Shown here in pieces: positions 1 through 42,177 of a stretch of DNA of 42,177 bases. The notes beneath the pieces are model-generated. The model saw nothing but the letters and a program-made list of their open reading frames with translations. It searched no databases and was not told the DNA's origin. The stretch lies in NCBI GenBank assembly GCA_964358085.1, contig CAYHNU010000002.1, positions 1 through 42,177 on the forward strand, given 5' to 3'. The position numbers were made by a program, and so were the translations under genes. Numbering within the stretch: position 1 is the first letter of the stretch; the number at the start of each line of letters is the position of its first letter. This stretch comes from an uncultured Gammaproteobacteria bacterium. GTDB lineage: Bacteria > Patescibacteriota > Microgenomatia > CAZETR01 > Amesbacteraceae.

Positions 1-2
1 AA

Positions 3-149
3 ATTTTAAGAATGTTGTTAGCCCCGCTAGAATTGATATGGATGCCGGTAGTAGGTTTTTTCTTTGGGGCCTTGCCAGGATTGGATGCGCATACCAGGCT
101 GATGATGGGGCGCTACATAGAGTATCGGGTTACTGAAAAAGTTGGGTAA
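3..149 (+). CDS. 3' end of an ORF truncated by the window edge (hydrophobic C-terminus ...LLAPLELIWMPVVGFFFGALPGLDAHTRL...)
   Basis: Frame 3 is open from the window edge to TAA at 147-149 (own translation). No family recognised. Confidence 0.3.
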   Translation: MLRMLLAPLELIWMPVVGFFFGALPGLDAHTRLMMGRYIEYRVTEKVG

Positions 150-248
150 CCAGATACTGTATCCCTTGCCTCACTTGGTTGCTCGGCGTGACTCGCAAGC
201 CGTGAGGAGCGTGATTGAACATCGAGTACGGAAAAGGTAGGATAAGCT

Positions 249-1652
249 ATGCGCAAGTGGCTGGTGGTACATGAAGCGATATTGATTATCTTGGCAGGAG
301 TGGTGTTTTTGAGAATTCCCAGTCTGTTTGAGCCGTATTGGTATGGGGATGAAGGAATATATCTGACGGTGGGCCGGGCGATGAGACAGGGGGTGGAACT
401 GTATCGAGGGGTCCACGACAATAAACCCCCGTTGATATACACGCTGGCGGCTGTGGCCGATGGAAGGCAGTTTTGGTTTAAATTTATCCTGATGCTATGG
501 AGCGTGGCTACGGTGGCTGTATTTTGGAATGTGTCCCGGTATCGGATCTGGCCAACCGTGATTTTTGCATTGCTAACGACACTGCCGTTGTTGGAGGGGA
601 ATATCGCGAACGCGGAAGTGTTTTTTCTGCTTCTGACTGTGGGGGCGTTTGGCCTGGTGTGGAAGGACGACAGTTTAAAAAATATTTTTGGGGCGGGGAT
701 ATTGTACGGAGTAGCGGGACTGTTTAAAACACCGGGGCTATTAGAAGTGGCGGTGTGGCCGGCGATATGGCTGGTAAGCCGAGACCGTGAGTGGCTGAAG
801 AAATCATGGTGGATGGGAGTGGGGGCGGCAATACCGATGGGGTTGGCAGTGATCTATTTCTTGGGAAGAGGAACACTGCCGGAATTTATGACAGCGGCAG
901 GGATAAAAATGATCCCCTATTTGTCTAGCTGGAATGTGGGGTTACCGATAGTTGGATCGTTGTCTGGAAGAGCTGCGTTATTAGTTACTTGGTTACTTGG
1001 TTTATGGTTATTGAGAGAAAAAGTGTCTAAGACGGTAATAGTTATGGGGGTATGGTGGGGGGTAACACTATTTGCCGCCTTACTTTCGGGCCGGCCGTAT
1101 CCCCATTACCTGCTACAAATGGTGCCGGTAGTTAGCCTGGCGGTGGGAGCGGTAGCCTGGGAAGAGAAAAAAGGAAAGATTCTGTGGCTGGCAATGGCTG
1201 TGGCAACTGCCGCAGCGGTGGGCTTATTTAAATTTTATGCTTATCCGGTGGTGAGCTACTATCAAAATTGGGGCAGGTGGGTGGCGGGACGACAGAGCCA
1301 CAAAGCGTATACGCAATGGTTTGATCCCCAAGTGAAAAACAATTATGAGATAGCTAGGCTTGTTATGGCCGGAAGTCGAGAGAATGAGAAAATTTTTGTG
1401 TGGGGAGATGAGCCCATGATATACGCGCTGTCCCGCAGGCTACCGGCAACTAAATACACGGTGGAATACCATGTTAAGGAGTTTGGGGCTCAGAAGGAAA
1501 CCCTGGAACGATTGAGTGAGACACCGCCGCGATATATTGTTCTCTGGGGAAACGGAGAAGATCTCCCGGGCCTGGCGGAACTACTAAAAGAAGAATATAT
1601 GCGGGAGACGATGATGGGAGAGGCCCAGGTGTACCGTTTATGGATGAATTGA
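249..1652 (+). CDS. GT-C fold membrane glycosyltransferase (family 39/83, ArnT/PMT-like)
   Basis: 467 aa and polytopic. The N-terminal loop motif YWYGDEGIY...HDNKPPLIY is typical of ArnT/PMT-type lipid-linked sugar transferases. Confidence 0.7.
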   Translation: MRKWLVVHEAILIILAGVVFLRIPSLFEPYWYGDEGIYLTVGRAMRQGVELYRGVHDNKPPLIYTLAAVADGRQFWFKFILMLWSVATVAVFWNVSRYRIWPTVIFALLTTLPLLEGNIANAEVFFLLLTVGAFGLVWKDDSLKNIFGAGILYGVAGLFKTPGLLEVAVWPAIWLVSRDREWLKKSWWMGVGAAIPMGLAVIYFLGRGTLPEFMTAAGIKMIPYLSSWNVGLPIVGSLSGRAALLVTWLLGLWLLREKVSKTVIVMGVWWGVTLFAALLSGRPYPHYLLQMVPVVSLAVGAVAWEEKKGKILWLAMAVATAAAVGLFKFYAYPVVSYYQNWGRWVAGRQSHKAYTQWFDPQVKNNYEIARLVMAGSRENEKIFVWGDEPMIYALSRRLPATKYTVEYHVKEFGAQKETLERLSETPPRYIVLWGNGEDLPGLAELLKEEYMRETMMGEAQVYRLWMN

Positions 1653-1975
1653 AGAAAAAATTGGAGTTGTGGAATTGGCGGGTGGTAACCGTGGGGATAG
1701 TGGTGGGAGTGGGACTAGTAGCCATATATTGGAGAAGTCTGCCGCCCGAAGTACCGCTGTTGTACAGCCGGCCGTGGGGACAAGATCAACTGGTAAGTCC
1801 ATATTTTTTGGTAATCCCGCCGGTATTTTCGGCCATCGTTGGGATTTTTCTGGGCTGGGTAGCAAGTAAGTCGGTGGAGGAAAAATTGCTACCGATTATT
1901 ATTTGGGTCTCGAGCATGGTGGTGCAAATGATTACAATTCTCGGATTAGTGAGAATTGTGATGTTGGTCGTATGA
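1640..1975 (+). CDS. small membrane protein (about 3 TM), function unknown
   Basis: 111-aa hydrophobic ORF. Its stop overlaps the next gene's ATG as ATGA at 1972-1975, which suggests operon coupling. Confidence 0.45.
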   Translation: MDELKKKLELWNWRVVTVGIVVGVGLVAIYWRSLPPEVPLLYSRPWGQDQLVSPYFLVIPPVFSAIVGIFLGWVASKSVEEKLLPIIIWVSSMVVQMITILGLVRIVMLVV

Positions 1976-3036
1976 TAATACCCTTTTTAATGGCGGCTGC
2001 CGTTTCCTGGATAGTGACGAGGTGGGTGGTGAAAAAAGGAAAATTTTTGGGAATTATTGACGATCCGGCCCGCCACAAGCATCCCAAAGTTATCCATGAT
2101 AAACCCGTTCCCCGGGGCGGAGGGATTCCGATTTTTGCGGCACTGCTAACGGTGTTGTTCTTCACGCAACCCAGCAAGCAGGTCTGGGGGGTAATAATTG
2201 GCGCAGCGATACTGGCGATAGTGGGATTTCTGGACGACAGATTCGAAGAAAAAATTTCGCCTTATTTAAGATTGGGGGTAAATATTCTGGCGGCACTAGC
2301 TGTCATCGGGGCAGGAATAGGCATTGCTTATATTACTAACCCCTTAGGGGGAGTAATAGACCTGTCGTGGCCCAGATGGTGCATTGGGTCGCACTGTGTG
2401 TGGATTTTGTCAGACGTATTCGCCTTGGTGTGGCTAGTAGCGATGCAAAATATTGTAGGCTGGAGCAGCGGAGTAGACGGACAATTGCCGGGGTTTGTGA
2501 TAATTGCAGCTATTACAATTGCTCTTTTGGGGTGGAGATTTAATGTGGATTTTGGACAATGGCCGGTGATAATGTTGGCAGCGGTAGTAGCGGGAGCGTA
2601 CGCCGGATTTTTGCCCTGGAATTGGTTTCCGCAAAAAATAATGCCGGGGTATGGAGGAAAAAGCCTGGCCGGATTTTTGTTGGGGGTGCTGGCCATTATG
2701 TCCGGAGCCAAGGTGGGGGCGATGATGCTGATATTGGGGCTACCGTTTATCGACGCGGCGCTCGTCATCATCAAACGTCTGCGGGAAGGACGCAGTCCGG
2801 TGTGGGGAGGAAATGAACACCTGCATCATTACTTGTTGAAACGAGGGTGGGGAAAAAGAAGAATCGCCTTATTTTACTGGGGAGTGGCAGCGGTGATGGC
2901 GGTAGCCGCTCTGCAATTGAATAGTGGATGGAAGTACTTTACAATGGCCACAGTCATCTTAGTGGTTGGCGGAGTGATTTTATGGTTGCAAGGATTTTTG
3001 ACCTTTTCAAAACAGCCCGGCCCCGACAGTGGGTAA
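1972..3036 (+). CDS. polyprenyl-phosphate N-acetylhexosamine-1-phosphate transferase (MraY/WecA family, glycosyltransferase family 4)
   Basis: Motifs GIIDDP..HK.P.PRGGGIPIF and GFLDD, with about 10 TM helices. Start placed at ATG 1972 (MIIPFLMAAAV), which overlaps the upstream stop. Confidence 0.8.
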   Translation: MIIPFLMAAAVSWIVTRWVVKKGKFLGIIDDPARHKHPKVIHDKPVPRGGGIPIFAALLTVLFFTQPSKQVWGVIIGAAILAIVGFLDDRFEEKISPYLRLGVNILAALAVIGAGIGIAYITNPLGGVIDLSWPRWCIGSHCVWILSDVFALVWLVAMQNIVGWSSGVDGQLPGFVIIAAITIALLGWRFNVDFGQWPVIMLAAVVAGAYAGFLPWNWFPQKIMPGYGGKSLAGFLLGVLAIMSGAKVGAMMLILGLPFIDAALVIIKRLREGRSPVWGGNEHLHHYLLKRGWGKRRIALFYWGVAAVMAVAALQLNSGWKYFTMATVILVVGGVILWLQGFLTFSKQPGPDSG

Positions 3037-3926
3037 AGAACCTGACGCTATACTCGGGGCTGATTTTTACGGGGAATGTGCTTTCCCGTGTTGTGTGGTG
3101 GAGTAACTTTTGGGTAGTAACCGAAGCCATTATGGCTTTTACGTTGGTCGCGGTGTCCATTTATTTCTTAAACGACCTGGTGGACATCAAAGGCGACCAG
3201 GCACACCCGTTTAAGAAATTTCGGCCGGTGGCGACGGGCAGAATTTCCAAATCATTGGCGATAGCGGTATTTCTGGTAGCCGGAGCAGCGGGGTTAGGGT
3301 GGGCCAAAATCTTGTCTCCACTTTTCTTTCTGACTGTTTTTGGCTATTGGGTGTTGCAGATTTTATATTCGTGGGGTTTGAAGAACGTCGAGGTGGTAGA
3401 CGTATTTGTAATTGCCCTAGGTTTCTTTTTACGCGTGCTGGCGGGGGCGATTGTGATTAACGCCCACTTGTCTATTTGGTTTCTGCTGTGTGTAATTTCA
3501 GTATCCCTGTTTTTGGCGGTAGGGAAACGCCGGGCAGAACTGGCGATTCTAACGGAAACGGGCGCCGCGGCTCACCGCAAAGTGATGGGAAAATATACGA
3601 CAGATATTCTGGATCGGTATGTGGGCATGTTTGCCACTTCTTCTTACCTGTCTTGGGCGCTATACACCTTTAATTTTTACGAGCAGGCGCCGTCATTGGT
3701 ACCATCGTCTTTGATATTGCTGTCGCGAACGCTGACTATTAACAAATGGCTGATGGCCACTATTCCGGTAGTGATTTTTGGGATCATGCGTTACATTCGC
3801 ATCATTTACGACGGGGCACGGGCGGAGACTCCGGAGAAGGTGATTCTGTCCGATCTGCCGTTGTTGATATCTGTGGCTACGTGGGGAGCGATAGTGGTAG
3901 CGGTGTTATATTTGGGACCTATCTAG
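2982..3926 (+). CDS. UbiA-family prenyltransferase, resembling decaprenyl-phosphate phosphoribosyltransferase
   Basis: ARPRQWVKNL N-terminus and the YFLNDLVDIKGDQAHP.K..RP aspartate-rich motif; polytopic. Start chosen at M19 of the listed ORF. Confidence 0.7.
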   Translation: MVARIFDLFKTARPRQWVKNLTLYSGLIFTGNVLSRVVWWSNFWVVTEAIMAFTLVAVSIYFLNDLVDIKGDQAHPFKKFRPVATGRISKSLAIAVFLVAGAAGLGWAKILSPLFFLTVFGYWVLQILYSWGLKNVEVVDVFVIALGFFLRVLAGAIVINAHLSIWFLLCVISVSLFLAVGKRRAELAILTETGAAAHRKVMGKYTTDILDRYVGMFATSSYLSWALYTFNFYEQAPSLVPSSLILLSRTLTINKWLMATIPVVIFGIMRYIRIIYDGARAETPEKVILSDLPLLISVATWGAIVVAVLYLGPI

Positions 3927-3927
3927 A

Positions 3928-4764
3928 TTACTCGAATTTGTCGGCATATTGGGACGAGATCCAGCCGGAAGAAGTAGCGTTAAGATCGACCTTGATGAGG
4001 TACCAACTGGGGGCTTTTTCTAAGAGCGGATATTTTTCTCCAGGCTTGACCCGGCCTATTTCTTTGGCACCAGTGTTTGGTTCCTGGCGGATTCGTAAGA
4101 AGCCCGTGGGGGTATCTTTGATTTCTACATACGGCTTCTTCAGAATAGCGGAGGCTGTGGCTTCTGGTGTTGGAGAGGGAGATGGTGTGGGCAAGCTAGC
4201 CAGTTTGACGTTGACGTTAAGTTTGTAACCTAAAACGGCCTTAGCAAAAACAGTCCGGGGTGAAAAACCAGGAGCAGAGATACCAATCTGGTGATCGCCG
4301 GCGGGAACAGAAGGAACGGGAAGTGGAGAAAATCCCTGGGGCTGACCATCGAGAGTAATCGAAGCGGAATTCGGGTTGGAAGTGACTACCGCCAGGGAGG
4401 CGGTCTTGCCTGACTGAAGCTCGAGATTGACTACTTCGCCGGAGGAAGCCAAGTCGGAGTCACCAAAATCCCGCTTGACCACGGTGTAGGTGTTGGAGGT
4501 AAGACGAACTTTGGTCTGATACGAAGTCAAAGACAAGGAGGTGGAGGTGGGAATAAGTTTGATGGTCACTTCGCCGGGTTTAAAAATCTTTTCCAGAGGA
4601 GTCTGGCCCAGTTGAACGTTATCCACATAAACCAAGGAAGTAGGAGTAGATTCGATGCGCAAGCCGGCGTTGGGCTTTTTCCCCTGGAGGTAGCTAAAAA
4701 CGCCAAAGCCGATGGCTGCTGCCCCGGCCAGGATCAAAATAATGGCTGCAATCTTCTTACCCAC
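3928..4764 (-). CDS. membrane-anchored PEGA-domain protein with C-terminal SH3b-like domain
   Basis: N-terminal TM helix. Two PEGA-like repeats (VYVDNVQLGQTPL; ITLDGQPQG..GDHQIGISAPGF). C-terminus (GFLRIRQEP..GEKYPLL..WYLIKV..GWISSQY) looks like a bacterial SH3 domain. Confidence 0.65.
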   Translation of the reverse strand: MGKKIAAIILILAGAAAIGFGVFSYLQGKKPNAGLRIESTPTSLVYVDNVQLGQTPLEKIFKPGEVTIKLIPTSTSLSLTSYQTKVRLTSNTYTVVKRDFGDSDLASSGEVVNLELQSGKTASLAVVTSNPNSASITLDGQPQGFSPLPVPSVPAGDHQIGISAPGFSPRTVFAKAVLGYKLNVNVKLASLPTPSPSPTPEATASAILKKPYVEIKDTPTGFLRIRQEPNTGAKEIGRVKPGEKYPLLEKAPSWYLIKVDLNATSSGWISSQYADKFE

Positions 4765-4807
4765 GGGTAAATAATACCACGATTTGGTGTAAAATGAGGC
4801 AGGATTT

Positions 4808-4854
4808 GGCCAGTCCTGCAGAGCAGGATCTGGCTTTGCCAGAGTGGCGAAGTG
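4808..4854 (+). pseudogene. 5' fragment of a tRNA-Cys-like gene (GGCCAG|30-nt insert|GTGGCGAAGTG)
   Basis: With 4814-4843 removed it reads GGCCAGGTGGCGAAGTG. The intact tRNA-Cys 5' end is GGCCTGATGGCGAAGTG (5136-5152). Acceptor GGCCAGG is the exact complement of CCTGGCC at 5333-5339. Confidence 0.55.
4814..4843 (+). repeat. 30-nt double-hairpin element, copy A (TCCTGCAGAGCAGGA-TCTGGCTTTGCCAGA)
   Basis: Two adjacent 6-bp stems with 3-nt loops. Homologous copies lie at 5211-5240 and 5293-5322. Confidence 0.8.
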
Positions 4855-4856
4855 AT

Positions 4857-5132
4857 ATGTACTATACTTATGTACTAAAGAGTCTAGTAAATGGGGATGT
4901 ATACATCGGATACTCAGAAAATTTAAGAACCCGTCTTGAATATCACAACTCGGGCAGGGTAAGATCGACTAAAGGCTATAAGCCGTGGATTTTGGTATAT
5001 TACGAGGCTTATTTAAACAAATTTGATGCGGCAGGACGAGAAAAACAATTAAAAACACATGCTGCCAAATCTTCCCTGGAAAAGCAGATTTCTCGGAGCC
5101 TGACCGAAGCTAATGGTAAAATCAACAGGTAG
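4857..5132 (+). CDS. small GIY-YIG nuclease-superfamily protein
   Basis: YYTYVLKS..GDVYIGYSENL..RL..HN, then a conserved Arg and E..LK. Start moved to ATG 4857, because the upstream 21 codons are only a translation of the hairpin repeats. Confidence 0.8.
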   Translation: MYYTYVLKSLVNGDVYIGYSENLRTRLEYHNSGRVRSTKGYKPWILVYYEAYLNKFDAAGREKQLKTHAAKSSLEKQISRSLTEANGKINR

Positions 5133-5135
5133 TCC

Positions 5136-5207
5136 GGCCTGATGGCGAAGTGGAAACGCTGCGGTCTGCAAAACCGCCATGCGGGGGTTCGATTCCCCCT
5201 CAGGCCT
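5136..5207 (+). tRNA. tRNA-Cys (anticodon GCA)
   Basis: Hand-folded cloverleaf: acceptor GGCCTGA/TCAGGCC, anticodon arm GCGGT-CTGCAAA-ACCGC, T arm GGGGG-TTCGATT-CCCCC. It has the A13/A22 mismatch and U73 discriminator typical of bacterial tRNA-Cys. CCA is not encoded. Confidence 0.9.
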
Positions 5208-5210
5208 CTG

Positions 5211-5240
5211 TCTCACAGAGCGAGATCTGGCTTTGCCAGA
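5211..5240 (+). repeat. 30-nt double-hairpin element, copy C (TCTCACAGAGCGAGA-TCTGGCTTTGCCAGA)
   Basis: Begins 3 nt after the tRNA-Cys 3' end. The first stem differs from copy A by paired (compensatory) changes. Confidence 0.75.
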
Positions 5241-5254
5241 CAAAACCCTTATTC

Positions 5255-5278
5255 GCGGGTGCGAATCCCGCCCGGGTC
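5255..5278 (+). pseudogene. orphan tRNA 3' fragment (T arm GCGGG-TGCGAAT-CCCGC plus acceptor strand CCGGGTC)
   Basis: T-arm-like hairpin and a 7-nt acceptor strand followed by TCT, as at the other two tRNA 3' ends. No proper 5' partner is present. Confidence 0.4.
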
Positions 5279-5286
5279 TCTAGGAT

Positions 5287-5339
5287 GGGGTTTCCTGCAA
5301 AGCAGGATCTAGCTTTGCTAGACGATTCCCCTCCTGGCC
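5287..5339 (+). pseudogene. 3' fragment of the broken tRNA-Cys-like gene, with the T-loop split by copy B of the 30-nt element
   Basis: GGGGTT|30 nt|CGATTCCCC-T-CCTGGCC. Removing 5293-5322 restores GGGGTTCGATTCCCC. The acceptor strand pairs with the 5' fragment at 4808. Confidence 0.55.
5293..5322 (+). repeat. 30-nt double-hairpin element, copy B (TCCTGCAAAGCAGGA-TCTAGCTTTGCTAGA)
   Basis: The second stem carries a compensatory G>A / C>T pair relative to copies A and C. Confidence 0.8.
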
Positions 5340-5375
5340 TCTAAAATCGACGCTTCGGACTTTCTTCGGTTTGGG

Positions 5376-5404
5376 TTGACTTTTAGTAGACTACAGGTTA
5401 TACT
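5376..5404 (+). promoter_or_regulatory. sigma70-type promoter candidate (TTGACT-17 nt-TATACT) upstream of the M23 peptidase gene
   Basis: Read directly: TTGACT 5376-5381, TATACT 5399-5404. Confidence 0.45.
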
Positions 5405-5463
5405 GCAGGGCAGTTCTCCCCAGTATATGAGGGAGAATTTTTTTGGGCCAAAGGCCCACTAAT

Positions 5464-6027
5464 ATGTGGAAATATCTGGCAAAGATGAGTCGACTGGCTA
5501 GACCATGGGCCGCCCATAAAGGTCTGAAGCGGGCCGTGGGGCTAACTATGGCCTTGTTGGTGGCCGTGGTAGCAATTTGGGGACCCTTCCCTGCTTTGGC
5601 CTCGGATACGGGCGGAGCTGGTCTGGCAATACTGCCCGAGGGGGCAATTGAAGTGGTGACCGAGGAAGCGGCCCAGGTGCCGATAGAAAACTACAGAGTA
5701 TCCCAGGGATATCGTTTTTTCCATCCGGGAGTGGATTTGGCGGCCAAGATCGGCGAACCGGTGAAGCCTGTCGCTCGCGGCAAGGTCATTCTGGTACAAA
5801 AAGACCGCTGGGGCTATGGCCAACACGTAATCGTAGATCATGGAGACTACCAAACCTTGTATGCCCATTTATTCAAAATCAACGTGGCAGAAGGCCAGGA
5901 AGTGAACATGGAGACGGTTTTGGGTGAGGTCGGCTCAACCGGACGGTCTAGCGGACCGCATTTGCACTTGGAAGTCCGGGAAGGTAACAAAACCATCAAC
6001 CCCAAATCCGTGCTGGATATTAAGTGA
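5464..6027 (+). CDS. M23 (LytM-type) metallopeptidase, membrane-anchored
   Basis: HPGVD (HxxxD) and GPHLHLEV (HxH) motifs with an N-terminal TM helix. ATG 5464 is preferred over the TTG at 5443. Confidence 0.85.
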   Translation: MWKYLAKMSRLARPWAAHKGLKRAVGLTMALLVAVVAIWGPFPALASDTGGAGLAILPEGAIEVVTEEAAQVPIENYRVSQGYRFFHPGVDLAAKIGEPVKPVARGKVILVQKDRWGYGQHVIVDHGDYQTLYAHLFKINVAEGQEVNMETVLGEVGSTGRSSGPHLHLEVREGNKTINPKSVLDIK

Positions 6028-6175
6028 GTTTCTGAAGTTTTTTTATTTTTATAACCTTCTCCCCGGGGCTTATCTTAAAGGAAATTTTATCTCCCGGTAC
6101 AATCCTCAACAAAATCTGGATGCTCCGAGAAATGGTGATTCTGCCTCTGGAAGTAAGAGTATAAATTCCGATCAT
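6020..6175 (-). CDS. 51-aa AbrB/SpoVT (MazE-like) fold DNA-binding protein candidate
   Basis: Own translation: MIGIYTLTSRGRITISRSIQILLRIVPGDKISFKISPGEKVIKIKKLQKLT. It fits the S.GxITI...I...L.I..GD.v.F...g.kv.I pattern. Below the ORF-track size cutoff. ATGA overlap with the upstream mini-ORF. Confidence 0.5.
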   Translation of the reverse strand: MIGIYTLTSRGRITISRSIQILLRIVPGDKISFKISPGEKVIKIKKLQKLT

Positions 6176-6285
6176 GGCATTGCTATTTTATAACCGATAT
6201 TACCCATAACACCAGTGATAGTGTCCCAGGCGCTGGCGAGGTTGACCTTGGCATAGCCTTCAATGAGAATTTTGACTTTATTCAT
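6172..6285 (-). CDS. 37-aa mini-ORF (MNKVKILIEGYAKVNLASAWDTITGVMGNIGYKIAMP), possibly a gene remnant
   Basis: ATGA overlaps at both ends (6282-6285 and 6172-6175) link it to its neighbours. No family assigned. Confidence 0.25.
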   Translation of the reverse strand: MNKVKILIEGYAKVNLASAWDTITGVMGNIGYKIAMP

Positions 6286-6602
6286 GGATGAGGAGTATGA
6301 GCTTTAAATCTCTCAGCTGCTTCAGGGCTTTCCTGAATCATCCAAGAATTAGCGTTGCTGTCAGGTCTCCATCTAGCTATTAGCCGGTCACCGACATAGA
6401 CCCCTAAATGAGGGCCAATTCTCCACGGGTCTTTCCTTTCCAGTTTAGTCAAAACGTCATCCCCGTAGAGACCAATTATTTTTAAGGCTACTCCAGGATT
6501 AATTCTGCTTTTCACTGGAGTGGCAGGAGGGAACTCTACTTCTGTAAAAACTGCGGAAGAATGACTCCTCCAATTCCCTGGTGCGTCTTTGGTCTCGGTC
6601 AT
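6282..6602 (-). CDS. hypothetical protein (106 aa)
   Basis: ORF with a 4-nt overlap with the upstream hydrolase gene. No motif recognised. Confidence 0.5.
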   Translation of the reverse strand: MTETKDAPGNWRSHSSAVFTEVEFPPATPVKSRINPGVALKIIGLYGDDVLTKLERKDPWRIGPHLGVYVGDRLIARWRPDSNANSWMIQESPEAAERFKAHTPHP

Positions 6603-7174
6603 GATGGGTATTGTAGATTATTAATATTTTCTAAAAGTTGGGGAAATTGAGTAAATCCTGCCTTGGTGCTTAGATGTCCGCCGCCTGGGATAACAATAAA
6701 TTCCGCGGAGAGTTTTTCGGCAAAATCGCGAGCAATGTCCAACGGCACATATGGATCATTGTCTCCAGCGAGGCACACAAACTTGCCACAATTTTGACGG
6801 ACCTTATCCCAATCTATGGGTTTATCTGAGAAGGGATCGTTGAGAGTGGGATATGGCTCCTGGAGCGGAAGTTTATTGGCAAAACCGGAAACAAAGAAGC
6901 ACGCTCTTACTTGTTTGTTGATCGTGGCCAAATAGTGACAAGTAGCCAAACAGGACATGCTATGAGCAACTAAGACTGTCTGATTATCGGGCCCGCCAAG
7001 GCTGTTTACGATTTCGGTTATGGCTTTTACCCAGTTGTCCGGATTTTGTCCTTTGGGTGTAGGAAGCTGAGGGCGAACTGTGGTGTGACCAAGTTTTTCC
7101 AACTCTCCCGCTAGCCAGGGAAACCAATTACCTTCCGGACTTCCCAAAGTGCCATGCAGAATAATAAATTTCAT
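6599..7174 (-). CDS. alpha/beta serine hydrolase, YdeN/RBBP9-like
   Basis: MKFIILHG..GSPEGNWFPWL start, nucleophile elbow VLVAHSMSC, about 190 aa, C-terminal GGGH. Confidence 0.7.
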   Translation of the reverse strand: MKFIILHGTLGSPEGNWFPWLAGELEKLGHTTVRPQLPTPKGQNPDNWVKAITEIVNSLGGPDNQTVLVAHSMSCLATCHYLATINKQVRACFFVSGFANKLPLQEPYPTLNDPFSDKPIDWDKVRQNCGKFVCLAGDNDPYVPLDIARDFAEKLSAEFIVIPGGGHLSTKAGFTQFPQLLENINNLQYPS

Positions 7175-7182
7175 TCTTGTGG

Positions 7183-7767
7183 CTATTTTAGCACCGCTTG
7201 AGTGTGCAAATAACGAAGGAGGACGGCAGCTGAACGGTCTTCAGATATTTGACCGGATAAACACATCTCTCTAGCTTGACTAAAGGTGAACCAGTTAGTT
7301 TCAATATTCTCCCCTTCTCCCAAAGATTGTTCGTCCAGAGCAGTAAACTTGGCGACTACAAAATAGAATAGATCCCAGCGCATGGTAGCGCCACAAGTGG
7401 ATGTGGCAAAGTGTTTGATATCTTCTGTTCTTATACCCGCTTCTTCTTCGGCTTCTTTTTTAGCAGCTGTCAGAGCAGGAACCAAGATATTCTGGCCAGT
7501 GGCTAGGAAGGAATTGAATTTTTGGAGAGAATCAAAGATCTTTCCGCCCGGTAATCGAAAGTCCCAACTTTTGATTTCCGAGCGGTATTCTTTAGAAAGG
7601 AGAATTCTTTTGTCTGAACCGATTATGATTAGACGTATACCTGGAGAGCGACGGGCAAATTCATAGGTTTTAATCTTGCCGTTGCCCTCGTTCATATTCT
7701 GTTGAACAACTTCCACAATTAGGCCTTGGTAAACTATTTTTTCCGGTTGAGTGGGTTTGGGCACCAT
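7183..7767 (-). CDS. NUDIX hydrolase (ADP-ribose pyrophosphatase-like)
   Basis: Nudix-box-like LPGGK...AAKKEAEEEAGI. Confidence 0.75.
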   Translation of the reverse strand: MVPKPTQPEKIVYQGLIVEVVQQNMNEGNGKIKTYEFARRSPGIRLIIIGSDKRILLSKEYRSEIKSWDFRLPGGKIFDSLQKFNSFLATGQNILVPALTAAKKEAEEEAGIRTEDIKHFATSTCGATMRWDLFYFVVAKFTALDEQSLGEGENIETNWFTFSQAREMCLSGQISEDRSAAVLLRYLHTQAVLK

Positions 7768-7790
7768 GAGGTGATTTTAGCACTTATGAG

Positions 7791-8012
7791 TTATTTCCTG
7801 CCGCGAGGACGAGGGGTGAGTGATGCTAAATGGCCAAGTAGCTCATTTCTTTGCTCTTCGTCGCCCTCGAAGACTGCGTTTATTCTGGCTTCAATGATGT
7901 GGCCGGCTTCTATGACATTTCTGGGTGACAGACTCGATACGGCTTCCTTTAACTCTGCGGGGTCGGTGATTTTGTACCATGGAGATAGGCCTAGTAGATA
8001 ATCAGGAGACAT
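7791..8012 (-). CDS. hypothetical small protein (73 aa)
   Basis: ORF co-directional with groEL. No motif recognised. Confidence 0.4.
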   Translation of the reverse strand: MSPDYLLGLSPWYKITDPAELKEAVSSLSPRNVIEAGHIIEARINAVFEGDEEQRNELLGHLASLTPRPRGRK

Positions 8013-8040
8013 CGAGGCTATTTTAGCATGAGGGAAAAAA

Positions 8041-8276
8041 CTACCTCCAACGTCTTGGTTTTAAGCTTCTTGCTTTCCTCACCACCTCAACACGGTTAAT
8101 GTCTACAATGAGTGAGGCGTCGGGCCCTAAACTCAATCTGGCTTTCCCATTTTTAATTCCCAAAATATTGAGAAACTCGAACCAAGGACTACCGTCTTCT
8201 GGATTAATTCCTACCTCTACCATCACTTCATCTCCTTTACGCGGAACTATTAAGGCCACCCTTTCAATATCATTCA

Positions 8277-8277
<1 letters not shown>
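8041..8277 (-). CDS. hypothetical small protein (78 aa)
   Basis: Its start overlaps the groEL stop by 1 nt (TAATG), which suggests translational coupling. Confidence 0.45.
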
Positions 8278-10222
<1,945 letters not shown>

Positions 10223-10257
10223 AGATTGCTAGCAATATATACCAAATGAGGCTAAAG

Positions 10258-10275
10258 GTTGTCAAGGGGGAAGAT
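10258..10275 (-). promoter_or_regulatory. 18-nt promoter-associated repeat, copy 1 (minus strand ATCTTCCCCCTTGACAAC, includes the TTGACA -35) upstream of groES
   Basis: TTGACA at 10265-10260 and a TATATA-like -10 18 nt downstream. An identical 18-mer lies at 10640-10657. Confidence 0.5.
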
Positions 10276-10296
10276 GTCCTGCTCATTAATTTTTAC

Positions 10297-10599
10297 TTAA
10301 AATGGAATGTTTTGTTCGCTATCGGGTTCCGCCATGCTTTCAGAACCAGGAACGTCGCCTTGGTTTATGGGGATTAAATGGGGGCATGTTCTATGACCCC
10401 AGGACGCTGCGAGACATTCGCCTTTTTTTTGGCCACCCATTTTCCAATCTGAAGCTAGATAACAGCATCCCACGTTTCTTTCGCCTTTTTTACCAATTGT
10501 TACGCTTGCAGTAATGGGATTTCGTAGGGGTGATCCATCGCTTTCTGAGACTCCGTAACAGGTGACAGGAAATGCGGTAAGTACGTCTTTAGCAGCCAT
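10297..10599 (-). CDS. hypothetical Cys-rich protein (100 aa from ATG 10599; the ORF is open to 10647)
   Basis: TTGCTA-17 nt-TACAAT (10634-10606) lies 6 nt upstream of ATG 10599. No family recognised. Confidence 0.45.
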   Translation of the reverse strand: MAAKDVLTAFPVTCYGVSESDGSPLRNPITASVTIGKKGERNVGCCYLASDWKMGGQKKGECLAASWGHRTCPHLIPINQGDVPGSESMAEPDSEQNIPF

Positions 10600-10639
10600 G
10601 CGCGGATTGTACACTTTTATTTTTGACTTAGCAAAAATT

Positions 10640-10657
10640 GTTGTCAAGGGGGAAGAT
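10640..10657 (-). promoter_or_regulatory. 18-nt promoter-associated repeat, copy 2
   Basis: Identical to 10258-10275. Sits between the stop of ORF 10657-11067 and the Cys-rich ORF. Confidence 0.45.
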
Positions 10658-11067
10658 CAGAGTGGTACTCCGAAATTTAGGGTGCCGGATATAAAAGCCT
10701 CGAGATTTACTCCACTTTTATAGCCGTCTCCAACACCAAAGACCCATACTCCTTGACGCACTAGACTATTTCTAATGGAGTCACACAAATTACGGTTAGG
10801 AACTCCCGTGATGGCCATGGTCTCTGTCCATGGAGTTGCGTTTACTATAGATATGGCCGTACCAACCTTGTCGTACACTGCTACTATTCGATCGACACCA
10901 GGAAGACCTCTTGCCAACAAAGACATAAATTGGTGATATTGAGTAATTCGCTCAATGTCGGTGTACACACGATCGGCCTTGGCTGCCTGAAACGTTTCAT
11001 TTATTGCGCCCCACAATTTAATTTTATCCAAAGGGGCGTAGACAAGAAGAAGTCTGGACTCAATCAT
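10657..11067 (-). CDS. hypothetical protein (136 aa)
   Basis: ORF 9 nt downstream of the 373-aa ORF. No motif recognised. Confidence 0.5.
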   Translation of the reverse strand: MIESRLLLVYAPLDKIKLWGAINETFQAAKADRVYTDIERITQYHQFMSLLARGLPGVDRIVAVYDKVGTAISIVNATPWTETMAITGVPNRNLCDSIRNSLVRQGVWVFGVGDGYKSGVNLEAFISGTLNFGVPL

Positions 11068-11076
11068 GGCCGCATG

Positions 11077-12198
11077 TTAGCTCTTCGCTTGAGCTTTGTC
11101 CAGAGCGATGCGGAGTTCGTATTGAAGAATCTCCAGGTTTTCGTCGGGGCCTTTTGACAAAGAAGCGTCCAGAAAAGATAACCAATCGTTAAAAAATTTA
11201 GCTCCCAGGCAGATGTCAAACCTGCGTGATGGATATAGACCACGCAAATATAAAAGTGTGACGGTTTCCGGAAAAGGAAAATCCATATCCCAGCGAGACC
11301 AGATGATGGCAGCGGTTCCCAGTTGACCATACATTTGATCCAGGTGTCTTTTTTGGGGTTTATCTATGTACCGGTGAAACGCATCTCCTCCAAAAACTCC
11401 TTTAACTTCCAGCATTTTCCAGGGAAGTTTGTGTTGATCGATCTCATCCAGCGGCGAACCAACCAGGGAACGGCCTGTGGGAATGTATGATATGCCATCA
11501 AATTCAGCTCTTTTCTCTCCCTTGGAATCGTATACGCATACACGGGGAAATAGAGGGCCAATAAATGGTGAGGAGATGCGCCCGGTGATAAGGCGGGCGG
11601 CAATTAGTGTGGCCTGAATTGCGTAAAGGCCGTCCAGGTCGTTACTGTTCCCGCTGGTTGATCCCCATTTTTTGAAATCTGGAAGAGGGAAATATATGTT
11701 CCGTTCCGAAAGAATGTCAAATATTTGTTCTGCAAGCTGAAGAAGGGGCAAGCGAAGAACGGACTCGATTTTTGGCCCTGACATATATGCAACGGGTTGT
11801 TGAAGGGCGTGTCTTAGCCGGGCATTGAGAATTTTAGGGCGACTTCGTTTTCTTATTTCTTCAAGTCCCGTGTATGTTGTTTCTAAAAAACTGTCCAGGG
11901 TTCTAGCTAGTTCTTCTGCCTGATCATGGGGAACCTTTAATTTGCCTGTCCAAGTTGCAAGAGCCAGTTCTTCACAACGCCTCCCCCATTCTGTGGTGAC
12001 AAGGACGGAATTTACTTCAGATTCTGTCAGTCTGCGGCCGTTACCGAAAAACGGATTGGCGGCCCTGGATACCGGAGAAAGAATTACGTCTCTTTTGCGG
12101 GCTGCAGTTGTCTCTTCAAAAAGCCGGACAGCTGCCATTTTTTCGGGTATTTCGGTTTCGGCTGACATTTGTTCTGGGCGGTGCGTGGATTGTAACAC
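11077..12198 (-). CDS. hypothetical protein with a possible PD-(D/E)xK nuclease-like core
   Basis: 373 aa. The spacing in ..EFDGISYI..(about 27 aa)..MLEVKG.. resembles the D...(D/E)xK motif. This is a weak, motif-only call. Confidence 0.4.
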   Translation of the reverse strand: MLQSTHRPEQMSAETEIPEKMAAVRLFEETTAARKRDVILSPVSRAANPFFGNGRRLTESEVNSVLVTTEWGRRCEELALATWTGKLKVPHDQAEELARTLDSFLETTYTGLEEIRKRSRPKILNARLRHALQQPVAYMSGPKIESVLRLPLLQLAEQIFDILSERNIYFPLPDFKKWGSTSGNSNDLDGLYAIQATLIAARLITGRISSPFIGPLFPRVCVYDSKGEKRAEFDGISYIPTGRSLVGSPLDEIDQHKLPWKMLEVKGVFGGDAFHRYIDKPQKRHLDQMYGQLGTAAIIWSRWDMDFPFPETVTLLYLRGLYPSRRFDICLGAKFFNDWLSFLDASLSKGPDENLEILQYELRIALDKAQAKS

Positions 12199-13002
12199 TT
12201 ATTTTGAGGGGTGGAAGAAGGCGAAGCCGAGACCGACTTTTTCAGAAGTCATTTTGGGTTTCATATAGAGATATTGGGCTACAAAAAAAACAAAGTTTAG
12301 TGGCCACAACACAAAATTTTTAATTTTAAATTTTAAATTTTTAATCAAATCCAAATTTTTAATTTTTAAATTTCTAAAACTCTCCTTATAAGCCACCAGC
12401 AAATAGCGACTGGCCCAGGAGTTGGCGGAAAGAAACTGCGAGTGGATATGGGCGCGGTCCCAAAGAACTTTGGCTTGGAGAATTTCGTGGGCCACATACA
12501 AATCTTTAGTTTTGAATTTTAAATTTTTAATGTCTAACCAGAGATTGTCACAAATTTGGTTTTCGGTATTCGGTATTCGGTATTCGGTTGCCGGATGACG
12601 GCGGATACCCAGAAATTTTAAATAAATTACCACGAAAAGGCGGGTGAGCCAGAGAGTGTTGGGGTAGGTTACTATCATCAAATCAATATCATCATCTTTG
12701 GGGCAGTTGTTCATAGCTAACGCGCCGGTGACGTAGACAGCTGCTATTGTGGGAAAGCTCTTGAGTGATTCCCCAACTTTTTTTGCTATCTTCCATTTGT
12801 TTTGGCTGAATTTTGAGCGTTGACGGCGCAGCTGCCAATTTCTAATTTCTAATTGACCTAATTTACCTAAAAAATTTCTAATTTCTAACTTTGAAAAAGT
12901 TGTGCCGTGTTGCCAAAACCAAAGCTCGTTTGCGGTTAGGGGGTAATCGTATTTGTCAAAATACGCCAGAGTCTCACGGAGTGATGGGGGAAGCGAGGCC
13001 AT
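12199..13002 (-). CDS. nucleotidyltransferase-fold protein with AT-rich repeat insertions
   Basis: AAVYVTGALAMNN..KDDDIDLMIV resembles the GS..D.D pol-beta-type NTase motif. Contains the low-complexity segments LEIRN, IKNLKFK and EYRIPNTE. Confidence 0.5.
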   Translation of the reverse strand: MASLPPSLRETLAYFDKYDYPLTANELWFWQHGTTFSKLEIRNFLGKLGQLEIRNWQLRRQRSKFSQNKWKIAKKVGESLKSFPTIAAVYVTGALAMNNCPKDDDIDLMIVTYPNTLWLTRLFVVIYLKFLGIRRHPATEYRIPNTENQICDNLWLDIKNLKFKTKDLYVAHEILQAKVLWDRAHIHSQFLSANSWASRYLLVAYKESFRNLKIKNLDLIKNLKFKIKNFVLWPLNFVFFVAQYLYMKPKMTSEKVGLGFAFFHPSK

Positions 13003-14392
13003 ACTGGGATAATACCTGATTTATCCCGGCACTCAAAGTTTTGACGGCTTCGGAAGGAGAACGGCCCTGGTTGACGGAACCAACGGCGGTGGCAAAGTGA
13101 GCTGAAAGACGAGTGTTGATGCCGGTGGGGCCGTCAAAAGTGTCGCTGGCTATGTACCAGGAGCGGGCGTATTGGGCCTGGGCAATATAGGGGCCGGCTA
13201 AAGGATCGGAGGATAACTGACTAGCTAAATCGATTCGACTGTAGGGTTCGCCAAAAGGGCGGCCGGAAATAACGGCTTGTTGATAGAGTTTGGCCAACGA
13301 TTCTTTGGATGACAAAAACTTTAAGAATTCCCAGGCGGCGGTGGTATTGGGGCTTTTTTTGTTGACTCCCTCTACCCAATAACTAGCCCAGGTAACGGGT
13401 TTTTCGCCACGGGCAGGGTCCAGGGGAAGCTGGGGAATAGGATGCACTGAAAACTTAAGTTGGGGGTTGATGGCATTTAGGTCGAATACCCGCCAAGAAG
13501 GTGCAAAATAAATGGCCAGTTTACCGGCAGCAAATGCTTGAGTGGAGGGGGGAAGGGTAGAATCCCAAACGTGGTCGGAGCGGGTAAAAACGGAGTAGTA
13601 TGATAAGGCGTCCTCGGCCGATGCGCCAGTTGGCGCATTGAGATTAACGTTATTTTGAAGCATTAAGACGGCCAGAATATCCTGCCAGTGGTCCACGTTG
13701 TCTGTTGTGCCCATAGCTGCTCCAGAAATCAGAATACGGTCGCCGGTGGAACAGGTGCCGTCTTCGGAATCGCAAACAGAAAGGGCTTTGGCCGCAGAGC
13801 GCAGATCTTCCCATGAGGCGGGTATAGACTGGCCAGACTTAGTTAGTAAATCATCGTTGATAAACATGGCTAAGCCGTCAATTTCTAAAGGGATTGCCAT
13901 GTAGTTTCCGGAAAGCCGGAGGTCGGATTTAACTGTGGGGTAAAAAGTAGACTCAAATTCTGAAGCAGAATAAGCAGTAGGGGGAACTGGAGAAAGATCG
14001 TTTTTAAACATGGGGATCCACGAATTATGAATTCGGAAGAGGTCTGGCCCCTTCGACATACTCAAGGCAGTTTGCAAACGCTCACGGTACTCGCGGGGAG
14101 ATTGAAAAACATAACTAATTTTTACGTTGGGATGGGCTGTTTGGTATTCGTCAATTAGGGGCTTGATGATTGATTCTGACTCCCATAGACCCCAGTAAGC
14201 AAGCTCAACTTTTTGGGATTTCTTGCTAAGCTGGAGAAAGAACCTGGCGGCGAAAAAGCCTGCGATGACGAGGACTAAAATTATGATGACGGGGATTATC
14301 TTTCCAGCAAGGGAGACTTTCTTGGGAGGCGGCGGCCCCACTACGCTCTGAGGAGCTACGTTGGGGGCTAGCGGTTGGGAAGGAAGGTCCAT
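12974..14392 (-). CDS. extracellular solute-binding protein (ABC transporter family 1, sugar-type), TM-anchored
   Basis: N-terminal TM helix, then VELAYWGLWE...IDEYQ..HPNVKISY...GPDLF.IHNSW, typical of SBP_bac_1. Confidence 0.7.
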   Translation of the reverse strand: MDLPSQPLAPNVAPQSVVGPPPPKKVSLAGKIIPVIIILVLVIAGFFAARFFLQLSKKSQKVELAYWGLWESESIIKPLIDEYQTAHPNVKISYVFQSPREYRERLQTALSMSKGPDLFRIHNSWIPMFKNDLSPVPPTAYSASEFESTFYPTVKSDLRLSGNYMAIPLEIDGLAMFINDDLLTKSGQSIPASWEDLRSAAKALSVCDSEDGTCSTGDRILISGAAMGTTDNVDHWQDILAVLMLQNNVNLNAPTGASAEDALSYYSVFTRSDHVWDSTLPPSTQAFAAGKLAIYFAPSWRVFDLNAINPQLKFSVHPIPQLPLDPARGEKPVTWASYWVEGVNKKSPNTTAAWEFLKFLSSKESLAKLYQQAVISGRPFGEPYSRIDLASQLSSDPLAGPYIAQAQYARSWYIASDTFDGPTGINTRLSAHFATAVGSVNQGRSPSEAVKTLSAGINQVLSQYGLASPITP

Positions 14393-14456
14393 GAGTCCAG
14401 TATATACCAGACTTCGACTGGTATATACCCGTCGTTCCTCCGGTTATAATACAAAT

Positions 14457-16016
14457 ATGCGATTTAAACATTTGGTCATTTTGATATTGATCGCTTTGGG
14501 GATTGCGGGGGGGGTGTATATCAAGGAAGAGAAAAGCAAACAAGAGCAGGCAAGGCAGACGCTTCAGGCACTGCGGGCAAGACAGGTAATAAATTTAATC
14601 TGGGGAACAAGCCGATGGGAGATTAAAACAGCTGATATTGGAGTGGAATATGATGCACGGGCCGCTCTTACATTGGACGAGAACCAGCTGACTGAAAAAA
14701 TTGCCAGTATTTCTGCACAGGTCAATATCCCTGCCAGTGAACCAGAGGTGAGCATAAAATCCGGTAAGGTAGAAGTGTCCCTAGGAGAGAATGGACAAGA
14801 GGTTGACGAAAGAATGCTGATGCAAAGAATTAGGCAATTTTTATCTGGAACGGATAATTTACCGGTAACTGTACCTGTTAGACAGCTGTTACCAAAAATT
14901 ACGGCCGATCAAGCGGAGCAACTTCGACTTCGGGCTGAAAAGCTAGCGGGAAAGTCTGTGACTTTAAAAAGTGACGGAGAAGAATGGAAAATAGAGCCAG
15001 ATCAAATAATTACCTGGTTGGAGGCAGACGGCTGGAAAAAAATGGAGATTGAAGGATGGGTGGGAACATTGGCCGCCGGCATAGACCGGCTGCCGCAAAA
15101 CGCACACTTTCGATACGTAAATGGCCGGGTGGAGGAGTTTGCGCCGGCTAAAAATGGCGCCGTCGTAAAACAAGGAGAGTTGGTTACTTTGTTGGTTAGT
15201 TACTTGGTTAGTTTGGAGCAGGATAGACAAAAAGAAATTACTGTGGAAATTCCGACTGTCGCAACAGAACCGGCAATTAAAACTGGTCAAGTAAATACTT
15301 TAGGGATAAAAGAGTTGATCGGAAAAGGAGAGTCCAACTTTTCCGGATCCATTCCAAACAGAATATTTAATATCAAAAAAGCAGCCGGATATATGAATGG
15401 CGTCTTGGTAGCGCCGGGAGAAACTTTTTCTTTTAACAAATATGTGGGGGATATTTCGGCGGTGGGGGGATACCGACAAGCATATGTGATTAAGGGTGGA
15501 CGGACGGTATTAGGAGACGGAGGTGGGGTGTGCCAGGTATCTACGACTTTATTCCGGGCAATTCTGGCTGCCGGAGTGCCTATCGAAGAACGGACTGCAC
15601 ATGCCTACCGGGTGCATTATTACGAAGAAGATAGTCAGCCGGGATTTGATGCTACAATTTTTACTCCGGACGTGGATTTAAAGTTTAAAAATGATACCCC
15701 GGCGTATATTTTAATCCAGACGACAGTGGACGAGTCTAAGTCTAAGTTGGTGTTTGAGTTGTATGGAACCAGCGACGGGAGAAAAGTGGAAACTTCCAAA
15801 GCCAGAGTATGGGACGTGACTCCCCCACCGCCGGCTCTGTATCAGGACGACCCTTCGATTCCCTCAGGGCAAGTCCGACAAGTGGATTTTTCGGCATGGG
15901 GAGCTAAGGCGGCGTTTGACTGGAAAGTGACTCGGGGCGGAGAGGTGTTGCAACAAAGGACTTTTTATTCCAATTATCGACCATGGCAAGCAGTATTTTT
16001 AAAAGGTACGAAATAA
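14457..16016 (+). CDS. VanW-family protein with C-terminal G5-like domain
   Basis: NRI.NI..AA..MNG.LV.PGETFSFN...G......GY..A.VI...GGGVCQVSTTLF.A...AG. Start at ATG 14457 (MRFKHLVILILI, TM helix). Confidence 0.8.
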   Translation: MRFKHLVILILIALGIAGGVYIKEEKSKQEQARQTLQALRARQVINLIWGTSRWEIKTADIGVEYDARAALTLDENQLTEKIASISAQVNIPASEPEVSIKSGKVEVSLGENGQEVDERMLMQRIRQFLSGTDNLPVTVPVRQLLPKITADQAEQLRLRAEKLAGKSVTLKSDGEEWKIEPDQIITWLEADGWKKMEIEGWVGTLAAGIDRLPQNAHFRYVNGRVEEFAPAKNGAVVKQGELVTLLVSYLVSLEQDRQKEITVEIPTVATEPAIKTGQVNTLGIKELIGKGESNFSGSIPNRIFNIKKAAGYMNGVLVAPGETFSFNKYVGDISAVGGYRQAYVIKGGRTVLGDGGGVCQVSTTLFRAILAAGVPIEERTAHAYRVHYYEEDSQPGFDATIFTPDVDLKFKNDTPAYILIQTTVDESKSKLVFELYGTSDGRKVETSKARVWDVTPPPPALYQDDPSIPSGQVRQVDFSAWGAKAAFDWKVTRGGEVLQQRTFYSNYRPWQAVFLKGTK

Positions 16017-16408
16017 AAAAAATTGCCAGGGAAATTTTGGCAATGCATCCGGACATAATTGCCATTGAGGGGCCGTTGGGGGCGGGAAAGACGACTCTGA
16101 CAAAAGCGATCGCCAAGGAAATGGGGATCGATGAAGACATACTCTCCCCCACTTTTATTTTGCATGAAGAGTATCCGGGATTGGACCATATTGATGCTTG
16201 GAGAGTGGAAGATTTTGGAGAGATAGAAAGACTAGGATTGGCGGAAATGATCAGACATAAGCATTTAGTTATCATTGAGTGGGCGGATAAATTCGAACAA
16301 GAGATTAAGAGATTAAGAGATAAAGATACTAAGATTGTTTGGGTGAAATTAGAGTATGGAGAAAAAGAAAATGAGAGAATTATTCTAATTGACCTAATTT
16401 CTAATTAA
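15983..16408 (+). CDS. tsaE: tRNA t6A37 biosynthesis ATPase TsaE
   Basis: IIAIEGPLGAGKTTLTKAIA...SPTFIL...HIDAWR. Confidence 0.85.
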   Translation: MASSIFKRYEIKKIAREILAMHPDIIAIEGPLGAGKTTLTKAIAKEMGIDEDILSPTFILHEEYPGLDHIDAWRVEDFGEIERLGLAEMIRHKHLVIIEWADKFEQEIKRLRDKDTKIVWVKLEYGEKENERIILIDLISN

Positions 16409-16487
16409 CCTAAATGAAAATTCTTGCCATACGAGATCATAATGAATTATTTATCGCATCCGCGTTTCGATCTCGTATATCTAAAAT

Positions 16488-17516
16488 ATGATTATTTTAG
16501 CTATTGAAACATCGTGTGATGAAACGTGCGCGGCGGTGGTGACCCTCCTTCGCCAAGGCTTCGGAAGGGCAAGTGTCAAAATTTTGTCGAATGTGGTGTA
16601 TTCGCAAATTGATTTGCATAAGGAGTTTGGGGGCGTGGTACCAAATATTGCTAAGCGGGCGCACGAGGAAAAAATCGAATTTGTAATTAAAAAAGCGCTG
16701 GGAAAAGAAATCGTTGACGCTATTGCGGTGACTGCAGGGCCGGGGCTGGCGATTGCTCTAGAAGTAGGAATTCGGCATGCGAAGGAATGGGCAAGTAAAT
16801 TAGATAAACCATTAATTGCTGTAAACCACATAGAGGGTCATGTGTTGAGTGGATTAACTCCAGAGGTCAAATTTCCGGCTATGGCCTTGGTAGTTTCTGG
16901 AAAACACACAGATTTAATTTGGGTAGAGAAAATTGGCCAATATGAAATTGTGGCCAGGACGATGGATGACGCGCTGGGAGAAGCGCTGGATAAAGCGGCC
17001 AGGATGCTGGGCTTGGGATATCCGGGCGGGGCAGAGTTGGAGAAAAGGGCGGCTTTGGGCGATTCAAAGAAGTATCCCCTGCCCTTACCGATGGCCCGCA
17101 GCAAGGAATTGGCTTTCAGCTACTCCGGACTGAAGACTGCAATGTGGCGATTAGTTAACAGTCTAAGTCTAAGTGAGCAGACGATAAATGACTTGGCGGC
17201 GGCATTTCAAAACCGGGCTTTCCAACATTTGCTGCGGATTACTAAATTAGTAATGGAAAAGTATCCCACACAGGATTTGCTAGTCGGGGGTGGGGTGGCG
17301 GCGAATGCCAAGTTAAGAGAAGAGATTAAGAGATTAAGTTATGAAGCTGGGGGAAATGCCTGGTTTCCGGGGAAGGGAATGCATGGAGATAATGCGGCGA
17401 TGATTGGGATTGCGGCAGGATTTAAAGCAGAACGTGGCGAATTTGCCGATCCGAACAAAATTGACCGTCTCCCCCGGTGGAGGGTGGATGAGAATGCTTT
17501 TGTACCTCACCCTTAA
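16488..17516 (+). CDS. tsaD: tRNA N6-adenosine threonylcarbamoyltransferase TsaD (Kae1/Gcp family)
   Basis: ILAIETSCDETCAAVV, VNHIEGH, GGGVAAN. Confidence 0.93.
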   Translation: MIILAIETSCDETCAAVVTLLRQGFGRASVKILSNVVYSQIDLHKEFGGVVPNIAKRAHEEKIEFVIKKALGKEIVDAIAVTAGPGLAIALEVGIRHAKEWASKLDKPLIAVNHIEGHVLSGLTPEVKFPAMALVVSGKHTDLIWVEKIGQYEIVARTMDDALGEALDKAARMLGLGYPGGAELEKRAALGDSKKYPLPLPMARSKELAFSYSGLKTAMWRLVNSLSLSEQTINDLAAAFQNRAFQHLLRITKLVMEKYPTQDLLVGGGVAANAKLREEIKRLSYEAGGNAWFPGKGMHGDNAAMIGIAAGFKAERGEFADPNKIDRLPRWRVDENAFVPHP

Positions 17517-17517
17517 T

Positions 17518-17569
17518 CCCTCTCCTAAAGAAATCAGCCCTTCGGTCTCAGGAGAGGGACACTATTTTT
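17518..17569 (+). terminator. putative terminator hairpin after tsaD
   Basis: Stem CCCTCTCCT (17518-17526) pairs with AGGAGAGGG (17550-17558), followed by a T-run at 17565-17569. The loop is large and 6 nt separate the stem from the T-run. Confidence 0.4.
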
Positions 17570-17782
17570 GACGCGTGTGCCCTTGCGGGTTTATAATTGG
17601 GTTTGGCGATGATCCGATTTGTCACCGGGGAGTCTTTTTTAAATTGAGTATTGGTTGAGGTGGTAACTCCCCGCAGTTGCGGGGCCGCAACTCCGCATTT
17701 GGCGGAGTTTTTTGTTAATAACGCCCCCTCAATCCCCCTCTTAAATTAAGAGGGGGGCGCTAGAGGGTGATATTATAAATTC
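17568..17782 (+). promoter_or_regulatory. valS promoter (TTGACG-18 nt-TATAAT) plus a structured leader with a terminator/antiterminator pair (T-box-like)
   Basis: TTGACG 17568-17573; TATAAT 17592-17597. Terminator AACTCCGC/GCGGAGTT (17689-17709) plus a T-run. Alternative helix GGTTG (17653-17657)/CAACT (17688-17692) encloses the bulge AGGTGGTAACT and the hairpin CCCCGCA/TGCGGGG. Confidence 0.45.
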
Positions 17783-19927
17783 ATGGATAAAAATTACGAT
17801 CATAAAAAGTACGAGAAGGATATTTATAAGAAATGGGAAGAGTCCGGGGCGTTTAAGCCCCTCGGCTCCGCTCGGGGTAAACCTTTCACCATTATCATGC
17901 CGCCGCCAAATGCGAATGGCGAGTTGCATTTGGGACATGCTACTTTTATTGCCGTGTCTGACGCGCTGATCCGTTATCACCGGATGAAGGGAGAGCCTAC
18001 CCTTTGGCTCCCCGGCATCGATCACGCTGGAATACTCACCCAAGTTACTTTTGAAAAGAAACTTCTCAAAGAAGAAAACAAATCCCGACATGCTCTGGGG
18101 CGAGAAGAATTTTTCCGACGTTGCTACGATTTTGCTATTTCTAATAAATCGGCTATGGAAAATCAGATGCGGGCTTTAGGTTCAAGCTGCGACTGGAGCC
18201 GGGAGAAATTTACCCTGGACCCACAAATATCCAAAATGGTTTTTGAAACTTTCATCAAAATGCACAACGAGGGATTGATATATAGAGGATATAGAATTGT
18301 GAATTGGTGCCCACGCTGCCGAAGCACTTTGGCCGACGTGGAATTGGAATGGCAGGAAAAAACCGATCCGTTGTATTACATTAAATATGGGCCATTTGTG
18401 TTGGCGACCGTCCGACCGGAAACAAAGTTTGGCGACACCGCCCTGGCGGTGCATCCCAAAGATAAACGCTATACAAAATATGTGGGTCAAGAAATCGATG
18501 TTGAAGGTTTGTTGGGAAAACTCAAATTAAAAGTGATTGCCGACGAGGCGGTAGATATGAATTTTGGAACCGGCGTAATCAAAGTCACCCCCGGCCATGA
18601 TCCTCTGGATTGGGAAATAGGCCAAAGACATAAACTGGAAATTAAATCTGTAATTGATTTTGATGGCAAGTTGACCAGTATTGCCGGCCCTTACGCCGGG
18701 ATGAAAGTAGCTGAAGCCCGGAAAAAAGTGGCCGAAGATTTACAAAATAAAGGGTTAATCGAGAAAATAGACGAAAAATATGTGCATCAAGTGGCAACTT
18801 GTGAACGCTGCAATTCTACTATCGAACCCCTCATGTCCAGACAATGGTTTATAAGCATTAAACCATTGGCCCAAAAAGCAATCGAAGCCGTGGAATCAGG
18901 AGAGGTAAAAATTGTTCCGGAAAAATTTGAGAAAATGTATTTTAACTGGATGCACAACATTAGAGACTGGCCAATCAGCCGGCAAATTTGGTGGGGACAT
19001 CAATTACCAGTGTGGTATAGCAGGAAGTCACAGGTAACCGGTGAGCAAATAACAGAATTTGAAAAATTGGTTAAAAACGATTCCGGCGCCAGAACCGATG
19101 TGCTTGAATCCCCCATCGTCTCGATTGATAAGCCTACTGGAGATGATGAATATATTCAAGATCCTGACACTTTTGATACTTGGTTTTCGTCTGGTCAATG
19201 GCCCTTCACTACGCTCAGGGCAAACCAATCTGGAGATTTTGAAAAATTTTATCCAACAACAGTCATGAATACAGCTTATGAAATTTTATTTTTATGGGTA
19301 GCCAGAATGATCATGTTTGGAATTTATTTAACCGGGAAAGCTCCTTTTAAGATCGCCCTTATCAATGGAATGTTGAGAGACGACAAAGGATTAAAGATGA
19401 GCAAATCTAAAGGCAATGGAGTAAACCCTAACGAAGCCATCGATCAGCATGGGGCTGATGCCATCCGCATGGCGCTGCTGTCTGGCCGGGACAATGGAAA
19501 TGATTTGGCAATTTCTAGAAATCAAATGGAACAACGTATCCGTGGATATCGGAATTTTGCCAATAAAATCTGGCATGCAAGTCGCTATGTATCTACCTCG
19601 GCTTCAAATCCAAAATCAAGTTCCAAAGATAAAGAGTTTGCCGAAAAATTGAATAAAATTGTTCAACACGTCACCTCTTCTTTTGAAAAATATGATCTGG
19701 GAATTGCCGCTGAAAAAGTTTACACTGAGTTTTGGCATTGGTATTGCGATGTGTGTATTGAAGAAAATAAAAAAGGTGAACTCTCAAATGAATCTCTTAA
19801 AAACGGCTTGATGGTATTTTTAAAATTAATTCACCCCTTTATGCCGTTTGTGACTGAGGCGGTGTGGCAGGAATTGGAACTTCCTGGGCAGCTGATTCTT
19901 CAGCCTTGGCCGGTTCTTCCCCGGTGA
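17783..19927 (+). CDS. valS: valine--tRNA ligase (short form lacking the C-terminal coiled coil)
   Basis: PPPNANGELHLGHA (HIGH motif), LKMSKSKGN (KMSKS motif), editing-domain blocks, 714 aa. Confidence 0.9.
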   Translation: MDKNYDHKKYEKDIYKKWEESGAFKPLGSARGKPFTIIMPPPNANGELHLGHATFIAVSDALIRYHRMKGEPTLWLPGIDHAGILTQVTFEKKLLKEENKSRHALGREEFFRRCYDFAISNKSAMENQMRALGSSCDWSREKFTLDPQISKMVFETFIKMHNEGLIYRGYRIVNWCPRCRSTLADVELEWQEKTDPLYYIKYGPFVLATVRPETKFGDTALAVHPKDKRYTKYVGQEIDVEGLLGKLKLKVIADEAVDMNFGTGVIKVTPGHDPLDWEIGQRHKLEIKSVIDFDGKLTSIAGPYAGMKVAEARKKVAEDLQNKGLIEKIDEKYVHQVATCERCNSTIEPLMSRQWFISIKPLAQKAIEAVESGEVKIVPEKFEKMYFNWMHNIRDWPISRQIWWGHQLPVWYSRKSQVTGEQITEFEKLVKNDSGARTDVLESPIVSIDKPTGDDEYIQDPDTFDTWFSSGQWPFTTLRANQSGDFEKFYPTTVMNTAYEILFLWVARMIMFGIYLTGKAPFKIALINGMLRDDKGLKMSKSKGNGVNPNEAIDQHGADAIRMALLSGRDNGNDLAISRNQMEQRIRGYRNFANKIWHASRYVSTSASNPKSSSKDKEFAEKLNKIVQHVTSSFEKYDLGIAAEKVYTEFWHWYCDVCIEENKKGELSNESLKNGLMVFLKLIHPFMPFVTEAVWQELELPGQLILQPWPVLPR

Positions 19928-20528
19928 CAGGTGCGGCTACGACCGGAGCTTCTTTGGGTTCTTCTTTGGCCAGCGGTTCAATCTTAACAACAATGGCCTC
20001 TGGGTCGGACTTAACGGTCAGTTTATCAGACAGCTTGATATCCTTGATCTGGAGAGTATCCCCTTCCGCGGCTAAAGATTCGATAGATATTTCTACTGAT
20101 TCAGGCATGTCCGCAGGTAAGGCTTCGATTTCTAGTTCGCTAAGCTGTTGAACCAAAATCCCCTGCTTCTCTTTTTCAGCCGGAGCTTCTCCGGTTAGTT
20201 TGATGGCTACCGAAGCGGTGGTTTTTTCTTTAAGATTGACCTGATGAAAATCAACGTGAAGAATTTGGTCCGTGACGGGATGTAGGGCTACCTCGTGAAC
20301 CATGACTGGGCGGTTTTCCCTCTCTCCTTCAGTAGAGAGGTAAATAAGGGTGGACTCCCCTACTTCTTTGTATAACTTGGTGAAATCAACGGCCTTGACC
20401 TGGAGAGAGAGGGACTTGAGATCCTTGCCAAAAACATTGGCAGGAATCAGCCCTTGACTGCGCAAGGACTTGATCTTCCGTCCGGTTATTTTACGGGGTT
20501 CAGCTTTGAGAAGATGTTTAGTTGTCAT
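19839..20528 (-). CDS. rplY: 50S ribosomal protein L25/Ctc form
   Basis: R...GRK..K.LR..G.IPANV.G......LQV....F.KLY......LI.L...G....V.V.EV..HPV.D.ILHVDF, with an acidic/Pro-rich tail. Confidence 0.85.
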   Translation of the reverse strand: MTTKHLLKAEPRKITGRKIKSLRSQGLIPANVFGKDLKSLSLQVKAVDFTKLYKEVGESTLIYLSTEGERENRPVMVHEVALHPVTDQILHVDFHQVNLKEKTTASVAIKLTGEAPAEKEKQGILVQQLSELEIEALPADMPESVEISIESLAAEGDTLQIKDIKLSDKLTVKSDPEAIVVKIEPLAKEEPKEAPVVAAPVTGEEPAKAEESAAQEVPIPATPPQSQTA

Positions 20529-22251
20529 TTTTAGCGAAATCTATATCGAAGCGCAACGGGCGCGATAGGGGTTGATTATACTGGAGCAAACCAGCGGAGG
20601 CAAGGGTGGGAGTGGCAGCGGTAGTGGCGAACCAGCCTTGAGGATATGTAACTGTAACTGTAAGTGGGTATGGTGACTGGCCGGGTTGATTAGGAATGTC
20701 TAATTGATAATGAAACCTGGAAGAGAGAACGAGGGGTTGGTGCCAGCGAACGGTAAGTTTGGTAGTGGTGGCCGGAGGGGTGTCGATCAGCACCCCCAGA
20801 ACAACCAACCCGCGTTCGGCGGTAACATAATAGTCTGGGGCTGGCTGACCGTTGATTAGGACAGCGTCGGGCTCGGATTGGGGAGACAAATATAGACGGA
20901 GATAATTTTTGTAGTGACCGGAGGGCCAATTCGTTTGGGAAGATGTGTGAGTAAAATCTACTTGATATTGAAAGTCGGCTCTTGTAGGTTCAATTTGAAC
21001 TGCCAGCTGAGCGATGGGTTGAATGAACATGTTTGTCTTGTTGACTCCAATGTTGCTGCTGACAGCATAAAAATAATGGTTGAGACAAGGGAGAGCCGAG
21101 CGGCAGGTGGAAGGGGCAACTTCCCCACTCCAGACGGTAGAAGTGATAAGCGTTTGGCGAGATTCAAGAGAGTTGATAATTATTCCAACAGCTCTGGATA
21201 ATTGGCTTGAGTTAAGAGCGCGGAACTGATCAAAAAAATGTTGGTAAAAAGAAAAGAGAATGTCCGGGTGGGCCAGGTATTGAGAAAAAAAGTTTTGCTT
21301 GGTAACGGTCAGATTAAGTTCCGAAAGCTGAAGGGGGCCGACCATAGAAAGAAGCTCGACTAGAGTTCCCAAATTCAGGCTAACTACCCGATCTGGAGAA
21401 AGCGAGAGCTCTTTGTTAACAAACCAGATTGCCCGGGCGGCAGAAGAAGGAAAGTCCGGATCCCAATTTGAGTCGCGTAAAAACCAGCTTGATTCCCCTG
21501 TCGCCCTAGCCAAATCTACGGGAGGAGAAACTTGACCCCGCAATTGACTGTCGGTGGTAGCTGTGTCATAGATCTGAACGTTGGTTAAGCGACCACTGTC
21601 CAGGCTTAGGAGAGCTATGTGGCTGAGAAACCCGCCCGTCGGACGTAGTTCGGTGGAATCTTGCAATAATAAAAGGGTCGTGCTTTTACCATTTAAAGAC
21701 AGAAGCTCCGGCAATGAAGCGATAAGGGGAGAAATTTTTTGAATTAAGGTCCGGGCCGCGTTCACGCGGGCCAAAAGCGGAGTCAAGCGAGGAAGCGGCT
21801 GGAGGCTGGCTTGAAGAAAAGCCAGAGAATCGATAAGACGAGACAGGGTAAACGATAAATCGGTAGTATCTGACGCCGGGGACTGGCCACGACCAAAAAA
21901 CGATTGTAGATATGGAAGCGAGTGAGAGGCAAATTGATTAGCGAGAACCAAAGTTTCAGATAGCTGGCGAGAGACAACTAAATAAGGAGAAGCTTGCGGG
22001 ACCAACCGCGAAAGTCCGGATGACAATTTTGCACAAGCGAGAGACGCGGAGAAATTGCCGCGTTGGAATTGGGAGGTCGAGCAGTGGAGAAGGATATAAA
22101 GGGCGATGGGGTAAGAAATTATTAGCAAAAAAGCAAGAAGAATGATGGAGAAAATGTATTTAGCTGATTGCGAAGGCTTTACCGGAAGGACGGGGGTTGG
22201 TTCTGTCGGTTTTAATTCTTGAAGTTCTTGTGTAATTAAACGAAAGGACAT
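20518..22251 (-). CDS. DUF4012-domain membrane-anchored protein
   Basis: LLLQDSTELRPTGGFLSHIAL signature and an N-terminal TM helix. Confidence 0.7.
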   Translation of the reverse strand: MSFRLITQELQELKPTEPTPVLPVKPSQSAKYIFSIILLAFLLIISYPIALYILLHCSTSQFQRGNFSASLACAKLSSGLSRLVPQASPYLVVSRQLSETLVLANQFASHSLPYLQSFFGRGQSPASDTTDLSFTLSRLIDSLAFLQASLQPLPRLTPLLARVNAARTLIQKISPLIASLPELLSLNGKSTTLLLLQDSTELRPTGGFLSHIALLSLDSGRLTNVQIYDTATTDSQLRGQVSPPVDLARATGESSWFLRDSNWDPDFPSSAARAIWFVNKELSLSPDRVVSLNLGTLVELLSMVGPLQLSELNLTVTKQNFFSQYLAHPDILFSFYQHFFDQFRALNSSQLSRAVGIIINSLESRQTLITSTVWSGEVAPSTCRSALPCLNHYFYAVSSNIGVNKTNMFIQPIAQLAVQIEPTRADFQYQVDFTHTSSQTNWPSGHYKNYLRLYLSPQSEPDAVLINGQPAPDYYVTAERGLVVLGVLIDTPPATTTKLTVRWHQPLVLSSRFHYQLDIPNQPGQSPYPLTVTVTYPQGWFATTAATPTLASAGLLQYNQPLSRPLRFDIDFAKNDN

Positions 22252-22499
22252 TTCCTAATTTTCAATTTTTAATTTTTAATTTACAATAGTCAATAAATAA
22301 TTGTTGCGGAAAACCTATAGCTGAAGTTAGAGGATAATGATGCAGAGTATGTACGACTATTCACGTGCGTGTTTTGTAATTTTTTTACGCAGGGGTCTTT
22401 ATGTTTTGGTATGAACATAAAAAACGTGAAATTGCCGCACTCGCCAAATTTTTGATTTTTAGTTTTTGGTTTTTGATTCCGGCCTGTAATGCGAGGGGT

Positions 22500-22910
22500 T
22501 TATGCGTTTTTATCAAGTGTCTGGTTGACCAAAAGATCGGCGGCGGTGTTTTGCTCCCGAGGAACATAGGTGAAATTTCTAATTTCTAATTGCTCTAATT
22601 GATCTAAAAGTTTTTCTGCTTCTTTTTTCTTGGTTGTTAGTACTGGGTCTTTGATTTTAAATATTCCTTTAAGTTGGTTAACAACAAGTTGAGAATCCAG
22701 GAAGAAGTTGAGAGTTGAAAGTGGAGAATTGAGAGTTGAGACCCATTTCAGGGCTTCGATGACTGCTTGGTATTCTGCCTGATTATTGGTGGCTACGCCT
22801 AAAAAAAATCCTTGCTGGTGAATTAGTTGCCTGTGATCATCTGTGGCTACAAAGGCACAAGCGGCCGGTCCGGGATTACCTCTGGCTCCCCCATCGGTAT
22901 GAATACGCAT
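22500..22910 (-). CDS. rnhA: ribonuclease HI
   Basis: IHTDGGARGNPGPAA, NNQAEYQAVIEAL, LDSQLVVNQ, PREQNTAADLL (DEDD residues). Confidence 0.85.
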   Translation of the reverse strand: MRIHTDGGARGNPGPAACAFVATDDHRQLIHQQGFFLGVATNNQAEYQAVIEALKWVSTLNSPLSTLNFFLDSQLVVNQLKGIFKIKDPVLTTKKKEAEKLLDQLEQLEIRNFTYVPREQNTAADLLVNQTLDKNA

Positions 22911-24009
22911 AGGCTATAAGTATAACCAATAATAAAATATTTTGATGAAGAGTGAGCCAGTAGTGGTCGGCGGCGCCTGTGATTGTTATCACGGCGACCG
23001 CGGTTATTAGTTCATAGTTCATAGTTCTTAATATTTTTTTACCATGAACCAATAACCAATAACTAATAACTAACAAGGCGGGGAGACCGAGTTCGGTAGC
23101 GAGGAGAAGATAAATATTGTGAACTGGTTGATATAAATAGTTATTAGTTATTAGTTCATAGTTCATGGTAGACGGAATAAACACCCCGAGGCCGACGCCA
23201 AATAGCGGTGATTTTTGAATTAGGAATAATGAATTATGAATTAAGGAAATACGGTCGGGAATAGAGACAGCAGAGCCGGCGATAGAGACAAGATAATAGA
23301 TACTAGATACTAGAAGAGCCGCCTTGAGAAATAAGGGGCGGAGCCAAAAGAGCAAAATTATAATTTCTAAAACTATGGCCGATCTTGAGAAAGTAAGTGG
23401 GATGGTGAGGAAAGCGATGACGATAGCGGGGGAGACGCGGCGATTTAGAGAATAGAGAATTAGTCCAGAGACAAGTAAAAACCCTGCCAGTGCGTTGGGA
23501 TGGGGAAAGGTAGCATAGGGGCGCATAAGCAAGTGGCCAAAAAATGAGACTTTCGCAATGAGGGGGGTGGAGACCGAAAGGGAACGCTCGCCGAGCCAAT
23601 ACCAAAAACCGCCGACGGAGTGCTGGAGGAAAAATTGCCACCAAGCCAATATCGCCGTCCACAGGACGGCAAGGCTCAAGGTCCAGGGTCCAAGATTCAA
23701 TAACCAATCTTTTTTATAAACCAGACATTTGAATAGCCAGAAATATTCGAGGACGCGGAGCCACTTATATAAAGATACTAAGGGGGAATAAGAGATTAAG
23801 ACATTAAGAACAACGAAAACAATTACCGACAATGGAACGCGGATGCGTAGACGGGAGACGAGAAATAAACCAAGGATAATCAGGTCTGTTAGATAAAGAG
23901 CGGGGGAGAGATAGTCAACGCGGATACCGTTAATAAGCGACCAGGACGGCCAGAAATGAAAAGCCAACTGGGAGGGGAAAAGCAGAAATAATAATATTAA
24001 AAAGATCAC
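22876..24009 (-). CDS. O-antigen ligase/polymerase-family (Wzy_C-like) membrane protein
   Basis: About 10 TM helices and an ..PHPNALAGFLLV.. loop. Contains two MNYELIT insert modules. Confidence 0.65.
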   Translation of the reverse strand: MIFLILLFLLFPSQLAFHFWPSWSLINGIRVDYLSPALYLTDLIILGLFLVSRLRIRVPLSVIVFVVLNVLISYSPLVSLYKWLRVLEYFWLFKCLVYKKDWLLNLGPWTLSLAVLWTAILAWWQFFLQHSVGGFWYWLGERSLSVSTPLIAKVSFFGHLLMRPYATFPHPNALAGFLLVSGLILYSLNRRVSPAIVIAFLTIPLTFSRSAIVLEIIILLFWLRPLFLKAALLVSSIYYLVSIAGSAVSIPDRISLIHNSLFLIQKSPLFGVGLGVFIPSTMNYELITNNYLYQPVHNIYLLLATELGLPALLVISYWLLVHGKKILRTMNYELITAVAVITITGAADHYWLTLHQNILLLVILIAYAYSYRWGSQR

Positions 24010-24461
24010 TCCTTTGGAGAGACAACTACGGTTCTAAAACGACCCTCGCCTTGAGAAGCGGTGGTGACCTGGGGATGGTCGGTGAGATAGACGTGGACGA
24101 CACGGCGCTCGTTGGAGGGGAGGGGGGGCAGGGCTTCTGGTTGGTGGGTAGAAACGACCCGACTAACAATAGTGTCCGCCATGGCCTGGAGAGCCTGCTC
24201 GCGGCGTTGCCTGTAGTCGTTGACGTTAATGGAGACGCTCGTCCACTCGGCGGTTGCTGAATGCAGGTGTTGGGATAATAGTAATTGCAAAGAGGAGATG
24301 GTGTCTCCGTGATAACCGACGAGAATGGCCGGGTCGGAAGTATTAATCGTAATTTGATAAATTTTGTTTTCGGAATCAAAAACTACAGTAACCTCGTAAG
24401 GAGAAGCGTAGCCTAGCTGGGTGAGAAATTGAGACAACAATTCCCGAATTTTATCTTCCAT
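24006..24461 (-). CDS. khpB: RNA-binding protein KhpB/Jag (KH + R3H)
   Basis: C-terminal R3H motif ERRVVHVYL.DHP.V.T.S.GEG..R.VVVSP. Sits downstream of yidC. Confidence 0.8.
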   Translation of the reverse strand: MEDKIRELLSQFLTQLGYASPYEVTVVFDSENKIYQITINTSDPAILVGYHGDTISSLQLLLSQHLHSATAEWTSVSINVNDYRQRREQALQAMADTIVSRVVSTHQPEALPPLPSNERRVVHVYLTDHPQVTTASQGEGRFRTVVVSPKE

Positions 24462-25260
24462 GAATCTTTTTTATCAATGGAGTTAACCCGCCCCAACCAG
24501 AGGCAAAATATTGCTGAACCATGGAAACGGCGGAAAAGACCAGCCAGTAGAGAACAAGCCCAAATTGGAATTGGTAGCCGAAGAAAATAGTCATCAGGGG
24601 AAACATATACAACATTTGGGTCTGGGTGGCGGCCATAATGTTGTCGGAGTCGTTGGGAGTGCTTTTGGCAACTTTGGCGGCGGCTTTGACTTCCGGCATC
24701 ATCATTTTAGAACTGGCGAATTGAATAAGGGCAGAAGCGAGAACAAACAATCCAGGAAGAGGAACGGGGAGGCCGGGAATGTGGATCAGATCGGGTTTGG
24801 TCAATTCGAGGCCGTAAAACGAGGTGGAAAGGCGAAGATCGGAAGGGAGTTTGTTGACTGCATATAAAACAGGATTCAGATGCTCAACCAAAGACTGACC
24901 ATTGGGCTTAAGAACGGTGTTGAAAGCATTGAAGAGAGCGATAAGAACCAAGATTTGAATTATTTGGGGGAGGCAGCCGGCGGCGGGATTAAGCCCATTC
25001 TTTTTGTACAGCTCGGCTTGAGCTTTAATCAAGCCTTGTTTGTCGTCTTTGTATTGAGTTTTGAGGGCGGCCAGGTCGGGGGCCAAGTCTTGCATCTTTT
25101 TGCTGGCTTTGAGAGAAGGAATAACCAACGGGGTCATGATTAAACGCAGACCGATGGTGAGAAGAATGATGGACCAGCCCAGACCGCCGGTCACTCGAGT
25201 CAGGGCGATAAGAGCATTTAATAAAGGATACTCTAATAATAATTTCCAGAGCTCTAACAT
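24451..25260 (-). CDS. yidC: membrane protein insertase YidC (short, Gram-positive type)
   Basis: GWSIILLTIGLRLIMTPL, KMQ.LAP....LK..YKDDKQ, GLNPAAGCLP.IIQI. Confidence 0.9.
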   Translation of the reverse strand: MLELWKLLLEYPLLNALIALTRVTGGLGWSIILLTIGLRLIMTPLVIPSLKASKKMQDLAPDLAALKTQYKDDKQGLIKAQAELYKKNGLNPAAGCLPQIIQILVLIALFNAFNTVLKPNGQSLVEHLNPVLYAVNKLPSDLRLSTSFYGLELTKPDLIHIPGLPVPLPGLFVLASALIQFASSKMMMPEVKAAAKVAKSTPNDSDNIMAATQTQMLYMFPLMTIFFGYQFQFGLVLYWLVFSAVSMVQQYFASGWGGLTPLIKKIHGR

Positions 25261-25320
25261 TTATTTTAGATGTTTTGAAATACTAACTTCTAACTTCTAC
25301 CTTCAATAATTCATAAATTT

Positions 25321-25527
25321 TTAATTAACGGGGTCATGGCCGCCGGGATGAAGAGGGTGACACTTAAAAATCCGCTTCGTGCCCAGAAAGCCGCCCCTAA
25401 GGATACCATATTTCGAGATAGCCTGATACATGTATTCGCTGCAACGAGGCGTGAAGCGGCAAGAAGAGTGCAAACTAGTGGGAAAGTTTTGATACCAGCG
25501 AATCAATTTCAGAGCTAATTTGGTCAT
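25321..25527 (-). CDS. yidD: membrane protein insertion efficiency factor YidD
   Basis: LIRWYQ....CRFTPRCSEY...AI.KYG...G.....RI.KCHP...GG.DPV. Confidence 0.9.
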   Translation of the reverse strand: MTKLALKLIRWYQNFPTSLHSSCRFTPRCSEYMYQAISKYGILRGGFLGTKRIFKCHPLHPGGHDPVN

Positions 25528-25783
25528 GGGACAATTTTAACATCGACTGTTTGGGAAACAATATGATGTCAAAATCGGATTTTGGGATGCATGAATAAAT
25601 TTGACGGCGGAGACGGTTGCGGACAACGGCTGATTTAGAGAGCTTAGTAGAGGTAACAATGGCTACCCGGCCAGGGAAATGAGGGTAATACAGAACAGAG
25701 AAATAGGAAAAAGAGAGAGATTTGCCGCTGGCTTTAACGACGAGAAAATCCCAGTGAGACAAACGAAGATATTTAGGCAACAT
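25475..25783 (-). CDS. rnpA: ribonuclease P protein component
   Basis: Position between rpmH and yidD; KSAVVRNRLRRQI motif. Confidence 0.8.
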   Translation of the reverse strand: MLPKYLRLSHWDFLVVKASGKSLSFSYFSVLYYPHFPGRVAIVTSTKLSKSAVVRNRLRRQIYSCIPKSDFDIILFPKQSMLKLSHDQISSEIDSLVSKLSH

Positions 25784-25786
25784 GCG

Positions 25787-25921
25787 CTAGACAGTAAGCC
25801 GCTTGCGGCCGACGAGGCGGCGGCGTTTGAGGACGTTGCGGCCGATGCGGGTGGACATGCGGGACCTAAACCCATGTTTGCGAATTCTTTTCAACTTTTT
25901 GGGTTGCCAGGTGTGCTTCAT
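25787..25921 (-). CDS. rpmH: 50S ribosomal protein L34
   Basis: [44 protein letters not shown] (44 aa). The listed ORF is trimmed to ATG 25921. Confidence 0.93.
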
Positions 25922-25999
25922 TGCCATATGCAAAATTATATCACAAAGATGTACTTGAAAAATTGTGGATTTCCAGTTGAAAACTGGATATATCTCCAC

Positions 26000-26027
26000 T
26001 TGACAGCGTCGTTATAACTAGTATAAC
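26000..26027 (+). promoter_or_regulatory. dnaA promoter candidate (TTGACA-16 nt-TATAAC), 8 nt upstream of the ATG
   Basis: TTGACA 26000-26005; TATAAC 26022-26027. A DnaA-box-like TGTGGATTT lies at 25964-25972. Confidence 0.5.
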
Positions 26028-26035
26028 GAATTTGC

Positions 26036-27403
26036 ATGGACAGAGATGTAACTAGAATTTGGAAAGTGGTTTTGGAAGGGATGAAAGTGGTGGTATCCGC
26101 GGGAACTTTCAATACCTTAATTCGGCAGACAGAATTGGTGGCAATTGTAGACAGTGGAGACCGCTGGATATGTGAAGTGGGTTGCTCGTCAGGAATGACC
26201 AAAACGTTGCTTGAGCAACGCTTTCATGGACAATTGGCGGAAGAACTGAAAAGAGTAACCGAGAAGGATTGTGAGATACGATTTATAATCAGCCCGCAAC
26301 GCTCACCGCGCAACCCTCAAGAAGAGAAAGGCCTGCCGCTGTTTACGGAAAGAGATAATAGTGATGAAGTGAAGAGGGCCAGGTTAAGAGCCGAATTTAC
26401 TTTTGATAATTACGCCGTATCCGGATCAAATCAAATGGCGCACGCGGCGGCCATGGCGGTGGCTCGCAAGCCCGGGGCGGCTTACAACCCGCTCTTTATT
26501 TACGGCGGGGTAGGGGTAGGAAAAACCCATTTAATGCAGGCGGTAGGCCGCGCGATTGTTGAAAGGGGAGAAGGGCCGGTGTTGTTTTGCACCGGAGAGG
26601 AATTTACCAACGACCTGGTGATGGGCATCCGCAACAAAGATACCGACCGGGTGCGGGGCAAGTACCGGAAAGTGAAGGCCCTGTTGATCGACGATGTGCA
26701 GTTTATTGCCGGAAAGGCCTCTGTCCAGGAAGAATTTTTCCACACCTTCAACTCCCTCGGGAGGGAGGGGGGACAGGTGGTGATGACTTCGGATAAACCG
26801 CCGAGGGAAATCGCTAAGTTGGAAGAAAGATTACGCAGCCGGTTTGGGGCGGGTATGACGGTAGACGTGGGACCAGCGGATTTTGAACTGCGGACGGCGA
26901 TCCTCCTGATTAAAGCTAAACAGCGAGGCCGTGAACTGGCTATGGACGTCGCCCAGACAATCGCTTCGCACATCGAAGGGGTGAGAGAATTGGAAGGGTT
27001 TTTGATGAGAATAACCTCTGAGGCAGAGATCAAGAATGAGCTGGTGACGGTGGAAATGGCGGAGAGACTGTTAAAAATTAGCAGGCCGGCCGATGGGCCG
27101 ACCAGAATTGTGACCCCAAACGAAGTCGTCAGTTTGATATCTGACTACTACGGAGTCGGAGTGCAACAACTGAAGGGGGAAAGGAGAACCAAAACGGTAG
27201 TTTGGCCGAGACAAATATTGATGCATATTCTACGGACGGATCTAAAACTGCCCTTGGAGGAAGTGGGAAGGTTAATAGGAGGGAGGGACCACACGACCGT
27301 GATGCACGCCGACAAAAAAGTGATTCTGGCCATGCAGGCAGATCAGGCTGTCCACAACCAAATTGGGGATATCAAGAAAAAATTATTGACAGAGGTCAGA
27401 TAA
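26036..27403 (+). CDS. dnaA: chromosomal replication initiator DnaA
   Basis: GGVGVGKTHLMQAVG, LLIDDVQFIAGK, C-terminal RQILMHILR..L.L.E.G...GGRDHTTVMHA. Confidence 0.97.
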   Translation: MDRDVTRIWKVVLEGMKVVVSAGTFNTLIRQTELVAIVDSGDRWICEVGCSSGMTKTLLEQRFHGQLAEELKRVTEKDCEIRFIISPQRSPRNPQEEKGLPLFTERDNSDEVKRARLRAEFTFDNYAVSGSNQMAHAAAMAVARKPGAAYNPLFIYGGVGVGKTHLMQAVGRAIVERGEGPVLFCTGEEFTNDLVMGIRNKDTDRVRGKYRKVKALLIDDVQFIAGKASVQEEFFHTFNSLGREGGQVVMTSDKPPREIAKLEERLRSRFGAGMTVDVGPADFELRTAILLIKAKQRGRELAMDVAQTIASHIEGVRELEGFLMRITSEAEIKNELVTVEMAERLLKISRPADGPTRIVTPNEVVSLISDYYGVGVQQLKGERRTKTVVWPRQILMHILRTDLKLPLEEVGRLIGGRDHTTVMHADKKVILAMQADQAVHNQIGDIKKKLLTEVR

Positions 27404-27553
27404 TTGTATACAACTGGAGATGCTTATGCACTTATTAACTGGAGCAATGAAACTATCCACAAAGTTATACACAAGACTGTCCCCTGGCTGGCTGGTGGCG
27501 GTTATCAACTTATCCACAAGACCTACTACGGATGCTACTAGTTAAGAGAGAAT
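27404..27553. other. oriC-type DnaA-box cluster in the dnaA-dnaN spacer
   Basis: One perfect TTATCCACA (27510-27518). Near-consensus boxes: TTATCAACT (27502-27510), TTATACACA (27465-27473), CTATCCACA (27453-27461), TTATGCACT (27424-27432), TTGTATACA (27404-27412). Confidence 0.8.
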
Positions 27554-28663
27554 ATGCACGCTACTGTTTTACAACAGGATTTAAATAAAGGATTGGGGAT
27601 AGTGGGACGGGTTGTGGCGACAAGAGGGCAATTGCCGGTGTTGGCGAACATCTTGATCGAAGCGACAAAAGAAGGGTTGGTACTGGCGGCAACAAATTTA
27701 GAAATTGGATTGAGGGTGAGAGTGGGAGGGAAAATAATTGAGTTGGGAGCAATAACGATTCCGGGAAGAAGTCTGGGGGAGTTAGTGGGATCGTTGGCGG
27801 GAGAAAGCTTGGATTTACAAACGGATGGGGAGAAATTAAAAATAAAGACTGGCAAATCAGCAGGAATACTGACGGGAATTGCCGCCAGTGAATTTCCCCC
27901 TTTCGCCCGTTCGACTTCGCTCAGGGCTACGGAGGGGAAAGCCCCCATTAAAATTAAAAAGGAGTTGTTGCTGGAGATAGCGAGTCAGGTGGCGTATGCG
28001 GCGGCGGTGGATGAGAGCCGGCCGGTTTTAACCGGCATTCGGTTTTCGGTGTCCGGTGATCAGTTGTTTGTGGTGGCGACGGACGGATTTAGATTAAGCC
28101 GGAAACAAATCCCAAATCCCAAATCCCAAATCCCAAATGTAATATTACCGGCGAGAACGATACTAGAATTGGCCAGAGTAGTAGAAGAGGAAGAGATAGT
28201 GATGGAGATGGTAAAAGAAAACAATCAAGTGATATTCAGCTGTGGTGACGTGCAATTGGTGTCGAGGGTGCTGGAGGGGAACTTTCCTGAAGTAGATAAA
28301 ATAATTCCCCAGGGTTTTAAAACAGAGGTGGTGGTGGACAGGGAAGAACTGAAATCGGCACTACGGGTAGCGGGGATTTTCGCTAGGGAAAACAGTAATA
28401 TTGTAAGATTCAAGGTTCAAGGATCAAGTTTCAATATTGCCGCGAGGGCGGCGCAGCTTGGGGAGAACGAGAACGAGATAGAGACTGAGAAGGAAGGCGA
28501 GGACGGGGAGATCGCGTTTAACTATAAATTTGTGCAGGATTTTTTGGAGAGCGTGACGGAAGAAAGAATAAGATTGAAAATTAACGATAGTTTATCGCCG
28601 GGGGTGTGGGCAGGGGAAAAGGATAAGAGCCTGATTCACCTGATTATGCCGGTGAGAGGGTAG
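27554..28663 (+). CDS. dnaN: DNA polymerase III beta sliding clamp
   Basis: Position after dnaA. N-terminal L..L.....V...R..LPVL.N.L.EA, then PVL.GI.F, ATDGFRL, LEG.FP....IIP. Contains repeat-derived inserts. Confidence 0.93.
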   Translation: MHATVLQQDLNKGLGIVGRVVATRGQLPVLANILIEATKEGLVLAATNLEIGLRVRVGGKIIELGAITIPGRSLGELVGSLAGESLDLQTDGEKLKIKTGKSAGILTGIAASEFPPFARSTSLRATEGKAPIKIKKELLLEIASQVAYAAAVDESRPVLTGIRFSVSGDQLFVVATDGFRLSRKQIPNPKSQIPNVILPARTILELARVVEEEEIVMEMVKENNQVIFSCGDVQLVSRVLEGNFPEVDKIIPQGFKTEVVVDREELKSALRVAGIFARENSNIVRFKVQGSSFNIAARAAQLGENENEIETEKEGEDGEIAFNYKFVQDFLESVTEERIRLKINDSLSPGVWAGEKDKSLIHLIMPVRG

Positions 28664-28664
28664 G

Positions 28665-29663
28665 TTACAACTTGACGGCCGGAAGGAGGAGGACAACAGT
28701 GCTGGGAATTGAGGAGAGTCCAAAGAAAAAAGATCCCTTGATATTGTAATATGGCACCAGCAGACTTGCTTTGGCGTCGAGGCGATATTCTAACTCTATG
28801 GATTGGATGGTAATTTGGGAGACTTCTTCGAGAATAGCAGAAGACTCGACAAGAGCCTTTCCCGTGAGCTGGATAATCTTGCCTTGTTTTTGGTCAAGCA
28901 GGCCCATGGCCTCTTTTTGGGAGATAGTAGAATATTCTTTGGGTGAGGAGAGATCGATTCCTTGGGGGTGGGCGACTATTTTAATAATTTGATTTTTCTG
29001 ACCAACGGAAACAACGAGAGGCGGTTCGGTTTGATCCCCAACCCGCACAGGAATATCATTAACCGACTGGGAAAAAGGGACACTAATTACAGCCGCGTCA
29101 TGGATATTTGTTTCAATAAGTTCTGCCCCCTCCTCTTTAAAAAAAACCAATTCGTTTATGTCGGTTTTAAAATCTTTCCAATTTTCAAAACTGTTTACAA
29201 AATCTTGGGCCGATTTGACCGCCACCTCGGCGGTGGGGGCGGCTTTTCCAGTATAGCTTTCAGGGCTCTGGAAACTATCAACCTGAAAGGTAAGAATTTG
29301 GTTAGGAGAGTCAATAAACAAGGCGCCTTTTTTGTCCTTGCTTAACCAAAAATTAGACCGGCCTGACACTGGCTGGAGATCAAAATAGCGGGCTAATTTT
29401 TGAGACTGGCCAAACAAGTCGAAGGAGGCTTTGTTTTGGGAAAACACGGGAAGGGATTGCGGGACGGAAGGAAACCCAACTTCGTCGGCGAGACTGATTT
29501 TTTGATAAGTAGTATTTCTAACTTCGGGGTTGGTAGACTCAATCCCCGGTCGGGGAGAAGTTGGAGGGAGAGATTTTTTTACGGAACTCATGAGATAAAC
29601 GGCGCTGATTATTACAAGTGCGATTAGTCCCAAAAGCAATTTTTTGTTTCTGGTGAGTTTCAT
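28665..29663 (-). CDS. TM-anchored extracytoplasmic hypothetical protein (last gene of the secretion-like operon)
   Basis: N-terminal TM helix (LLLGLIALVIISAVYL). ATGA overlap with the upstream 890-aa gene. Confidence 0.55.
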   Translation of the reverse strand: MKLTRNKKLLLGLIALVIISAVYLMSSVKKSLPPTSPRPGIESTNPEVRNTTYQKISLADEVGFPSVPQSLPVFSQNKASFDLFGQSQKLARYFDLQPVSGRSNFWLSKDKKGALFIDSPNQILTFQVDSFQSPESYTGKAAPTAEVAVKSAQDFVNSFENWKDFKTDINELVFFKEEGAELIETNIHDAAVISVPFSQSVNDIPVRVGDQTEPPLVVSVGQKNQIIKIVAHPQGIDLSSPKEYSTISQKEAMGLLDQKQGKIIQLTGKALVESSAILEEVSQITIQSIELEYRLDAKASLLVPYYNIKGSFFFGLSSIPSTVVLLLPAVKL

Positions 29664-32332
29664 GGCCCTACGGAGCCTCCTTCGTCTTTAGCATAACATG
29701 TGTTGGGTACGCTTGAAGTGTTTACTCCCAGCTGGAATCCACTGACCGTCCAAGGCGGAACGTAGGTGCGGATATCCCAACTTTTAGGAAACAGCTCGTA
29801 ATGTAAATGAGTGCCGGTGGAGTTTCCGGTGCTGCCCATGATTCCAATTTGAGTTCCGGCTGTGATTTGAGAACCGGGGGAGAGGCTGGCTATTTGAGAC
29901 AAGTGGGCATAAAGAGTTTGAAATCCCTCGGGAGATATAATTTTGACACAGTTGCCGTATTTGGGGTCTCCACAATTAGTGGAAACAGTGCCGTCGTGAG
30001 CGGCATAGATGGGGGGGGCAATAGGGTCGTGGATGTCGATGGCGTTGGAATTGTTGTCACAGTGTGTCCAGGTGCGATCAACGCCACAAAAAGGACCTTG
30101 GGTGAGGTCCCCAACGGTGGGCCAACAGCGGGGATAGGCGCCACCCGGACCGGGAATACCGACACCCCCGGCTGTATTTTGAGGAACAACTAGGGCAGAG
30201 GAGTTGATAATAAAAAGAATTAAGGCAATGCCGACGGGAATACTTAGGGCAATAACAAGAAGCGGGGTGGCAATTTCGGTGGCTACCAGGCCGACTGCGG
30301 CGGTAGAAGCCGAAGTAATGGCGTTACCAAGTTTGGTTAGAGCCCCTGTAATGCCGCCGGCGCTCTTTATGCCGGCTCCTGCTAATCCGCCGCCGAGAAG
30401 TCCTAAAGGAAGGGATACGATTCCGGTGATTGCGGCAGCACCAAGGCCGACCAGAGAGCCTCCTATAATAATGCTCATACCAGCCAAAAACTTAAAGATA
30501 TCAGTGGCAGTTCTTTTGGCCCACTTCCAGATCTTGGGTAAATTGGCGACGACGAAGCCAATGACCGCGCCGATAATTGTGCCCACTACCGGAGCAACAG
30601 CAGTTCCGGCGGCGGCTCCAGTTCCAGCTCCTCCAACGGTAGTCAGGGCTGTTGTGGCTGCTCCGGTACTAGCTGCGAGAGCTGGCGGAGCGGCGCCGGC
30701 GGCGAGTGCGCCAGTCACGACAGGAAGCGCGGGGCCCGAAAAGGCAACCGGGACAATACTCATCCCGGCAGGGGCCATTGCGGTTCCAGTTCCAACTGTT
30801 TGTCGAATGATGTTAAAAGCGGTGTAACCACTCAGGGACGTTTGTCCAATTGGAACCTTTCCGACCATGTAGGAGATTTCACCAAACAAATGTTCCACAC
30901 CGGCCGGAGTAAACATTAAACCGGCCTGATTGACTCCAACTCTCCCAATGTTTACCATCCAGCCATTGGCTATAGCTTGACTAAAAGCAGAAGCATAAAA
31001 GGTGGGAAGAGTGCCGGAGACAAGGTAGCCTGCATAAATTGACGGTGCGGCGCTTGTGGCAGACAGACCAGCACCAACAATGGCTCCAGCAACGGCTCCA
31101 GTTCCCATTCCCAACCCTTCTCCAATTCCTGAACTGGTAAATTTATTCCAAGCATTTTTGGCCTGATCAGACAATCGTGTTTTGGCTTCGTCTTGCAAGT
31201 AGTCAAGAAGGGGGTTCCGATTTCCGTGACTGTCGCGGTAGCTTTGTTCCTGATTGGCCGGTTCATCGTAGGCGCTTTCATATGTTTCAAGTAGCAATTC
31301 CCAATTTGCTTCGGTTTGCTGGGCCGGTGGAACACGAGATAAAAATTCAACTGATTTTTGAGTGATTTCTTTTAGTGTTTCTTGTTTTTCTTCCCGCCTT
31401 TTTTCTGGAGAGTCCGACGGGTCGCCGGCGTTTCTACTCACAGAATATGAAATTAAAGGGTAGCTTTGTTCGACCATTGTTTGGGCTTGAACTTTTCCGA
31501 CAACGGTGGCCAAAGATTGCTCTACCAATTCTGTGCCAGTGGCGTTGAGGCTAAAGTCGGCTACAAGTTGAGCCAATTGTTGGACAGGTAAAGTAACGGT
31601 GGTTTTACCTGCGGCCTCTAGTTCCGTTTCTAGTGTGGAGAGAAGGTTTGAGAATGTCTTAATAGAGGCGGTTGGATTGACAATCTTTTCCGCTATTATC
31701 CTGTCCGCAAGGGCTTCTTTCCCTGCTGGGAAGATGTTTTCAGGAAGGCTAGTAATAGTTTGGTGCCAAAGATTGTTTACGCTTGGGTCGAGTGTGATTG
31801 CGATTTCTACTAGCGGGGACAAGGCGACACCTGGGGAGAGGGCGCTTATTTGTTCGAGGGTTTCTTTGGGGCGGAGAATGATCTCGTTTTCCAAATCAGG
31901 CTGAAGGTAGGCGATAATTTGAGACTCTTCTGGAGAGGCAGTAGAAAGGTTCTTGCGGTATTCTTCTAGGCGGGCCTGAACTAGTTGGTGGATGGTGGGC
32001 TTATGAGCGATTTTAGCTGCGGCCTCTTGGCGTTTTTCTTCACAGGCTTTGTTATAAGCATCAACTAATTCATCTAGGTGGGGGGGGAGGGAGGCCGTTT
32101 TGTCTTCCTGGAATTTCTTGAGAAGGCGCAGATTTAGGGCCAGGAGTTTTTGGTTTCGATCGGCGATTTCTAAAACCGGCTTGAACTCTTCTTGCGTGAG
32201 CAGTTTGGCTAGATTTTCCCAAACATATTCTTCAGCTTGGATAACAGTCATTCCCCGGGGGGCCTGGGGCGGTTTTTGCACCAAGTTTAAAAAAATATTT
32301 TCAATGGCGCTGATCTGGTCTGGGGTAAACAT
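29660..32332 (-). CDS. 890-aa fusion protein with a helical cytoplasmic N-domain, a Gly/Ala-rich polytopic membrane core and a C-terminal M23 peptidase
   Basis: C-terminus IDIHD...YAAHDG...LYAHLS...GSTGNSTGTHLHYEL (M23 HxxxD/HxH motifs). The middle 300 aa or so are hydrophobic and G/A-rich. Confidence 0.75.
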   Translation of the reverse strand: MFTPDQISAIENIFLNLVQKPPQAPRGMTVIQAEEYVWENLAKLLTQEEFKPVLEIADRNQKLLALNLRLLKKFQEDKTASLPPHLDELVDAYNKACEEKRQEAAAKIAHKPTIHQLVQARLEEYRKNLSTASPEESQIIAYLQPDLENEIILRPKETLEQISALSPGVALSPLVEIAITLDPSVNNLWHQTITSLPENIFPAGKEALADRIIAEKIVNPTASIKTFSNLLSTLETELEAAGKTTVTLPVQQLAQLVADFSLNATGTELVEQSLATVVGKVQAQTMVEQSYPLISYSVSRNAGDPSDSPEKRREEKQETLKEITQKSVEFLSRVPPAQQTEANWELLLETYESAYDEPANQEQSYRDSHGNRNPLLDYLQDEAKTRLSDQAKNAWNKFTSSGIGEGLGMGTGAVAGAIVGAGLSATSAAPSIYAGYLVSGTLPTFYASAFSQAIANGWMVNIGRVGVNQAGLMFTPAGVEHLFGEISYMVGKVPIGQTSLSGYTAFNIIRQTVGTGTAMAPAGMSIVPVAFSGPALPVVTGALAAGAAPPALAASTGAATTALTTVGGAGTGAAAGTAVAPVVGTIIGAVIGFVVANLPKIWKWAKRTATDIFKFLAGMSIIIGGSLVGLGAAAITGIVSLPLGLLGGGLAGAGIKSAGGITGALTKLGNAITSASTAAVGLVATEIATPLLVIALSIPVGIALILFIINSSALVVPQNTAGGVGIPGPGGAYPRCWPTVGDLTQGPFCGVDRTWTHCDNNSNAIDIHDPIAPPIYAAHDGTVSTNCGDPKYGNCVKIISPEGFQTLYAHLSQIASLSPGSQITAGTQIGIMGSTGNSTGTHLHYELFPKSWDIRTYVPPWTVSGFQLGVNTSSVPNTCYAKDEGGSVGP

Positions 32333-32337
32333 AATAA

Positions 32338-34701
32338 TTAAGGCAGTTTTACTGTTTCAGCTACTAGACGGACTTTGGCTTGTTCTGACTGTTGGGTAAG
32401 AATTTCGGAAGGTTTGGTGGTAATTAATTTGTGTTCGTCGGGGGAAGCGACGACACGAATGGCAACGTGGTTGTTGCCGGCAAAAAAAAGGCCCTCGCCT
32501 ACCTCGCTACTTAACAGCAGATGTTTTTCTCCTTCAGATAAATAAAAGACCTGAGCGACTTTGTCGATGGCGGCAGGGGACTGCTTCATGAGGATTTGGA
32601 TACTGGAATTGGTAACGATAGCTTTGCCATAGTCGGTGGCTAGGAAATCCTCTACGTCTTGAGTGATGGTGGTTAGCCCCAGGAAATATTTGCGAGCTCG
32701 TTTGGCAATGCCGTAAAGAAAGGCAGCGGAGTCGGGGGAGCGCATGAGGTACCAGGCTTCGTCCACAATTAACAATCTCTTTTTTAAATCCCGGCGCATC
32801 TTGGTCCAAATATAGTCCAGAATAATAAAAATGGCGATGGGCTTGAGGGAGTCTTCCAGGTCGCGGACGGAAAAAACAGTAAAAGGGTTTTTTAGAGAAA
32901 CGTTACTAGGCTGGTCAATAATGCCGCGGAAACTGCCCTTAACGAATTTTTCAATGCGGTCGGCCAGGGCTCCGGCTTGGGATTCTTCCATGCCCACCAG
33001 GGCTTTGTAGAGATCTTCCATAAGAGGGGGAGGGAGTTTTTGGGTGGCAGGGTCGGGGGTAATGCCCTTCATTTTATAGGTGGCAACTAAGGCCCGGTCT
33101 AAAATGGCTTCTTCGCCAGGAGACAAAGCGCCCATAATGACTTTAAAAAGGGAGTGCAGGGAAAGGATTTTTAAGCTTAGCTCGTTTTCGTCGGAGGTGG
33201 CGGTGAGGGAGGATAGGTCGAAAGGATTTAAGCGGCAGGGAGAGTTGAAGGAAAAATTGATGTATTCACCGCCGACGGCGTCGCTAAGAGTTTTGTATTC
33301 GTTCTCGGGGTCGATGATGATTATTTCGGTGCCGAACATGAGGGAGCGGAGGATTTCCAGCTTGACCAAATACGACTTACCAGCTCCAGCCTTTGCGAAG
33401 ACGACCGTGTTCGCGTTCTCTAAACTGAACCTGTCGAAAATTACTAAACTTCCGTTATGCTCGTTTAAACCATAGAGAACGCCCTCGTTGCTGGTGAGTT
33501 CGGATGAAGTAAACGGAAAGGTGGTGGCCAGAGAGGTGGTGTCCATGTTGCGGGTGACCAGGAGGTGATCGGTACAGGCGGGAAGAGTGGTTTTGAAGCC
33601 ATCGGCCTGCTGGAGAAGGGCGGGGGCGGTGGTAATAAGCAGAGAGCCTAAAGTGCTGGAAACTTGTTTGGTAACCTGATTGAGCTCACTTTCAGATTTA
33701 GCAGGGATGGTGACATACAATCCAAACTGGAAGAAGCGTTCGGCCCCCTTGACCAGCTGGTCTTGAAGAGTCAGGGCGTCTTCCAATTTGGCCTGGGTGC
33801 TGGGGTCGACCACCCGGCCGCGCTGTAAATCTGTAGAGATTTCGGCTTCCATTTCGGCGATTTTGCGGCGTAGATCGTCTAGGGTGGACTTGCTTTCCAC
33901 AGGATAGACGAACATGGAGATATTTAATGAATGGTCGAAGTTGATGAGGGGGGCCAGCCAATTGGCGGTGACAAATCTAGGATAGCCTGCCACAAAGAGA
34001 GAGCGGAAGTACCAATCGTCGATTTTGAGAGTGTTGAAATCAACTGTAATTGACTGGGGGGCGATAGTGGGGACGGAGGTGGCCTTCGTCTCGATTTGGG
34101 AACGGTGGTAGGAATTGAAGAAAAACTGGATGAGCTCGGGGGAAGTAAGTTGACGGGCGCGCAGGCCGATGCGGGCTAATAATCTGACCAGATGGTCGCG
34201 CTTGGGAGATAGAGCCAAGGCGGCGCGTTCCAGGATTTCGACTTGGGGTTTGGGAAGAGCTTTTTTCTTGATTAAAACGGAAAAGCTGGAAGAAATACCA
34301 AGTTCCAGAGAAGAAAAAGGAATGGCCACATAAAACTTTTTGTCCAGGACGTTGCCTTGGCGGACGACGGTTTTGATAAAATCGCGATATTTGGCGAGCT
34401 GATCGTGGAGAAGAGGATTGGCAGTCTTTCCTAATTGAAGGTCCAGAAGAGTGAGATAATCAGAAATATCCTTCTGTTTGGAAGAGACGACGATTTGAAT
34501 GGAAAAAGTGAGGGAATTGAGAAGTTGGGCATAGGCGTAGATGGTGGCGTCCTGCTCTGTTTCGGAAAGCAGACCAAAATTGAGAGCGGACACCTGGAGG
34601 ACTAAGCAGGCGGAGCCGTCTTTAAGGACGACTAAATCCTGGACAATGTCCTGAACGTCGAGATGGTCTTGGGTTGTAGACGAAATGAGTTTGGAATTCA
34701 T
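32338..34701 (-). CDS. VirB4/TrbE/CagE-family type IV secretion ATPase
   Basis: 787 aa. Walker A FAKAGAGKSYLVK, Walker B LLIVDEAWYL, and an N-terminal VirB4-type domain (LVVLKDGS...LQVSALNF.L.SE.EQD). Confidence 0.85.
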   Translation of the reverse strand: MNSKLISSTTQDHLDVQDIVQDLVVLKDGSACLVLQVSALNFGLLSETEQDATIYAYAQLLNSLTFSIQIVVSSKQKDISDYLTLLDLQLGKTANPLLHDQLAKYRDFIKTVVRQGNVLDKKFYVAIPFSSLELGISSSFSVLIKKKALPKPQVEILERAALALSPKRDHLVRLLARIGLRARQLTSPELIQFFFNSYHRSQIETKATSVPTIAPQSITVDFNTLKIDDWYFRSLFVAGYPRFVTANWLAPLINFDHSLNISMFVYPVESKSTLDDLRRKIAEMEAEISTDLQRGRVVDPSTQAKLEDALTLQDQLVKGAERFFQFGLYVTIPAKSESELNQVTKQVSSTLGSLLITTAPALLQQADGFKTTLPACTDHLLVTRNMDTTSLATTFPFTSSELTSNEGVLYGLNEHNGSLVIFDRFSLENANTVVFAKAGAGKSYLVKLEILRSLMFGTEIIIIDPENEYKTLSDAVGGEYINFSFNSPCRLNPFDLSSLTATSDENELSLKILSLHSLFKVIMGALSPGEEAILDRALVATYKMKGITPDPATQKLPPPLMEDLYKALVGMEESQAGALADRIEKFVKGSFRGIIDQPSNVSLKNPFTVFSVRDLEDSLKPIAIFIILDYIWTKMRRDLKKRLLIVDEAWYLMRSPDSAAFLYGIAKRARKYFLGLTTITQDVEDFLATDYGKAIVTNSSIQILMKQSPAAIDKVAQVFYLSEGEKHLLLSSEVGEGLFFAGNNHVAIRVVASPDEHKLITTKPSEILTQQSEQAKVRLVAETVKLP

Positions 34702-35519
34702 GCTTGGGCTTTGATGAGAATAGGGTCAATAATCTGGTTTTTGACACTGAGGGTAAGGGAGGCAAAATGCAGGCCTTCTTTTTCGGCAATGAGAGTATAA
34801 GTGCCGGTCGGGAGGGGGGTGGCAGTCATAAACTGGCCGAGCTTGTTGGAGCGCAGGGCCCGGACGGGCAAGCCGGCGGCATCGGATAATTCTAAGATGA
34901 CACCCTCTAAATATGATCCGGCGGGATCGAGAACGAGGCCGGTGAGAAGGTTGGGATGCTCGGGAGGGGGGACCGGGTTACTAGTTATTAGTTCATGGTT
35001 CATGGTAGCTGTGGGTTTAGGCAGAGGGGAGACTGGTGGTTGTGAACGTAGAATTGGCGATTGGGGGTTGAGCGTTGAGGGCTGAGGGTTTGGTTGAATA
35101 GCAGAAAAAGCAAGGTTGGGGTGGGAGAAGATTTGGGAGAAACGAGCGAAGAGCTGACTTTCGATAATGTCGAGGGGAGTTTTTTTGGTAGGCGGGTTAG
35201 TTGGTTCATGGTTCATGGTAGCCGGGGGTGGGGGGGTTTCGGACCAGTGGAACTCCGTGGGAGAATAAATAGCTTTAATAAATGCCATGATCCATTGGGA
35301 AAAAGGGCGGCCGGAGACCGGAACGAAGGCCAACATGACTCCCGTTAAAGCAGCCAAGCCCATCATGGGCCATTTCAAGATAAGGGGGAGGGGGAGACGA
35401 TAGATAACGACAGCGACGGCCACGCCGCCGGCCAACTGAAAAAATTGCTTGAGGGTCATATCGCCCACAAGGTGAAATTCATAAGAAGAGATATTCTGTG
35501 GTACAGGGTGTTGGTTCAT
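34698..35519 (-). CDS. PrgI-family (VirB3-like) membrane protein fused to a carboxypeptidase-regulatory-like beta-sandwich
   Basis: MNQHPVPQNISSYEFHLVGDMTLKQFFQLAGG plus 2 TM helices (PrgI pattern). C-terminus GLVLDPAG..LEGVILEL.....P.....SN..G.F......TGTYTL.AEKEG. ATGA overlap with virB4. Confidence 0.7.
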   Translation of the reverse strand: MNQHPVPQNISSYEFHLVGDMTLKQFFQLAGGVAVAVVIYRLPLPLILKWPMMGLAALTGVMLAFVPVSGRPFSQWIMAFIKAIYSPTEFHWSETPPPPATMNHEPTNPPTKKTPLDIIESQLFARFSQIFSHPNLAFSAIQPNPQPSTLNPQSPILRSQPPVSPLPKPTATMNHELITSNPVPPPEHPNLLTGLVLDPAGSYLEGVILELSDAAGLPVRALRSNKLGQFMTATPLPTGTYTLIAEKEGLHFASLTLSVKNQIIDPILIKAQA

Positions 35520-35547
35520 GGGCAGTTTGTAACTTTATGTTACTGCG

Positions 35548-35580
35548 TGAACGATTTTGTGCAAGCTACAGGCTTTTTCA
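35548..35580. repeat. 33-bp direct repeat, left copy (TGAACGATTTTGTGCAAGCTACAGGCTTTTTCA)
   Basis: Identical to 36859-36891. Contains the stop codon of the ATPase gene. Confidence 0.9.
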
Positions 35581-36804
35581 CAAAATCAAAGTGTCTTTCC
35601 AAGAGCGGTTGATTGTTTCGTGGGGTAGAGGAGATGAGTGGTCGGTGTTGGAGATTAAGGCTATTGTTTTTATTTGTTGTTTGAGTTCTTTTTTAAGGCG
35701 TAGTAAATTACTACCGAATTTACTAAAGATAGTTTGTACTCCTTTGATCTCGATTAAGTGCAGCCTACCTTCCAATTCAATAACGAGATCAATCTCTAGT
35801 TTGTCTGGGGTACGCAGATAATATAAAGTTGGTGATAGGCCGCGATTGTAAAATCGTTTGAGAGTATCAATAATCACAAAAGTTTCAAACAATGGGCCAA
35901 AATATGGACTAGATAGTAGAACTTCGGAACTGTGTAACCCCATAAGGTAAGTAGCTAGTCCGGTGTCGACAAAGTAAAGTTTTGGTCTTTTTACCAATCT
36001 TTTGCCGATGTTTTTGTAGTAAGGATAGAGTAGGTAAACCTGGTGACTGGCTTCCAGAAGCGATAACCAGCGTTTGGCAGTAGTATGGCTAACGCCCACG
36101 TCACTTGCCAGCCCAGTAATATCCAATATTTGACCAGTACGAGTAGCACAGATTCGTAGAAAGGTTTGAAATTGACCAAGATCACCCACTTGCTTGAGAT
36201 TGCGTATGTCTCGTTCTAAATAGGTAGCTATATAGGAACCACACCAAAAATTACGATCGACAGCAAGTTGAAGGGAGGGCTCCGGATAACCCCCCCGTAA
36301 TAATAGTTTAGATAAGTTTAAAGTTGGGATAGCGGGGCGATTGAATTTGTCGAAATTTTCTAACCATGAAGTGGGCGATAGGCTGGTGGATCCTTGTTTG
36401 GCGATTTCGGCTACCGAGAGCGGTAGGAGAGAAAAGACTGCGGCTCTACCAGCTAAAGACTCCCCCACACCCTGCATGAGCGCAAAATTTTGTGAGCCGG
36501 TGATAAGCCATTGCCCGGGATCTCGGTGGTTGTCAATAGCTGATTTGATATACGACAACAGCTCGGGAACATATTGAATTTCGTCAAGGATAACTGGCAT
36601 TTTTAACCGCCCAAGAAATCCCCGGGGATCAGTTTTGGCATAATCCTGTTGATCTGGATCTTCCAGGCTCACATAACTATGGGTTGTGCCAAATAAATTT
36701 TTTAATAGAGTTGTTTTGCCTGATTGGCGTGGACCAGTGAGAATTAGAGCAGGAAAGGTTCGAATAGCCTGTTTGAGACTGGAAGAGATGGTTCTAGGCA
36801 GCAT
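35578..36804 (-). CDS. AAA-family ATPase with C-terminal DUF4143 (COG1373-type)
   Basis: Walker A LILTGPRQSGKTTLL, Walker B VILDEIQY, and a C-terminal region typical of DUF4143 proteins. TTGACA-16 nt-CATAAT (36839-36812) lies 7 nt upstream of the ATG. Confidence 0.8.
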   Translation of the reverse strand: MLPRTISSSLKQAIRTFPALILTGPRQSGKTTLLKNLFGTTHSYVSLEDPDQQDYAKTDPRGFLGRLKMPVILDEIQYVPELLSYIKSAIDNHRDPGQWLITGSQNFALMQGVGESLAGRAAVFSLLPLSVAEIAKQGSTSLSPTSWLENFDKFNRPAIPTLNLSKLLLRGGYPEPSLQLAVDRNFWCGSYIATYLERDIRNLKQVGDLGQFQTFLRICATRTGQILDITGLASDVGVSHTTAKRWLSLLEASHQVYLLYPYYKNIGKRLVKRPKLYFVDTGLATYLMGLHSSEVLLSSPYFGPLFETFVIIDTLKRFYNRGLSPTLYYLRTPDKLEIDLVIELEGRLHLIEIKGVQTIFSKFGSNLLRLKKELKQQIKTIALISNTDHSSPLPHETINRSWKDTLIL

Positions 36805-36858
36805 AATGGTAATTATGGCCTGTCTTTTGAACTTGTCAAGTTCTAATTCCAGGGGACA

Positions 36859-36891
36859 TGAACGATTTTGTGCAAGCTACAGGCTTTTTCA
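36859..36891. repeat. 33-bp direct repeat, right copy
   Basis: Identical to 35548-35580. Confidence 0.9.
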
Positions 36892-36979
36892 TGGTTCGAC
36901 TGCGCCCTTCGATTTCACTCAGGGTCTTCGACTCACCATCTTCGACACAAAAATTTGGGAGAGATAGTATAATTCGGGT

Positions 36980-39943
36980 ATGGGCGAACCAGAAGAAAAA
37001 TCTGTTGAGGTAAAGCCTTTGGCTAGTTATAGCGAGGGGGAGAGAGAGGAGGCCGTTAAGAAGGGCTTGCATTTTTCGGCCGAAAGGGAAGCCGCAAGGG
37101 TTGTTGCGGAGTTGTCATCAGATCAACGCGGCGATCAAAAAGAAGTGGCCAAAGCGATTGCCAGAGCAGCATATACGCCAGGTGGCAGCTTAGGAGACGA
37201 TGGGGTTGCGAGAGCCATGGCTTTGAAGATAGCTGAAGTAATAAGGGACGGAGGTTTGGAACAATCTACTGGTGAGAAAATTTTGAGCTTGGCTGGTGAA
37301 ATTGAAGCTAGAGCAAAAGCGTTGGTACAAATCTCGGTTCCTGCAGGTAGCGTGCCAAAACGCGACGAAATGGTTCGTCCAGCAGACATAGCAGAAGATG
37401 AATCTATGAGAGATTATCTTAGGAAGCCATTGCCCCCAGAGCCAGCAGAAGCGGAGCATGTTGAGGGGGAGTGGAGAGAGGTAGCCAGTGACGAGCAGGA
37501 CAACGTTCGACCACCCGTAATATCAGTGGCGGATGTGGTTGTCGGGGCGACTTTAGCAGAGGCGGTTGACGCGGCTCAGCGGAAAGGGGGGAAAAAGACA
37601 AGGCCAGCGGAATCACCAGAACCTGAACAGAAACCTGCTGCTGGATCCGGAGAAGTGAGGGAAACTAAAAGGGAGGCTTTTGATTGGGAGAAAAACGAAG
37701 CGGAACTAATGAAAATCGTTGACAAAGAGAAGGGCGGTAGACCGTTCTCATCAAGCCGGGCAGCGGAATTGACAGGCGAAAGAGATGCTTATTGGGAGGA
37801 ACACAAAGGGGAGCATATAACCGCCGAAGATAAAAATGCGGCGGGGAATTTGATTGATGACCAGGTTAGACGTTACGATTCAGACGGATTGGTGCCGGGG
37901 GCGAAACCAGGGGATCCGCTGCAATTATTCTTGGAAGACGTGGACAGAAAGATAGGGGTTTATACGAACGGAAGTCAAAAAGATCCCGTAAAAGCCAGTT
38001 GGTGGAGGGGGGTTAGGGTTAATGTTGAACAAAGGTGTTTAAGAGCAGAGTTGAGTCTTAGGACAAAAATTCCCGGGGGAGAGGCAGAGGAGGTGGGAGA
38101 AAGAATAAAAGAATTGGGTATTGAGTCAAAATATCTGGTTTGGGGAAGAAACAAAGATGCGACAAAGGGTAGGTGGAACCAGCTGGCTGCCAGGCATACG
38201 CAGTGGCTGATGGAGAACGATCCTGGTTTGAAAGATGGAGTTGAAGCAAGGAAACGGGCCGAGGGGGTGGGAGGGCAAAGGTTTGGGGGTGGGTTTGAAA
38301 ACTTTCCGGTCAGCCCGCCACCAGCACATTATGTGGCTATCTTTAGGGAGGGAAGGTATGGTTCATTTGAAAAACAGTGGGGGGACAAGGTCAAGTTTCT
38401 AAGCGTGCTGAACGAAGATGACAGATTGGCCTGGTGTTATGCAAATATGGGGGCTTTTGCAAATGGCGTTATTCAAACAAAAGACTGGAAAGCCGTAGTA
38501 GATTTATGGTTGGGAGATATCAAAGATTCGGCCAATTTGGTTAAGGCAGGTAGAGAGAAAATGGTTGGAATTAAAGAAACAGAAAAAGATTTACGGGCCA
38601 TGATGGCTCTGTCGGCTTCTGCCCGGGCAATGGAGGGGTCAGCTGGATCGGCTGCAACATATGTAAAACTTCTTACGGTTGATCGAGATGGCGACCTGGA
38701 CAAACAAGACACATGGGCTGAGTTTTTATTGCATGATGACCCCGAGAAATATTGGAGAGTTGTTTCCCAACCATTAGTCAAGCATTACTACTACAAAATT
38801 CTGGCTCAGGCGGGAATAAGTCTAGACAATGAGTCTGGTCAGACAATAGACGGAAAGCTTAGAAAGGTAAGTAGTTTTAAGGTAAATAGTGATACGGCCT
38901 TGTCAAGTGAACTGTTCGGTTTTCTTAGGCAGACAGAGGGGGCGAAATATAAAGGAGGTTTTGAACCATATATCTCAGACGGATTGCTTGTAACTGACGA
39001 TGAGGCTTTTGTTTCGGCACAGGCGGAATTAGGTGTAGACGAATCTGCCCGTTGGTCAGCTGCCAGGCTCGCTTGTGATGCTTTTATGGTCGACAAATTG
39101 ACCAGATGGGAAAGTGAAACAAGGAAAGATAAAGTTAAATATCCAGATAAAACCAACATAAAGCCGTACGTGGGTTGGGGGGGAGATCCTCTAATATTGG
39201 TTCTTCAACCCTCGTTCCTTTCTAGAGTTATTAAGAAGGTCTATTCAAAAGAGGATAAGGCTATCATGGACATGACAGATAACGCTTTCAGGCCTGTGGA
39301 TATTTTCGATGGACTCAAGGGAACAGATGTGGAACCGCTTCCTATTTCGATGGTGGGTCACTTAAAAGGGTACGCTCGATATAATGATGCCTTGTGGCAG
39401 TTTTTGGGTGGGTCTAGGGCGGCTGGTATTCCTCAATGGACAAACGATACTATGGCTAAAACTCTGCCGGCGATAGGTGAGCTATTGGATCAAGTGTATG
39501 GAGGAGCTGGCAAGAAAGACGTTGATGGCAAAACCGACAACACTGGGAAGCAGGTGGTGGGAGCCATGATGGCTAGGATTTTGGAATGTAAAGCGTTGGC
39601 TACGGCAGTAGAGTCTGCTAGACCAGGGTTTAAAGACAATTTAAGAATTTTGTTTAATGTTGGTGATCCTAAAGAAGCCAGGCCGTTTTTGGAAGTAGAA
39701 AAATTTATTTGGGGACCCGATCTTGATTCCAAGAAGGGTTTTTTGGCATCTTTAGTGGGGGGGAGAACCCGGTTTATACTTAAAGACAATAAATACGGAG
39801 CTGAAACAGCATTAAAAAATACATGGGAGATATTGAACTCCAACGATCAAGATCCTAAGGGTAGGGGGAAAGCGGCGACACTTAATAGGGTAGGATTTCT
39901 TCTTGATGTAGCTCAAGCCTTGGCGAAAAATCAGAAAAGATGA
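36980..39943 (+). CDS. 987-aa hypothetical protein with no recognisable domain, TM helix or signal peptide
   Basis: Uninterrupted 2.96-kb ORF. TATAAT (36968-36973) lies 6 nt before the ATG. Acidic low-complexity N-terminal third, Trp/Tyr-rich remainder. Confidence 0.7.
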   Translation: MGEPEEKSVEVKPLASYSEGEREEAVKKGLHFSAEREAARVVAELSSDQRGDQKEVAKAIARAAYTPGGSLGDDGVARAMALKIAEVIRDGGLEQSTGEKILSLAGEIEARAKALVQISVPAGSVPKRDEMVRPADIAEDESMRDYLRKPLPPEPAEAEHVEGEWREVASDEQDNVRPPVISVADVVVGATLAEAVDAAQRKGGKKTRPAESPEPEQKPAAGSGEVRETKREAFDWEKNEAELMKIVDKEKGGRPFSSSRAAELTGERDAYWEEHKGEHITAEDKNAAGNLIDDQVRRYDSDGLVPGAKPGDPLQLFLEDVDRKIGVYTNGSQKDPVKASWWRGVRVNVEQRCLRAELSLRTKIPGGEAEEVGERIKELGIESKYLVWGRNKDATKGRWNQLAARHTQWLMENDPGLKDGVEARKRAEGVGGQRFGGGFENFPVSPPPAHYVAIFREGRYGSFEKQWGDKVKFLSVLNEDDRLAWCYANMGAFANGVIQTKDWKAVVDLWLGDIKDSANLVKAGREKMVGIKETEKDLRAMMALSASARAMEGSAGSAATYVKLLTVDRDGDLDKQDTWAEFLLHDDPEKYWRVVSQPLVKHYYYKILAQAGISLDNESGQTIDGKLRKVSSFKVNSDTALSSELFGFLRQTEGAKYKGGFEPYISDGLLVTDDEAFVSAQAELGVDESARWSAARLACDAFMVDKLTRWESETRKDKVKYPDKTNIKPYVGWGGDPLILVLQPSFLSRVIKKVYSKEDKAIMDMTDNAFRPVDIFDGLKGTDVEPLPISMVGHLKGYARYNDALWQFLGGSRAAGIPQWTNDTMAKTLPAIGELLDQVYGGAGKKDVDGKTDNTGKQVVGAMMARILECKALATAVESARPGFKDNLRILFNVGDPKEARPFLEVEKFIWGPDLDSKKGFLASLVGGRTRFILKDNKYGAETALKNTWEILNSNDQDPKGRGKAATLNRVGFLLDVAQALAKNQKR

Positions 39944-39944
39944 T

Positions 39945-41672
39945 TTATTCTCCCACGGTTGGCGGGGTGTCCGGCATTTGACCGCGAGGGCTTTGAGTAG
40001 CCGCGGCGGGAGCTCCAGGAACTCTGGTTCCAAGTCTAGTTGTCCAGGCTTTCCCGACATCAGTAGCAACATTGACACTGCGGAGACCAAAGGCGAGAGG
40101 ACCCGTGAGGGCTTCTCCAATAGCCCCACCATATTTAAATGCGGGGATCTTGAGGGCGTCGCGGATCATATCCGCTATTTTTGGAGTGAGTGTAAAAATT
40201 ACAAAACCCATAGCAAGTGAGATAAACGTACCGGTTTCGGCGCCCATGAAGGGGAGATTGAGTTGAGTACCTCCGAAAGTATTAAAGGTGTTTAAGTGGA
40301 GATAAAATGTGTTTGTAAACCAGTTTCCAGATAAAATATTCTGAATAACTAACATGATTGGTATAGTGGCAAAAACAGAGGCGTTGGCGATTAAGTTTCG
40401 GAGCCACGGGCCGAAGCCTTGTTGGCCGGGGATGAGATCGAGCATGATTTGGAGAGGGGCGATGATTATTTGCAATGTCAGCATGACATAAGCTTTGACC
40501 ATCATCCAAAATATTTTCCATAGAGTAATTAAGAAAATTATTGCTACTATAATGGCAAAAATAACACCTATTACTATTACAACTCCGGCGACTGGGAAGA
40601 GGATAAGAGATATTATGGCGGTTAACCCTAGAACGGTGAGAATGGGCCCCAACATTTGCATGGCCATGTATTGGGAGAAACTTGTGTTGAGAAGGTTATT
40701 GATGGCATTTGGTAGATCTGAATTATTAATTATTCCCCCCAAAGACAGAAAACCGGTTATGGCGACAACAACTACATAAACAAGGTCGATGACCAGACCA
40801 GCGATGGCGAAGGAGAAAGTGACTAACAACATTGTGATAATTAATTTTGGGATCATGGTTTGGAGGGAAACGACGGTTTGGGGATTAATTTTGACACGGA
40901 ACATAATCAAGAAACCGGAGGCGACGAGAAGGATGACCATAATGAGGTAAGACATATTGCGAGTGGCGGTCCAGAGAGCGCGGACGGCGCTGTTGGTATT
41001 GTTTCCACCAAGCCCGCTGAATCCATATCCTTGGGCATAGGCCGGCTGGACACCAGTGCTGATGTCTAAGATTCGACTGGCCATATATTTGATTTCGTTG
41101 ACTCCAGAAACAGGAGGATTGGAATACAAGGTGGAGACGCCACCGGCCAATAGGCCAGCAGGACCAAGTTTAGAATAATCGGCCAGGGTTGGTGTCTGAC
41201 CGGACTGAGCTATACCGAGGATATCATTAATGACATTAAAAAAGTCCAGAAGTTGGAGGGGGTTTTCGATGCCGGAGGTGGGGTTAATCATAGTGGAAAT
41301 AGAGTTGATGATCCAATTGATTTGAGCGAAGGTGTAACGCTCGCCGAAGATTTCATTTTGGTCTCCTCCTGTGACCTTGGCAGCAAACTGAGTGGGGTTT
41401 TGGTTGTACCATGGGCCGTCAACCTGGTTGGCAAAAAGAGTATCCATGCTGCCGAGAAATTGGACACAGGCGAGTTCGTCTGGGAAAAGGTTGAGATATG
41501 GACCAGTGATAGCGCAGGAGCCGACCGCGAAGACGCAGGAGGCTTCGTCTTTGAAACCGTATTGGGCATAATTGGTACAGTCGGCGGTGGCGGCGAGGGC
41601 GGAGCCAGCCGTCGCTAAAGCTATGGCTGGTAAAAGAATGAGAAGAAGCAATGTGGGCAGGAACTTTTTCAT
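39945..41672 (-). CDS. VirB6/TrbL-like polytopic membrane protein with signal peptide and N-terminal extracytoplasmic domain
   Basis: Signal peptide MKKFLPTLLLLILLPAIALATAGSALA, a soluble domain of about 200 aa, then about 8 TM helices. The call rests on architecture and context, not on a sequence motif. Confidence 0.45.
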   Translation of the reverse strand: MKKFLPTLLLLILLPAIALATAGSALAATADCTNYAQYGFKDEASCVFAVGSCAITGPYLNLFPDELACVQFLGSMDTLFANQVDGPWYNQNPTQFAAKVTGGDQNEIFGERYTFAQINWIINSISTMINPTSGIENPLQLLDFFNVINDILGIAQSGQTPTLADYSKLGPAGLLAGGVSTLYSNPPVSGVNEIKYMASRILDISTGVQPAYAQGYGFSGLGGNNTNSAVRALWTATRNMSYLIMVILLVASGFLIMFRVKINPQTVVSLQTMIPKLIITMLLVTFSFAIAGLVIDLVYVVVVAITGFLSLGGIINNSDLPNAINNLLNTSFSQYMAMQMLGPILTVLGLTAIISLILFPVAGVVIVIGVIFAIIVAIIFLITLWKIFWMMVKAYVMLTLQIIIAPLQIMLDLIPGQQGFGPWLRNLIANASVFATIPIMLVIQNILSGNWFTNTFYLHLNTFNTFGGTQLNLPFMGAETGTFISLAMGFVIFTLTPKIADMIRDALKIPAFKYGGAIGEALTGPLAFGLRSVNVATDVGKAWTTRLGTRVPGAPAAATQSPRGQMPDTPPTVGE

Positions 41673-41699
41673 CTCTCTAAGTGTACCACGATGGTATTC

Positions 41700-42119
41700 A
41701 TTATTCAGTATTCATTACTCGGTTTTTCAGTAACTTTTGCGCTTTTGGATGATACTGGAGAAAATGCGAACGATCTCGTCGCTTTCTGATATCAATTCAC
41801 TGGTATTAATTGTGGGGAAACAGCTGGGGATTAGATCGAGCCAATACTTTGTTTCTTTGGCTTCCTTTTTAACTACCGATAATTTATGAATAACATCTTT
41901 ATTGCTCTCCGCTTCTACAGATTCTTCGAAATTTGCGCCGATGGACGTTGACGATCTGAGTAATTGATTGGTGAGAACCTTTCCGACTTTGTCGTCGGGT
42001 AACTTTTTACAAAGATTAATGGTCTTAATAACAAAGGATTTGATCTTTGTTCTGAGGCTGTTTATTTTATCTTCTTTGTCGTTCATAAACTGAATAATGA
42101 GTAATGAGGACTGAATAAT
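41700..42119 (-). mobile_element. four-helix-bundle ORF cassette bounded by imperfect 21-nt inverted repeats
   Basis: ATTATTCAGTATTCATTACTC (41700-41720) versus GAGTAATGAGGACTGAATAAT (42099-42119). 19 of 21 positions are complementary. Confidence 0.35.
41727..42086 (-). CDS. four-helix-bundle protein (23S rRNA intervening-sequence protein / Avd-like family)
   Basis: LTNQLLRSSTSIGANFEES....S..D.IHKLSVVKKEAKETKYWLDLI is the family signature. Confidence 0.85.
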   Translation of the reverse strand: MNDKEDKINSLRTKIKSFVIKTINLCKKLPDDKVGKVLTNQLLRSSTSIGANFEESVEAESNKDVIHKLSVVKKEAKETKYWLDLIPSCFPTINTSELISESDEIVRIFSSIIQKRKSY

Positions 42120-42177
42120 TAATATTATTGGGCCAGATTGGCGGATTTGATGATGAGCTGGAGGGGGGCGGTGTTTT

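Follow-up and report, generated by a model that had tools for sequence, protein, structure and literature searches.

A tRNA-Cys gene on a Patescibacteria chromosome, probably invaded by a homing-like cassette of a minimal GIY-YIG nuclease, a replacement tRNA and double hairpins

We analysed a 42,177-nt stretch of a Patescibacteria chromosome, hereafter the window, in which positions 4808-5340 hold both ends of one broken tRNA-Cys gene (Table 1). Enclosed between these outer ends are a 91-aa GIY-YIG ORF, an intact tRNA-Cys(GCA), which is the sole tRNA gene of the window, and a piece of a third tRNA-Cys allele covering positions 32-73. The initial annotation had read the 5' end as GGCCAG and GTGGCGAAGTG separated by a 30-nt insert, and the 3' end as GGGGTT, another 30-nt insert and CGATTCCCC (5323-5331) followed by CCTGGCC (5333-5339). 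Both ends were located as described, and the acceptor strand of the 3' remnant is complementary to 4808-4813 plus G4844. The ORF start codon (ATG at 4857) lies 2 nt past the breakpoint and TCT follows all three tRNA 3' ends, as had also been noted; the intact tRNA-Cys, which starts 3 nt past the nuclease stop codon, was recovered by both ARAGORN and Rfam. A third 30-nt insert (5211-5240) had escaped the initial annotation, however. The orphan T-arm and acceptor fragment reported there is real but larger than proposed: once this insert is removed, it forms a colinear tRNA-Cys piece (CTG joined to CAAAACCC...) split within the anticodon between G34 and C35, and its 5241-5278 part comprises a T arm (GCGGG/CCCGC), an acceptor strand (CCGGGTC) and the discriminator T.

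Table 1. Coordinates of the features at the tRNA-Cys locus of the window
Feature	Coordinates	Strand	Remark
-10-like box TAAAAT of the resident tRNA-Cys transcription unit	4790..4795	+	putative promoter function
Outer resident-type tRNA-Cys remnant, positions 1-6, GGCCAG	4808..4813	+	
Double-hairpin element A, TCCTGC-AGA-GCAGGA TCTGGC-TTT-GCCAGA	4814..4843	+	tRNA position 6/7
Outer tRNA-Cys remnant, positions 7-17, GTGGCGAAGTG	4844..4854	+	
Stand-alone GIY-YIG nuclease ORF, 91 aa, UPF0213/SLX1 branch	4857..5132	+	stop included
Second copy of tRNA-Cys -10/leader, TGGTAAAATCAACAGGTAGTCC	5114..5135	+	putative function
Intact tRNA-Cys(GCA), U73 discriminator, CCA not encoded	5136..5207	+	ARAGORN; Rfam RF00005, 63.1 bits
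Middle remnant, anticodon-loop positions 32-34, CTG	5208..5210	+	
Double-hairpin element B, TCTCAC-AGA-GCGAGA TCTGGC-TTT-GCCAGA	5211..5240	+	at G34/C35
Middle remnant, positions 35-73, third tRNA-Cys allele	5241..5278	+	
Outer remnant, T-stem 5' strand and T-loop start, GGGGTT, up to position 55	5287..5292	+	
Double-hairpin element C, TCCTGC-AAA-GCAGGA TCTAGC-TTT-GCTAGA	5293..5322	+	T loop 55/56
Outer remnant, positions 56-73, CGATTCCCCT CCTGGCC T	5323..5340	+	

The TAAAAT box now stands 5' of both the 5' fragment and the ORF. Together with its leader (GGTAAAATTAGGCAGAATTC), it also precedes the uninterrupted tRNA-Cys in relatives whose site is empty (loci L093, L094, L096 and L092); a consensus promoter scan missed the box because it has no -35 match. 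The second leader copy is located within the last ORF codons, immediately 5' of the intact tRNA, and can be aligned to the leader native to the empty sites, while TGATAAAAT occupies its place in L003-L005. In the covariance model, the tRNA fragments alone gave no tRNA score and only the intact gene was detected. The initial annotation had taken such background scores as evidence against its proposal; formally they were obtained, but truncated pieces should score so, and matching to the alleles of relatives was used instead as the fairer measure for such pieces. ARAGORN built a tRNA from the outer halves only when the missing middle was taken from the intact gene, and a chimeric reconstruction in which the outer halves were joined directly gave no tRNA.

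The three 30-nt inserts belong to one family of double hairpins with a two-fold symmetric format (TCnnGC-N3-GCnnGA twice, 15+15 nt, centre GATC). Element B has one mismatched stem pair, which is a perfect pair in L001 (TCTCGC), and hairpin 2 of element C differs from that of element A by one compensated pair. Each tRNA fragment at the locus is cleanly interrupted by one double hairpin, located ~3-15 nt from the broken fragment end, with tRNA sequence neither duplicated nor deleted. We found 51 double hairpins in 293 kb, compared with 0-3 in shuffled sequences. Double changes occurred at 10 of 12 stem pairs in a set that the scanner had preselected for pairing, and the two loops were mutually complementary (82.5% versus 50.6% in shuffles; 0/500 shuffles as high). 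Among 41 distinct sites, G was present at -1 in 32 and C at +1 in 34, revealing a preference for TG/CA-type sites. The hairpin lies at 6/7 of the homologous 5' fragment in the window and L001, and at 17/18 in L005; in L003/L004, a double hairpin of unrelated sequence sits at the tRNA position of element C, and in L100 one copy is in frame within a coding linker. In L018, a tRNA-Leu that may be full-length carries a hairpin at 12/13, but the contig ends inside the tRNA.

Several further readings of the hairpins were considered and set aside. A link to phages was discarded, as the pattern on viral contigs was chance-like and never near a tRNA or GIY-YIG gene. The hairpin need not mark the exact junction of resident and imported sequence: the 5' fragment of the window could be a single natural allele, because the 5' fragment of L064 begins GGCCAGGTGGCGAAGTGG. 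An anti-deletion device making ORF loss lethal does not fit L012, which has 34 nt of perfect homology upstream of the hairpin, and sequestration of the ribosome-binding site does not fit distances to the ATG of 8 to 85 nt or the hairpins located 3' of the tRNA.

It is very improbable that the locus encodes a functional split tRNA, with the inserts excised from RNA as introns and the pieces spliced or trans-spliced into an extra tRNA-Cys. The inserts do occupy archaeal non-canonical intron positions (D arm, anticodon loop, T loop), their removal restores colinear tRNA sequence, and the outer acceptor halves are complementary. Even after insert removal, however, positions 18-48, and with them the anticodon arm, are missing from the outer gene. 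No new complete tRNA appeared when all 52 hairpins were deleted from the 103 sequences (104 before and after), and no complete tRNA containing a hairpin was found at any locus of this set. Furthermore, the hairpins are self-contained, unpaired to their flanks and form no bulge-helix-bulge with the exons; Rfam detected no intron family at gathering or E-value thresholds, nor any other family besides tRNA; the complementary loops point to symmetry in DNA; and one plain gene suffices in relatives.

The ORF product matched Pfam PF01541 (E 1.1e-14), in agreement with its initial identification as a GIY-YIG protein, and residues 1-71 form its single domain. Y3, Y5, Y16, R26, H30, E50 and E62, which include the catalytic residues, were invariant among 33 homologues. 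Sequence matches in the PDB were 1zg2 (E 2.8e-12), 1ywl (4.7e-8) and SLX1 (7wme/6seh). The structure model (pLDDT 90.3) predicted the catalytic core and one C-terminal helix, nothing else, and Foldseek returned probability 1.0 for 1zg2, 6sei, 7cq2 and 4xm5 (UPF0213/SLX1) and 0.6 for I-TevI. By sequence and modelled fold, the protein is thus a member of the UPF0213/SLX1 branch, outside the I-TevI/SegB branch; the NCBIfam model for group I intron endonucleases scored 21.9 bits, below its cut-off of 56. The domain search and the model revealed no separate DNA-binding module in the 91 residues, and no domain beyond GIY-YIG, such as the C-terminal zinc finger of SLX1, or SLX4 partner was found here. 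Among 50,697 phage records, only 2 weak matches to the protein were obtained. An exact look-up of the 91-aa protein was empty because the gene caller had used a TTG start at 4806; the called 108-aa version has the wrong start and reads across a hairpin. One scan of species-representative genomes gave more than 590 matches to the mini GIY-YIG family, and our literature search yielded neither a published function for the bacterial UPF0213 proteins nor any connection between them and tRNA genes.

Uninterrupted alleles, which the initial annotation had suggested seeking, were found in relatives. At the exact site, L089/90, L091/92, L093, L094, L096 and L098/99 carry a plain tRNA-Cys; ORF, hairpin and fragment are all absent, and the order is PEGA gene, -10 box, intact tRNA-Cys and M23 peptidase gene. 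Filled L001, whose ORF is 86% identical to that of the window, was compared with empty L093: the 673 nt upstream were 93.5% identical and the 130 nt downstream 96.9%, and homology stopped exactly at the tRNA gene ends. The outer 5' remnant (4808-4813 and 4844-4854) matched positions 1-17 of the L093/L096/L003 allele at 16/17, and the outer 3' remnant (5287-5292, 5323-5340 and base 5341) matched the L093/L096 allele at 25/25. The middle remnant, with 5208-5210 included, matched L097 at 38/43 and L091 at 37/43 and was colinear with them all the way between anticodon loop and 3' end. The corresponding maxima in 500 shuffles were 12, 13 and 16 (for 16/17, 25/25 and 38/43, respectively). The intact tRNA-Cys matched another allele, found as the plain resident gene of L094, with 1 difference (CCATGC vs CCACGC). 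Since the outer, middle and intact parts match different alleles, these results indicate that the locus is a mosaic built in layers. In other close relatives, the corresponding position holds a LAGLIDADG ORF, and the site is therefore a hotspot for endonuclease genes.

That genomic islands or prophages inserted themselves into tRNA-Cys by means of an integrase, with duplicated att fragments of the tRNA remaining as scars, can be considered highly unlikely. tRNA genes are classical integration sites, and tandem 3' tRNA fragments do follow the intact gene here. However, no recombinase was present among the ORFs examined within ~10 kb, where the neighbours are a glycosyltransferase, UbiA, PEGA/SH3, an M23 peptidase, a hydrolase, NUDIX and GroEL; the whole insert is ~530 nt and encodes only the 91-aa nuclease. 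In addition, a 5' fragment exists too, the fragments abut with no island between them, and viral contigs and phage records gave no indication of a link.

We surveyed 94 homologous ORFs, mostly from Patescibacteria. A same-strand tRNA lay ≤65 nt downstream of 45 of them (Cys 25, Gln 8, Leu 4, Lys 3, Ala 2, Glu 2, Ser 1), and 49 had no adjacent tRNA. Partial copies were present near 41 of 48 ORF-following tRNAs, upstream of the ORF in 31 of the 41. Most of the 45 tRNAs have partial copies of themselves alongside that are interrupted by a hairpin or palindrome. The association of GIY-YIG ORFs with tRNA fragments, on which the initial annotation had made its proposal depend, was seen again at dozens of loci. 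Our literature search found no description of GIY-YIG genes, tRNAs and hairpins together in CPR bacteria, and this architecture, recurring at many tRNA genes of the group, appears to be undescribed so far. At L006/7 and L024-29, the acceptor halves of the outer fragments match each other and differ from the intact tRNA. At many other loci, fragments and neighbouring intact tRNA share 100% identity. L033 and L059 each contain two tandem fragment-hairpin-ORF units before one tRNA, with one hairpin flavour per locus, yet the two ORFs of each locus belong to different clades. L003/L004 retain the ORF without the 5' fragment or upstream hairpin, showing that this fragment and hairpin are not needed to keep the ORF.

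These data also bear on the proposal that the ORF is a vertically inherited resident host gene without mobility, co-transcribed with the tRNA by chance, and that the fragments were generated on the spot, at a locus rich in palindromes, by duplication, slippage and unequal recombination. UPF0213 proteins occur widely and are not known to home, about half of the homologues (49/94) have no adjacent tRNA, and L003-L005 carry the ORF at the same syntenic position with only ~61% protein identity. The many fragments identical to a neighbouring tRNA, as well as the tandem arrays of L015 and L010, which resemble unequal crossing-over, would also suit it. Against this, empty sites occur in relatives with 92-97% identical flanks, and the fragments and the intact gene represent different alleles that exist as plain genes in other strains. 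Moreover, tRNA identity switches within nuclease clades, one MAG holds two paralogous cassettes at two tRNA-Leu genes, and two different tandem ORFs precede one tRNA at some loci. We consider a resident gene improbable.

Our preferred reading, to which we give a probability of about 0.6, is that the tRNA-Cys gene was invaded by a homing-like cassette composed of the nuclease, a replacement tRNA and double hairpins, for which we infer the cleavage, its target and the hairpin role. The invasion probably took place in more than one round. The initial annotation had suggested either a cassette that broke a tRNA gene while supplying a replacement or serial scars, and the comparative data support both halves of this suggestion. 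The cassette would have replaced the middle of the resident gene, leaving its two ends as dead fragments, and the 3' part of another tRNA-Cys allele would have been left as a further dead fragment. In the proposed course of events, the nuclease would break DNA in or beside a tRNA gene, and the break would be repaired by recombination with a cassette-bearing copy, conserved tRNA sequence serving as a portable homology arm. The incoming intact tRNA would maintain the function of a single-copy essential gene and link the nuclease gene to the promoter of the tRNA gene, and repeated cutting and repair with unequal recombination would accumulate partial copies. The double hairpins may disable leftover copies by destroying both target site and homology, or they may instead be the branched-DNA substrate of the SLX1-like enzyme.

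If the target lies inside the tRNA, the cassette would not be immune to its own enzyme, because the intact tRNA of the donor allele is free of hairpins; this would distinguish it from classical homing. Several further observations count against the homing-like reading. The protein consists of the catalytic domain only, which leaves sequence-specific recognition unexplained, and 49 of the 94 ORFs stand without an adjacent tRNA; the ORF persists in L003/L004 although a 5' fragment is missing; L033 and L059 combine a single hairpin flavour with ORFs of different clades. Where fragments are identical to the adjacent tRNA, local duplication or gene conversion fits as well as import.

The hairpins could alternatively have come first. 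MITE- or DHE-like palindromes would then be the primary selfish element at TG/CA-type sites, the GIY-YIG protein would act in trans as a structure-specific minimal transposase or resolvase, and the tRNA duplications and ORF position would be by-products of repairing hairpin-induced breaks in an indispensable gene. The two-fold symmetry and complementary loops suit a DNA site or cruciform rather than RNA, and the clear target preference, the clean insertions, the different positions in homologous fragments (6/7 vs 17/18) and the in-frame copy of L100 point the same way, as does the single hairpin flavour of L033 and L059 despite their ORFs of different clades. The enzyme also belongs to the branch of SLX1, which processes branched DNA (entry 6sei), and mitochondrial DHEs are considered potentially mobile (PMC10085805). 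However, the hairpins occur almost exclusively ≤~500 nt from a GIY-YIG ORF, with no further double hairpin in the 42-kb window outside the locus, and other nuclease clades have quite different palindromes at the equivalent place. L003/L004 keep the ORF with the upstream hairpin absent, and our searches found neither a transposition intermediate nor an empty/filled pair for the hairpin alone. We regard a hairpin-driven origin as unlikely.

Beyond the homing-like reading of this locus, we tentatively propose, at clearly less than even odds, that mini UPF0213-type GIY-YIG proteins (80-90 aa) and their hairpin or palindromic elements form an unrecognised class of bacterial mobile elements. In this class, the SLX1-like nuclease would act on a cruciform-forming element and not on a long sequence, invade tRNA genes at short palindromic sites, for example TG/CA in the tRNA-Cys anticodon loop, and survive by rebuilding an intact essential copy beside itself. 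Such a class would be a bacterial counterpart of mitochondrial DHEs plus mORFs and would assign a function to a large uncharacterised family. If the homing-like reading is true, it gives a biological role to the very common, uncharacterised UPF0213-like mini GIY-YIG family, and bacterial chromosomal tRNA genes, single-copy and essential in small CPR genomes, would be homing targets that are rebuilt and not destroyed. The elements would also be the first bacterial double-hairpin elements tied to a candidate enzyme. To our knowledge, the mobility mechanism of mitochondrial DHEs has been open since their discovery, and the present locus, with a 91-aa protein and 30-nt substrates, makes this question directly testable. 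Cassettes of this kind would generate mosaic alleles and pseudo-fragments that mislead tRNA annotation, cause gene starts to be called wrongly, and mark routes of horizontal exchange among Patescibacteria.

The closest analogues are mitochondrial mORFs, DHEs and phage SegB. The mORFs of Allomyces (atp6) and Glomus (atp6, atp9, cox2, nad3) combine an endonuclease gene (a LAGLIDADG or GIY-YIG ORF) with a replacement gene end; the foreign part keeps the gene working, and the native end persists as a remnant corresponding to the allele found in close relatives (PMC3630166). Here, too, a functional copy and a displaced remnant of the native gene lie on either side of an endonuclease ORF. The outer remnants correspond to the L093/L096 allele and the functional tRNA to another one, a pattern also present at L006/7 and L024-29. 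However, mORFs reside in mitochondrial protein-coding genes and supply the C-terminus only, whereas the target here is a tRNA gene on a bacterial chromosome and the whole gene, apparently with its leader, is supplied. Unlike in mORFs, remnants lie on both sides, each with a double hairpin, and the nuclease is an 80-90-aa catalytic domain alone. Mitochondrial DHEs with compensatory helix changes and with insertion sites that vary between relatives were reportedly described by Paquin et al. in 2000. Fungal mitochondrial DHEs are short G+C-rich elements of two adjacent stem-loops and are considered potentially mobile (PMC10085805, citing Paquin et al. 2000). The present elements resemble them in form, with two adjacent G+C-rich stem-loops and compensatory helix changes, but they are bacterial, keep to a 15+15-nt format framed by TC...GA, with GATC at the centre and complementary loops, and lie within tRNA-derived sequence at TG/CA-type sites, almost exclusively next to a GIY-YIG ORF.

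As with the genes of free-standing homing endonucleases, close relatives differ in having or lacking the ORF at a single locus, and the tRNA alleles there form a mosaic. SegB of phages T4/T6 is a free-standing GIY-YIG homing endonuclease encoded in a tRNA cluster; it recognises a tRNA T-loop motif, cuts within tRNA genes, including those of its own genome, propagates together with adjacent tRNA genes and promotes segmental amplification that depends on recombination (PMC2330249, PMC13096335). This amplification parallels the partial and tandem tRNA duplications observed here. Unlike SegB, the present protein falls in the UPF0213/SLX1 branch and has no DNA-binding C-terminal part, and tRNA fragments interrupted by hairpins are not known from SegB loci. 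By sequence and fold, it is most similar to UPF0213 proteins (BH0048, EF2693) and SLX1, with which it shares the GIY-YIG catalytic core; SLX1, however, also contains a C-terminal zinc finger and acts together with SLX4, both of which are absent here. Finally, GIY-YIG ORFs also occur in rRNA genes of CPR bacteria, within insertions belonging to neither the group I nor the group II introns (PMC11270868), and the present locus is similar to them in setting, with GIY-YIG ORFs inside stable-RNA genes of the same bacterial group.

The intergenic space that holds the tRNA-Cys locus is bounded by a PEGA/SH3 gene (minus strand, 3928–4764) and an M23 peptidase gene (5443–6027). Within it, a stand-alone GIY-YIG ORF and an intact tRNA-Cys(GCA), confirmed by ARAGORN and Rfam (63.1 bits) as the single tRNA of the whole 42-kb window, lie among pieces of further tRNA-Cys copies, each piece interrupted by a 30-nt insert. 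The sequence statements of the initial annotation, which had described this nested arrangement, proved correct throughout the locus. The fragment it called an orphan T arm is a tRNA piece, but insert B had been overlooked; with B removed, the piece is colinear with tRNA-Cys positions 32–73 and is split between G34 and C35 in the anticodon.

Features of the window locus and of related loci (L numbers)
Feature	Position	Strand	Remarks
TAAAAT box	4790–4795	+	
GGCCAG, start of outer 5' piece	4808–4813	+	
Insert A	4814–4843	+	30 nt
GTGGCGAAGTG	4844–4854	+	outer 5' piece after insert A
91-codon ORF	4857–5132	+	two bases after GTGGCGAAGTG; GIY-YIG domain, Pfam E 1.1e-14
Intact tRNA-Cys(GCA)	5136–5207	+	three bases past ORF; ARAGORN, Rfam 63.1 bits
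CTG, start of middle piece	5208–5210	+	
Insert B	5211–5240	+	30 nt
CAAAACCC...CCGGGTC T	5241–5278	+	middle piece
GGGGTT	5287–5292	+	a few bases after middle piece
Insert C	5293–5322	+	30 nt
CGATTCCCCT CCTGGCC T	5323–5340	+	end of outer 3' piece
LAGLIDADG-type ORF	L088 1835–2488		Pfam LAGLIDADG_3, E 2.6e-8
Palindrome CCCGCCTGCA...TGCGGGCAGG	L025, L034, L039–L043, L050, L055, L073		~30–70 nt upstream of ORF start
3'-unit arrays	L015 1826–2000; L010 1830–1960; L012 1830–1972		unit: spacer, few tRNA bases, hairpin, tRNA 3' part

For the ORF, the gene call in the collection (protein record P0001) is 108 aa long, starting at a TTG at 4806, 17 codons upstream, and reading through hairpin A (window 4806–5132); a start codon equivalent to ATG 4857 is present in all homologues. 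Similar N-terminal extensions occur in several homologues, and that of protein record P0029 (MRGFDSLPDL...) resembles a translated tRNA T arm. The 3' end of the ORF (…ANGKINR, then stop) overlaps a stretch (TGGTAAAAT-N13-GGCC; window 5114–5135) that resembles the -10 box and leader of the native tRNA-Cys gene, and the C-terminal extension special to this ORF subclade may be read-through of a duplicated tRNA promoter. Window 5376–5444 contains a strong promoter-like site, TTGACT-17-TATACT (10/12); behind it come a hairpin (TTCTCCCC...GGGAGAA) and seven consecutive Ts, just ahead of the M23 peptidase start. The entire segment is conserved in the related loci L089–L099 and may serve as a leader or attenuator for the peptidase gene.

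A metagenome scan with the neighbouring PEGA protein as query yielded 15 syntenic loci. The uninterrupted alleles that the initial annotation had suggested seeking were found at L089/90, L091/92, L093, L094, L096 and L098/99, where the PEGA gene, the same -10 box with its leader and a single uninterrupted tRNA-Cys come before the promoter and gene of the M23 peptidase, and where GIY-YIG ORF, hairpin and fragment are all absent. The independently assembled L001 and L002 carry an ORF 86% identical to that of the window and repeat its layout as far as the middle fragment, indicating that the structure is not an assembly artefact. L001/L002, as well as L091, L095 and L096, derive from Hainich groundwater. 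When L001 (filled) was compared with L093 (empty), identity was 93.5% in 673 nt of upstream flank and 96.9% in 130 nt of downstream flank, and homology broke off precisely at the two terminal bases of the tRNA gene. L095 matches L001 at 97.6% identity in the upstream flank, and at the same spot L088, L095, L097 and L101 hold a 217-aa LAGLIDADG-type ORF between the PEGA gene and the tRNA-Cys. These flank identities and ORF contents indicate that one tRNA locus occurs empty, GIY-YIG-filled and LAGLIDADG-filled within one species-level cluster. Such a triplet of states is the signature of an endonuclease-gene hotspot, shared here by two unrelated endonuclease families.

Covariance-model scoring, the check proposed in the initial annotation, gave the isolated fragments no score above background, as expected of truncated pieces, and ARAGORN called a tRNA from the outer halves only when the missing middle was borrowed. 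As this check is unfair to truncated pieces, the fragments were compared with whole tRNA genes after removal of the inserts. The outer 5' piece matched the L093/L096 allele at 16/17 positions and the outer 3' piece matched the same allele at 25/25, which, in line with the earlier proposal, identifies the outer pieces as the two ends of one resident gene. The middle piece matched L097 at 38/43 and L091 at 37/43 positions, and the intact window gene differed from the L094 gene at one position. Every fragment score was above all 500 shuffles. The three allele types are present as plain genes in syntenic empty loci, and the window locus is a mosaic of them.

Inserts A, B and C belong to one family, with no other copy in the window. 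Each consists of two adjacent 15-nt hairpins (6-bp stem, 3-nt loop), and differences between copies are compensated (TCTGGC/GCCAGA vs TCTAGC/GCTAGA; TCCTGC/GCAGGA vs TCTCAC/GCGAGA). Using a purpose-written scanner for two adjacent 6+3+6 hairpins with at least 11/12 Watson–Crick pairs and no sequence requirement, we detected 51 elements in 293 kb (window and related loci), compared to 0–3 after shuffling. The 38 distinct elements have in common two rounds of TC-nn-GC-NNN-GC-nn-GA and a central GATC; their 'nn' pairs covary, with two-sided changes in 10/12 pairs, although this test is weakened by the scanner's preselection for pairing. Mutual loop complementarity, which was not a scanner criterion, was higher than in shuffled sequences (82.5% vs 50.6% of cells paired; 0/500 shuffles as high, and 0/2000 in a second test of our own). 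With mutually complementary loops, the 30-mer as duplex DNA comes close to two-fold symmetry, which only the four variable stem pairs break. This near-symmetry favours the double-hairpin form over one long hairpin and points to a role for the DNA itself, as a symmetric site or cruciform, and not for an RNA.

Each insertion is clean: excising the insert gives back colinear tRNA sequence with neither duplication nor loss. Among 41 distinct sites, the flanks favoured T at -2 (28/41), G at -1 (32/41), C at +1 (34/41) and A at +2 (28/41), placing the preferred insertion point at the centre of TG/CA; others include CG/CG, GG/CC and TT/CG. In tRNA-Cys, TG/CA corresponds to U33-G34/C35-A36, which may be why this hairpin type accompanies tRNA-Cys. 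Excision of all 52 hairpins in silico produced zero new complete tRNAs (104 before and after), and in the loci examined no intact tRNA had a hairpin inside; as far as tRNA genes go, hairpins occurred only in truncated copies. The sole candidate for a complete hairpin-interrupted tRNA is a second tRNA-Leu copy at L018 (1443–1555), downstream of an intact tRNA-Leu(TAA), which begins at position 1, carries a double hairpin at 12/13 and is possibly full length, the contig ending within it. At L100 (2804–2833, flipped orientation), a double hairpin with all 12/12 pairs formed (TCTGGCAAAGCCAGACCCTGCTCTGCAGGG) is located in frame within a coding ORF, in a Pro/Thr-rich linker; another GIY-YIG ORF, of 80 aa and immediately downstream of a tRNA-Gln, lies ~300 nt upstream of the hairpin. 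This suggests that insertion is possible outside tRNA-derived DNA where 10 extra codons are tolerated. At L020, an intact tRNA-Leu(TAA) is followed downstream by a 3' piece of tRNA-Leu whose anticodon loop holds a palindromic insert (~1990–2080), and a further double hairpin lies at 2288. Neither element directly adjoins an ORF, and both could be leftovers after ORF loss or products of action in trans.

Homologues of the ORF protein are almost all from Patescibacteria. A same-strand tRNA lies ≤65 nt past the ORF in 45/94 ORFs (88 sequences), comprising Cys (25), Gln (8), Leu (4), Lys (3), Ala (2), Glu (2) and Ser (1); at a tRNA density of one per 42 kb, chance would be expected to give well below one. 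The association of GIY-YIG ORFs with tRNA fragments, which the initial annotation had proposed to survey, extends to these loci: partial copies of the same tRNA lie near 41 of the 48 ORF-adjacent tRNAs (31 upstream of the ORF, 24 downstream), many of them 100% identical to the intact tRNA. The usual order is -10 box, tRNA positions 1..X, palindromic insert, 3–15 nt more tRNA, ORF and intact tRNA. Often the order continues with a short spacer and a few tRNA bases, and a hairpin at 34/35 then leads into tRNA positions 35–73. In the Gln-, Lys-, Glu- and Leu-associated clades, a different G+C-rich palindrome (~35 nt) occupies the equivalent place, its insertion point in the 5' fragment ranging from tRNA positions 10/11 to 18/19. 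One copy at L039 is nested in another (82 nt), resembling the 'twin' DHEs (double-hairpin elements of fungal mitochondrial DNA) of Allomyces.

As in the window, L006/7 and L024–29 have outer fragments whose matching acceptor halves are unlike the intact tRNA. Two tandem fragment-hairpin-ORF units precede one tRNA at L033 and L059, the tRNA lies upstream of the ORF at L026 and L014, and the 3' unit forms tandem arrays at L015, L012 and L010. The arrays, with two copies of 88 nt at L015 and three at L010, each with a single 15-nt hairpin, resemble products of nuclease-driven segmental amplification or unequal crossing-over. In a neighbour-joining tree of the ORFs (~80 columns, low resolution), a tRNA-Leu pair from a single MAG fell in the tRNA-Cys clade and another clade mixed Gln, Lys, Leu and Glu, indicating that ORF lineages have moved between tRNA genes. 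The initial interpretation of a nuclease-associated cassette that disrupted a tRNA gene while supplying a replacement copy is thus supported by sequence comparison.

Catalytic-type residues of the GIY-YIG protein are invariant across homologues. A profile search of solved structures returned the UPF0213 proteins BH0048 (E 2.8e-12) and EF2693, then SLX1. The predicted model was confident (pLDDT 90.3) and matched 1zg2 and several SLX1 structures at probability 1.0, compared to only 0.6 for the I-TevI catalytic domain. The NCBIfam group I intron endonuclease model scored far under its cut-off, and 50,697 phage records contained only two weak matches to the protein. These results place the enzyme in the structure-specific SLX1/UPF0213 branch, as a member that has the catalytic domain alone, and not among the homing enzymes of Seg or I-TevI type with their DNA-binding tail.

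The data establish that the insertion is polymorphic, that the locus is a mosaic of alleles, that the arrangement recurs at many tRNA genes with switches of tRNA identity, that the hairpin is conserved, symmetric and shows a target preference, and that the catalytic core is intact. In the mechanism we propose, the nuclease would break the tRNA gene, or DNA beside the hairpin, and a copy that bears the cassette would serve as repair template, conserved tRNA sequence providing the homology on either side. The cassette's whole tRNA would keep the essential gene working, and the ORF would come to sit behind the resident tRNA promoter; in this ORF subclade, the last codons of the ORF hold the -10 box and leader a second time. 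More fragments and arrays would then arise through further rounds of cutting, through repair templated by partial copies nearby and through unequal recombination. Phage SegB, which recognises a T-loop motif (PMC2330249), offers experimental precedent for this last step, as it cuts within tRNA genes of its own genome and leads to RecA-like-dependent segmental amplification (PMC13096335).

The weakest step is the role of the hairpins, which lie ~3–15 nt from the fragments' broken end. They might disable leftover target sites and homology, or the SLX1-like enzyme might use them as its branched-DNA substrate, and the primary mobile agent would then be the hairpin itself. Several features argue against simple homing: the donor retains a hairpin-free tRNA and would lack immunity to its own nuclease, no DNA-binding module can be recognised in the protein, the ORF persists at L003/L004 without any upstream fragment, and half of the family is not beside a tRNA.

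GIY-YIG ORFs have been reported in non-intron insertions of CPR rRNA genes and judged sparse and outside homing (PMC11270868), and open-access papers and preprints gave no description of tRNA association, fragments or hairpins in these bacteria. We tentatively place at about one in three the probability that the locus represents a new class of tRNA-targeting mobile element, a mini SLX1-like nuclease with its double-hairpin substrate. In mitochondrial mORFs (mobile ORFs), a replacement gene part lies beside the endonuclease ORF and the native part remains as a remnant (PMC3630166); the window locus shares this logic in its free-standing homing-endonuclease-like gene and replacement gene copy, and it resembles DHEs (PMC10085805) in its double-hairpin elements. 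However, it lies on a bacterial chromosome, its target is a tRNA gene, its enzyme is of UPF0213/SLX1 type and its hairpins have a fixed format of their own. Because host, target, enzyme type and hairpin format all differ, we assign the locus to neither the mORF nor the DHE family.

Follow-up and report, generated by a model that had tools for sequence, protein, structure and literature searches.

What is a short, structured DNA sequence doing, in three copies, among the pieces of broken tRNA genes that surround a small nuclease gene? This question is raised by the window, i.e., the whole stretch of 42,177 nucleotides analysed here, which belongs to an uncultured bacterium of the Patescibacteriota (contig CAYHNU010000002.1). 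We approached it from the locus itself, from the distribution of the repeat in related genomes, and from the genes that accompany it.

A broken tRNA-Cys locus

Each of the three copies is a 30-nt double hairpin (DH), with no strand assigned. Copy A spans 4814..4843 (TCCTGC-AGA-GCAGGA / TCTGGC-TTT-GCCAGA), copy C spans 5211..5240 (TCTCAC-AGA-GCGAGA / TCTGGC-TTT-GCCAGA), and copy B spans 5293..5322 (TCCTGC-AAA-GCAGGA / TCTAGC-TTT-GCTAGA). The original prediction had placed three such elements at precisely these coordinates, and they are real. As single-stranded DNA, copies A and B are each predicted to form two hairpins with 6-bp stems and 3-nt loops (-10.1 and -8.7 kcal/mol, with z of -3.8 and -3.5), while copy C folds more weakly. 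Stem 2 of copy B differs from that of copy A by a compensatory change of G-C to A-T, and stem 1 of copy C displays two compensatory pair swaps. Both stems are thus kept by paired changes, as had been claimed, but that claim passed over one A.C mismatch in stem 1 of copy C. Two copies in G082, which belongs to another family, match copy A at 100% identity. The window copies are on average 5.3 nt apart from each other and 5.9 nt apart from copies in other genomes, and such similar distances indicate that they did not arise by recent local duplication.

Between copies A and C lies a gene for a stand-alone GIY-YIG nuclease of 91 amino acids (4857..5132, + strand; PF01541, 54.4 bits against a cut-off of 22.6). 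Its start codon, ATG 4857, was set by comparison with the homologous N-termini of its relatives, which read MYYxYVLKS. The catalytic domain alone covers the 91-aa protein, leaving no separate DNA-binding domain, and the nearest solved structure is 1ZG2, the UPF0213 protein BH0048. The NCBIfam model for group I intron endonucleases scored 21.9 bits on this protein, below its cut-off of 56. The nuclease gene is followed by an intact tRNA-Cys(GCA) gene (5136..5208, + strand), detected by ARAGORN and by Rfam (RF00005, 63.1 bits). According to ARAGORN, this is the sole tRNA-Cys of the assembly. It shares 93-96% identity with tRNA-Cys genes of other genera and families, but only 85% with that of the same-genus genome G001.

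Around these two genes lie the remains of two other tRNA-Cys alleles, all on the + strand. The first, orphan X, starts with positions 1-6 (GGCCAG, 4808..4813), which together with G4844 pair perfectly to 5333-5339. It continues with positions 7-17 (GTGGCGAAGTG, 4844..4854), in which 10/10 bases equal positions 8-17 of the intact gene. Copy A separates these two pieces at 6/7 of the tRNA-Cys-like 5' fragment (GGCCAG|GTGGCGAAGTG). Further downstream are the variable region, the 5' T-stem strand, and T54-T55 of X (AGGATGGGGTT, 5282..5292), followed, after copy B, by positions 56-73 (CGATT CCCC TCCTGGCC T, 5323..5340), which resemble the native tRNA-Cys of G001. Copy B thus lies within the T-loop, at 55/56 (GGGGTT|CGATTCCCC). 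Deletion of A and B had been said to restore canonical tRNA sequence. It does produce a T arm and an acceptor stem in which all 7 bp are formed perfectly, and ARAGORN accepts the ends of X as a tRNA-Cys once the missing middle is supplied, but X lacks positions 18-43, and no complete tRNA results.

The second allele, orphan Y, is represented by positions 35-73 (5241..5279), which share 73% identity with the 3' portion of the intact tRNA-Cys; positions 1-34 are missing. Copy C, described earlier as starting 3 nt after the tRNA-Cys, is more completely described as an insertion at 34/35 of this second allele's 3' half (CTG|CAAAAC). Its left flank, CTG (5208..5210, + strand), corresponds to anticodon-loop positions 32-34, and the arrangement CTG|DH|CAAAAC is recurrent in many lineages.

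Comparison with two genomes of the same genus provided insights into the history of the locus. Both G001 and G002 hold an empty site, where one tRNA-Cys alone stands between the genes that also flank this locus. Orphan X starts where the native tRNA-Cys starts in both genomes, and it displays a compensatory acceptor-stem change relative to that of G001. Meanwhile, orphan Y shares 93% identity with the one tRNA-Cys that G002 has at the syntenic site. A TAAAAT box located 12-13 nt upstream of X appears to be kept from the native tRNA-Cys gene, judging by a by-eye alignment with G001 and G002; no strong promoter emerged upstream of X when the sequence was scanned for consensus promoters. Collectively, these comparisons suggest that a cassette made of the GIY-YIG gene and a tRNA-Cys gene displaced two earlier tRNA-Cys alleles, and that the DHs sit in their pieces.

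A CPR-wide family of palindromic insertions

The 30-nt unit belongs to a group of very small palindromic DNA repeats that occur across the ultra-small (CPR) bacteria. DHs of this type occurred in 24 of 401 genomes of the class, with up to 20 copies per genome, and a reversed-pattern control gave 0 matches in the same 401-genome search. A sister type (TCAGCC) was found in 78/401 genomes. Scanning public genomes returned at least 120 stretches in many CPR lineages, and dispersed copies in CPR genomes number in the hundreds. Further copies, the lack of which had been named as one mark of a mere local duplication, are indeed missing from the rest of this genome but not from related ones. Full-text searches of the literature gave no description of such elements or cassettes in CPR bacteria.

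The architecture is that of two abutting 15-nt modules (TCnnnC-nnn-GnnnGA) in inverted arrangement with a central GATC. Hairpin 2 approximates the reverse complement of hairpin 1, with loops RRA (hairpin 1) and TYY (hairpin 2), and loop positions 9 and 22 are complementary in 59/60 copies. In a comparison of 41 family members, paired cells made up 97.2%. Both partners of a pair had changed in 37 cells, against 9.6 +/- 2.7 in shuffles (0/500 shuffles reached 37), and 30 of 39 distinct copies had Watson-Crick pairing at all three unconstrained stem pairs (p = 1e-46). This compensatory variation, and the origin of the assemblies in many independent studies, led us to reject a sequencing adapter or assembly artefact. 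Stem mismatches displayed no strand bias (6 G.T against 8 A.C). The genome G031 carries a near-identical multi-copy set (mean of 0.97 differences), and heptamer tandem repeats are found next to DHs of this genome. One candidate member, a double hairpin in an RNase P RNA (contig C38, 2096-2125), was discarded, as Rfam identifies it as the native P13/P14 helices, with no insertion.

The DH is also a discrete insertion unit, gained or lost as exactly 30 bp, in either orientation, with a preference for an AT-rich T-G|C-A site. The tmRNA genes of the same-genus genomes G003 and G002 differ by exactly 30 nt, with no target duplication, and in the Rfam alignment the additional 30 nt fall within a hairpin loop of the tmRNA. 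This is the only clean 30-nt presence/absence case. In proteins (the C61 ORF and the glycosyltransferase of G053/G180), the DH peptide forms a length-variable loop, and orthologues lack an unambiguous 30-nt gap, so that these candidates for a clean 10-aa empty site were set aside. Flanks follow the consensus A(A/T)TTG|CAA(A/T), with exact TG|CA flanks in 14/127 copies against a background of 0.28% per site, and flanking repeats of 2-5 nt are at or below chance. Copy A at 6/7 (CAG|GTG) fits this consensus poorly. The 34/35 and 55/56 junctions recur in G324, L213, L116, L140, L217, and L226. Recurrence at 34/35 follows from the T-G|C-A flank preference, which corresponds to U33-G34-C35-A36 of tRNA-Cys.

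ORFs of at least 150 aa hold 40% of 128 non-redundant copies, in frame, and 20% of the 128 have a tRNA gene within 300 nt (4.7% of control positions). Solo copies persist where they are tolerated, i.e., in variable protein loops (in frame), in intergenic DNA, and in hairpin loops of RNA genes. The lack of mismatch strand bias and the occurrence of both orientations point to a unit that acts at the DNA rather than the RNA level. The suggestion of a miniature structured mobile element thus gains support from the exact tmRNA indel, the dispersed CPR copies, the flank preference, and the lack of target duplication. A MITE, meanwhile, which derives from an insertion sequence and has terminal inverted repeats and a target-site duplication, is a poor fit given that same lack (flanks and tmRNA indel), and no parent insertion sequence was found.

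The companion nuclease and competing explanations

The DH is the near-constant companion of one clade of ~90-aa, catalytic-domain-only GIY-YIG genes in tRNA genes. In the 401 genomes of the class, the DH type was present in 7/8 genomes with a GIY-YIG protein at least 55% identical to that of the window, against 17/393 others (Fisher p = 8e-9). The nearest homologues (in G153, G053, G192, G122, G320, G276, and G139) have a DH within ~30 nt, the usual distance is 7-31 nt, and DHs occur upstream of the gene in both orientations. Other GIY-YIG subclades are accompanied by other palindromes. Cassettes with flanking DHs are recurrent at tRNA-Cys, tRNA-Ile, and tRNA-Leu, in the order DH - GIY-YIG - tRNA - DH. 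The proposed link between the module and the adjacent GIY-YIG protein therefore holds as an association. As for whether other copies lie by GIY-YIG genes or interrupt tRNAs, the first is true of 8.6% of copies (11/128 have a short GIY-YIG gene no more than 100 nt away, compared with 1% of control positions), but the second, for otherwise complete tRNA genes, of none, as in silico deletion of the DH restored a complete tRNA in 0/185 cases. The richest DH genomes (G031 with 20 copies, G066 with 8, and G090 with 4) have no close homologue of the nuclease and no DH-adjacent GIY-YIG gene, so that the nuclease remains only a candidate mover; its clade is absent from 17/24 DH-positive genomes. The presence of three copies at one locus only is also compatible with passive import along with the cassette.

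Based on these findings, we consider it probable that the unit is a CPR-wide 30-nt palindrome that accompanies a tRNA-invading minimal GIY-YIG cassette, found here in fragments of displaced tRNA-Cys alleles and inserted at the DNA level with a site preference, possibly driven by the nuclease. The cassette would have invaded the tRNA-Cys locus already in place, probably more than once, as comparison with the related genomes suggests. Its own tRNA-Cys would then have become the genome's only one, with the DHs left in dead pieces, in X at 6/7 and 55/56 and in Y at 34/35. The latter position lies in T33-G34-C35-A36 (TGCA), which every tRNA-Cys gene has and which matches the preferred target. DNA-level insertion presumably takes place at unpaired or loop-forming TG|CA-like sites, and the minimal nuclease would be the best candidate for making the break or recognising the palindrome. 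The same insertions in live tRNA genes are likely lethal, which would explain why DHs are never seen there.

An unlikely alternative, by our estimate, is that the DH is a REP/REPIN-like element moved by RAYT-like Y1 (HUH) transposases, its tie to GIY-YIG genes reflecting hitch-hiking or a shared preference for tRNA neighbourhoods. HUH single-strand transposition typically takes place beside a short motif and causes no target duplication, a pattern that DH insertions share. ORFs matching Y1_Tnp (PF01797), of ~220-270 aa, are present in 7/8 of the DH-bearing genomes examined and number 5 in this genome; the DH is, like a REPIN, an inverted doublet of a hairpin unit, and the cognate GIY-YIG is missing from DH-rich genomes. 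However, RAYT genes never adjoin a DH in 8 genomes, and 0/128 DHs have a RAYT-like ORF less than 1 kb away, against the 11/128 near GIY-YIG genes. RAYT was thus rejected as the partner enzyme. Moreover, G153 has DHs and no Y1_Tnp match. The palindromes of REP elements have a conserved GTAG or CGTC tetranucleotide at one end (PMC3733652), a tag that is absent from DHs, which start with TC, end with GA, and have the flank consensus TTG|CAA.

It is also conceivable, if improbable, that the DH is a non-mobile cis part of the GIY-YIG cassette. It would act as a 5' leader stabiliser or insulator, or as a plug that interrupts short direct repeats, or target sites of the nuclease, within the orphan tRNA pieces and so shields the cassette against deletion or renewed cleavage, and solo copies would be relics. 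In many lineages, 7-31 nt indeed separate the DH from the start codon downstream; its position varies (6/7, 9/10, 12/13, 13/14, 17/18, 34/35) but never falls outside the orphan 5' piece, and given the location of the TAAAAT box, a leader starting from it would include copy A. Relics are nevertheless hard to reconcile with an exact 30-nt indel in a tmRNA loop where no other trace of a cassette is left, or with the 40% of copies in ORFs and the near-identical sets of G031. The presence of DHs in both orientations upstream of the gene also speaks against this reading. A cis role may hold alongside mobility.

We regard as very doubtful that the DH is an RNA-level intervening sequence cut from tRNA precursors, as implied by the earlier reading of an intron-like insert. 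Its insertion points at loop positions are clean, and its hairpins would be stable in RNA as well, but none of the 185 deletions released a complete tRNA. Within the window, deletion brings back no more than the ends of X, as the gaps in X and Y would persist. Mismatches show no strand asymmetry, and copies occur in both orientations and inside ORFs. At 30 nt, the DH is far below the size of a group I intron, and it displays no bulge-helix-bulge motif, in an organism that is bacterial. Finally, local duplication or chance resemblance with no wider meaning retains next to no probability: it accounts for the lack of further copies in the 693-kb assembly, but is already refuted by the compensatory differences, the equal distance to copies of other genomes, and the hundreds of copies elsewhere against an empty control.

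Known systems and implications

The preferred reading, a palindrome that accompanies a tRNA-invading nuclease cassette, recalls several known systems. REP/REPIN elements and their RAYT gene (Bertels & Rainey 2011, PMC3116915; Nunvar 2010, PMC2817692) are likewise short, GC-rich, dispersed palindromic repeats in inverted hairpin doublets, with homogeneous sets within some genomes and a single small enzyme gene flanked by the repeat. Here, in contrast, the flanked gene encodes a GIY-YIG nuclease rather than a Y1 HUH transposase, the doublet has no spacer and measures only 30 nt, 40% of DHs lie in ORFs, and copy number is low (no more than ~20 per genome).

For the nuclease, free-standing homing genes are the closest parallel. 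Paquin et al. reportedly described in 1994 a mobile GIY-YIG ORF in Allomyces atp6. Phage T4 SegB is a free-standing GIY-YIG homing endonuclease gene in a tRNA cluster (PMC2330249). As in these cases, the window holds a GIY-YIG ORF outside any intron, in or beside the gene presumed to be its target. A duplicated or foreign segment makes the invaded gene whole again while the displaced fragment remains (here the intact tRNA-Cys with orphans X and Y), and the cassette is present or absent among close relatives. Unlike them, the window protein is a bare catalytic domain of 91 aa. It has no counterpart of the DNA-binding domains found in Seg or I-TevI, a separate domain of this kind being what lets such enzymes recognise a long target, and its cassette has a dedicated palindrome that also spreads alone.

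Other repeats resemble the DH itself. The small dispersed repeats (SDR) of Nostocaceae are said to have been presented by Elhai et al. in 2008 as 'very small mobile repeated elements'. SDR and DHs alike are hairpins no longer than 30 nt, with precise insertion and no target duplication, both often nest in heptamer tandem repeats (DHs in G031), and in both the mover is unproven. By the definition of SDR, the DH would qualify by functional likeness, not by sequence membership. It differs in its CPR hosts, sequence, double-hairpin architecture, and statistical link to a nuclease gene and tRNA loci. SDR of Nostocaceae are also cited in a passage of PMC3116915.

The DH shares with Rickettsia palindromic elements (RPE), mentioned in a passage of PMC10969869, their tolerance in frame in protein genes and in RNA genes. 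RPE differ in their size of 100-150 bp, in having no associated nuclease gene, and in their restriction to one genus. These RPE were reportedly introduced by Ogata et al. in 2000. In the same year, Paquin, Laforest & Lang are said to have described double-hairpin elements (DHE) in Allomyces and other mitochondrial DNAs. DHE and DHs are both mobile-looking pairs of adjacent hairpins that lie between genes or in the variable regions of RNA genes, in genomes shared with mobile endonuclease ORFs. DHE are organellar, larger, and unrelated in sequence, and to our knowledge no cognate pairing of a nuclease clade with a repeat type has been documented for them. The term DHE occurs in a part of PMC10085805.

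More tentatively, stand-alone UPF0213-type GIY-YIG domains and their clade-specific palindromes might form an undescribed two-part mobile system, although we hold this to be less probable than not. For a minimal nuclease that lacks a DNA-binding domain, specificity would come from the cognate DH and from loop or TG|CA-like DNA; the nuclease would move itself along with a replacement tRNA, and the DH would be a non-autonomous passenger peppering proteins and RNA genes across CPR.

If the pairing of nuclease and palindrome is functional, it would represent a GIY-YIG-based counterpart of the REPIN/RAYT partnership and suggest what UPF0213/YhbQ-like mini-nucleases, which are widespread and uncharacterised, may do. 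The DH adds 10 codons to protein genes and further helices to tmRNA, and these insertions are unannotated, in genomes that measure just 0.6-1.3 Mb. It also explains the many broken-up tRNA loci that confuse CPR annotation. In this organism, a selfish cassette is now indispensable, as it carries the genome's sole tRNA-Cys gene.

The double hairpin as a dispersed DNA family

The window carries three copies of a 30-nt double hairpin (DH) at exactly the positions of the original prediction, namely copies A (4814-4843), C (5211-5240) and B (5293-5322). The differences among them, which had been described as paired changes, are mostly compensatory, with one swapped pair in stem 2 of B and two in stem 1 of C; stem 1 of C also holds an A.C mismatch, which explains the weaker folding of this copy. 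As DNA, copies A (-10.1 kcal/mol, z -3.8) and B (-8.7 kcal/mol, z -3.5) each fold into two hairpins with 6-bp stems and 3-nt loops. The three copies differ from each other as much as from copies in foreign genomes, and two copies in G082, a genome of another family, match A exactly; thus, they are not a recent local duplication. A lone 15-nt hairpin built like one DH module (TGGGCC-AAA-GGCCCA), also kept in the same-genus genome G002, lies at 5444-5458 after a T-run, at the start of an M23 peptidase ORF. This hairpin could act as a terminator or represent half an element standing alone.

The proposal of a miniature mobile element is supported by an exact 30-nt indel and by copies dispersed over other genomes. 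In the tmRNA gene of a same-genus genome (G003), a DH lies within a hairpin loop of the tmRNA (Rfam); the G002 gene is missing precisely these 30 nt, and there is no duplication. The tmRNA 3' end of G003 is followed by a different GIY-YIG gene (L025/L013), and the tmRNA appears inverted relative to its smpB-like neighbour when compared with G002 (L026). The tmRNA gene of the window's own assembly (C49:3808-3932) is broken by a contig end, leaving only its 3' 125 nt assembled.

The search for further copies detected none beyond the window's three in its own assembly (693 kb, 66 contigs) and many in related genomes. A pattern with hairpin 2 fixed and three pairs of hairpin 1 free matched 24 of the class's 401 genomes, the largest number of copies in any one being 20, and its reversed control gave no hits. 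In 30 of 39 distinct copies, every free stem pair was Watson-Crick (p = 1e-46), and the stems came in at least eight versions. Covariation was evident, as 97.2% of cells pair and both-sided changes occurred in 37 cells, against 9.6 in shuffles. A sister type (hairpin TCAGCC/GGCTGA) is present in 78 of the 401 genomes; the window's own genome has it on C19 and C61. Among species-representative genomes, a scan gave at least 120 stretches with DH; the matches listed include Roizman-, Gottesman-, Woese-, Levy-, Moran-, Lipton-, Wildermuth-, Adler-, Azam-, Uhr- and Staskawicz-bacteria and Saccharibacteria. DH is a discrete, CPR-wide family of 30-bp palindromic repeats, with a target preference and without target duplication.

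Copies in genome G031 are nearly identical among themselves (0.97 differences), implying recent amplification. At three of its loci (L018, L019, L020) they sit within tandem heptamer repeats (aactcgt, ctgtttg, attcgct), which echoes the small dispersed repeats of cyanobacteria, themselves nested in heptamer repeats. Several public MAG records carrying these CPR elements are titled "uncultured Gammaproteobacteria" or "Pseudomonadales". These titles look mislabelled, since at least one such contig, CAYIBX010000004.1 (L152), is the same contig as G053:C4, from a genome placed in this CPR class. Another small repeat, cccttcgacaagctcagggcaag with its variants, which encodes ...DPSTSSGQ..., occurs in the window's own genome (C61:~1930-1960; C6 near 11850) and at locus L057 (1385-1410). 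Through this repeat, a conserved 552-aa ORF is 6 aa longer than in all five relatives, and similar sequence adjoins GIY-YIG cassettes, the units of nuclease gene and tRNA gene.

Insertion sites and the level of action

On the reference strand, hairpin mismatches comprised 6 G.T and 8 A.C, so that no strand is favoured, and both DH orientations were found, also upstream of GIY-YIG genes. Hairpin 2 approximates an inverted hairpin 1, their loops being TYY and RRA, respectively, which makes the 30-mer a palindrome composed of palindromes, with GATC at its centre. The suggestion of an intron-like insert was not supported, as in silico deletion of DH yielded a complete tRNA in 0 of 185 cases. Taken together, these observations speak against an intron of live tRNA genes and for a DNA-level element.

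Among 128 non-redundant copies, 40% lay wholly within ORFs of 150 aa or more (random positions in the same loci, 73%). A tRNA gene was no more than 300 nt away for 20% (random, 4.7%), and a short GIY-YIG gene no more than 100 nt away for 8.6% (1.0%). In a hand sample, five of eight copies fell within ORFs of 288-784 aa. Of 39 distinct copies, 25 were stop-free in all six frames, compared to 15% of shuffled 30-mers. One DH encodes SGQARSRSAR in a GT4 glycosyltransferase (L014 in G053, L232 in G180), whose orthologues have an equally long unrelated loop there (HHDRRLPRNA and similar) or, in one case, a loop 9 aa shorter.

The flank consensus was A(A/T)TTG|CAA(A/T), with no target duplication found at DH flanks. 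Exact TG|CA occurred at 14 of 127 copies (background 0.28% per site), including 5 of the 101 away from tRNA genes. Every tRNA-Cys(GCA) gene has TGCA at T33-G34-C35-A36, which explains both the recurrence of CTG|DH|CAAAAC in many lineages and the place of copy C. Other junctions in tRNA-derived DNA were 55/56 (T-loop), 12/13 and 17/18 (D-loop), 26/27 and 6/7.

History of the tRNA-Cys locus

The window locus combines one intact tRNA-Cys with the remains of two alleles, X and Y. Positions 1-17 of X, tRNA-Cys-like, comprise GGCCAG (4808-4813), copy A and GTGGCGAAGTG (4844-4854). There follow a 91-aa GIY-YIG ORF (4857-5132), the intact tRNA-Cys(GCA) (5136-5208; ARAGORN, Rfam 63 bits), which is the sole tRNA-Cys in the assembly, and CTG, copy C and CAAAACCC...GGGTCT, of which 5241-5279 represents positions 35-73 of Y. 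Positions 44-73 of X (5282-5340) consist of AGGATGGGGTT, copy B and CGATTCCCCTCCTGGCCT. Deletion of A and B had been said to restore canonical tRNA sequence exactly; the joined X ends do give a 7-bp acceptor stem without mismatch, as well as a T arm, but X still lacks positions 18-43.

In same-genus genomes, the same pair of flanking genes encloses a single uninterrupted tRNA-Cys: a 75-nt gene of Y type in G002 and a 73-nt gene of X type in G001, the latter with a compensatory acceptor-stem change relative to X. The window's intact gene instead shares 93-96% identity with tRNA-Cys genes from other genera and families. This makes the locus a palimpsest, in which a GIY-YIG and tRNA-Cys cassette displaced the earlier resident alleles, probably over two or more rounds, with X and Y as its debris. 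The window's DHs sit in this non-functional debris of cassette invasion. In G008, of the same family, a related GIY-YIG gene, a tRNA-Cys and an orphan with a T-loop DH adjoin the orthologue of the neighbouring 278-aa gene (L079).

Candidate partner enzymes

The window's own genome has nine short GIY-YIG ORFs, eight of which adjoin tRNA genes and orphan tRNA pieces. Those outside the window include C5:1865-2182, C19:7151-7486, C22:9808-10056, C6:11948-12265, C6:11562-11957, C3:11853-12104 and C14:12680-12865 (the C14 copy with an in-frame stop codon), and the adjoining tRNAs are Gln, Val, Ala, Asn (twice), Lys and Trp. The orphan pieces carry GC-rich palindromes of differing sequence, which replace or split their stems (e.g. 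TCCGCCAGCTGGCGGA, TCCGGCTAGCCGGA, CCCCGCAGTTGCGGGG).

The closest homologues of the window protein (55-63% identity) are found in G153, G053, G192, G122, G320, G276 and G139, the last a pseudogene with a decayed DH; six of the seven have a TCTGGC- or TCTAGC-type DH within ~30 nt. The predicted link to GIY-YIG proteins stands as an association: DH occurs in 7 of 8 genomes with this clade, against 17 of 393 others (Fisher p = 8e-9). The cassette layout that recurs is DH, 7-31 nt, GIY-YIG, tRNA-Cys, -Ile or -Leu, 2-26 nt, DH. More distant GIY-YIG subclades have other palindromes, such as CCCCGCAGCTGCGGGG at tRNA-Trp. DH thus has a statistical link both with one GIY-YIG clade and with tRNA loci.

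RAYT-like Y1 transposases, the enzymes linked to REP/REPIN repeats, would be a less likely alternative partner. Their genes are present in DH-bearing genomes, yet none lies within 1 kb of any of the 128 copies. Five such ORFs (224-271 aa) occur in the window's own 0.69-Mb genome (C4:14335, C22:7116, C3:24946, C16:5720, C36:3791). DH resembles a REPIN served by a single-copy enzyme gene, but lacks both the RAYT adjacency and the GTAG tag expected of that family.

The minimal GIY-YIG nuclease, a protein lacking a DNA-binding domain whose nearest structure is 1ZG2 (UPF0213), would be the best candidate partner. DH would insert as DNA, at TG|CA-like sites that are unpaired. No close homologue of the nuclease exists in the genomes richest in DH (G031, G066, G090), which counts against a simple model in which the nuclease moves DH. 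Persistence in orphans would be explained by neutrality there, and orphan DHs may in addition interrupt short repeats or targets whose presence would make the cassette unstable. The cassette is reminiscent of free-standing homing endonuclease genes such as SegB (PMC2330249), from which it differs by the missing DNA-binding domain and the added self-spreading palindrome. Full-text literature searches gave no description of such elements or cassettes in CPR bacteria. We regard DH and its cassette as a variant on known kinds of element that is of real interest, and we offer the mechanism as a proposal.

What the first reader, a model, noticed from the sequence alone, without database searches (positions are those of the whole stretch)
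28665..41672. Minimal VirB4/PrgI/VirB6-like envelope machine with a membrane/M23-peptidase fusion, directly beside oriC and without a coupling protein or relaxase
Five co-directional minus-strand genes form a type-IV-secretion-like set:
- a VirB6/TrbL-like polytopic protein with a large exported N-domain (39945-41672);
- a PrgI/VirB3-like protein fused to a CarboxypepD_reg-like beta-sandwich (34698-35519);
- a VirB4 ATPase with Walker A GAGKS and Walker B LLIVDEAW (32338-34701);
- an 890-aa protein joining a helical cytoplasmic domain, a Gly/Ala-rich polytopic core and an M23 cell-wall peptidase (29660-32332);
- a TM-anchored 332-aa protein (28665-29663).

ATGA overlaps at 34698-34701 and 29660-29663 indicate a single operon. 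Within the window I see no VirD4-type coupling ATPase, relaxase, VirB11, pilin or oriT-like repeat. It therefore does not look like an ordinary conjugative element. The function of such stripped-down sets (DNA uptake, host-cell contact or effector delivery in small-genome bacteria) is unresolved.

The island is transcribed head-on toward dnaN/oriC, which is unusual for origin-proximal core genes and hints at acquisition.
Basis: partly seen in the sequence, partly recalled or inferred. Interest (0 to 1): 0.72.

Follow-up and report, generated by a model that had tools for sequence, protein, structure and literature searches.

The report
Patescibacterial type IV secretion cluster beside dnaN
This is the ordinary, vertically inherited copy of the relaxase-less type IV secretion machine that nearly all ultra-small Patescibacteria (CPR) carry next to dnaA/dnaN, already described in 2023-2025 papers, and not a recently acquired island.

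Summary
VirB4 (NCBIfam CD1110 family, 388 bits, above cut-off), PrgI/VirB3 and the M23 domain pass profile searches. The 'VirB6-like' protein has no profile support, only polytopic topology, position and a weak AlphaFold/Foldseek top match to R388 TrwI/VirB6. The 332-aa protein stays unassigned.

The window is a whole 42,177-bp groundwater contig from a Candidatus Amesbacteria-like (Microgenomatia) bacterium. The cluster is the Patescibacteria-clade, MPF_FATA-derived T4SS described by Quinonero-Coronel et al. 2025 (no relaxase, T4CP rarely adjacent, VirB2-like pilin arrays, next to dnaA/dnaN). Wang et al. 2023 showed it is essential in Saccharibacteria.

The acquisition idea is refuted. dnaN/dnaA flank virB4 in 58 of 80 related genomes, composition is native, and VirB4 is better conserved than DnaA. 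'No pilin' holds only inside the window: a pilin gene lies just past the contig end, and relatives carry arrays there.

Extras:
- virB4 is one ORF here but split in 72 of 74 relatives.
- A 33-nt repeat-flanked defence-candidate cassette interrupts the cluster.
- A conserved slot next to the VirB6-like gene holds large, non-homologous orphan proteins.
- GC skew does not invert at dnaA in this contig.

Low novelty.

The parts
28665..29663 (-). 332-aa protein with an N-terminal TM anchor. It is always paired with the peptidase gene and sits in the position that PrgL (VirB8-like) holds in pCF10. Its fold is unresolved.
   Evidence: ORF; TM at aa 6-32. No Pfam or NCBIfam hit. The family occurs in 24 related loci, always directly after the M23-type gene. 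The AF2 model has pLDDT 46.5 and is unusable. hhalign against PrgL is negative.
29660..32332 (-). 890-aa protein: a TM-less N-terminal ~400 aa, a Gly/Ala-rich hydrophobic core (aa ~400-740) and a C-terminal M23 peptidase. It sits in the position of the PrgK/VirB1-type wall hydrolase.
   Evidence: Peptidase_M23 at aa 762-850, E 1.5e-22. Composition and TM scan. The gene order matches prgI-prgJ-prgK-prgL of pCF10. Homologues occur in 37 related loci.
29783..30049 (-). M23 metallopeptidase domain of the 890-aa protein.
   Evidence: Pfam match. The HxH (HLH) and YAHL motifs are conserved. The canonical HxxxD is replaced by a conserved His 7-9 residues before the Asp. A conserved CWP motif is also present.
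32338..34701 (-). VirB4 ATPase (787 aa), unsplit: a TrsD/TraC-like N-domain plus the P-loop ATPase.
   Evidence: NCBIfam CD1110 family, 388.5 bits, above the 325 cut-off; TrsD hit at aa 9-64. Pfam P-loop_TraG E 2.3e-31. 25% identity over 581 aa to pCF10 PrgJ, E 5e-41. 52-87% identity to more than 578 Patescibacteria stretches. One ORF here, but split in 72 of 74 relatives.
34698..35519 (-). Extended PrgI/VirB3 (273 aa): two TM helices, a Pro-rich linker and a C-terminal beta-sandwich-like domain.
   Evidence: PrgI 37.8 bits, above the 27 cut-off; CarboxypepD_reg 24.7 bits, below its cut-off. TM at aa 26-70. Adjacent to virB4 in 71 of 80 loci. Fused in frame to VirB4 in L041.
35548..36891 (-). 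Inserted cassette: an AAA_14/DUF4143 ATPase gene (35578-36804) bracketed by perfect 33-nt direct repeats. It is not a T4SS part.
   Evidence: Repeat D1 at 35548-35580 and 36859-36891. Pfam AAA_14 plus DUF4143. PADLOC candidate defence family PDC-S01, E 1.4e-107. Its own promoter-like site lies at 36839-36812.
36980..39943 (+). 987-aa orphan protein, TM-less and highly charged. It is convergent (1-nt gap) with the VirB6-like gene and divergent from prgI. It occupies a conserved but sequence-variable slot.
   Evidence: No Pfam, NCBIfam, PADLOC or PDB hit. 114 representatives share only the C-terminal ~540 aa. An opposite-strand ORF of at least 379 aa (at least 528 aa in 21 of the 23 loci) lies right after the VirB6-like gene in 23 of 23 loci, plus L086-L088. 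Most of these ORFs are mutually non-homologous.
39945..41672 (-). 575-aa candidate VirB6 analogue: signal peptide, a ~210-aa helical exported N-domain and at least 6 TM helices.
   Evidence: Hydropathy. AF2 model pLDDT 78.6, all-helical. The top four Foldseek PDB hits are TrwI/VirB6 of R388 (E 0.16-0.35, prob 0.89-0.98, TM 0.39-0.45). No profile support. 231 homologues, all unannotated.
41727..42086 (-). Four-helix-bundle (23S rRNA IVP family) gene. It is a sporadic small insert and not a T4SS part.
   Evidence: Pfam 23S_rRNA_IVP and TIGR02436. It appears at varying positions in relatives.
26036..28663 (+). dnaA (26036-27403) and dnaN (27554-28663), with three DnaA boxes in their spacer (27453-27518). 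This is the conserved neighbour, convergent with the T4SS operon (1 nt between stop codons).
   Evidence: Translations; DnaA boxes; junction sequence; synteny.

Best explanation
The locus is the Candidatus Amesbacteria (Microgenomatia) copy of the chromosomally fixed, Patescibacteria-clade type IV secretion system. This system derives from monoderm MPF_FATA conjugation machinery.

Shown here:
- A canonical-length VirB4 motor is translationally coupled to an extended PrgI/VirB3 membrane anchor.
- It is followed, in the same order as prgI-J-K-L of pCF10, by a membrane-embedded cell-wall peptidase (M23 here) and a TM-anchored exported protein.
- A divergent polytopic VirB6-like protein lies upstream.
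- Just beyond the contig end lie a large secreted protein and VirB2-like pilin gene(s).
- The whole set is core, vertically inherited and conserved next to dnaN/dnaA.

Inferred:
- VirB4 hexamers docked by PrgI energise assembly of a VirB6-based channel and a VirB2-type pilus across the monoderm envelope.
- The M23 enzyme opens peptidoglycan, either the cell's own or the host's.
- The machine serves host-cell contact and translocation of a non-conjugative substrate, most likely protein export. Import of host nucleic acid or nucleotides is the main alternative. Relaxase-driven conjugation is not its role.

The cytoplasmic motor evolves more slowly than DnaA, whereas the envelope-exposed parts diverge very fast. 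This fits a host-interface role.
For: Identity of the parts:
- VirB4, PrgI and M23 pass profile searches.
- VirB4 aligns with pCF10 PrgJ, and the gene order matches prgI-J-K-L.

Taxon and conservation:
- VirB4 is 52-87% identical to more than 578 stretches, nearly all from Microgenomates or Patescibacteria MAGs. The closest is Ca. Amesbacteria GW2011_GWA1_47_20, with DnaA 84% and YidC 86% identical.
- dnaN/dnaA flank virB4 in 58 of 80 loci.
- Composition is native.
- VirB4 is 74-84% identical where DnaA is 59-61%.

Cluster extent:
- A pilin, a 695-aa and a 605-aa protein lie just outside the window.
- In relatives the cluster runs SpoIID | pilin array | large secreted protein | VirB6-like | variable ORF | PrgI | VirB4 | wall hydrolase, with no relaxase or T4CP.
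- The best structural match of the VirB6-like protein is TrwI/VirB6.

Literature:
- The same system, its lack of relaxase and its dnaA/dnaN proximity are described in PMC12102498.
- It is essential for epibiotic growth, and has the same dnaA-dnaN-convergent layout, in S. epibionticum (PMC10633639).
Against: - No function has been shown for any Patescibacteria T4SS, and the substrate is unknown (PMC11665869).
- The VirB6 assignment rests on weak structural statistics (E 0.16, TM about 0.43) and fails all profile tests.
- The 332-aa protein could not be linked to VirB8.
- The first Zn-ligand motif of the M23 domain is non-canonical, so activity is not certain.
- A T4CP may exist elsewhere in this genome. 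Most Patescibacteria encode one, and two relatives have one inside the cluster. 'T4CP-independent' is therefore unproven.
- I did not build a VirB4 phylogeny.
Confidence: 0.85

Rival explanations
1. It is a recently acquired or decaying integrative conjugative element. The genes would be a remnant island inserted next to dnaN that has lost its relaxase and coupling protein.
For: - The operon is transcribed towards dnaN, which is an unusual orientation.
- No relaxase or T4CP is present in the window.
- Small selfish cassettes (DUF4143/PDC-S01, four-helix-bundle gene) lie inside the cluster.
Against: - The same position and orientation are found in 58 of 80 species-level relatives and in Saccharibacteria.
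- There is no integrase and there are no flanking att-like repeats around the cluster.
- Tetranucleotide composition is indistinguishable from the rest of the contig.
- VirB4 is under stronger conservation than DnaA, with intact Walker motifs.
Confidence: 0.03
2. It is the same conserved machine, but it works as an importer. Like H. pylori ComB or the archaeal Ced system, it would take up host DNA, RNA or nucleotides to feed a cell that cannot make nucleotides.
For: - There is no relaxase.
- VirB4 gives weak hits to the Ced DNA-import ATPases CedB and CedD (E 5.7e-12 and 1.8e-3, far below cut-off).
- This role has been proposed in the literature, because competence (comEC) is dispensable while the T4SS is essential in S. 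epibionticum (PMC11665869; PMC12857230).
Against: - There is no direct evidence.
- Sequence similarity is far higher to conjugative MPF_FATA VirB4 (CD1110, 388 bits) than to Ced (45 bits).
- Pilin arrays and fast-evolving exposed parts fit contact or export equally well.
Confidence: 0.2
3. It is the same conserved machine, but it translocates nothing. It would only build a VirB2-type pilus or adhesive structure and locally remodel the wall for attachment to the host.
For: - Tandem arrays of 5-9 divergent pilin genes occur in relatives.
- A wall hydrolase is always present in the cluster, though its domain varies: M23, NAGPA or CHAP.
- No T4CP is adjacent.
Against: - VirB6-like channel components and a large TM-less cluster-encoded protein suggest that a substrate exists.
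- Type IV pili already provide adhesion and motility in Saccharibacteria (PMC10633639).
Confidence: 0.12

Closest known systems
Patescibacteria-clade T4SS (Quinonero-Coronel et al. 2025, PMC12102498; S. epibionticum SEML1_0004-0019, Wang et al. 2023, PMC10633639)
   Same: - MPF_FATA-type VirB4 with an adjacent extended PrgI.
- A TrsD-like module.
- VirB2-like pilin genes nearby.
- A large membrane protein with a C-terminal wall metallopeptidase after virB4.
- No relaxase and no adjacent T4CP.
- The cluster is convergent on dnaA-dnaN.
- Chromosomal and vertically inherited.
   Different: - Here (and in two other Amesbacteria loci, L005 and L041) VirB4 and the TrsD-like module are one ORF, whereas 72 of 74 relatives and S. 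epibionticum have two.
- The Microgenomatia VirB6 candidate is not detectable by profiles. The paper calls VirB6 'scarce' in this class.
- No NTF2-like protein could be recognised.
- An opposite-strand variable orphan gene and a defence-candidate cassette sit inside the cluster.
pCF10 Prg/Pcf conjugative T4SS of Enterococcus faecalis (MPF_FATA prototype)
   Same: - Gene order prgI (VirB3) - prgJ (VirB4, 25% identical over 581 aa) - large TM-anchored wall hydrolase - small TM-anchored exported protein.
- A polytopic protein lies upstream.
- Monoderm envelope.
   Different: - No PcfC coupling protein, relaxase, oriT or PrgB-type adhesin.
- The hydrolase carries M23 rather than SLT plus CHAP.
- VirB2-like pilins are present nearby.
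- It is a chromosomal core locus rather than a plasmid.
Relaxase-less T4SSs used for other purposes (H. pylori ComB DNA uptake, archaeal Ced DNA import, B. pertussis Ptl, Brucella VirB)
   Same: They show that a VirB4-based machine can work without a relaxase, and in some cases without a T4CP. They provide functional precedents for import or protein export.
   Different: These are diderm or archaeal architectures with no close sequence relationship (CedB hit only 45 bits against a 700 cut-off). None is a core, origin-proximal, essential system.
R388 TrwI / VirB6 (PDB 7O3V, 8RT9, 8RTD)
   Same: It is the best structural match of the AF2 model of the 575-aa protein. Both are polytopic helical proteins of a T4SS cluster.
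   Different: - The match is weak (E 0.16-0.35, TM 0.39-0.45, 13-14% identity).
- The window protein has an extra signal peptide and a ~210-aa exported helical N-domain.
- No sequence-profile relationship is detectable.

Membership tests
Patescibacteria-clade T4SS | VirB4 of MPF_FATA type whose closest relatives are Patescibacteria VirB4s | tested here: met
   NCBIfam CD1110 family at 388.5 bits, above the 325 cut-off. 52-87% identity to more than 578 stretches, nearly all in Microgenomates or Patescibacteria MAGs. 25% identity to PrgJ. No phylogenetic tree was built.
Patescibacteria-clade T4SS | PrgI/VirB3 homologue adjacent to virB4 | tested here: met
   PF12666 at 37.8 bits, above the 27 cut-off, with an ATGA overlap with virB4. 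Adjacent in 71 of 80 relatives.
Patescibacteria-clade T4SS | TrsD-like (VirB4 N-domain-like) module next to VirB4 | tested here: met
   Present as the N-terminal ~210 aa of the single VirB4 ORF (TrsD hit at aa 9-64, E 1.4e-4, below cut-off). It is a separate ORF in 72 of 74 relatives and is annotated TraC-like in L086 and L088.
Patescibacteria-clade T4SS | VirB2-like pilin gene(s) (PF18895) near virB4 | tested here: met
   Not inside the window. The C-terminus of a PF18895 protein (28.1 bits, above the 26.6 cut-off) lies on overlapping contig L002, beyond the window end. Arrays of up to nine genes lie at the same place in relatives (at least five in loci that show the whole array; some arrays are cut by locus ends).
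Patescibacteria-clade T4SS | No relaxase in the neighbourhood; T4CP usually not adjacent | tested here: met
   None is found in the window, in L002 or in L086-L088. A T4CP elsewhere in the genome cannot be tested, because only this contig is available.
Patescibacteria-clade T4SS | Chromosomal position near dnaA/dnaN (Microgenomatia, Paceibacteria) | tested here: met
   The dnaN stop lies 1 nt from the stop of the last cluster gene. The same neighbourhood occurs in 58 of 80 loci.
Patescibacteria-clade T4SS | Required for epibiotic growth | not testable with these tools
   Shown only for S. epibionticum by Tn-seq (PMC10633639).
Conjugative MPF_FATA T4SS (pCF10 type) | Coupling protein (VirD4/PcfC) in the transfer region | tested here: not met
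   No T4CP domain is found in any scanned ORF of the window or of L002. A T4CP-like gene is present in the cluster of only two relatives, L008 and L035.
Conjugative MPF_FATA T4SS (pCF10 type) | Relaxase and oriT | tested here: not met
   No relaxase family hit. The repeat scan of 28000-42177 finds only the 33-nt cassette repeats.
Conjugative MPF_FATA T4SS (pCF10 type) | VirB1/PrgK-type hydrolase with SLT and/or CHAP domains after virB4 | tested here: not met
   The gene in that position carries M23 only, and BLASTP against PrgK is not significant. It is a positional and functional analogue, not a homologue by this test.
Conjugative MPF_FATA T4SS (pCF10 type) | VirB8-like NTF2-fold protein (PrgL/TraM/TcpC) | tested here: inconclusive
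   The 332-aa protein holds the PrgL position. However, hhalign is negative, the family has no Pfam or PDB hit and the AF2 model is unusable at pLDDT 46.5.
VirB6/TrbL family | Match to VirB6/TrbL/PrgH sequence profiles | tested here: not met
   The window protein gave no Pfam or NCBIfam hit, and 0 of 48 family members hit TrbL. hhalign against PrgH gave probability 0.1. The profile search against PDB sequences found nothing.
VirB6/TrbL family | Polytopic (at least 5 TM) protein structurally similar to VirB6 and encoded in a T4SS cluster | tested here: inconclusive
   At least 6 TM helices. The top four Foldseek PDB hits are TrwI/VirB6 chains, but with E 0.16-0.35 and TM 0.39-0.45. The family is present in at least 24 related clusters.
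Integrative conjugative element / genomic island | Integrase, flanking att repeats, deviant composition, patchy distribution among relatives | tested here: not met
   No integrase. No repeats flank the cluster. Tetranucleotide r is 0.884 against a null of 0.890 +/- 0.026. The position is conserved in 58 of 80 relatives.
Peptidase M23 (LytM type) | Pfam match plus the Zn and catalytic motifs HxxxD and HxH | tested here: inconclusive
   Pfam 80 bits, above the 28.7 cut-off. HLH and YAHL are conserved, but HxxxD is replaced by a conserved His 7-9 residues upstream of the Asp. Activity is plausible but unproven.

The most novel reading that the evidence does not exclude
The slot tail-to-tail with the VirB6-like gene and divergent from prgI (p987 here, 36980-39943) may encode a lineage-specific T4SS substrate, effector or host-specificity factor.
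- The slot always holds a large, TM-less, signal-less, highly charged orphan protein.
- That protein is replaced by non-homologous proteins between lineages.
- Its turnover, like that of the exposed VirB6-like, M23 and 332-aa parts, might be favoured by the conserved lagging-strand (head-on), origin-proximal placement of the cluster.
Probability: 0.15. Interest if true: 0.6.

Novelty: already known. Interest (0 to 1): 0.25.

Why it matters
The Patescibacteria T4SS is a real open problem. It is near-universal in a huge radiation of ultra-small symbionts and essential in the one species tested, yet it has no known substrate. This locus adds no new kind of system. Its peculiarities (no relaxase, no adjacent coupling protein, dnaA/dnaN proximity) are already published.

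What this analysis adds is incremental:
- A candidate, profile-invisible VirB6 analogue for Microgenomatia.
- The observation that the M23-type hydrolase and the 332-aa protein move as a pair.
- A conserved variable-gene slot that could point to substrates.
- A quantified contrast between an ultra-conserved motor and hypervariable exposed parts.

Tried and rejected
- **VirB6-like and 332-aa families, sequence level.** Profile searches against PDB sequences found nothing. hhalign against pCF10 PrgH and PrgL found nothing. Per-member Pfam scans found no TrbL or VirB8 signal.
- **Homologue searches for the 332-aa protein.** They returned only 3 proteins even with a 25-sequence profile. The AF2 model was therefore poor (pLDDT 46.5) and its Foldseek hits are meaningless (TM about 0.14). 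The VirB8 question stays open.
- **M23 protein against PrgK.** BLASTP was not significant.
- **p987.** No Pfam, NCBIfam, PADLOC or PDB hit, even with a 55-sequence profile. Neither a family HMM nor hhalign detects the positional analogues in other loci. I therefore do not claim they are one family.
- **Coupling protein in disguise.** No Walker A motif in p987, so this was rejected.
- **Compositional island.** Rejected.
- **DnaA-box enrichment across the whole window.** Not significant: 9 found against 9.5 expected. Only the local trio in the dnaA-dnaN spacer is notable.
- **Promoter and terminator scans.** Not enriched over shuffles.
- **Genome-wide T4CP or relaxase search for this organism.** Not possible, because the window is the whole contig.


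Full report
**1. What is in the sequence**

The window is an entire 42,177-bp metagenomic contig, named Hain_H41_01um_R3_797_length_42177 (ENA ERZ1292624). The region 24-28.7 kb carries jag/khpB, yidC, rnpA, dnaA (26036-27403, +) and dnaN (27554-28663, +).

Minus-strand ORFs start one nucleotide after the dnaN stop:
- 332 aa (28665-29663);
- 890 aa (29660-32332);
- 787 aa (32338-34701);
- 273 aa (34698-35519).

Three more genes follow: a DUF4143 AAA gene (35578-36804, -), a 987-aa gene on the opposite strand (36980-39943, +) and a 575-aa polytopic gene (39945-41672, -). The 'five co-directional genes, one operon' are therefore a tight four-gene operon plus a separate fifth gene.

**2. Profile tests**

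| Protein | Result |
|---|---|
| VirB4 (787 aa) | NCBIfam 'VirB4-like conjugal transfer ATPase, CD1110 family', 388.5 bits (cut-off 325), aa 12-749; Pfam P-loop_TraG E 2.3e-31; Walker A AKAGAGKS and Walker B LLIVDEAW intact; 25% identical over 581 aa to pCF10 PrgJ |
| PrgI (273 aa) | PrgI above the Pfam cut-off; C-terminal CarboxypepD_reg-like match below cut-off |
| 890-aa protein | Peptidase_M23 at aa 762-850, E 1.5e-22. HxH and YAHL motifs conserved; canonical HxxxD replaced by a conserved His 7-9 residues before the Asp |
| 575-aa protein | No Pfam, NCBIfam or PDB-sequence hit for the protein or its family |
| 332-aa protein | No Pfam, NCBIfam or PDB-sequence hit for the protein or its family |

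An AlphaFold2 model of the 575-aa protein (48-sequence alignment, pLDDT 78.6) is all-helical, with a signal peptide, a ~210-aa exported N-domain and at least 6 TM helices. Its top four Foldseek hits among 350,542 PDB chains are TrwI/VirB6 of the R388 T4SS. The statistics are weak: E 0.16-0.35, probability 0.89-0.98, TM 0.39-0.45. I treat it as a probable VirB6 analogue, not a demonstrated homologue.

The 332-aa protein could not be modelled (pLDDT 46.5).

**3. Surroundings**

No T4CP, relaxase, VirB11, integrase or pilin is found among the 28 larger ORFs of the window that were scanned. The contig simply ends, however. An overlapping Logan contig (L002) continues past 42177 with a 605-aa protein, a 695-aa protein and the C-terminus of a PF18895 T4SS_pilin protein.

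Relatives with long contigs (L086, L087, L088) show this layout:
SpoIID | 8-10 tandem genes, most matching PF18895 | one or two large secreted proteins | VirB6-like -> <- large orphan | small variable inserts | PrgI | (TraC/TrsD-like) VirB4 | wall hydrolase.

None of these has a relaxase or T4CP. Two relatives (L008, L035) do carry a 730-aa T4CP-like gene inside the cluster.

**4. Relatives and synteny**

The best 80 are 52-87% identical and come almost entirely from Microgenomates or Patescibacteria MAGs. Several carry mislabelled titles. The closest is Ca. Amesbacteria GW2011_GWA1_47_20, with VirB4 87%, DnaA 84%, DnaN 80% and YidC 86% identity.

dnaN and dnaA lie within a few kb of virB4 in 58 of the 80 loci. 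Most of the remainder are contigs truncated just after virB4. Two arrangements exist:
- A, as in the window: PrgI-VirB4-M23-p332 convergent on dnaN-dnaA.
- B: M23-p332-PrgI-VirB4 upstream of, and co-oriented with, dnaA-dnaN.

In all 50 loci with enough flank, virB4 is transcribed towards dnaA/dnaN. In about 32 of them the GC skew inverts at dnaA, which places the T4SS genes on the lagging strand. S. epibionticum has the same convergent layout: dnaA+, dnaN+, recF+, then SEML1_0004-0013 on the minus strand.

Tetranucleotide composition of 28665-35519 correlates with the rest of the contig as well as random blocks do (r = 0.884 against 0.890 +/- 0.026). The acquisition hypothesis is therefore refuted.

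**5. What is known**

Quinonero-Coronel et al. 2025 (PMC12102498) report the following:
- A monophyletic Patescibacteria VirB4 clade nested in MPF_FATA, present in 2,407 of 3,035 genomes.
- PrgI, TrsD and VirB2-like pilin arrays nearby.
- Almost no relaxases, and T4CP genes rarely adjacent.
- Proximity to dnaA, dnaN, rnpA and rpmH in Paceibacteria and Microgenomatia.
- VirB6 'scarce' in Microgenomatia, and VirB8 almost confined to ABY1.

Wang et al. 2023 (PMC10633639) showed that the T4SS genes, including the pilins and the peptidase and lysozyme genes after virB4, are essential for epibiotic growth. Reviews state that the function is unknown, with effector delivery or nucleic-acid import as candidates (PMC11665869; PMC12857230).

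**6. Mechanism**

Shown:
- The gene order PrgI-VirB4-hydrolase-small anchored protein is collinear with prgI-J-K-L of pCF10.
- The M23 gene and the 332-aa gene move together in both arrangements.
- In L041, PrgI and VirB4 are a single in-frame ORF. This places the C-terminal domain of PrgI in the cytoplasm.

Inferred from established T4SS biology:
- PrgI docks the VirB4 hexamer at the membrane.
- The VirB6-like protein forms the channel base.
- The M23 enzyme opens peptidoglycan.
- The pilins polymerise on this platform.

I commit to a host-contact and translocation machine that is not conjugative. My rough split is about 0.4 protein export, 0.2 nucleic-acid import and 0.12 pilus or adhesion only, with the rest unknown.

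Conservation is strikingly mosaic. VirB4 is 74-84% identical where DnaA is 59-61%. Even against the closest relative (DnaA 84%), the VirB6-like protein is 37% identical, M23 33% and p332 28%. This fits exposed parts under diversifying pressure.

**7. Additional observations**

- virB4 is one ORF in the window, L005, L041 and L087 (all Amesbacteria). It is split into a ~210-aa TrsD/TraC-like ORF plus the ATPase ORF in 72 of 74 relatives.
- The DUF4143 gene is bracketed by perfect 33-nt direct repeats (35548-35580 and 36859-36891). It matches PADLOC candidate defence family PDC-S01 at E 1.4e-107. Without it, the prgI/p987 spacer would be about 149 bp, similar to relatives. In relatives, that spacer also hosts HepT/MNT, Fic and four-helix-bundle genes.
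- An opposite-strand ORF of at least 379 aa (528-1365 aa in 21 of the 23 loci) lies immediately tail-to-tail with the VirB6-like gene in 23 of 23 loci, plus L086-L088. These proteins have no TM segment, no signal peptide, about 15% K+R and about 16% D+E. None of the ten tested has a Pfam hit above its gathering cut-off. Most pairs share no similarity, even by family HMM or hhalign. The window's p987 has 114 representative relatives that share only the C-terminal ~540 aa.
- GC skew on the + strand is +0.1 to +0.33 over nearly the whole window, falling to about zero only between roughly 5.5 and 11.5 kb, and does not invert at dnaA. This differs from most relatives. 'Beside oriC' is thus supported by dnaA/dnaN and a DnaA-box trio, but not by skew.

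**8. Verdict**

Novelty is low. The variable slot and the VirB6 candidate are modest leads.

Noticed in passing
window 35548-35580 and 36859-36891: Perfect 33-nt direct repeats (TGAACGATTTTGTGCAAGCTACAGGCTTTTTCA) bracket the AAA_14/DUF4143 gene. This makes a 1,311-bp cassette inserted between prgI and the 987-aa gene. The gene matches PADLOC candidate defence family PDC-S01 (E 1.4e-107). Two Logan contigs break exactly at this repeat.
   Followed up: partly
window 1-42177 (dnaA at 26036-27403): GC skew of the + strand is strongly positive (+0.1 to +0.33) on both sides of dnaA and never inverts. L005, L009 and L023-L025 behave the same way, whereas about 32 other relatives invert at dnaA. Either the origin is not at dnaA in this lineage, or the skew has another cause.
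   Followed up: partly
window 27453-27518: Three DnaA-box-like 9-mers (CTATCCACA, TTATACACA, TTATCCACA) lie within 66 bp of the dnaA-dnaN spacer. Across the whole window the motif is not enriched (9 found, 9.5 expected).
   Followed up: partly
window 36980-39943; L008-L088 equivalents: A conserved slot sits tail-to-tail with the VirB6-like gene. It always holds a large, TM-less, highly charged, Pfam-orphan protein on the opposite strand, but the occupants are mostly non-homologous between lineages.
   Followed up: partly
window 32338-34701; L005-L084: virB4 is a single 787-aa ORF here and in other Amesbacteria (L005, L041, L087). It is split into a TrsD/TraC-like ORF plus an ATPase ORF in 72 of 74 relatives. 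In some relatives (L008, L017, L022) the two ORFs lie only a few nucleotides apart; in L017 they are in the same reading frame, separated by a single in-frame stop codon.
   Followed up: partly
L041:9242-13996 (Ca. Amesbacteria GW2011_GWA1_47_20); L088:18012-20037: L041 has a 1,584-aa ORF that joins PrgI, the beta-sandwich domain and VirB4 in one frame. An Intein_splicing plus LAGLIDADG intein interrupts it next to the Walker A motif (after VirB4 residue ~443; Walker A is at ~431-438). A VirB3-VirB4 fusion was reported as absent from the published dataset. L088 VirB4 also carries an intein.
   Followed up: partly
L006, L009, L005, L041 versus the window: VirB4 is more conserved than DnaA and DnaN (for example 84% against 59% and 56% in L006). 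The VirB6-like, M23 and 332-aa proteins fall to 28-37% even against the closest relative, whose DnaA is 84% identical.
   Followed up: yes
L008:6247-8439 and L035:6384-8570: These are 730-aa T4CP-like ATPases (TrwB_AAD_bind, TraG-D_C, Walker A GKTGTGKS). They are encoded inside the cluster, divergent from prgI, in two relatives only.
   Followed up: partly
L087:18783-19620; L024:5262-8150: The hydrolase domain encoded in the cluster varies between lineages. The gene directly after virB4 carries M23 in the window and NAGPA in L087. In L024, a CHAP-domain protein is encoded upstream of PrgI.
   Followed up: no
window 3928-4764 and 5443-6027: A PEGA plus SH3 exported protein and a second, canonical small M23 peptidase lie about 23 kb from the cluster. 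In S. epibionticum, a PEGA-domain protein (SEML1_0005) is part of the essential gene block next to the T4SS.
   Followed up: no
L002:272-4181; L055, L056, L081, L022 equivalents: The 695-aa and 605-aa proteins just outside the window correspond to a single 800-1,300-aa secreted protein in relatives, located between the pilin array and the VirB6-like gene. The only domain hint is a weak SLT-like hit (E 0.019) at aa 512-541 of the 695-aa protein.
   Followed up: partly

Follow-up and report, generated by a model that had tools for sequence, protein, structure and literature searches.

[quoted passage not shown] Profile searches identify the protein as a member of an undescribed family and not an orphan, and comparison between loci indicates that it is a mosaic whose parts are swapped by recombination. 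We tentatively favour a role as a soluble, T4SS-dedicated partner of the membrane protein in the channel position that may itself be exported as cargo, and consider a resident adaptor to be nearly as likely. The type of locus is already known; the family and its fixed position within T4SS loci are undescribed.

Gene, promoter and protein layout

The gene runs from ATG to TGA, stop codon included, and its 987 codons compare with a longest stop-free run of 199 codons in 200 shuffles of the same DNA. Between 28665 and 42086 it is the sole plus-strand gene of at least 150 aa, which agrees with its initial description as a clean plus-strand frame inside a minus-strand island. An identical protein is present on 9 contigs from several samples. 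The TGA at 39941–39943 is separated by 1 nt from the stop (39945–39947) of a convergent 575-aa reading frame, as the sequence-only reading had observed. A promoter-like region at 36942–36973 on the plus strand comprises TCGACA (36942–36947) and TAGTAT/TATAAT (36965–36973), and the TATAAT that had been pointed out close to the start codon is found at 36968–36973, the end of the box lying 6 nt upstream of the ATG. The box is conserved across loci: TATAAT or TAAAAT is located 6–10 nt upstream of the ATG in nine of the ten loci compared, and in the tenth the box lies 16 nt upstream of the ATG and is accompanied by AGGAG. Such a short distance between the −10 box and the ATG implies an mRNA with little or no leader, and the gene is thus probably expressed as a leaderless transcript from its own promoter. 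Homology with the sister contig L024, from the same aquifer, begins at 36945, within the promoter-like region. Rfam and tRNA scans found no RNA genes near the reading frame.

The protein is divided into four parts. The N-domain (aa 13–116; 37016–37327, plus strand) comprises four predicted helices in the full-length AF2 model (pLDDT 63–83) and shares 97% identity with L024 at a dS of ~0.03. An acidic, Pro-rich and disordered linker follows (aa 117–235; 37328–37684, plus strand; AF2 pLDDT ~30), which contains PPEPAEAEHVEGEW. Module A (aa 236–430; 37685–38269, plus strand) is modelled as long helices at a pLDDT of only 40–80, incorporates the conserved motifs W..GV.RN.E and (Y)LNWG, and is common to proteins bearing other C-terminal modules. 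Module B (aa 442–987, 545 aa; 38303–39940, plus strand), delineated by family membership and AF2, is conserved and mainly α-helical. The first ~300 residues had been characterised as acidic and low-complexity. The acidity stands, with a net charge of −13 over aa 1–230, whereas the low-complexity assignment does not, as only residues ~117–235 are disordered while aa 13–116 form a helical domain and aa 236–430 a conserved helical module. The description of the remainder as Trp-rich and globular is upheld by a C-terminal part that is W-rich (2.3%), helical and globular.

The AF2 model of the whole protein is almost all α-helical and a Rossmann-like sheet is absent. A motif scan of the protein found no Walker A/B, HExxH, CxxC, LPxTG or twin-Arg motif and hydropathy detected no TM-grade segment (maximum 19-residue Kyte–Doolittle value of 1.58), in line with the earlier failure to recognise a Walker box, a metal-binding or catalytic motif or a TM helix. 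A signal peptide, the relaxase H-x-H motif and the R-x7-R-x-R-x-R pattern were likewise not found in the protein. A homologous or P-loop coupling protein (VirD4/TcpA, FtsK-HerA-like) is excluded by the absence of NTPase motifs (no G/AxxxxGK[ST] and no hhhhD[DE]), of a Pfam or NCBIfam T4CP match and of any TM segment, including an N-terminal TM anchor, and by the all-α model.

An undescribed family at a fixed position in T4SS loci

The sequence-only reading took the protein for an orphan, which the profile searches overturn. While a word-index search with the 987-aa protein returned only 4 relatives, an exhaustive HMMER profile search recovered 119 representative relatives at E ≤ 1e-3 and 90 at E ≤ 1e-30. 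The family appears restricted to Microgenomatia-type genomes. Module B is stand-alone in 58 of 100 family members and occupies the C-terminal position without exception; on sequence comparison, it is the ancient conserved part of the protein and the N-terminal 430 aa are a later addition. Purifying selection had been proposed as a check, and the estimated dN/dS of 0.07–0.10 (at dS 0.44–1.5) indicates that module B is under strong purifying selection. For module A, dN/dS is 0.15–0.19 (against L024 and L003). An alternative in which the N-terminal half corresponds to a split upstream gene in relatives was ruled out, as the upstream plus-strand genes of L013 and L015, which are homologous to each other, are not homologous to it.

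Beyond its own members the family matched nothing in the collections searched. The 987-aa protein had no match in Pfam, NCBIfam, PHROGs or PADLOC, and 31 family members were equally without match in Pfam and NCBIfam; neither the protein nor the 31 members matched a relaxase domain. PDB sequences gave no match to the single protein or to a 31-sequence profile, and tblastn against plasmid and phage collections gave none to the 987-aa protein. The module A alignment likewise retrieved no match in a word-index search, which low-complexity words had probably swamped. The AlphaFold model of module B is confident (pLDDT 88.8, pTM 0.87), and no fold match to it was found in PDB or BFVD (best E-values 0.27 and 1.0), nor to the full-length model in PDB (best E-value 0.11). 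Similarity to ARM/HEAT or terpene-synthase folds is not claimed, the matches being chance-level α-solenoid matches (E ≥ 0.1, TM ~0.1). The sensitive homology and structure searches suggested at the outset thus matched no housekeeping or other known family.

The family was found only in T4SS loci with PrgI–VirB4 and the gene for the convergent membrane protein. The minus strand of the window also encodes further parts of its T4SS locus: a PrgI (VirB3-like) gene at 34698–35519 (PF12666, E = 2.9e-9), a VirB4 ATPase of the CD1110 family at 32338–34701 (NF045971, 388 bits against a cut-off of 325 bits), and, at 29660–32332, an 890-aa membrane protein with TM segments and a C-terminal M23 peptidase (PF01551, E = 1.5e-22), for which a VirB1-type cell-wall role is predicted. 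A monoderm-type VirB4 beside PrgI/VirB3 is the arrangement of the MPF-FATA-like systems of Patescibacteria. The convergent 575-aa frame (39945–41672, minus strand) encodes, by reading frame, hydropathy and synteny, a polytopic membrane protein in the VirB6 position, with a Sec-type signal peptide, a 213-aa outside domain and 8 hydrophobic segments. Together with 7 orthologues it showed no Pfam match even at E ≤ 1 and no PDB profile match. The label VirB6-like, which this neighbour was originally given, therefore finds no support in these profiles and is drawn solely from topology and position. VirB6 homologues are scarce in Microgenomatia according to PMC12102498.

In 17 of 17 related loci a homologue of the 987-aa gene lies tail-to-tail (1–52 nt) with the same membrane-protein family, as it does on the sister contig L024. 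PrgI and VirB4 are on the opposite strand in all 11 loci having at least 8 kb of upstream flank, the PrgI gene is syntenic in all loci with a long enough flank, VirB4 identity is 56–88% in related loci, and VirB2-like pilin arrays are present further downstream in relatives. Co-occurrence with the T4SS, for which a check had been proposed, accordingly extends to the same position and opposite-strand orientation in every related locus examined. Most of these T4SS loci adjoin dnaA–dnaN, a region whose gene order is generally conserved, and the gene could on that account be a housekeeping or regulatory gene that is unrelated to secretion and merely resides in a conserved origin-proximal block. 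We consider this improbable, as in L011/L012 and L022, where dnaN does not adjoin the T4SS block within the flank, the gene still lies between PrgI–VirB4 and the membrane-protein and pilin genes. The family was found in such loci only, the exchange for unrelated modules described below is not expected of a housekeeping gene, and the mosaic boundaries extend into the membrane-protein gene. The link of the gene to the secretion island is strongly supported. Of the secretion-island role first suggested for it, this link is retained, while a homologous or P-loop coupling protein and the orphan status are not.

Chromosomal T4SS of MPF-FATA ancestry have been described in Patescibacteria (Quinonero-Coronel et al. 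2025, PMC12102498; Wang et al. 2023, PMC10633639). According to these reports, the systems are widespread across the phylum (PMC12102498), have no relaxase and mostly no nearby T4CP (PMC10633639, PMC12102498), with the T4CP encoded elsewhere in the genome in many cases (PMC12102498), and, in the single species tested, are essential to epibiotic growth (PMC10633639). The window is comparable in having PrgI/VirB3, a CD1110-type VirB4, a large M23 protein and dnaA–dnaN nearby; profile scans found no T4CP among 20 large window ORFs, though one could lie elsewhere in this genome as well, and no relaxase was found in its T4SS locus. It differs in the soluble component on the opposite strand, which is not described in the portions of PMC12102498 and PMC10633639 available. 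The experimentally studied Saccharibacteria locus SEML1_0006–0019 has no homologue of the 987-aa gene, and its VirB6-like proteins are ~1000 aa and carry helical soluble domains. TcpH of pCW3 also has a large soluble domain, and such domains are a feature of extended VirB6 proteins (FEMS review PMC12857230). By description, the present locus resembles these systems in tying a large helical soluble module to a protein in the VirB6 position, and differs from them in that the module is encoded by a separate, adjacent gene, which lies on the opposite strand and has a promoter of its own.

Module exchange and the tail of the membrane protein

The mosaic structure is evident from L024, where aa 1–428 are shared at 90% identity and are followed by an unrelated 480-aa C-module, the gene occupying the same locus position. 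At the nucleotide level the region encoding aa 1–428 is 92.9% identical, against 74–81% in the flanking genes. Overall, module A carries at least 8 mutually unrelated C-modules (400–680 aa). The recombination junction between module A and the C-module is placed at codons ~421–428 (38242–38264, plus strand) by four independent pairwise homology blocks, of which those with L024 and L003 end at 38252 and 38264, and those with L001 and L002 start at 38257 and 38242, respectively. Such a sharp nucleotide breakpoint points to replacement of the C-module rather than divergence, and descent of the other C-modules from module B by divergence found no support, hhalign of the module B profile with P0004 and P0005 giving probabilities below 1%. 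Neither module B nor 9 proteins bearing other C-modules contain a domain recognised by Pfam, a sub-threshold Csm6_6H match having been disregarded.

Fixed-junction recombination and many unrelated C-modules on one N-terminal module are shared with polymorphic toxin and effector architectures such as Rhs, CdiA, LXG and XVIPCD effectors. By analogy, the protein might be an antibacterial effector in which a constant N-terminal trafficking domain presents exchangeable C-modules that are toxic to host or competitor cells. This is very unlikely, given that there is no immunity gene, with no small co-directional immunity-like ORF and the convergent membrane-protein gene only 1 nt away, and that the C-modules, which at 400–680 aa are several-fold larger, have no known toxin domain in Pfam and no PADLOC match. 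Module B, the main module, is also ancient, deeply conserved, single-copy and mostly stand-alone, unlike toxin domains.

The exchanged unit extends into the neighbouring gene. High-identity blocks between the window and L001 and L002 begin at ~38250, span both stop codons and end at 40190 and 40193, such that the 3′ part of the membrane-protein gene (last ~82 aa; 39945–40190, minus strand) is inherited together with module B. In a sample with only 3 non-B loci, and with the motif clear in ~10 of 15 B loci, the membrane protein varies over its last ~50 residues with the C-module type of the target, and tail identity groups by module type while that of the core (aa 290–490) does not. B-type tails (..IGKAWTxRFGTR..) are retained in distant module B loci, whereas D- and E-type loci carry different tails on membrane-protein cores that closely resemble the B-locus cores. 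B-type and D-type loci share 84% identity in VirB4. The co-variation could be mere physical linkage, since the 3′ ends abut. By hydropathy, 8 conserved segments after the outside domain would place the tail outside, while seven-segment models and a charged juxtamembrane motif place it inside. That the 987-aa protein pairs physically with the membrane protein is a proposition we hold to be evenly balanced. The locus may be viewed as three recombining cassettes, comprising the N-domain with the linker, module A, and the C-module with the membrane-protein tail.

The C-terminus and the role of the protein

Family statistics define an amphipathic helix and terminal basic cluster (..GFLLDVAQALAKNQKR) at aa 959–987 (39854–39940, plus strand). 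At least two K/R are present in the last 4 residues of 83 of 99 family members compared with 31 of 152 control ORFs, and the hydrophobic moment (μH) of the preceding helix is 0.53 compared with 0.40 in controls (p = 7e-14). Over the last 10 residues, net charge averages +2.13 in the family and +0.83 in controls, and in the window protein reaches +3, consistent with the basic extreme C-terminus noted from the sequence at first. Nothing is fused behind module B (more than 40 aa after it in 0 of 100 proteins), a basic terminal cluster recurs in several unrelated C-modules, and over the last ~30 residues of the 987-aa protein pLDDT falls to 47–68. An amphipathic helix that is flexible, terminal and trailed by K/R is the classic form of a peripheral membrane anchor, and in its basic residues and its detachment from the fold the helix resembles the membrane-targeting sequences of the MinD/FtsA type. 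An unfused, net-positive C-terminus is equally the hallmark used for VirB/D4 effectors. In Agrobacterium VirE2/VirF and the Bartonella Beps the positively charged C-terminal signal has VirD4 as its receptor. The present family is alike in its free net-positive C-terminus, which is conserved across the family and unrelated modules, and unlike in that VirD4 is not in the window and the basic cluster is preceded by a conserved amphipathic helix (GFxLD..), an element that the classical signal does not have.

A parallel for an exported protein is CagA of the Helicobacter pylori Cag T4SS, which is island-encoded, has its own fold, is polymorphic through recombination, and depends for delivery on a basic C-terminal region, a VirD4-like protein and the chaperone CagF. 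Both CagA and the 987-aa protein are ~1000–1200 aa, lie in a T4SS island, have their own fold, are polymorphic through recombination, and combine the lack of a signal peptide with a disordered region and a basic C-terminal region. They have no sequence or fold similarity (PDB fold search, solved structures), and CagA is species-restricted while module B is conserved across a class.

Module swapping, tail co-variation and the conserved free basic C-terminus support, at the level of sequence, docking at the channel. In the cargo model that we tentatively prefer, transcription runs toward the 3′ end of the gene for the channel-position membrane protein, and the product would reach the membrane-located T4SS. 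The shared C-terminal helix and basic tail of the protein would then bind a constant partner, candidates being lipid, VirB4 or the invariant TPKxADxIRDALKxPAFKYG motif, and a module-specific surface would match the variable tail of the membrane protein, its last ~50 residues. The protein would finally leave the cell as the locus-encoded cargo of the T4SS, following the logic of the Cag island, where one large, fold-unique substrate is encoded in the locus. Export or uptake of protein by these T4SS is suggested in published work (PMC10633639, PMC12102498). The lack of a signal peptide or TM segment and the presence of a disordered acidic region are also consistent with export. A constant trafficking domain with a variable payload is not general, however, as most members lack module A, and VirD4, the receptor that reads the positively charged C-terminal signal in known systems, is missing from the window. 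Effectors are also usually less conserved than their secretion machine, whereas module B (27–61% identity across loci) is as conserved as DnaN (33–58%) and PrgI (34–57%) and more so than the membrane protein (28–47%).

This level of conservation, the single-copy gene at a fixed position and the strong purifying selection fit a protein that stays in the producing cell as a resident cytoplasmic adaptor or docking platform, which we regard as possible. Module B would be held at the cytoplasmic face of the channel by its MinD/FtsA-type C-terminal helix and the membrane-protein tail, and would recruit or gate substrates as an unrelated functional replacement for the missing VirD4-type coupling protein, the alternative C-modules representing alternative receptors for different substrates. 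That module B mostly stands alone and lacks an obvious trafficking domain, that the terminal helix and K/R resemble a peripheral membrane anchor, and that the window has no T4CP all fit such a platform, and a stable complex would be in keeping with the co-variation of the membrane-protein tail. It would however require that at least 8 unrelated 400–680-aa modules all act as adaptors on a nearly identical machine. Furthermore, the stretch of −5/+11 kb around the locus of a sister strain contains no module B, the gene has no counterpart in the Saccharibacteria T4SS, and an NTPase or other recognisable coupling feature is absent.

Returning to the cargo model, a more far-reaching and rather unlikely version is that module B and the alternative modules are protein substrates of Patescibacteria T4SS, chosen not by a VirD4-type ATPase but by the pairing of cargo module and tail plus the amphipathic basic signal, and swapped as one cassette. 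If true, this would constitute a new substrate-selection principle for type IV secretion. The family is a concrete, testable candidate for either the missing cargo or the missing cytoplasmic receptor of these systems, and the 987-aa gene marks a recombination hot spot in the T4SS locus that may track host specificity.

The reading frame, its family and its predicted fold

The open reading frame of the 987-aa protein runs on the plus strand from an ATG at 36980 to a TGA at 39941–39943, exactly as the sequence-only reading described. Stop-free runs in its shuffled DNA reached 199 codons and never more. It is also, as proposed, the only large plus-strand gene within 28665–42086, and 1 nt separates its TGA from the stop codon of the convergent ORF of 575 aa (39945–41672, minus strand), a membrane protein in the VirB6 position by topology and location. 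The TATAAT reported upstream is present at 36968–36973, and a TATAAT or TAAAAT −10 box stands 6–10 nt 5′ of the ATG in nine of the ten loci compared. This conservation suggests that the gene has its own conserved promoter, and its mRNA is probably leaderless.

A motif search found no Walker, HExxH, CxxC, LPxTG or twin-Arg motif, and the protein has no TM-grade segment, both in line with the initial description. Pfam, NCBIfam, PHROGs, PADLOC and PDB sequences yielded no match. The label of orphan must nevertheless be withdrawn. A word-index search with the protein returned only four relatives, but exhaustive HMMER searching with a three-sequence profile found 119, each the representative of a 50%-identity cluster and 90 of them with E ≤ 1e-30. 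When the word-index search was repeated with a profile of 31 sequences, it recovered 38 proteins, all unnamed or annotated 'hypothetical protein', with 'Patescibacteria group bacterium' as the sole organism name. Among species representatives, named genomes with the family include Ca. Microgenomatus and Ca. Shapirobacteria, and the family is therefore of Microgenomatia-type Patescibacteria.

Alignments and two AlphaFold2 runs divide the protein into an N-domain of four helices (aa 13–116; pLDDT 63–83), an acidic, Pro-rich and disordered linker (aa 117–235; pLDDT about 30), module A, with long helices and the motifs W..GV.RN.E and LNWG (aa 236–430; pLDDT 40–80), and the mainly alpha-helical module B (aa 442–987), which when modelled alone from 38 sequences reached pLDDT 88.8 and pTM 0.87. 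PDB fold searches gave no match for the module B model (best E=0.27) or the full-length model (best E=0.11), with TM-scores about 0.1 in both, nor did BFVD for module B (best E=1.0). In module B the residues N489, R549, Y561, D700, K752, K796, R800 and K871 are invariant. The motif, TM and database tests, together with the all-alpha model, rule out homology to VirD4, VirB11 or relaxases. For module B, dN/dS is 0.09 against the related locus L001 (dS 0.44) and 0.07 against L002 (dS 1.48); for module A it is 0.15–0.19 against L003 and L024, a sister contig from the same aquifer (dS 0.47–0.61).

A conserved place within a type IV secretion locus

The window, a contig of chromosomal DNA, comes from the Hainich groundwater metagenome and also encodes GroEL, a class I aminoacyl-tRNA synthetase, dnaA and dnaN. 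The neighbours of the gene form a monoderm-type T4SS, with a PrgI/VirB3 gene, a VirB4 of the CD1110 family (388 bits, cut-off 325) and an 890-aa protein with a C-terminal M23 peptidase. This agrees with the published picture of Patescibacteria T4SS from a survey with 2,474 virB4 loci, in which the system adjoins dnaA-dnaN, lacks a relaxase and carries pilin arrays (PMC12102498). The survey's main text makes no mention of the present family, and the Saccharibacteria locus studied by Tn-seq holds no comparable gene.

Seventeen related loci were obtained by looking up exact proteins and by scanning species genomes. In all 17 the family gene stands tail-to-tail, at a distance of 1–52 nt, with a gene homologous to that of the 575-aa membrane protein. 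Wherever the upstream flank reaches 8 kb or more (11 loci), PrgI and VirB4 genes lie on the opposite strand, in most cases with dnaN/dnaA beyond them. Downstream of the membrane-protein gene come one protein of 610–1464 aa and then a T4SS_pilin gene array. The proposed link of the gene to the secretion island is thus strongly supported.

The T4SS_pilin (PF18895) arrays comprise 6–10 small genes each (L001 8425–11752; L011 15178–18020; L013 16402–19217; L014 15100–18879; L015 18099–21875); the window stops short of this region. VirB4 is one 787-aa gene in the window (32338–34701), L024 and L017, and is split elsewhere into a TraC-like N-terminal gene (about 200–280 aa) and a P-loop gene (about 590–630 aa), as in L011 (2779–5363), L013 (5790–8137), L014 (6265–8902) and L015 (5039–7547). 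GC skew is positive (G>C, plus strand) in 41 of the 42 1-kb windows of 1–42177, with no sign change at dnaA (26036–27403) despite the minus-strand genes filling much of the region.

Between PrgI and the family gene lies a slot in which accessory genes are found, including HicA toxins, 23S_rRNA_IVP four-helix-bundle genes and small ORFs (L011 6665–9906; L012; L002 347–559; L020 and L021 ~9100–9400; L022 7322–8398). The window carries here an AAA_14/DUF4143 ATPase gene (35578–36804, minus strand) whose PADLOC match is the candidate defence family PDC-S01 (E=1e-107); exact direct repeats of 33 nt stand on either side of it (35548–35580 and 36859–36891). As the repeat site is single-copy in L024, the gene appears to have been recently inserted between PrgI and the 987-aa ORF. 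Several Logan contigs end exactly at the 33-nt repeat, 118 nt 5′ of the ATG, and the slot in L022 holds another AAA_14/DUF4143 homologue (41% identity). In L013 (9120–9989) and L015 (8891–9958) a conserved plus-strand gene, missing from the window, stands immediately 5′ of the module B gene; its products (289 and 355 aa; mutual match E=3e-11) end in a Cys-rich, zinc-ribbon-like region and are unrelated to the N-terminus of the window protein. The T4SS operon itself contains a further 23S_rRNA_IVP-type four-helix-bundle gene, placed between the gene of the membrane protein and the large gene that comes next, and close relatives keep it (window 41727–42086; L001 4556–4930; L007 4866–5225; L024 9411–9791, the last with 92% identity).

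Cassette exchange and the membrane-protein tail

At the same locus position L024, a contig from a neighbouring well, encodes a 910-aa protein. Residues 1–428 are 90% identical to the window protein, whereas its last 480 aa bear no relation to module B; they share 79% identity with the C-terminus of P0004, which carries another C-terminal module. Identities of the surrounding products are 84% for VirB4, 54% for PrgI, 45% for the membrane protein and 92% for the IVP gene. At the DNA level window 36945–38252 matches L024 at 92.9%, against 74–81% for flanking genes, and the match ends abruptly at 38252. The same breakpoint region bounds blocks shared with L003 (37679–38264; 86% nucleotide identity), L001 (38257–40190; 86%) and L002 (38242–40193; 77%). 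Given the step in dS against L024 from about 0.01–0.03 over residues 1–235 to 0.47 over module A, three segments recombine independently. Attached to module A in different proteins are at least eight C-terminal modules of 400–680 aa that are unrelated to one another; Pfam finds no domain in the alternatives, and neither P0004 nor P0005, another such protein, matches the profile of module B.

The L001 and L002 blocks extend past the two stop codons and take in the final ~82 codons of the gene for the membrane protein. In this protein, the sequence that follows an invariant TPKxADxIRDALKxPAFKYGxAxGEA motif varies with the partner's module. The B-type tail (..LRGVSIATDIGKAWTxRFGTR.. and a Pro-rich end) recurs in distant loci such as L013, L016, L017, L019 and L021; both D-type loci, L003 and L024, have LWNPMTKFGAQYG.NWIG...YVASQVAK, and the E-type locus L004 has yet another tail. 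The membrane-protein core (aa 290–490) does not cluster by module type. This pattern is evidence for C-module and partner tail forming one cassette, and suggests that the two pair physically. As the two genes meet at their 3′ ends, linkage alone could also explain the co-variation, and the non-B loci number only three.

In the membrane protein a Sec-type signal peptide (..ATAGSALA/ATADC) is accompanied by an outside domain of 213 aa, which contains Cys, and by eight conserved hydrophobic segments. The core of the protein is hypervariable, with 40–51% identity between genomes in which VirB4 shares 84% and neighbouring genes 85–92%. No VirB6/TrbL profile matches it. The signal peptide, outside domain and eight segments together would place the tail outside; should one of the marginal segments not cross the membrane, the tail would be inside. 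The window protein has three such segments (H = 1.60–1.68); averaged over eight orthologues only that at aa 300–318 stays so low (1.5), the other two reaching 1.7–1.9. The charged juxtamembrane motif favours a tail inside.

Possible roles: exported cargo or resident adaptor

For the function of the protein, which we infer, our tentative preference is an exported cargo. Diverse unrelated modules follow one N-terminal module, the protein combines the lack of a signal peptide with a disordered region, its gene is its own transcription unit, and it occupies a diversification hot spot whose neighbours are pilin arrays and a membrane protein that is both hypervariable and exposed at the surface. A C-terminal signal common to these modules also points to export. 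At least two K/R occur among the last four residues in 83 of 99 module B proteins and 31 of 152 control ORFs from the same loci, the mean net charge of the last ten residues is +2.13 against +0.83, and the preceding helix has a hydrophobic moment of 0.53 against 0.40 (p=7e-14). Basic ends are also found on several unrelated C-modules (GRKPRK, GKRGRS, ERNRK, DTKKK). Among 100 proteins with near-complete module B none continues for more than 40 aa beyond it and, as nothing is ever fused behind it, the free C-terminus looks functional and could serve as a signal for export or as a helix that targets the membrane.

The same element is shaped like a MinD/FtsA-type membrane anchor, which would suit a resident adaptor, a possible reading that we hold only slightly less probable than cargo. 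Most family members are stand-alone, with an N-terminal extension of at most 60 aa in 58 of the 100; 32 have extensions above 150 aa, only four of which include module A. Conservation is also on a par with core parts, identity to the window across related loci being 27–61% for module B, 56–88% for VirB4, 34–57% for PrgI, 33–58% for DnaN and 28–47% for the membrane protein. A function unrelated to secretion is unlikely, a polymorphic toxin more improbable still, and a small share of doubt goes to readings not formulated here.

In the Saccharibacteria locus the VirB6-like proteins are about 1000 aa in length and include soluble domains that are helical, which raises the idea that module B may correspond to one of these domains in detached form. 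The family, its predicted fold, the three-cassette mosaic and the co-varying partner tail are, to the extent of these searches, previously undescribed. The 987-aa protein can firmly be regarded as a T4SS-dedicated component of its lineage.
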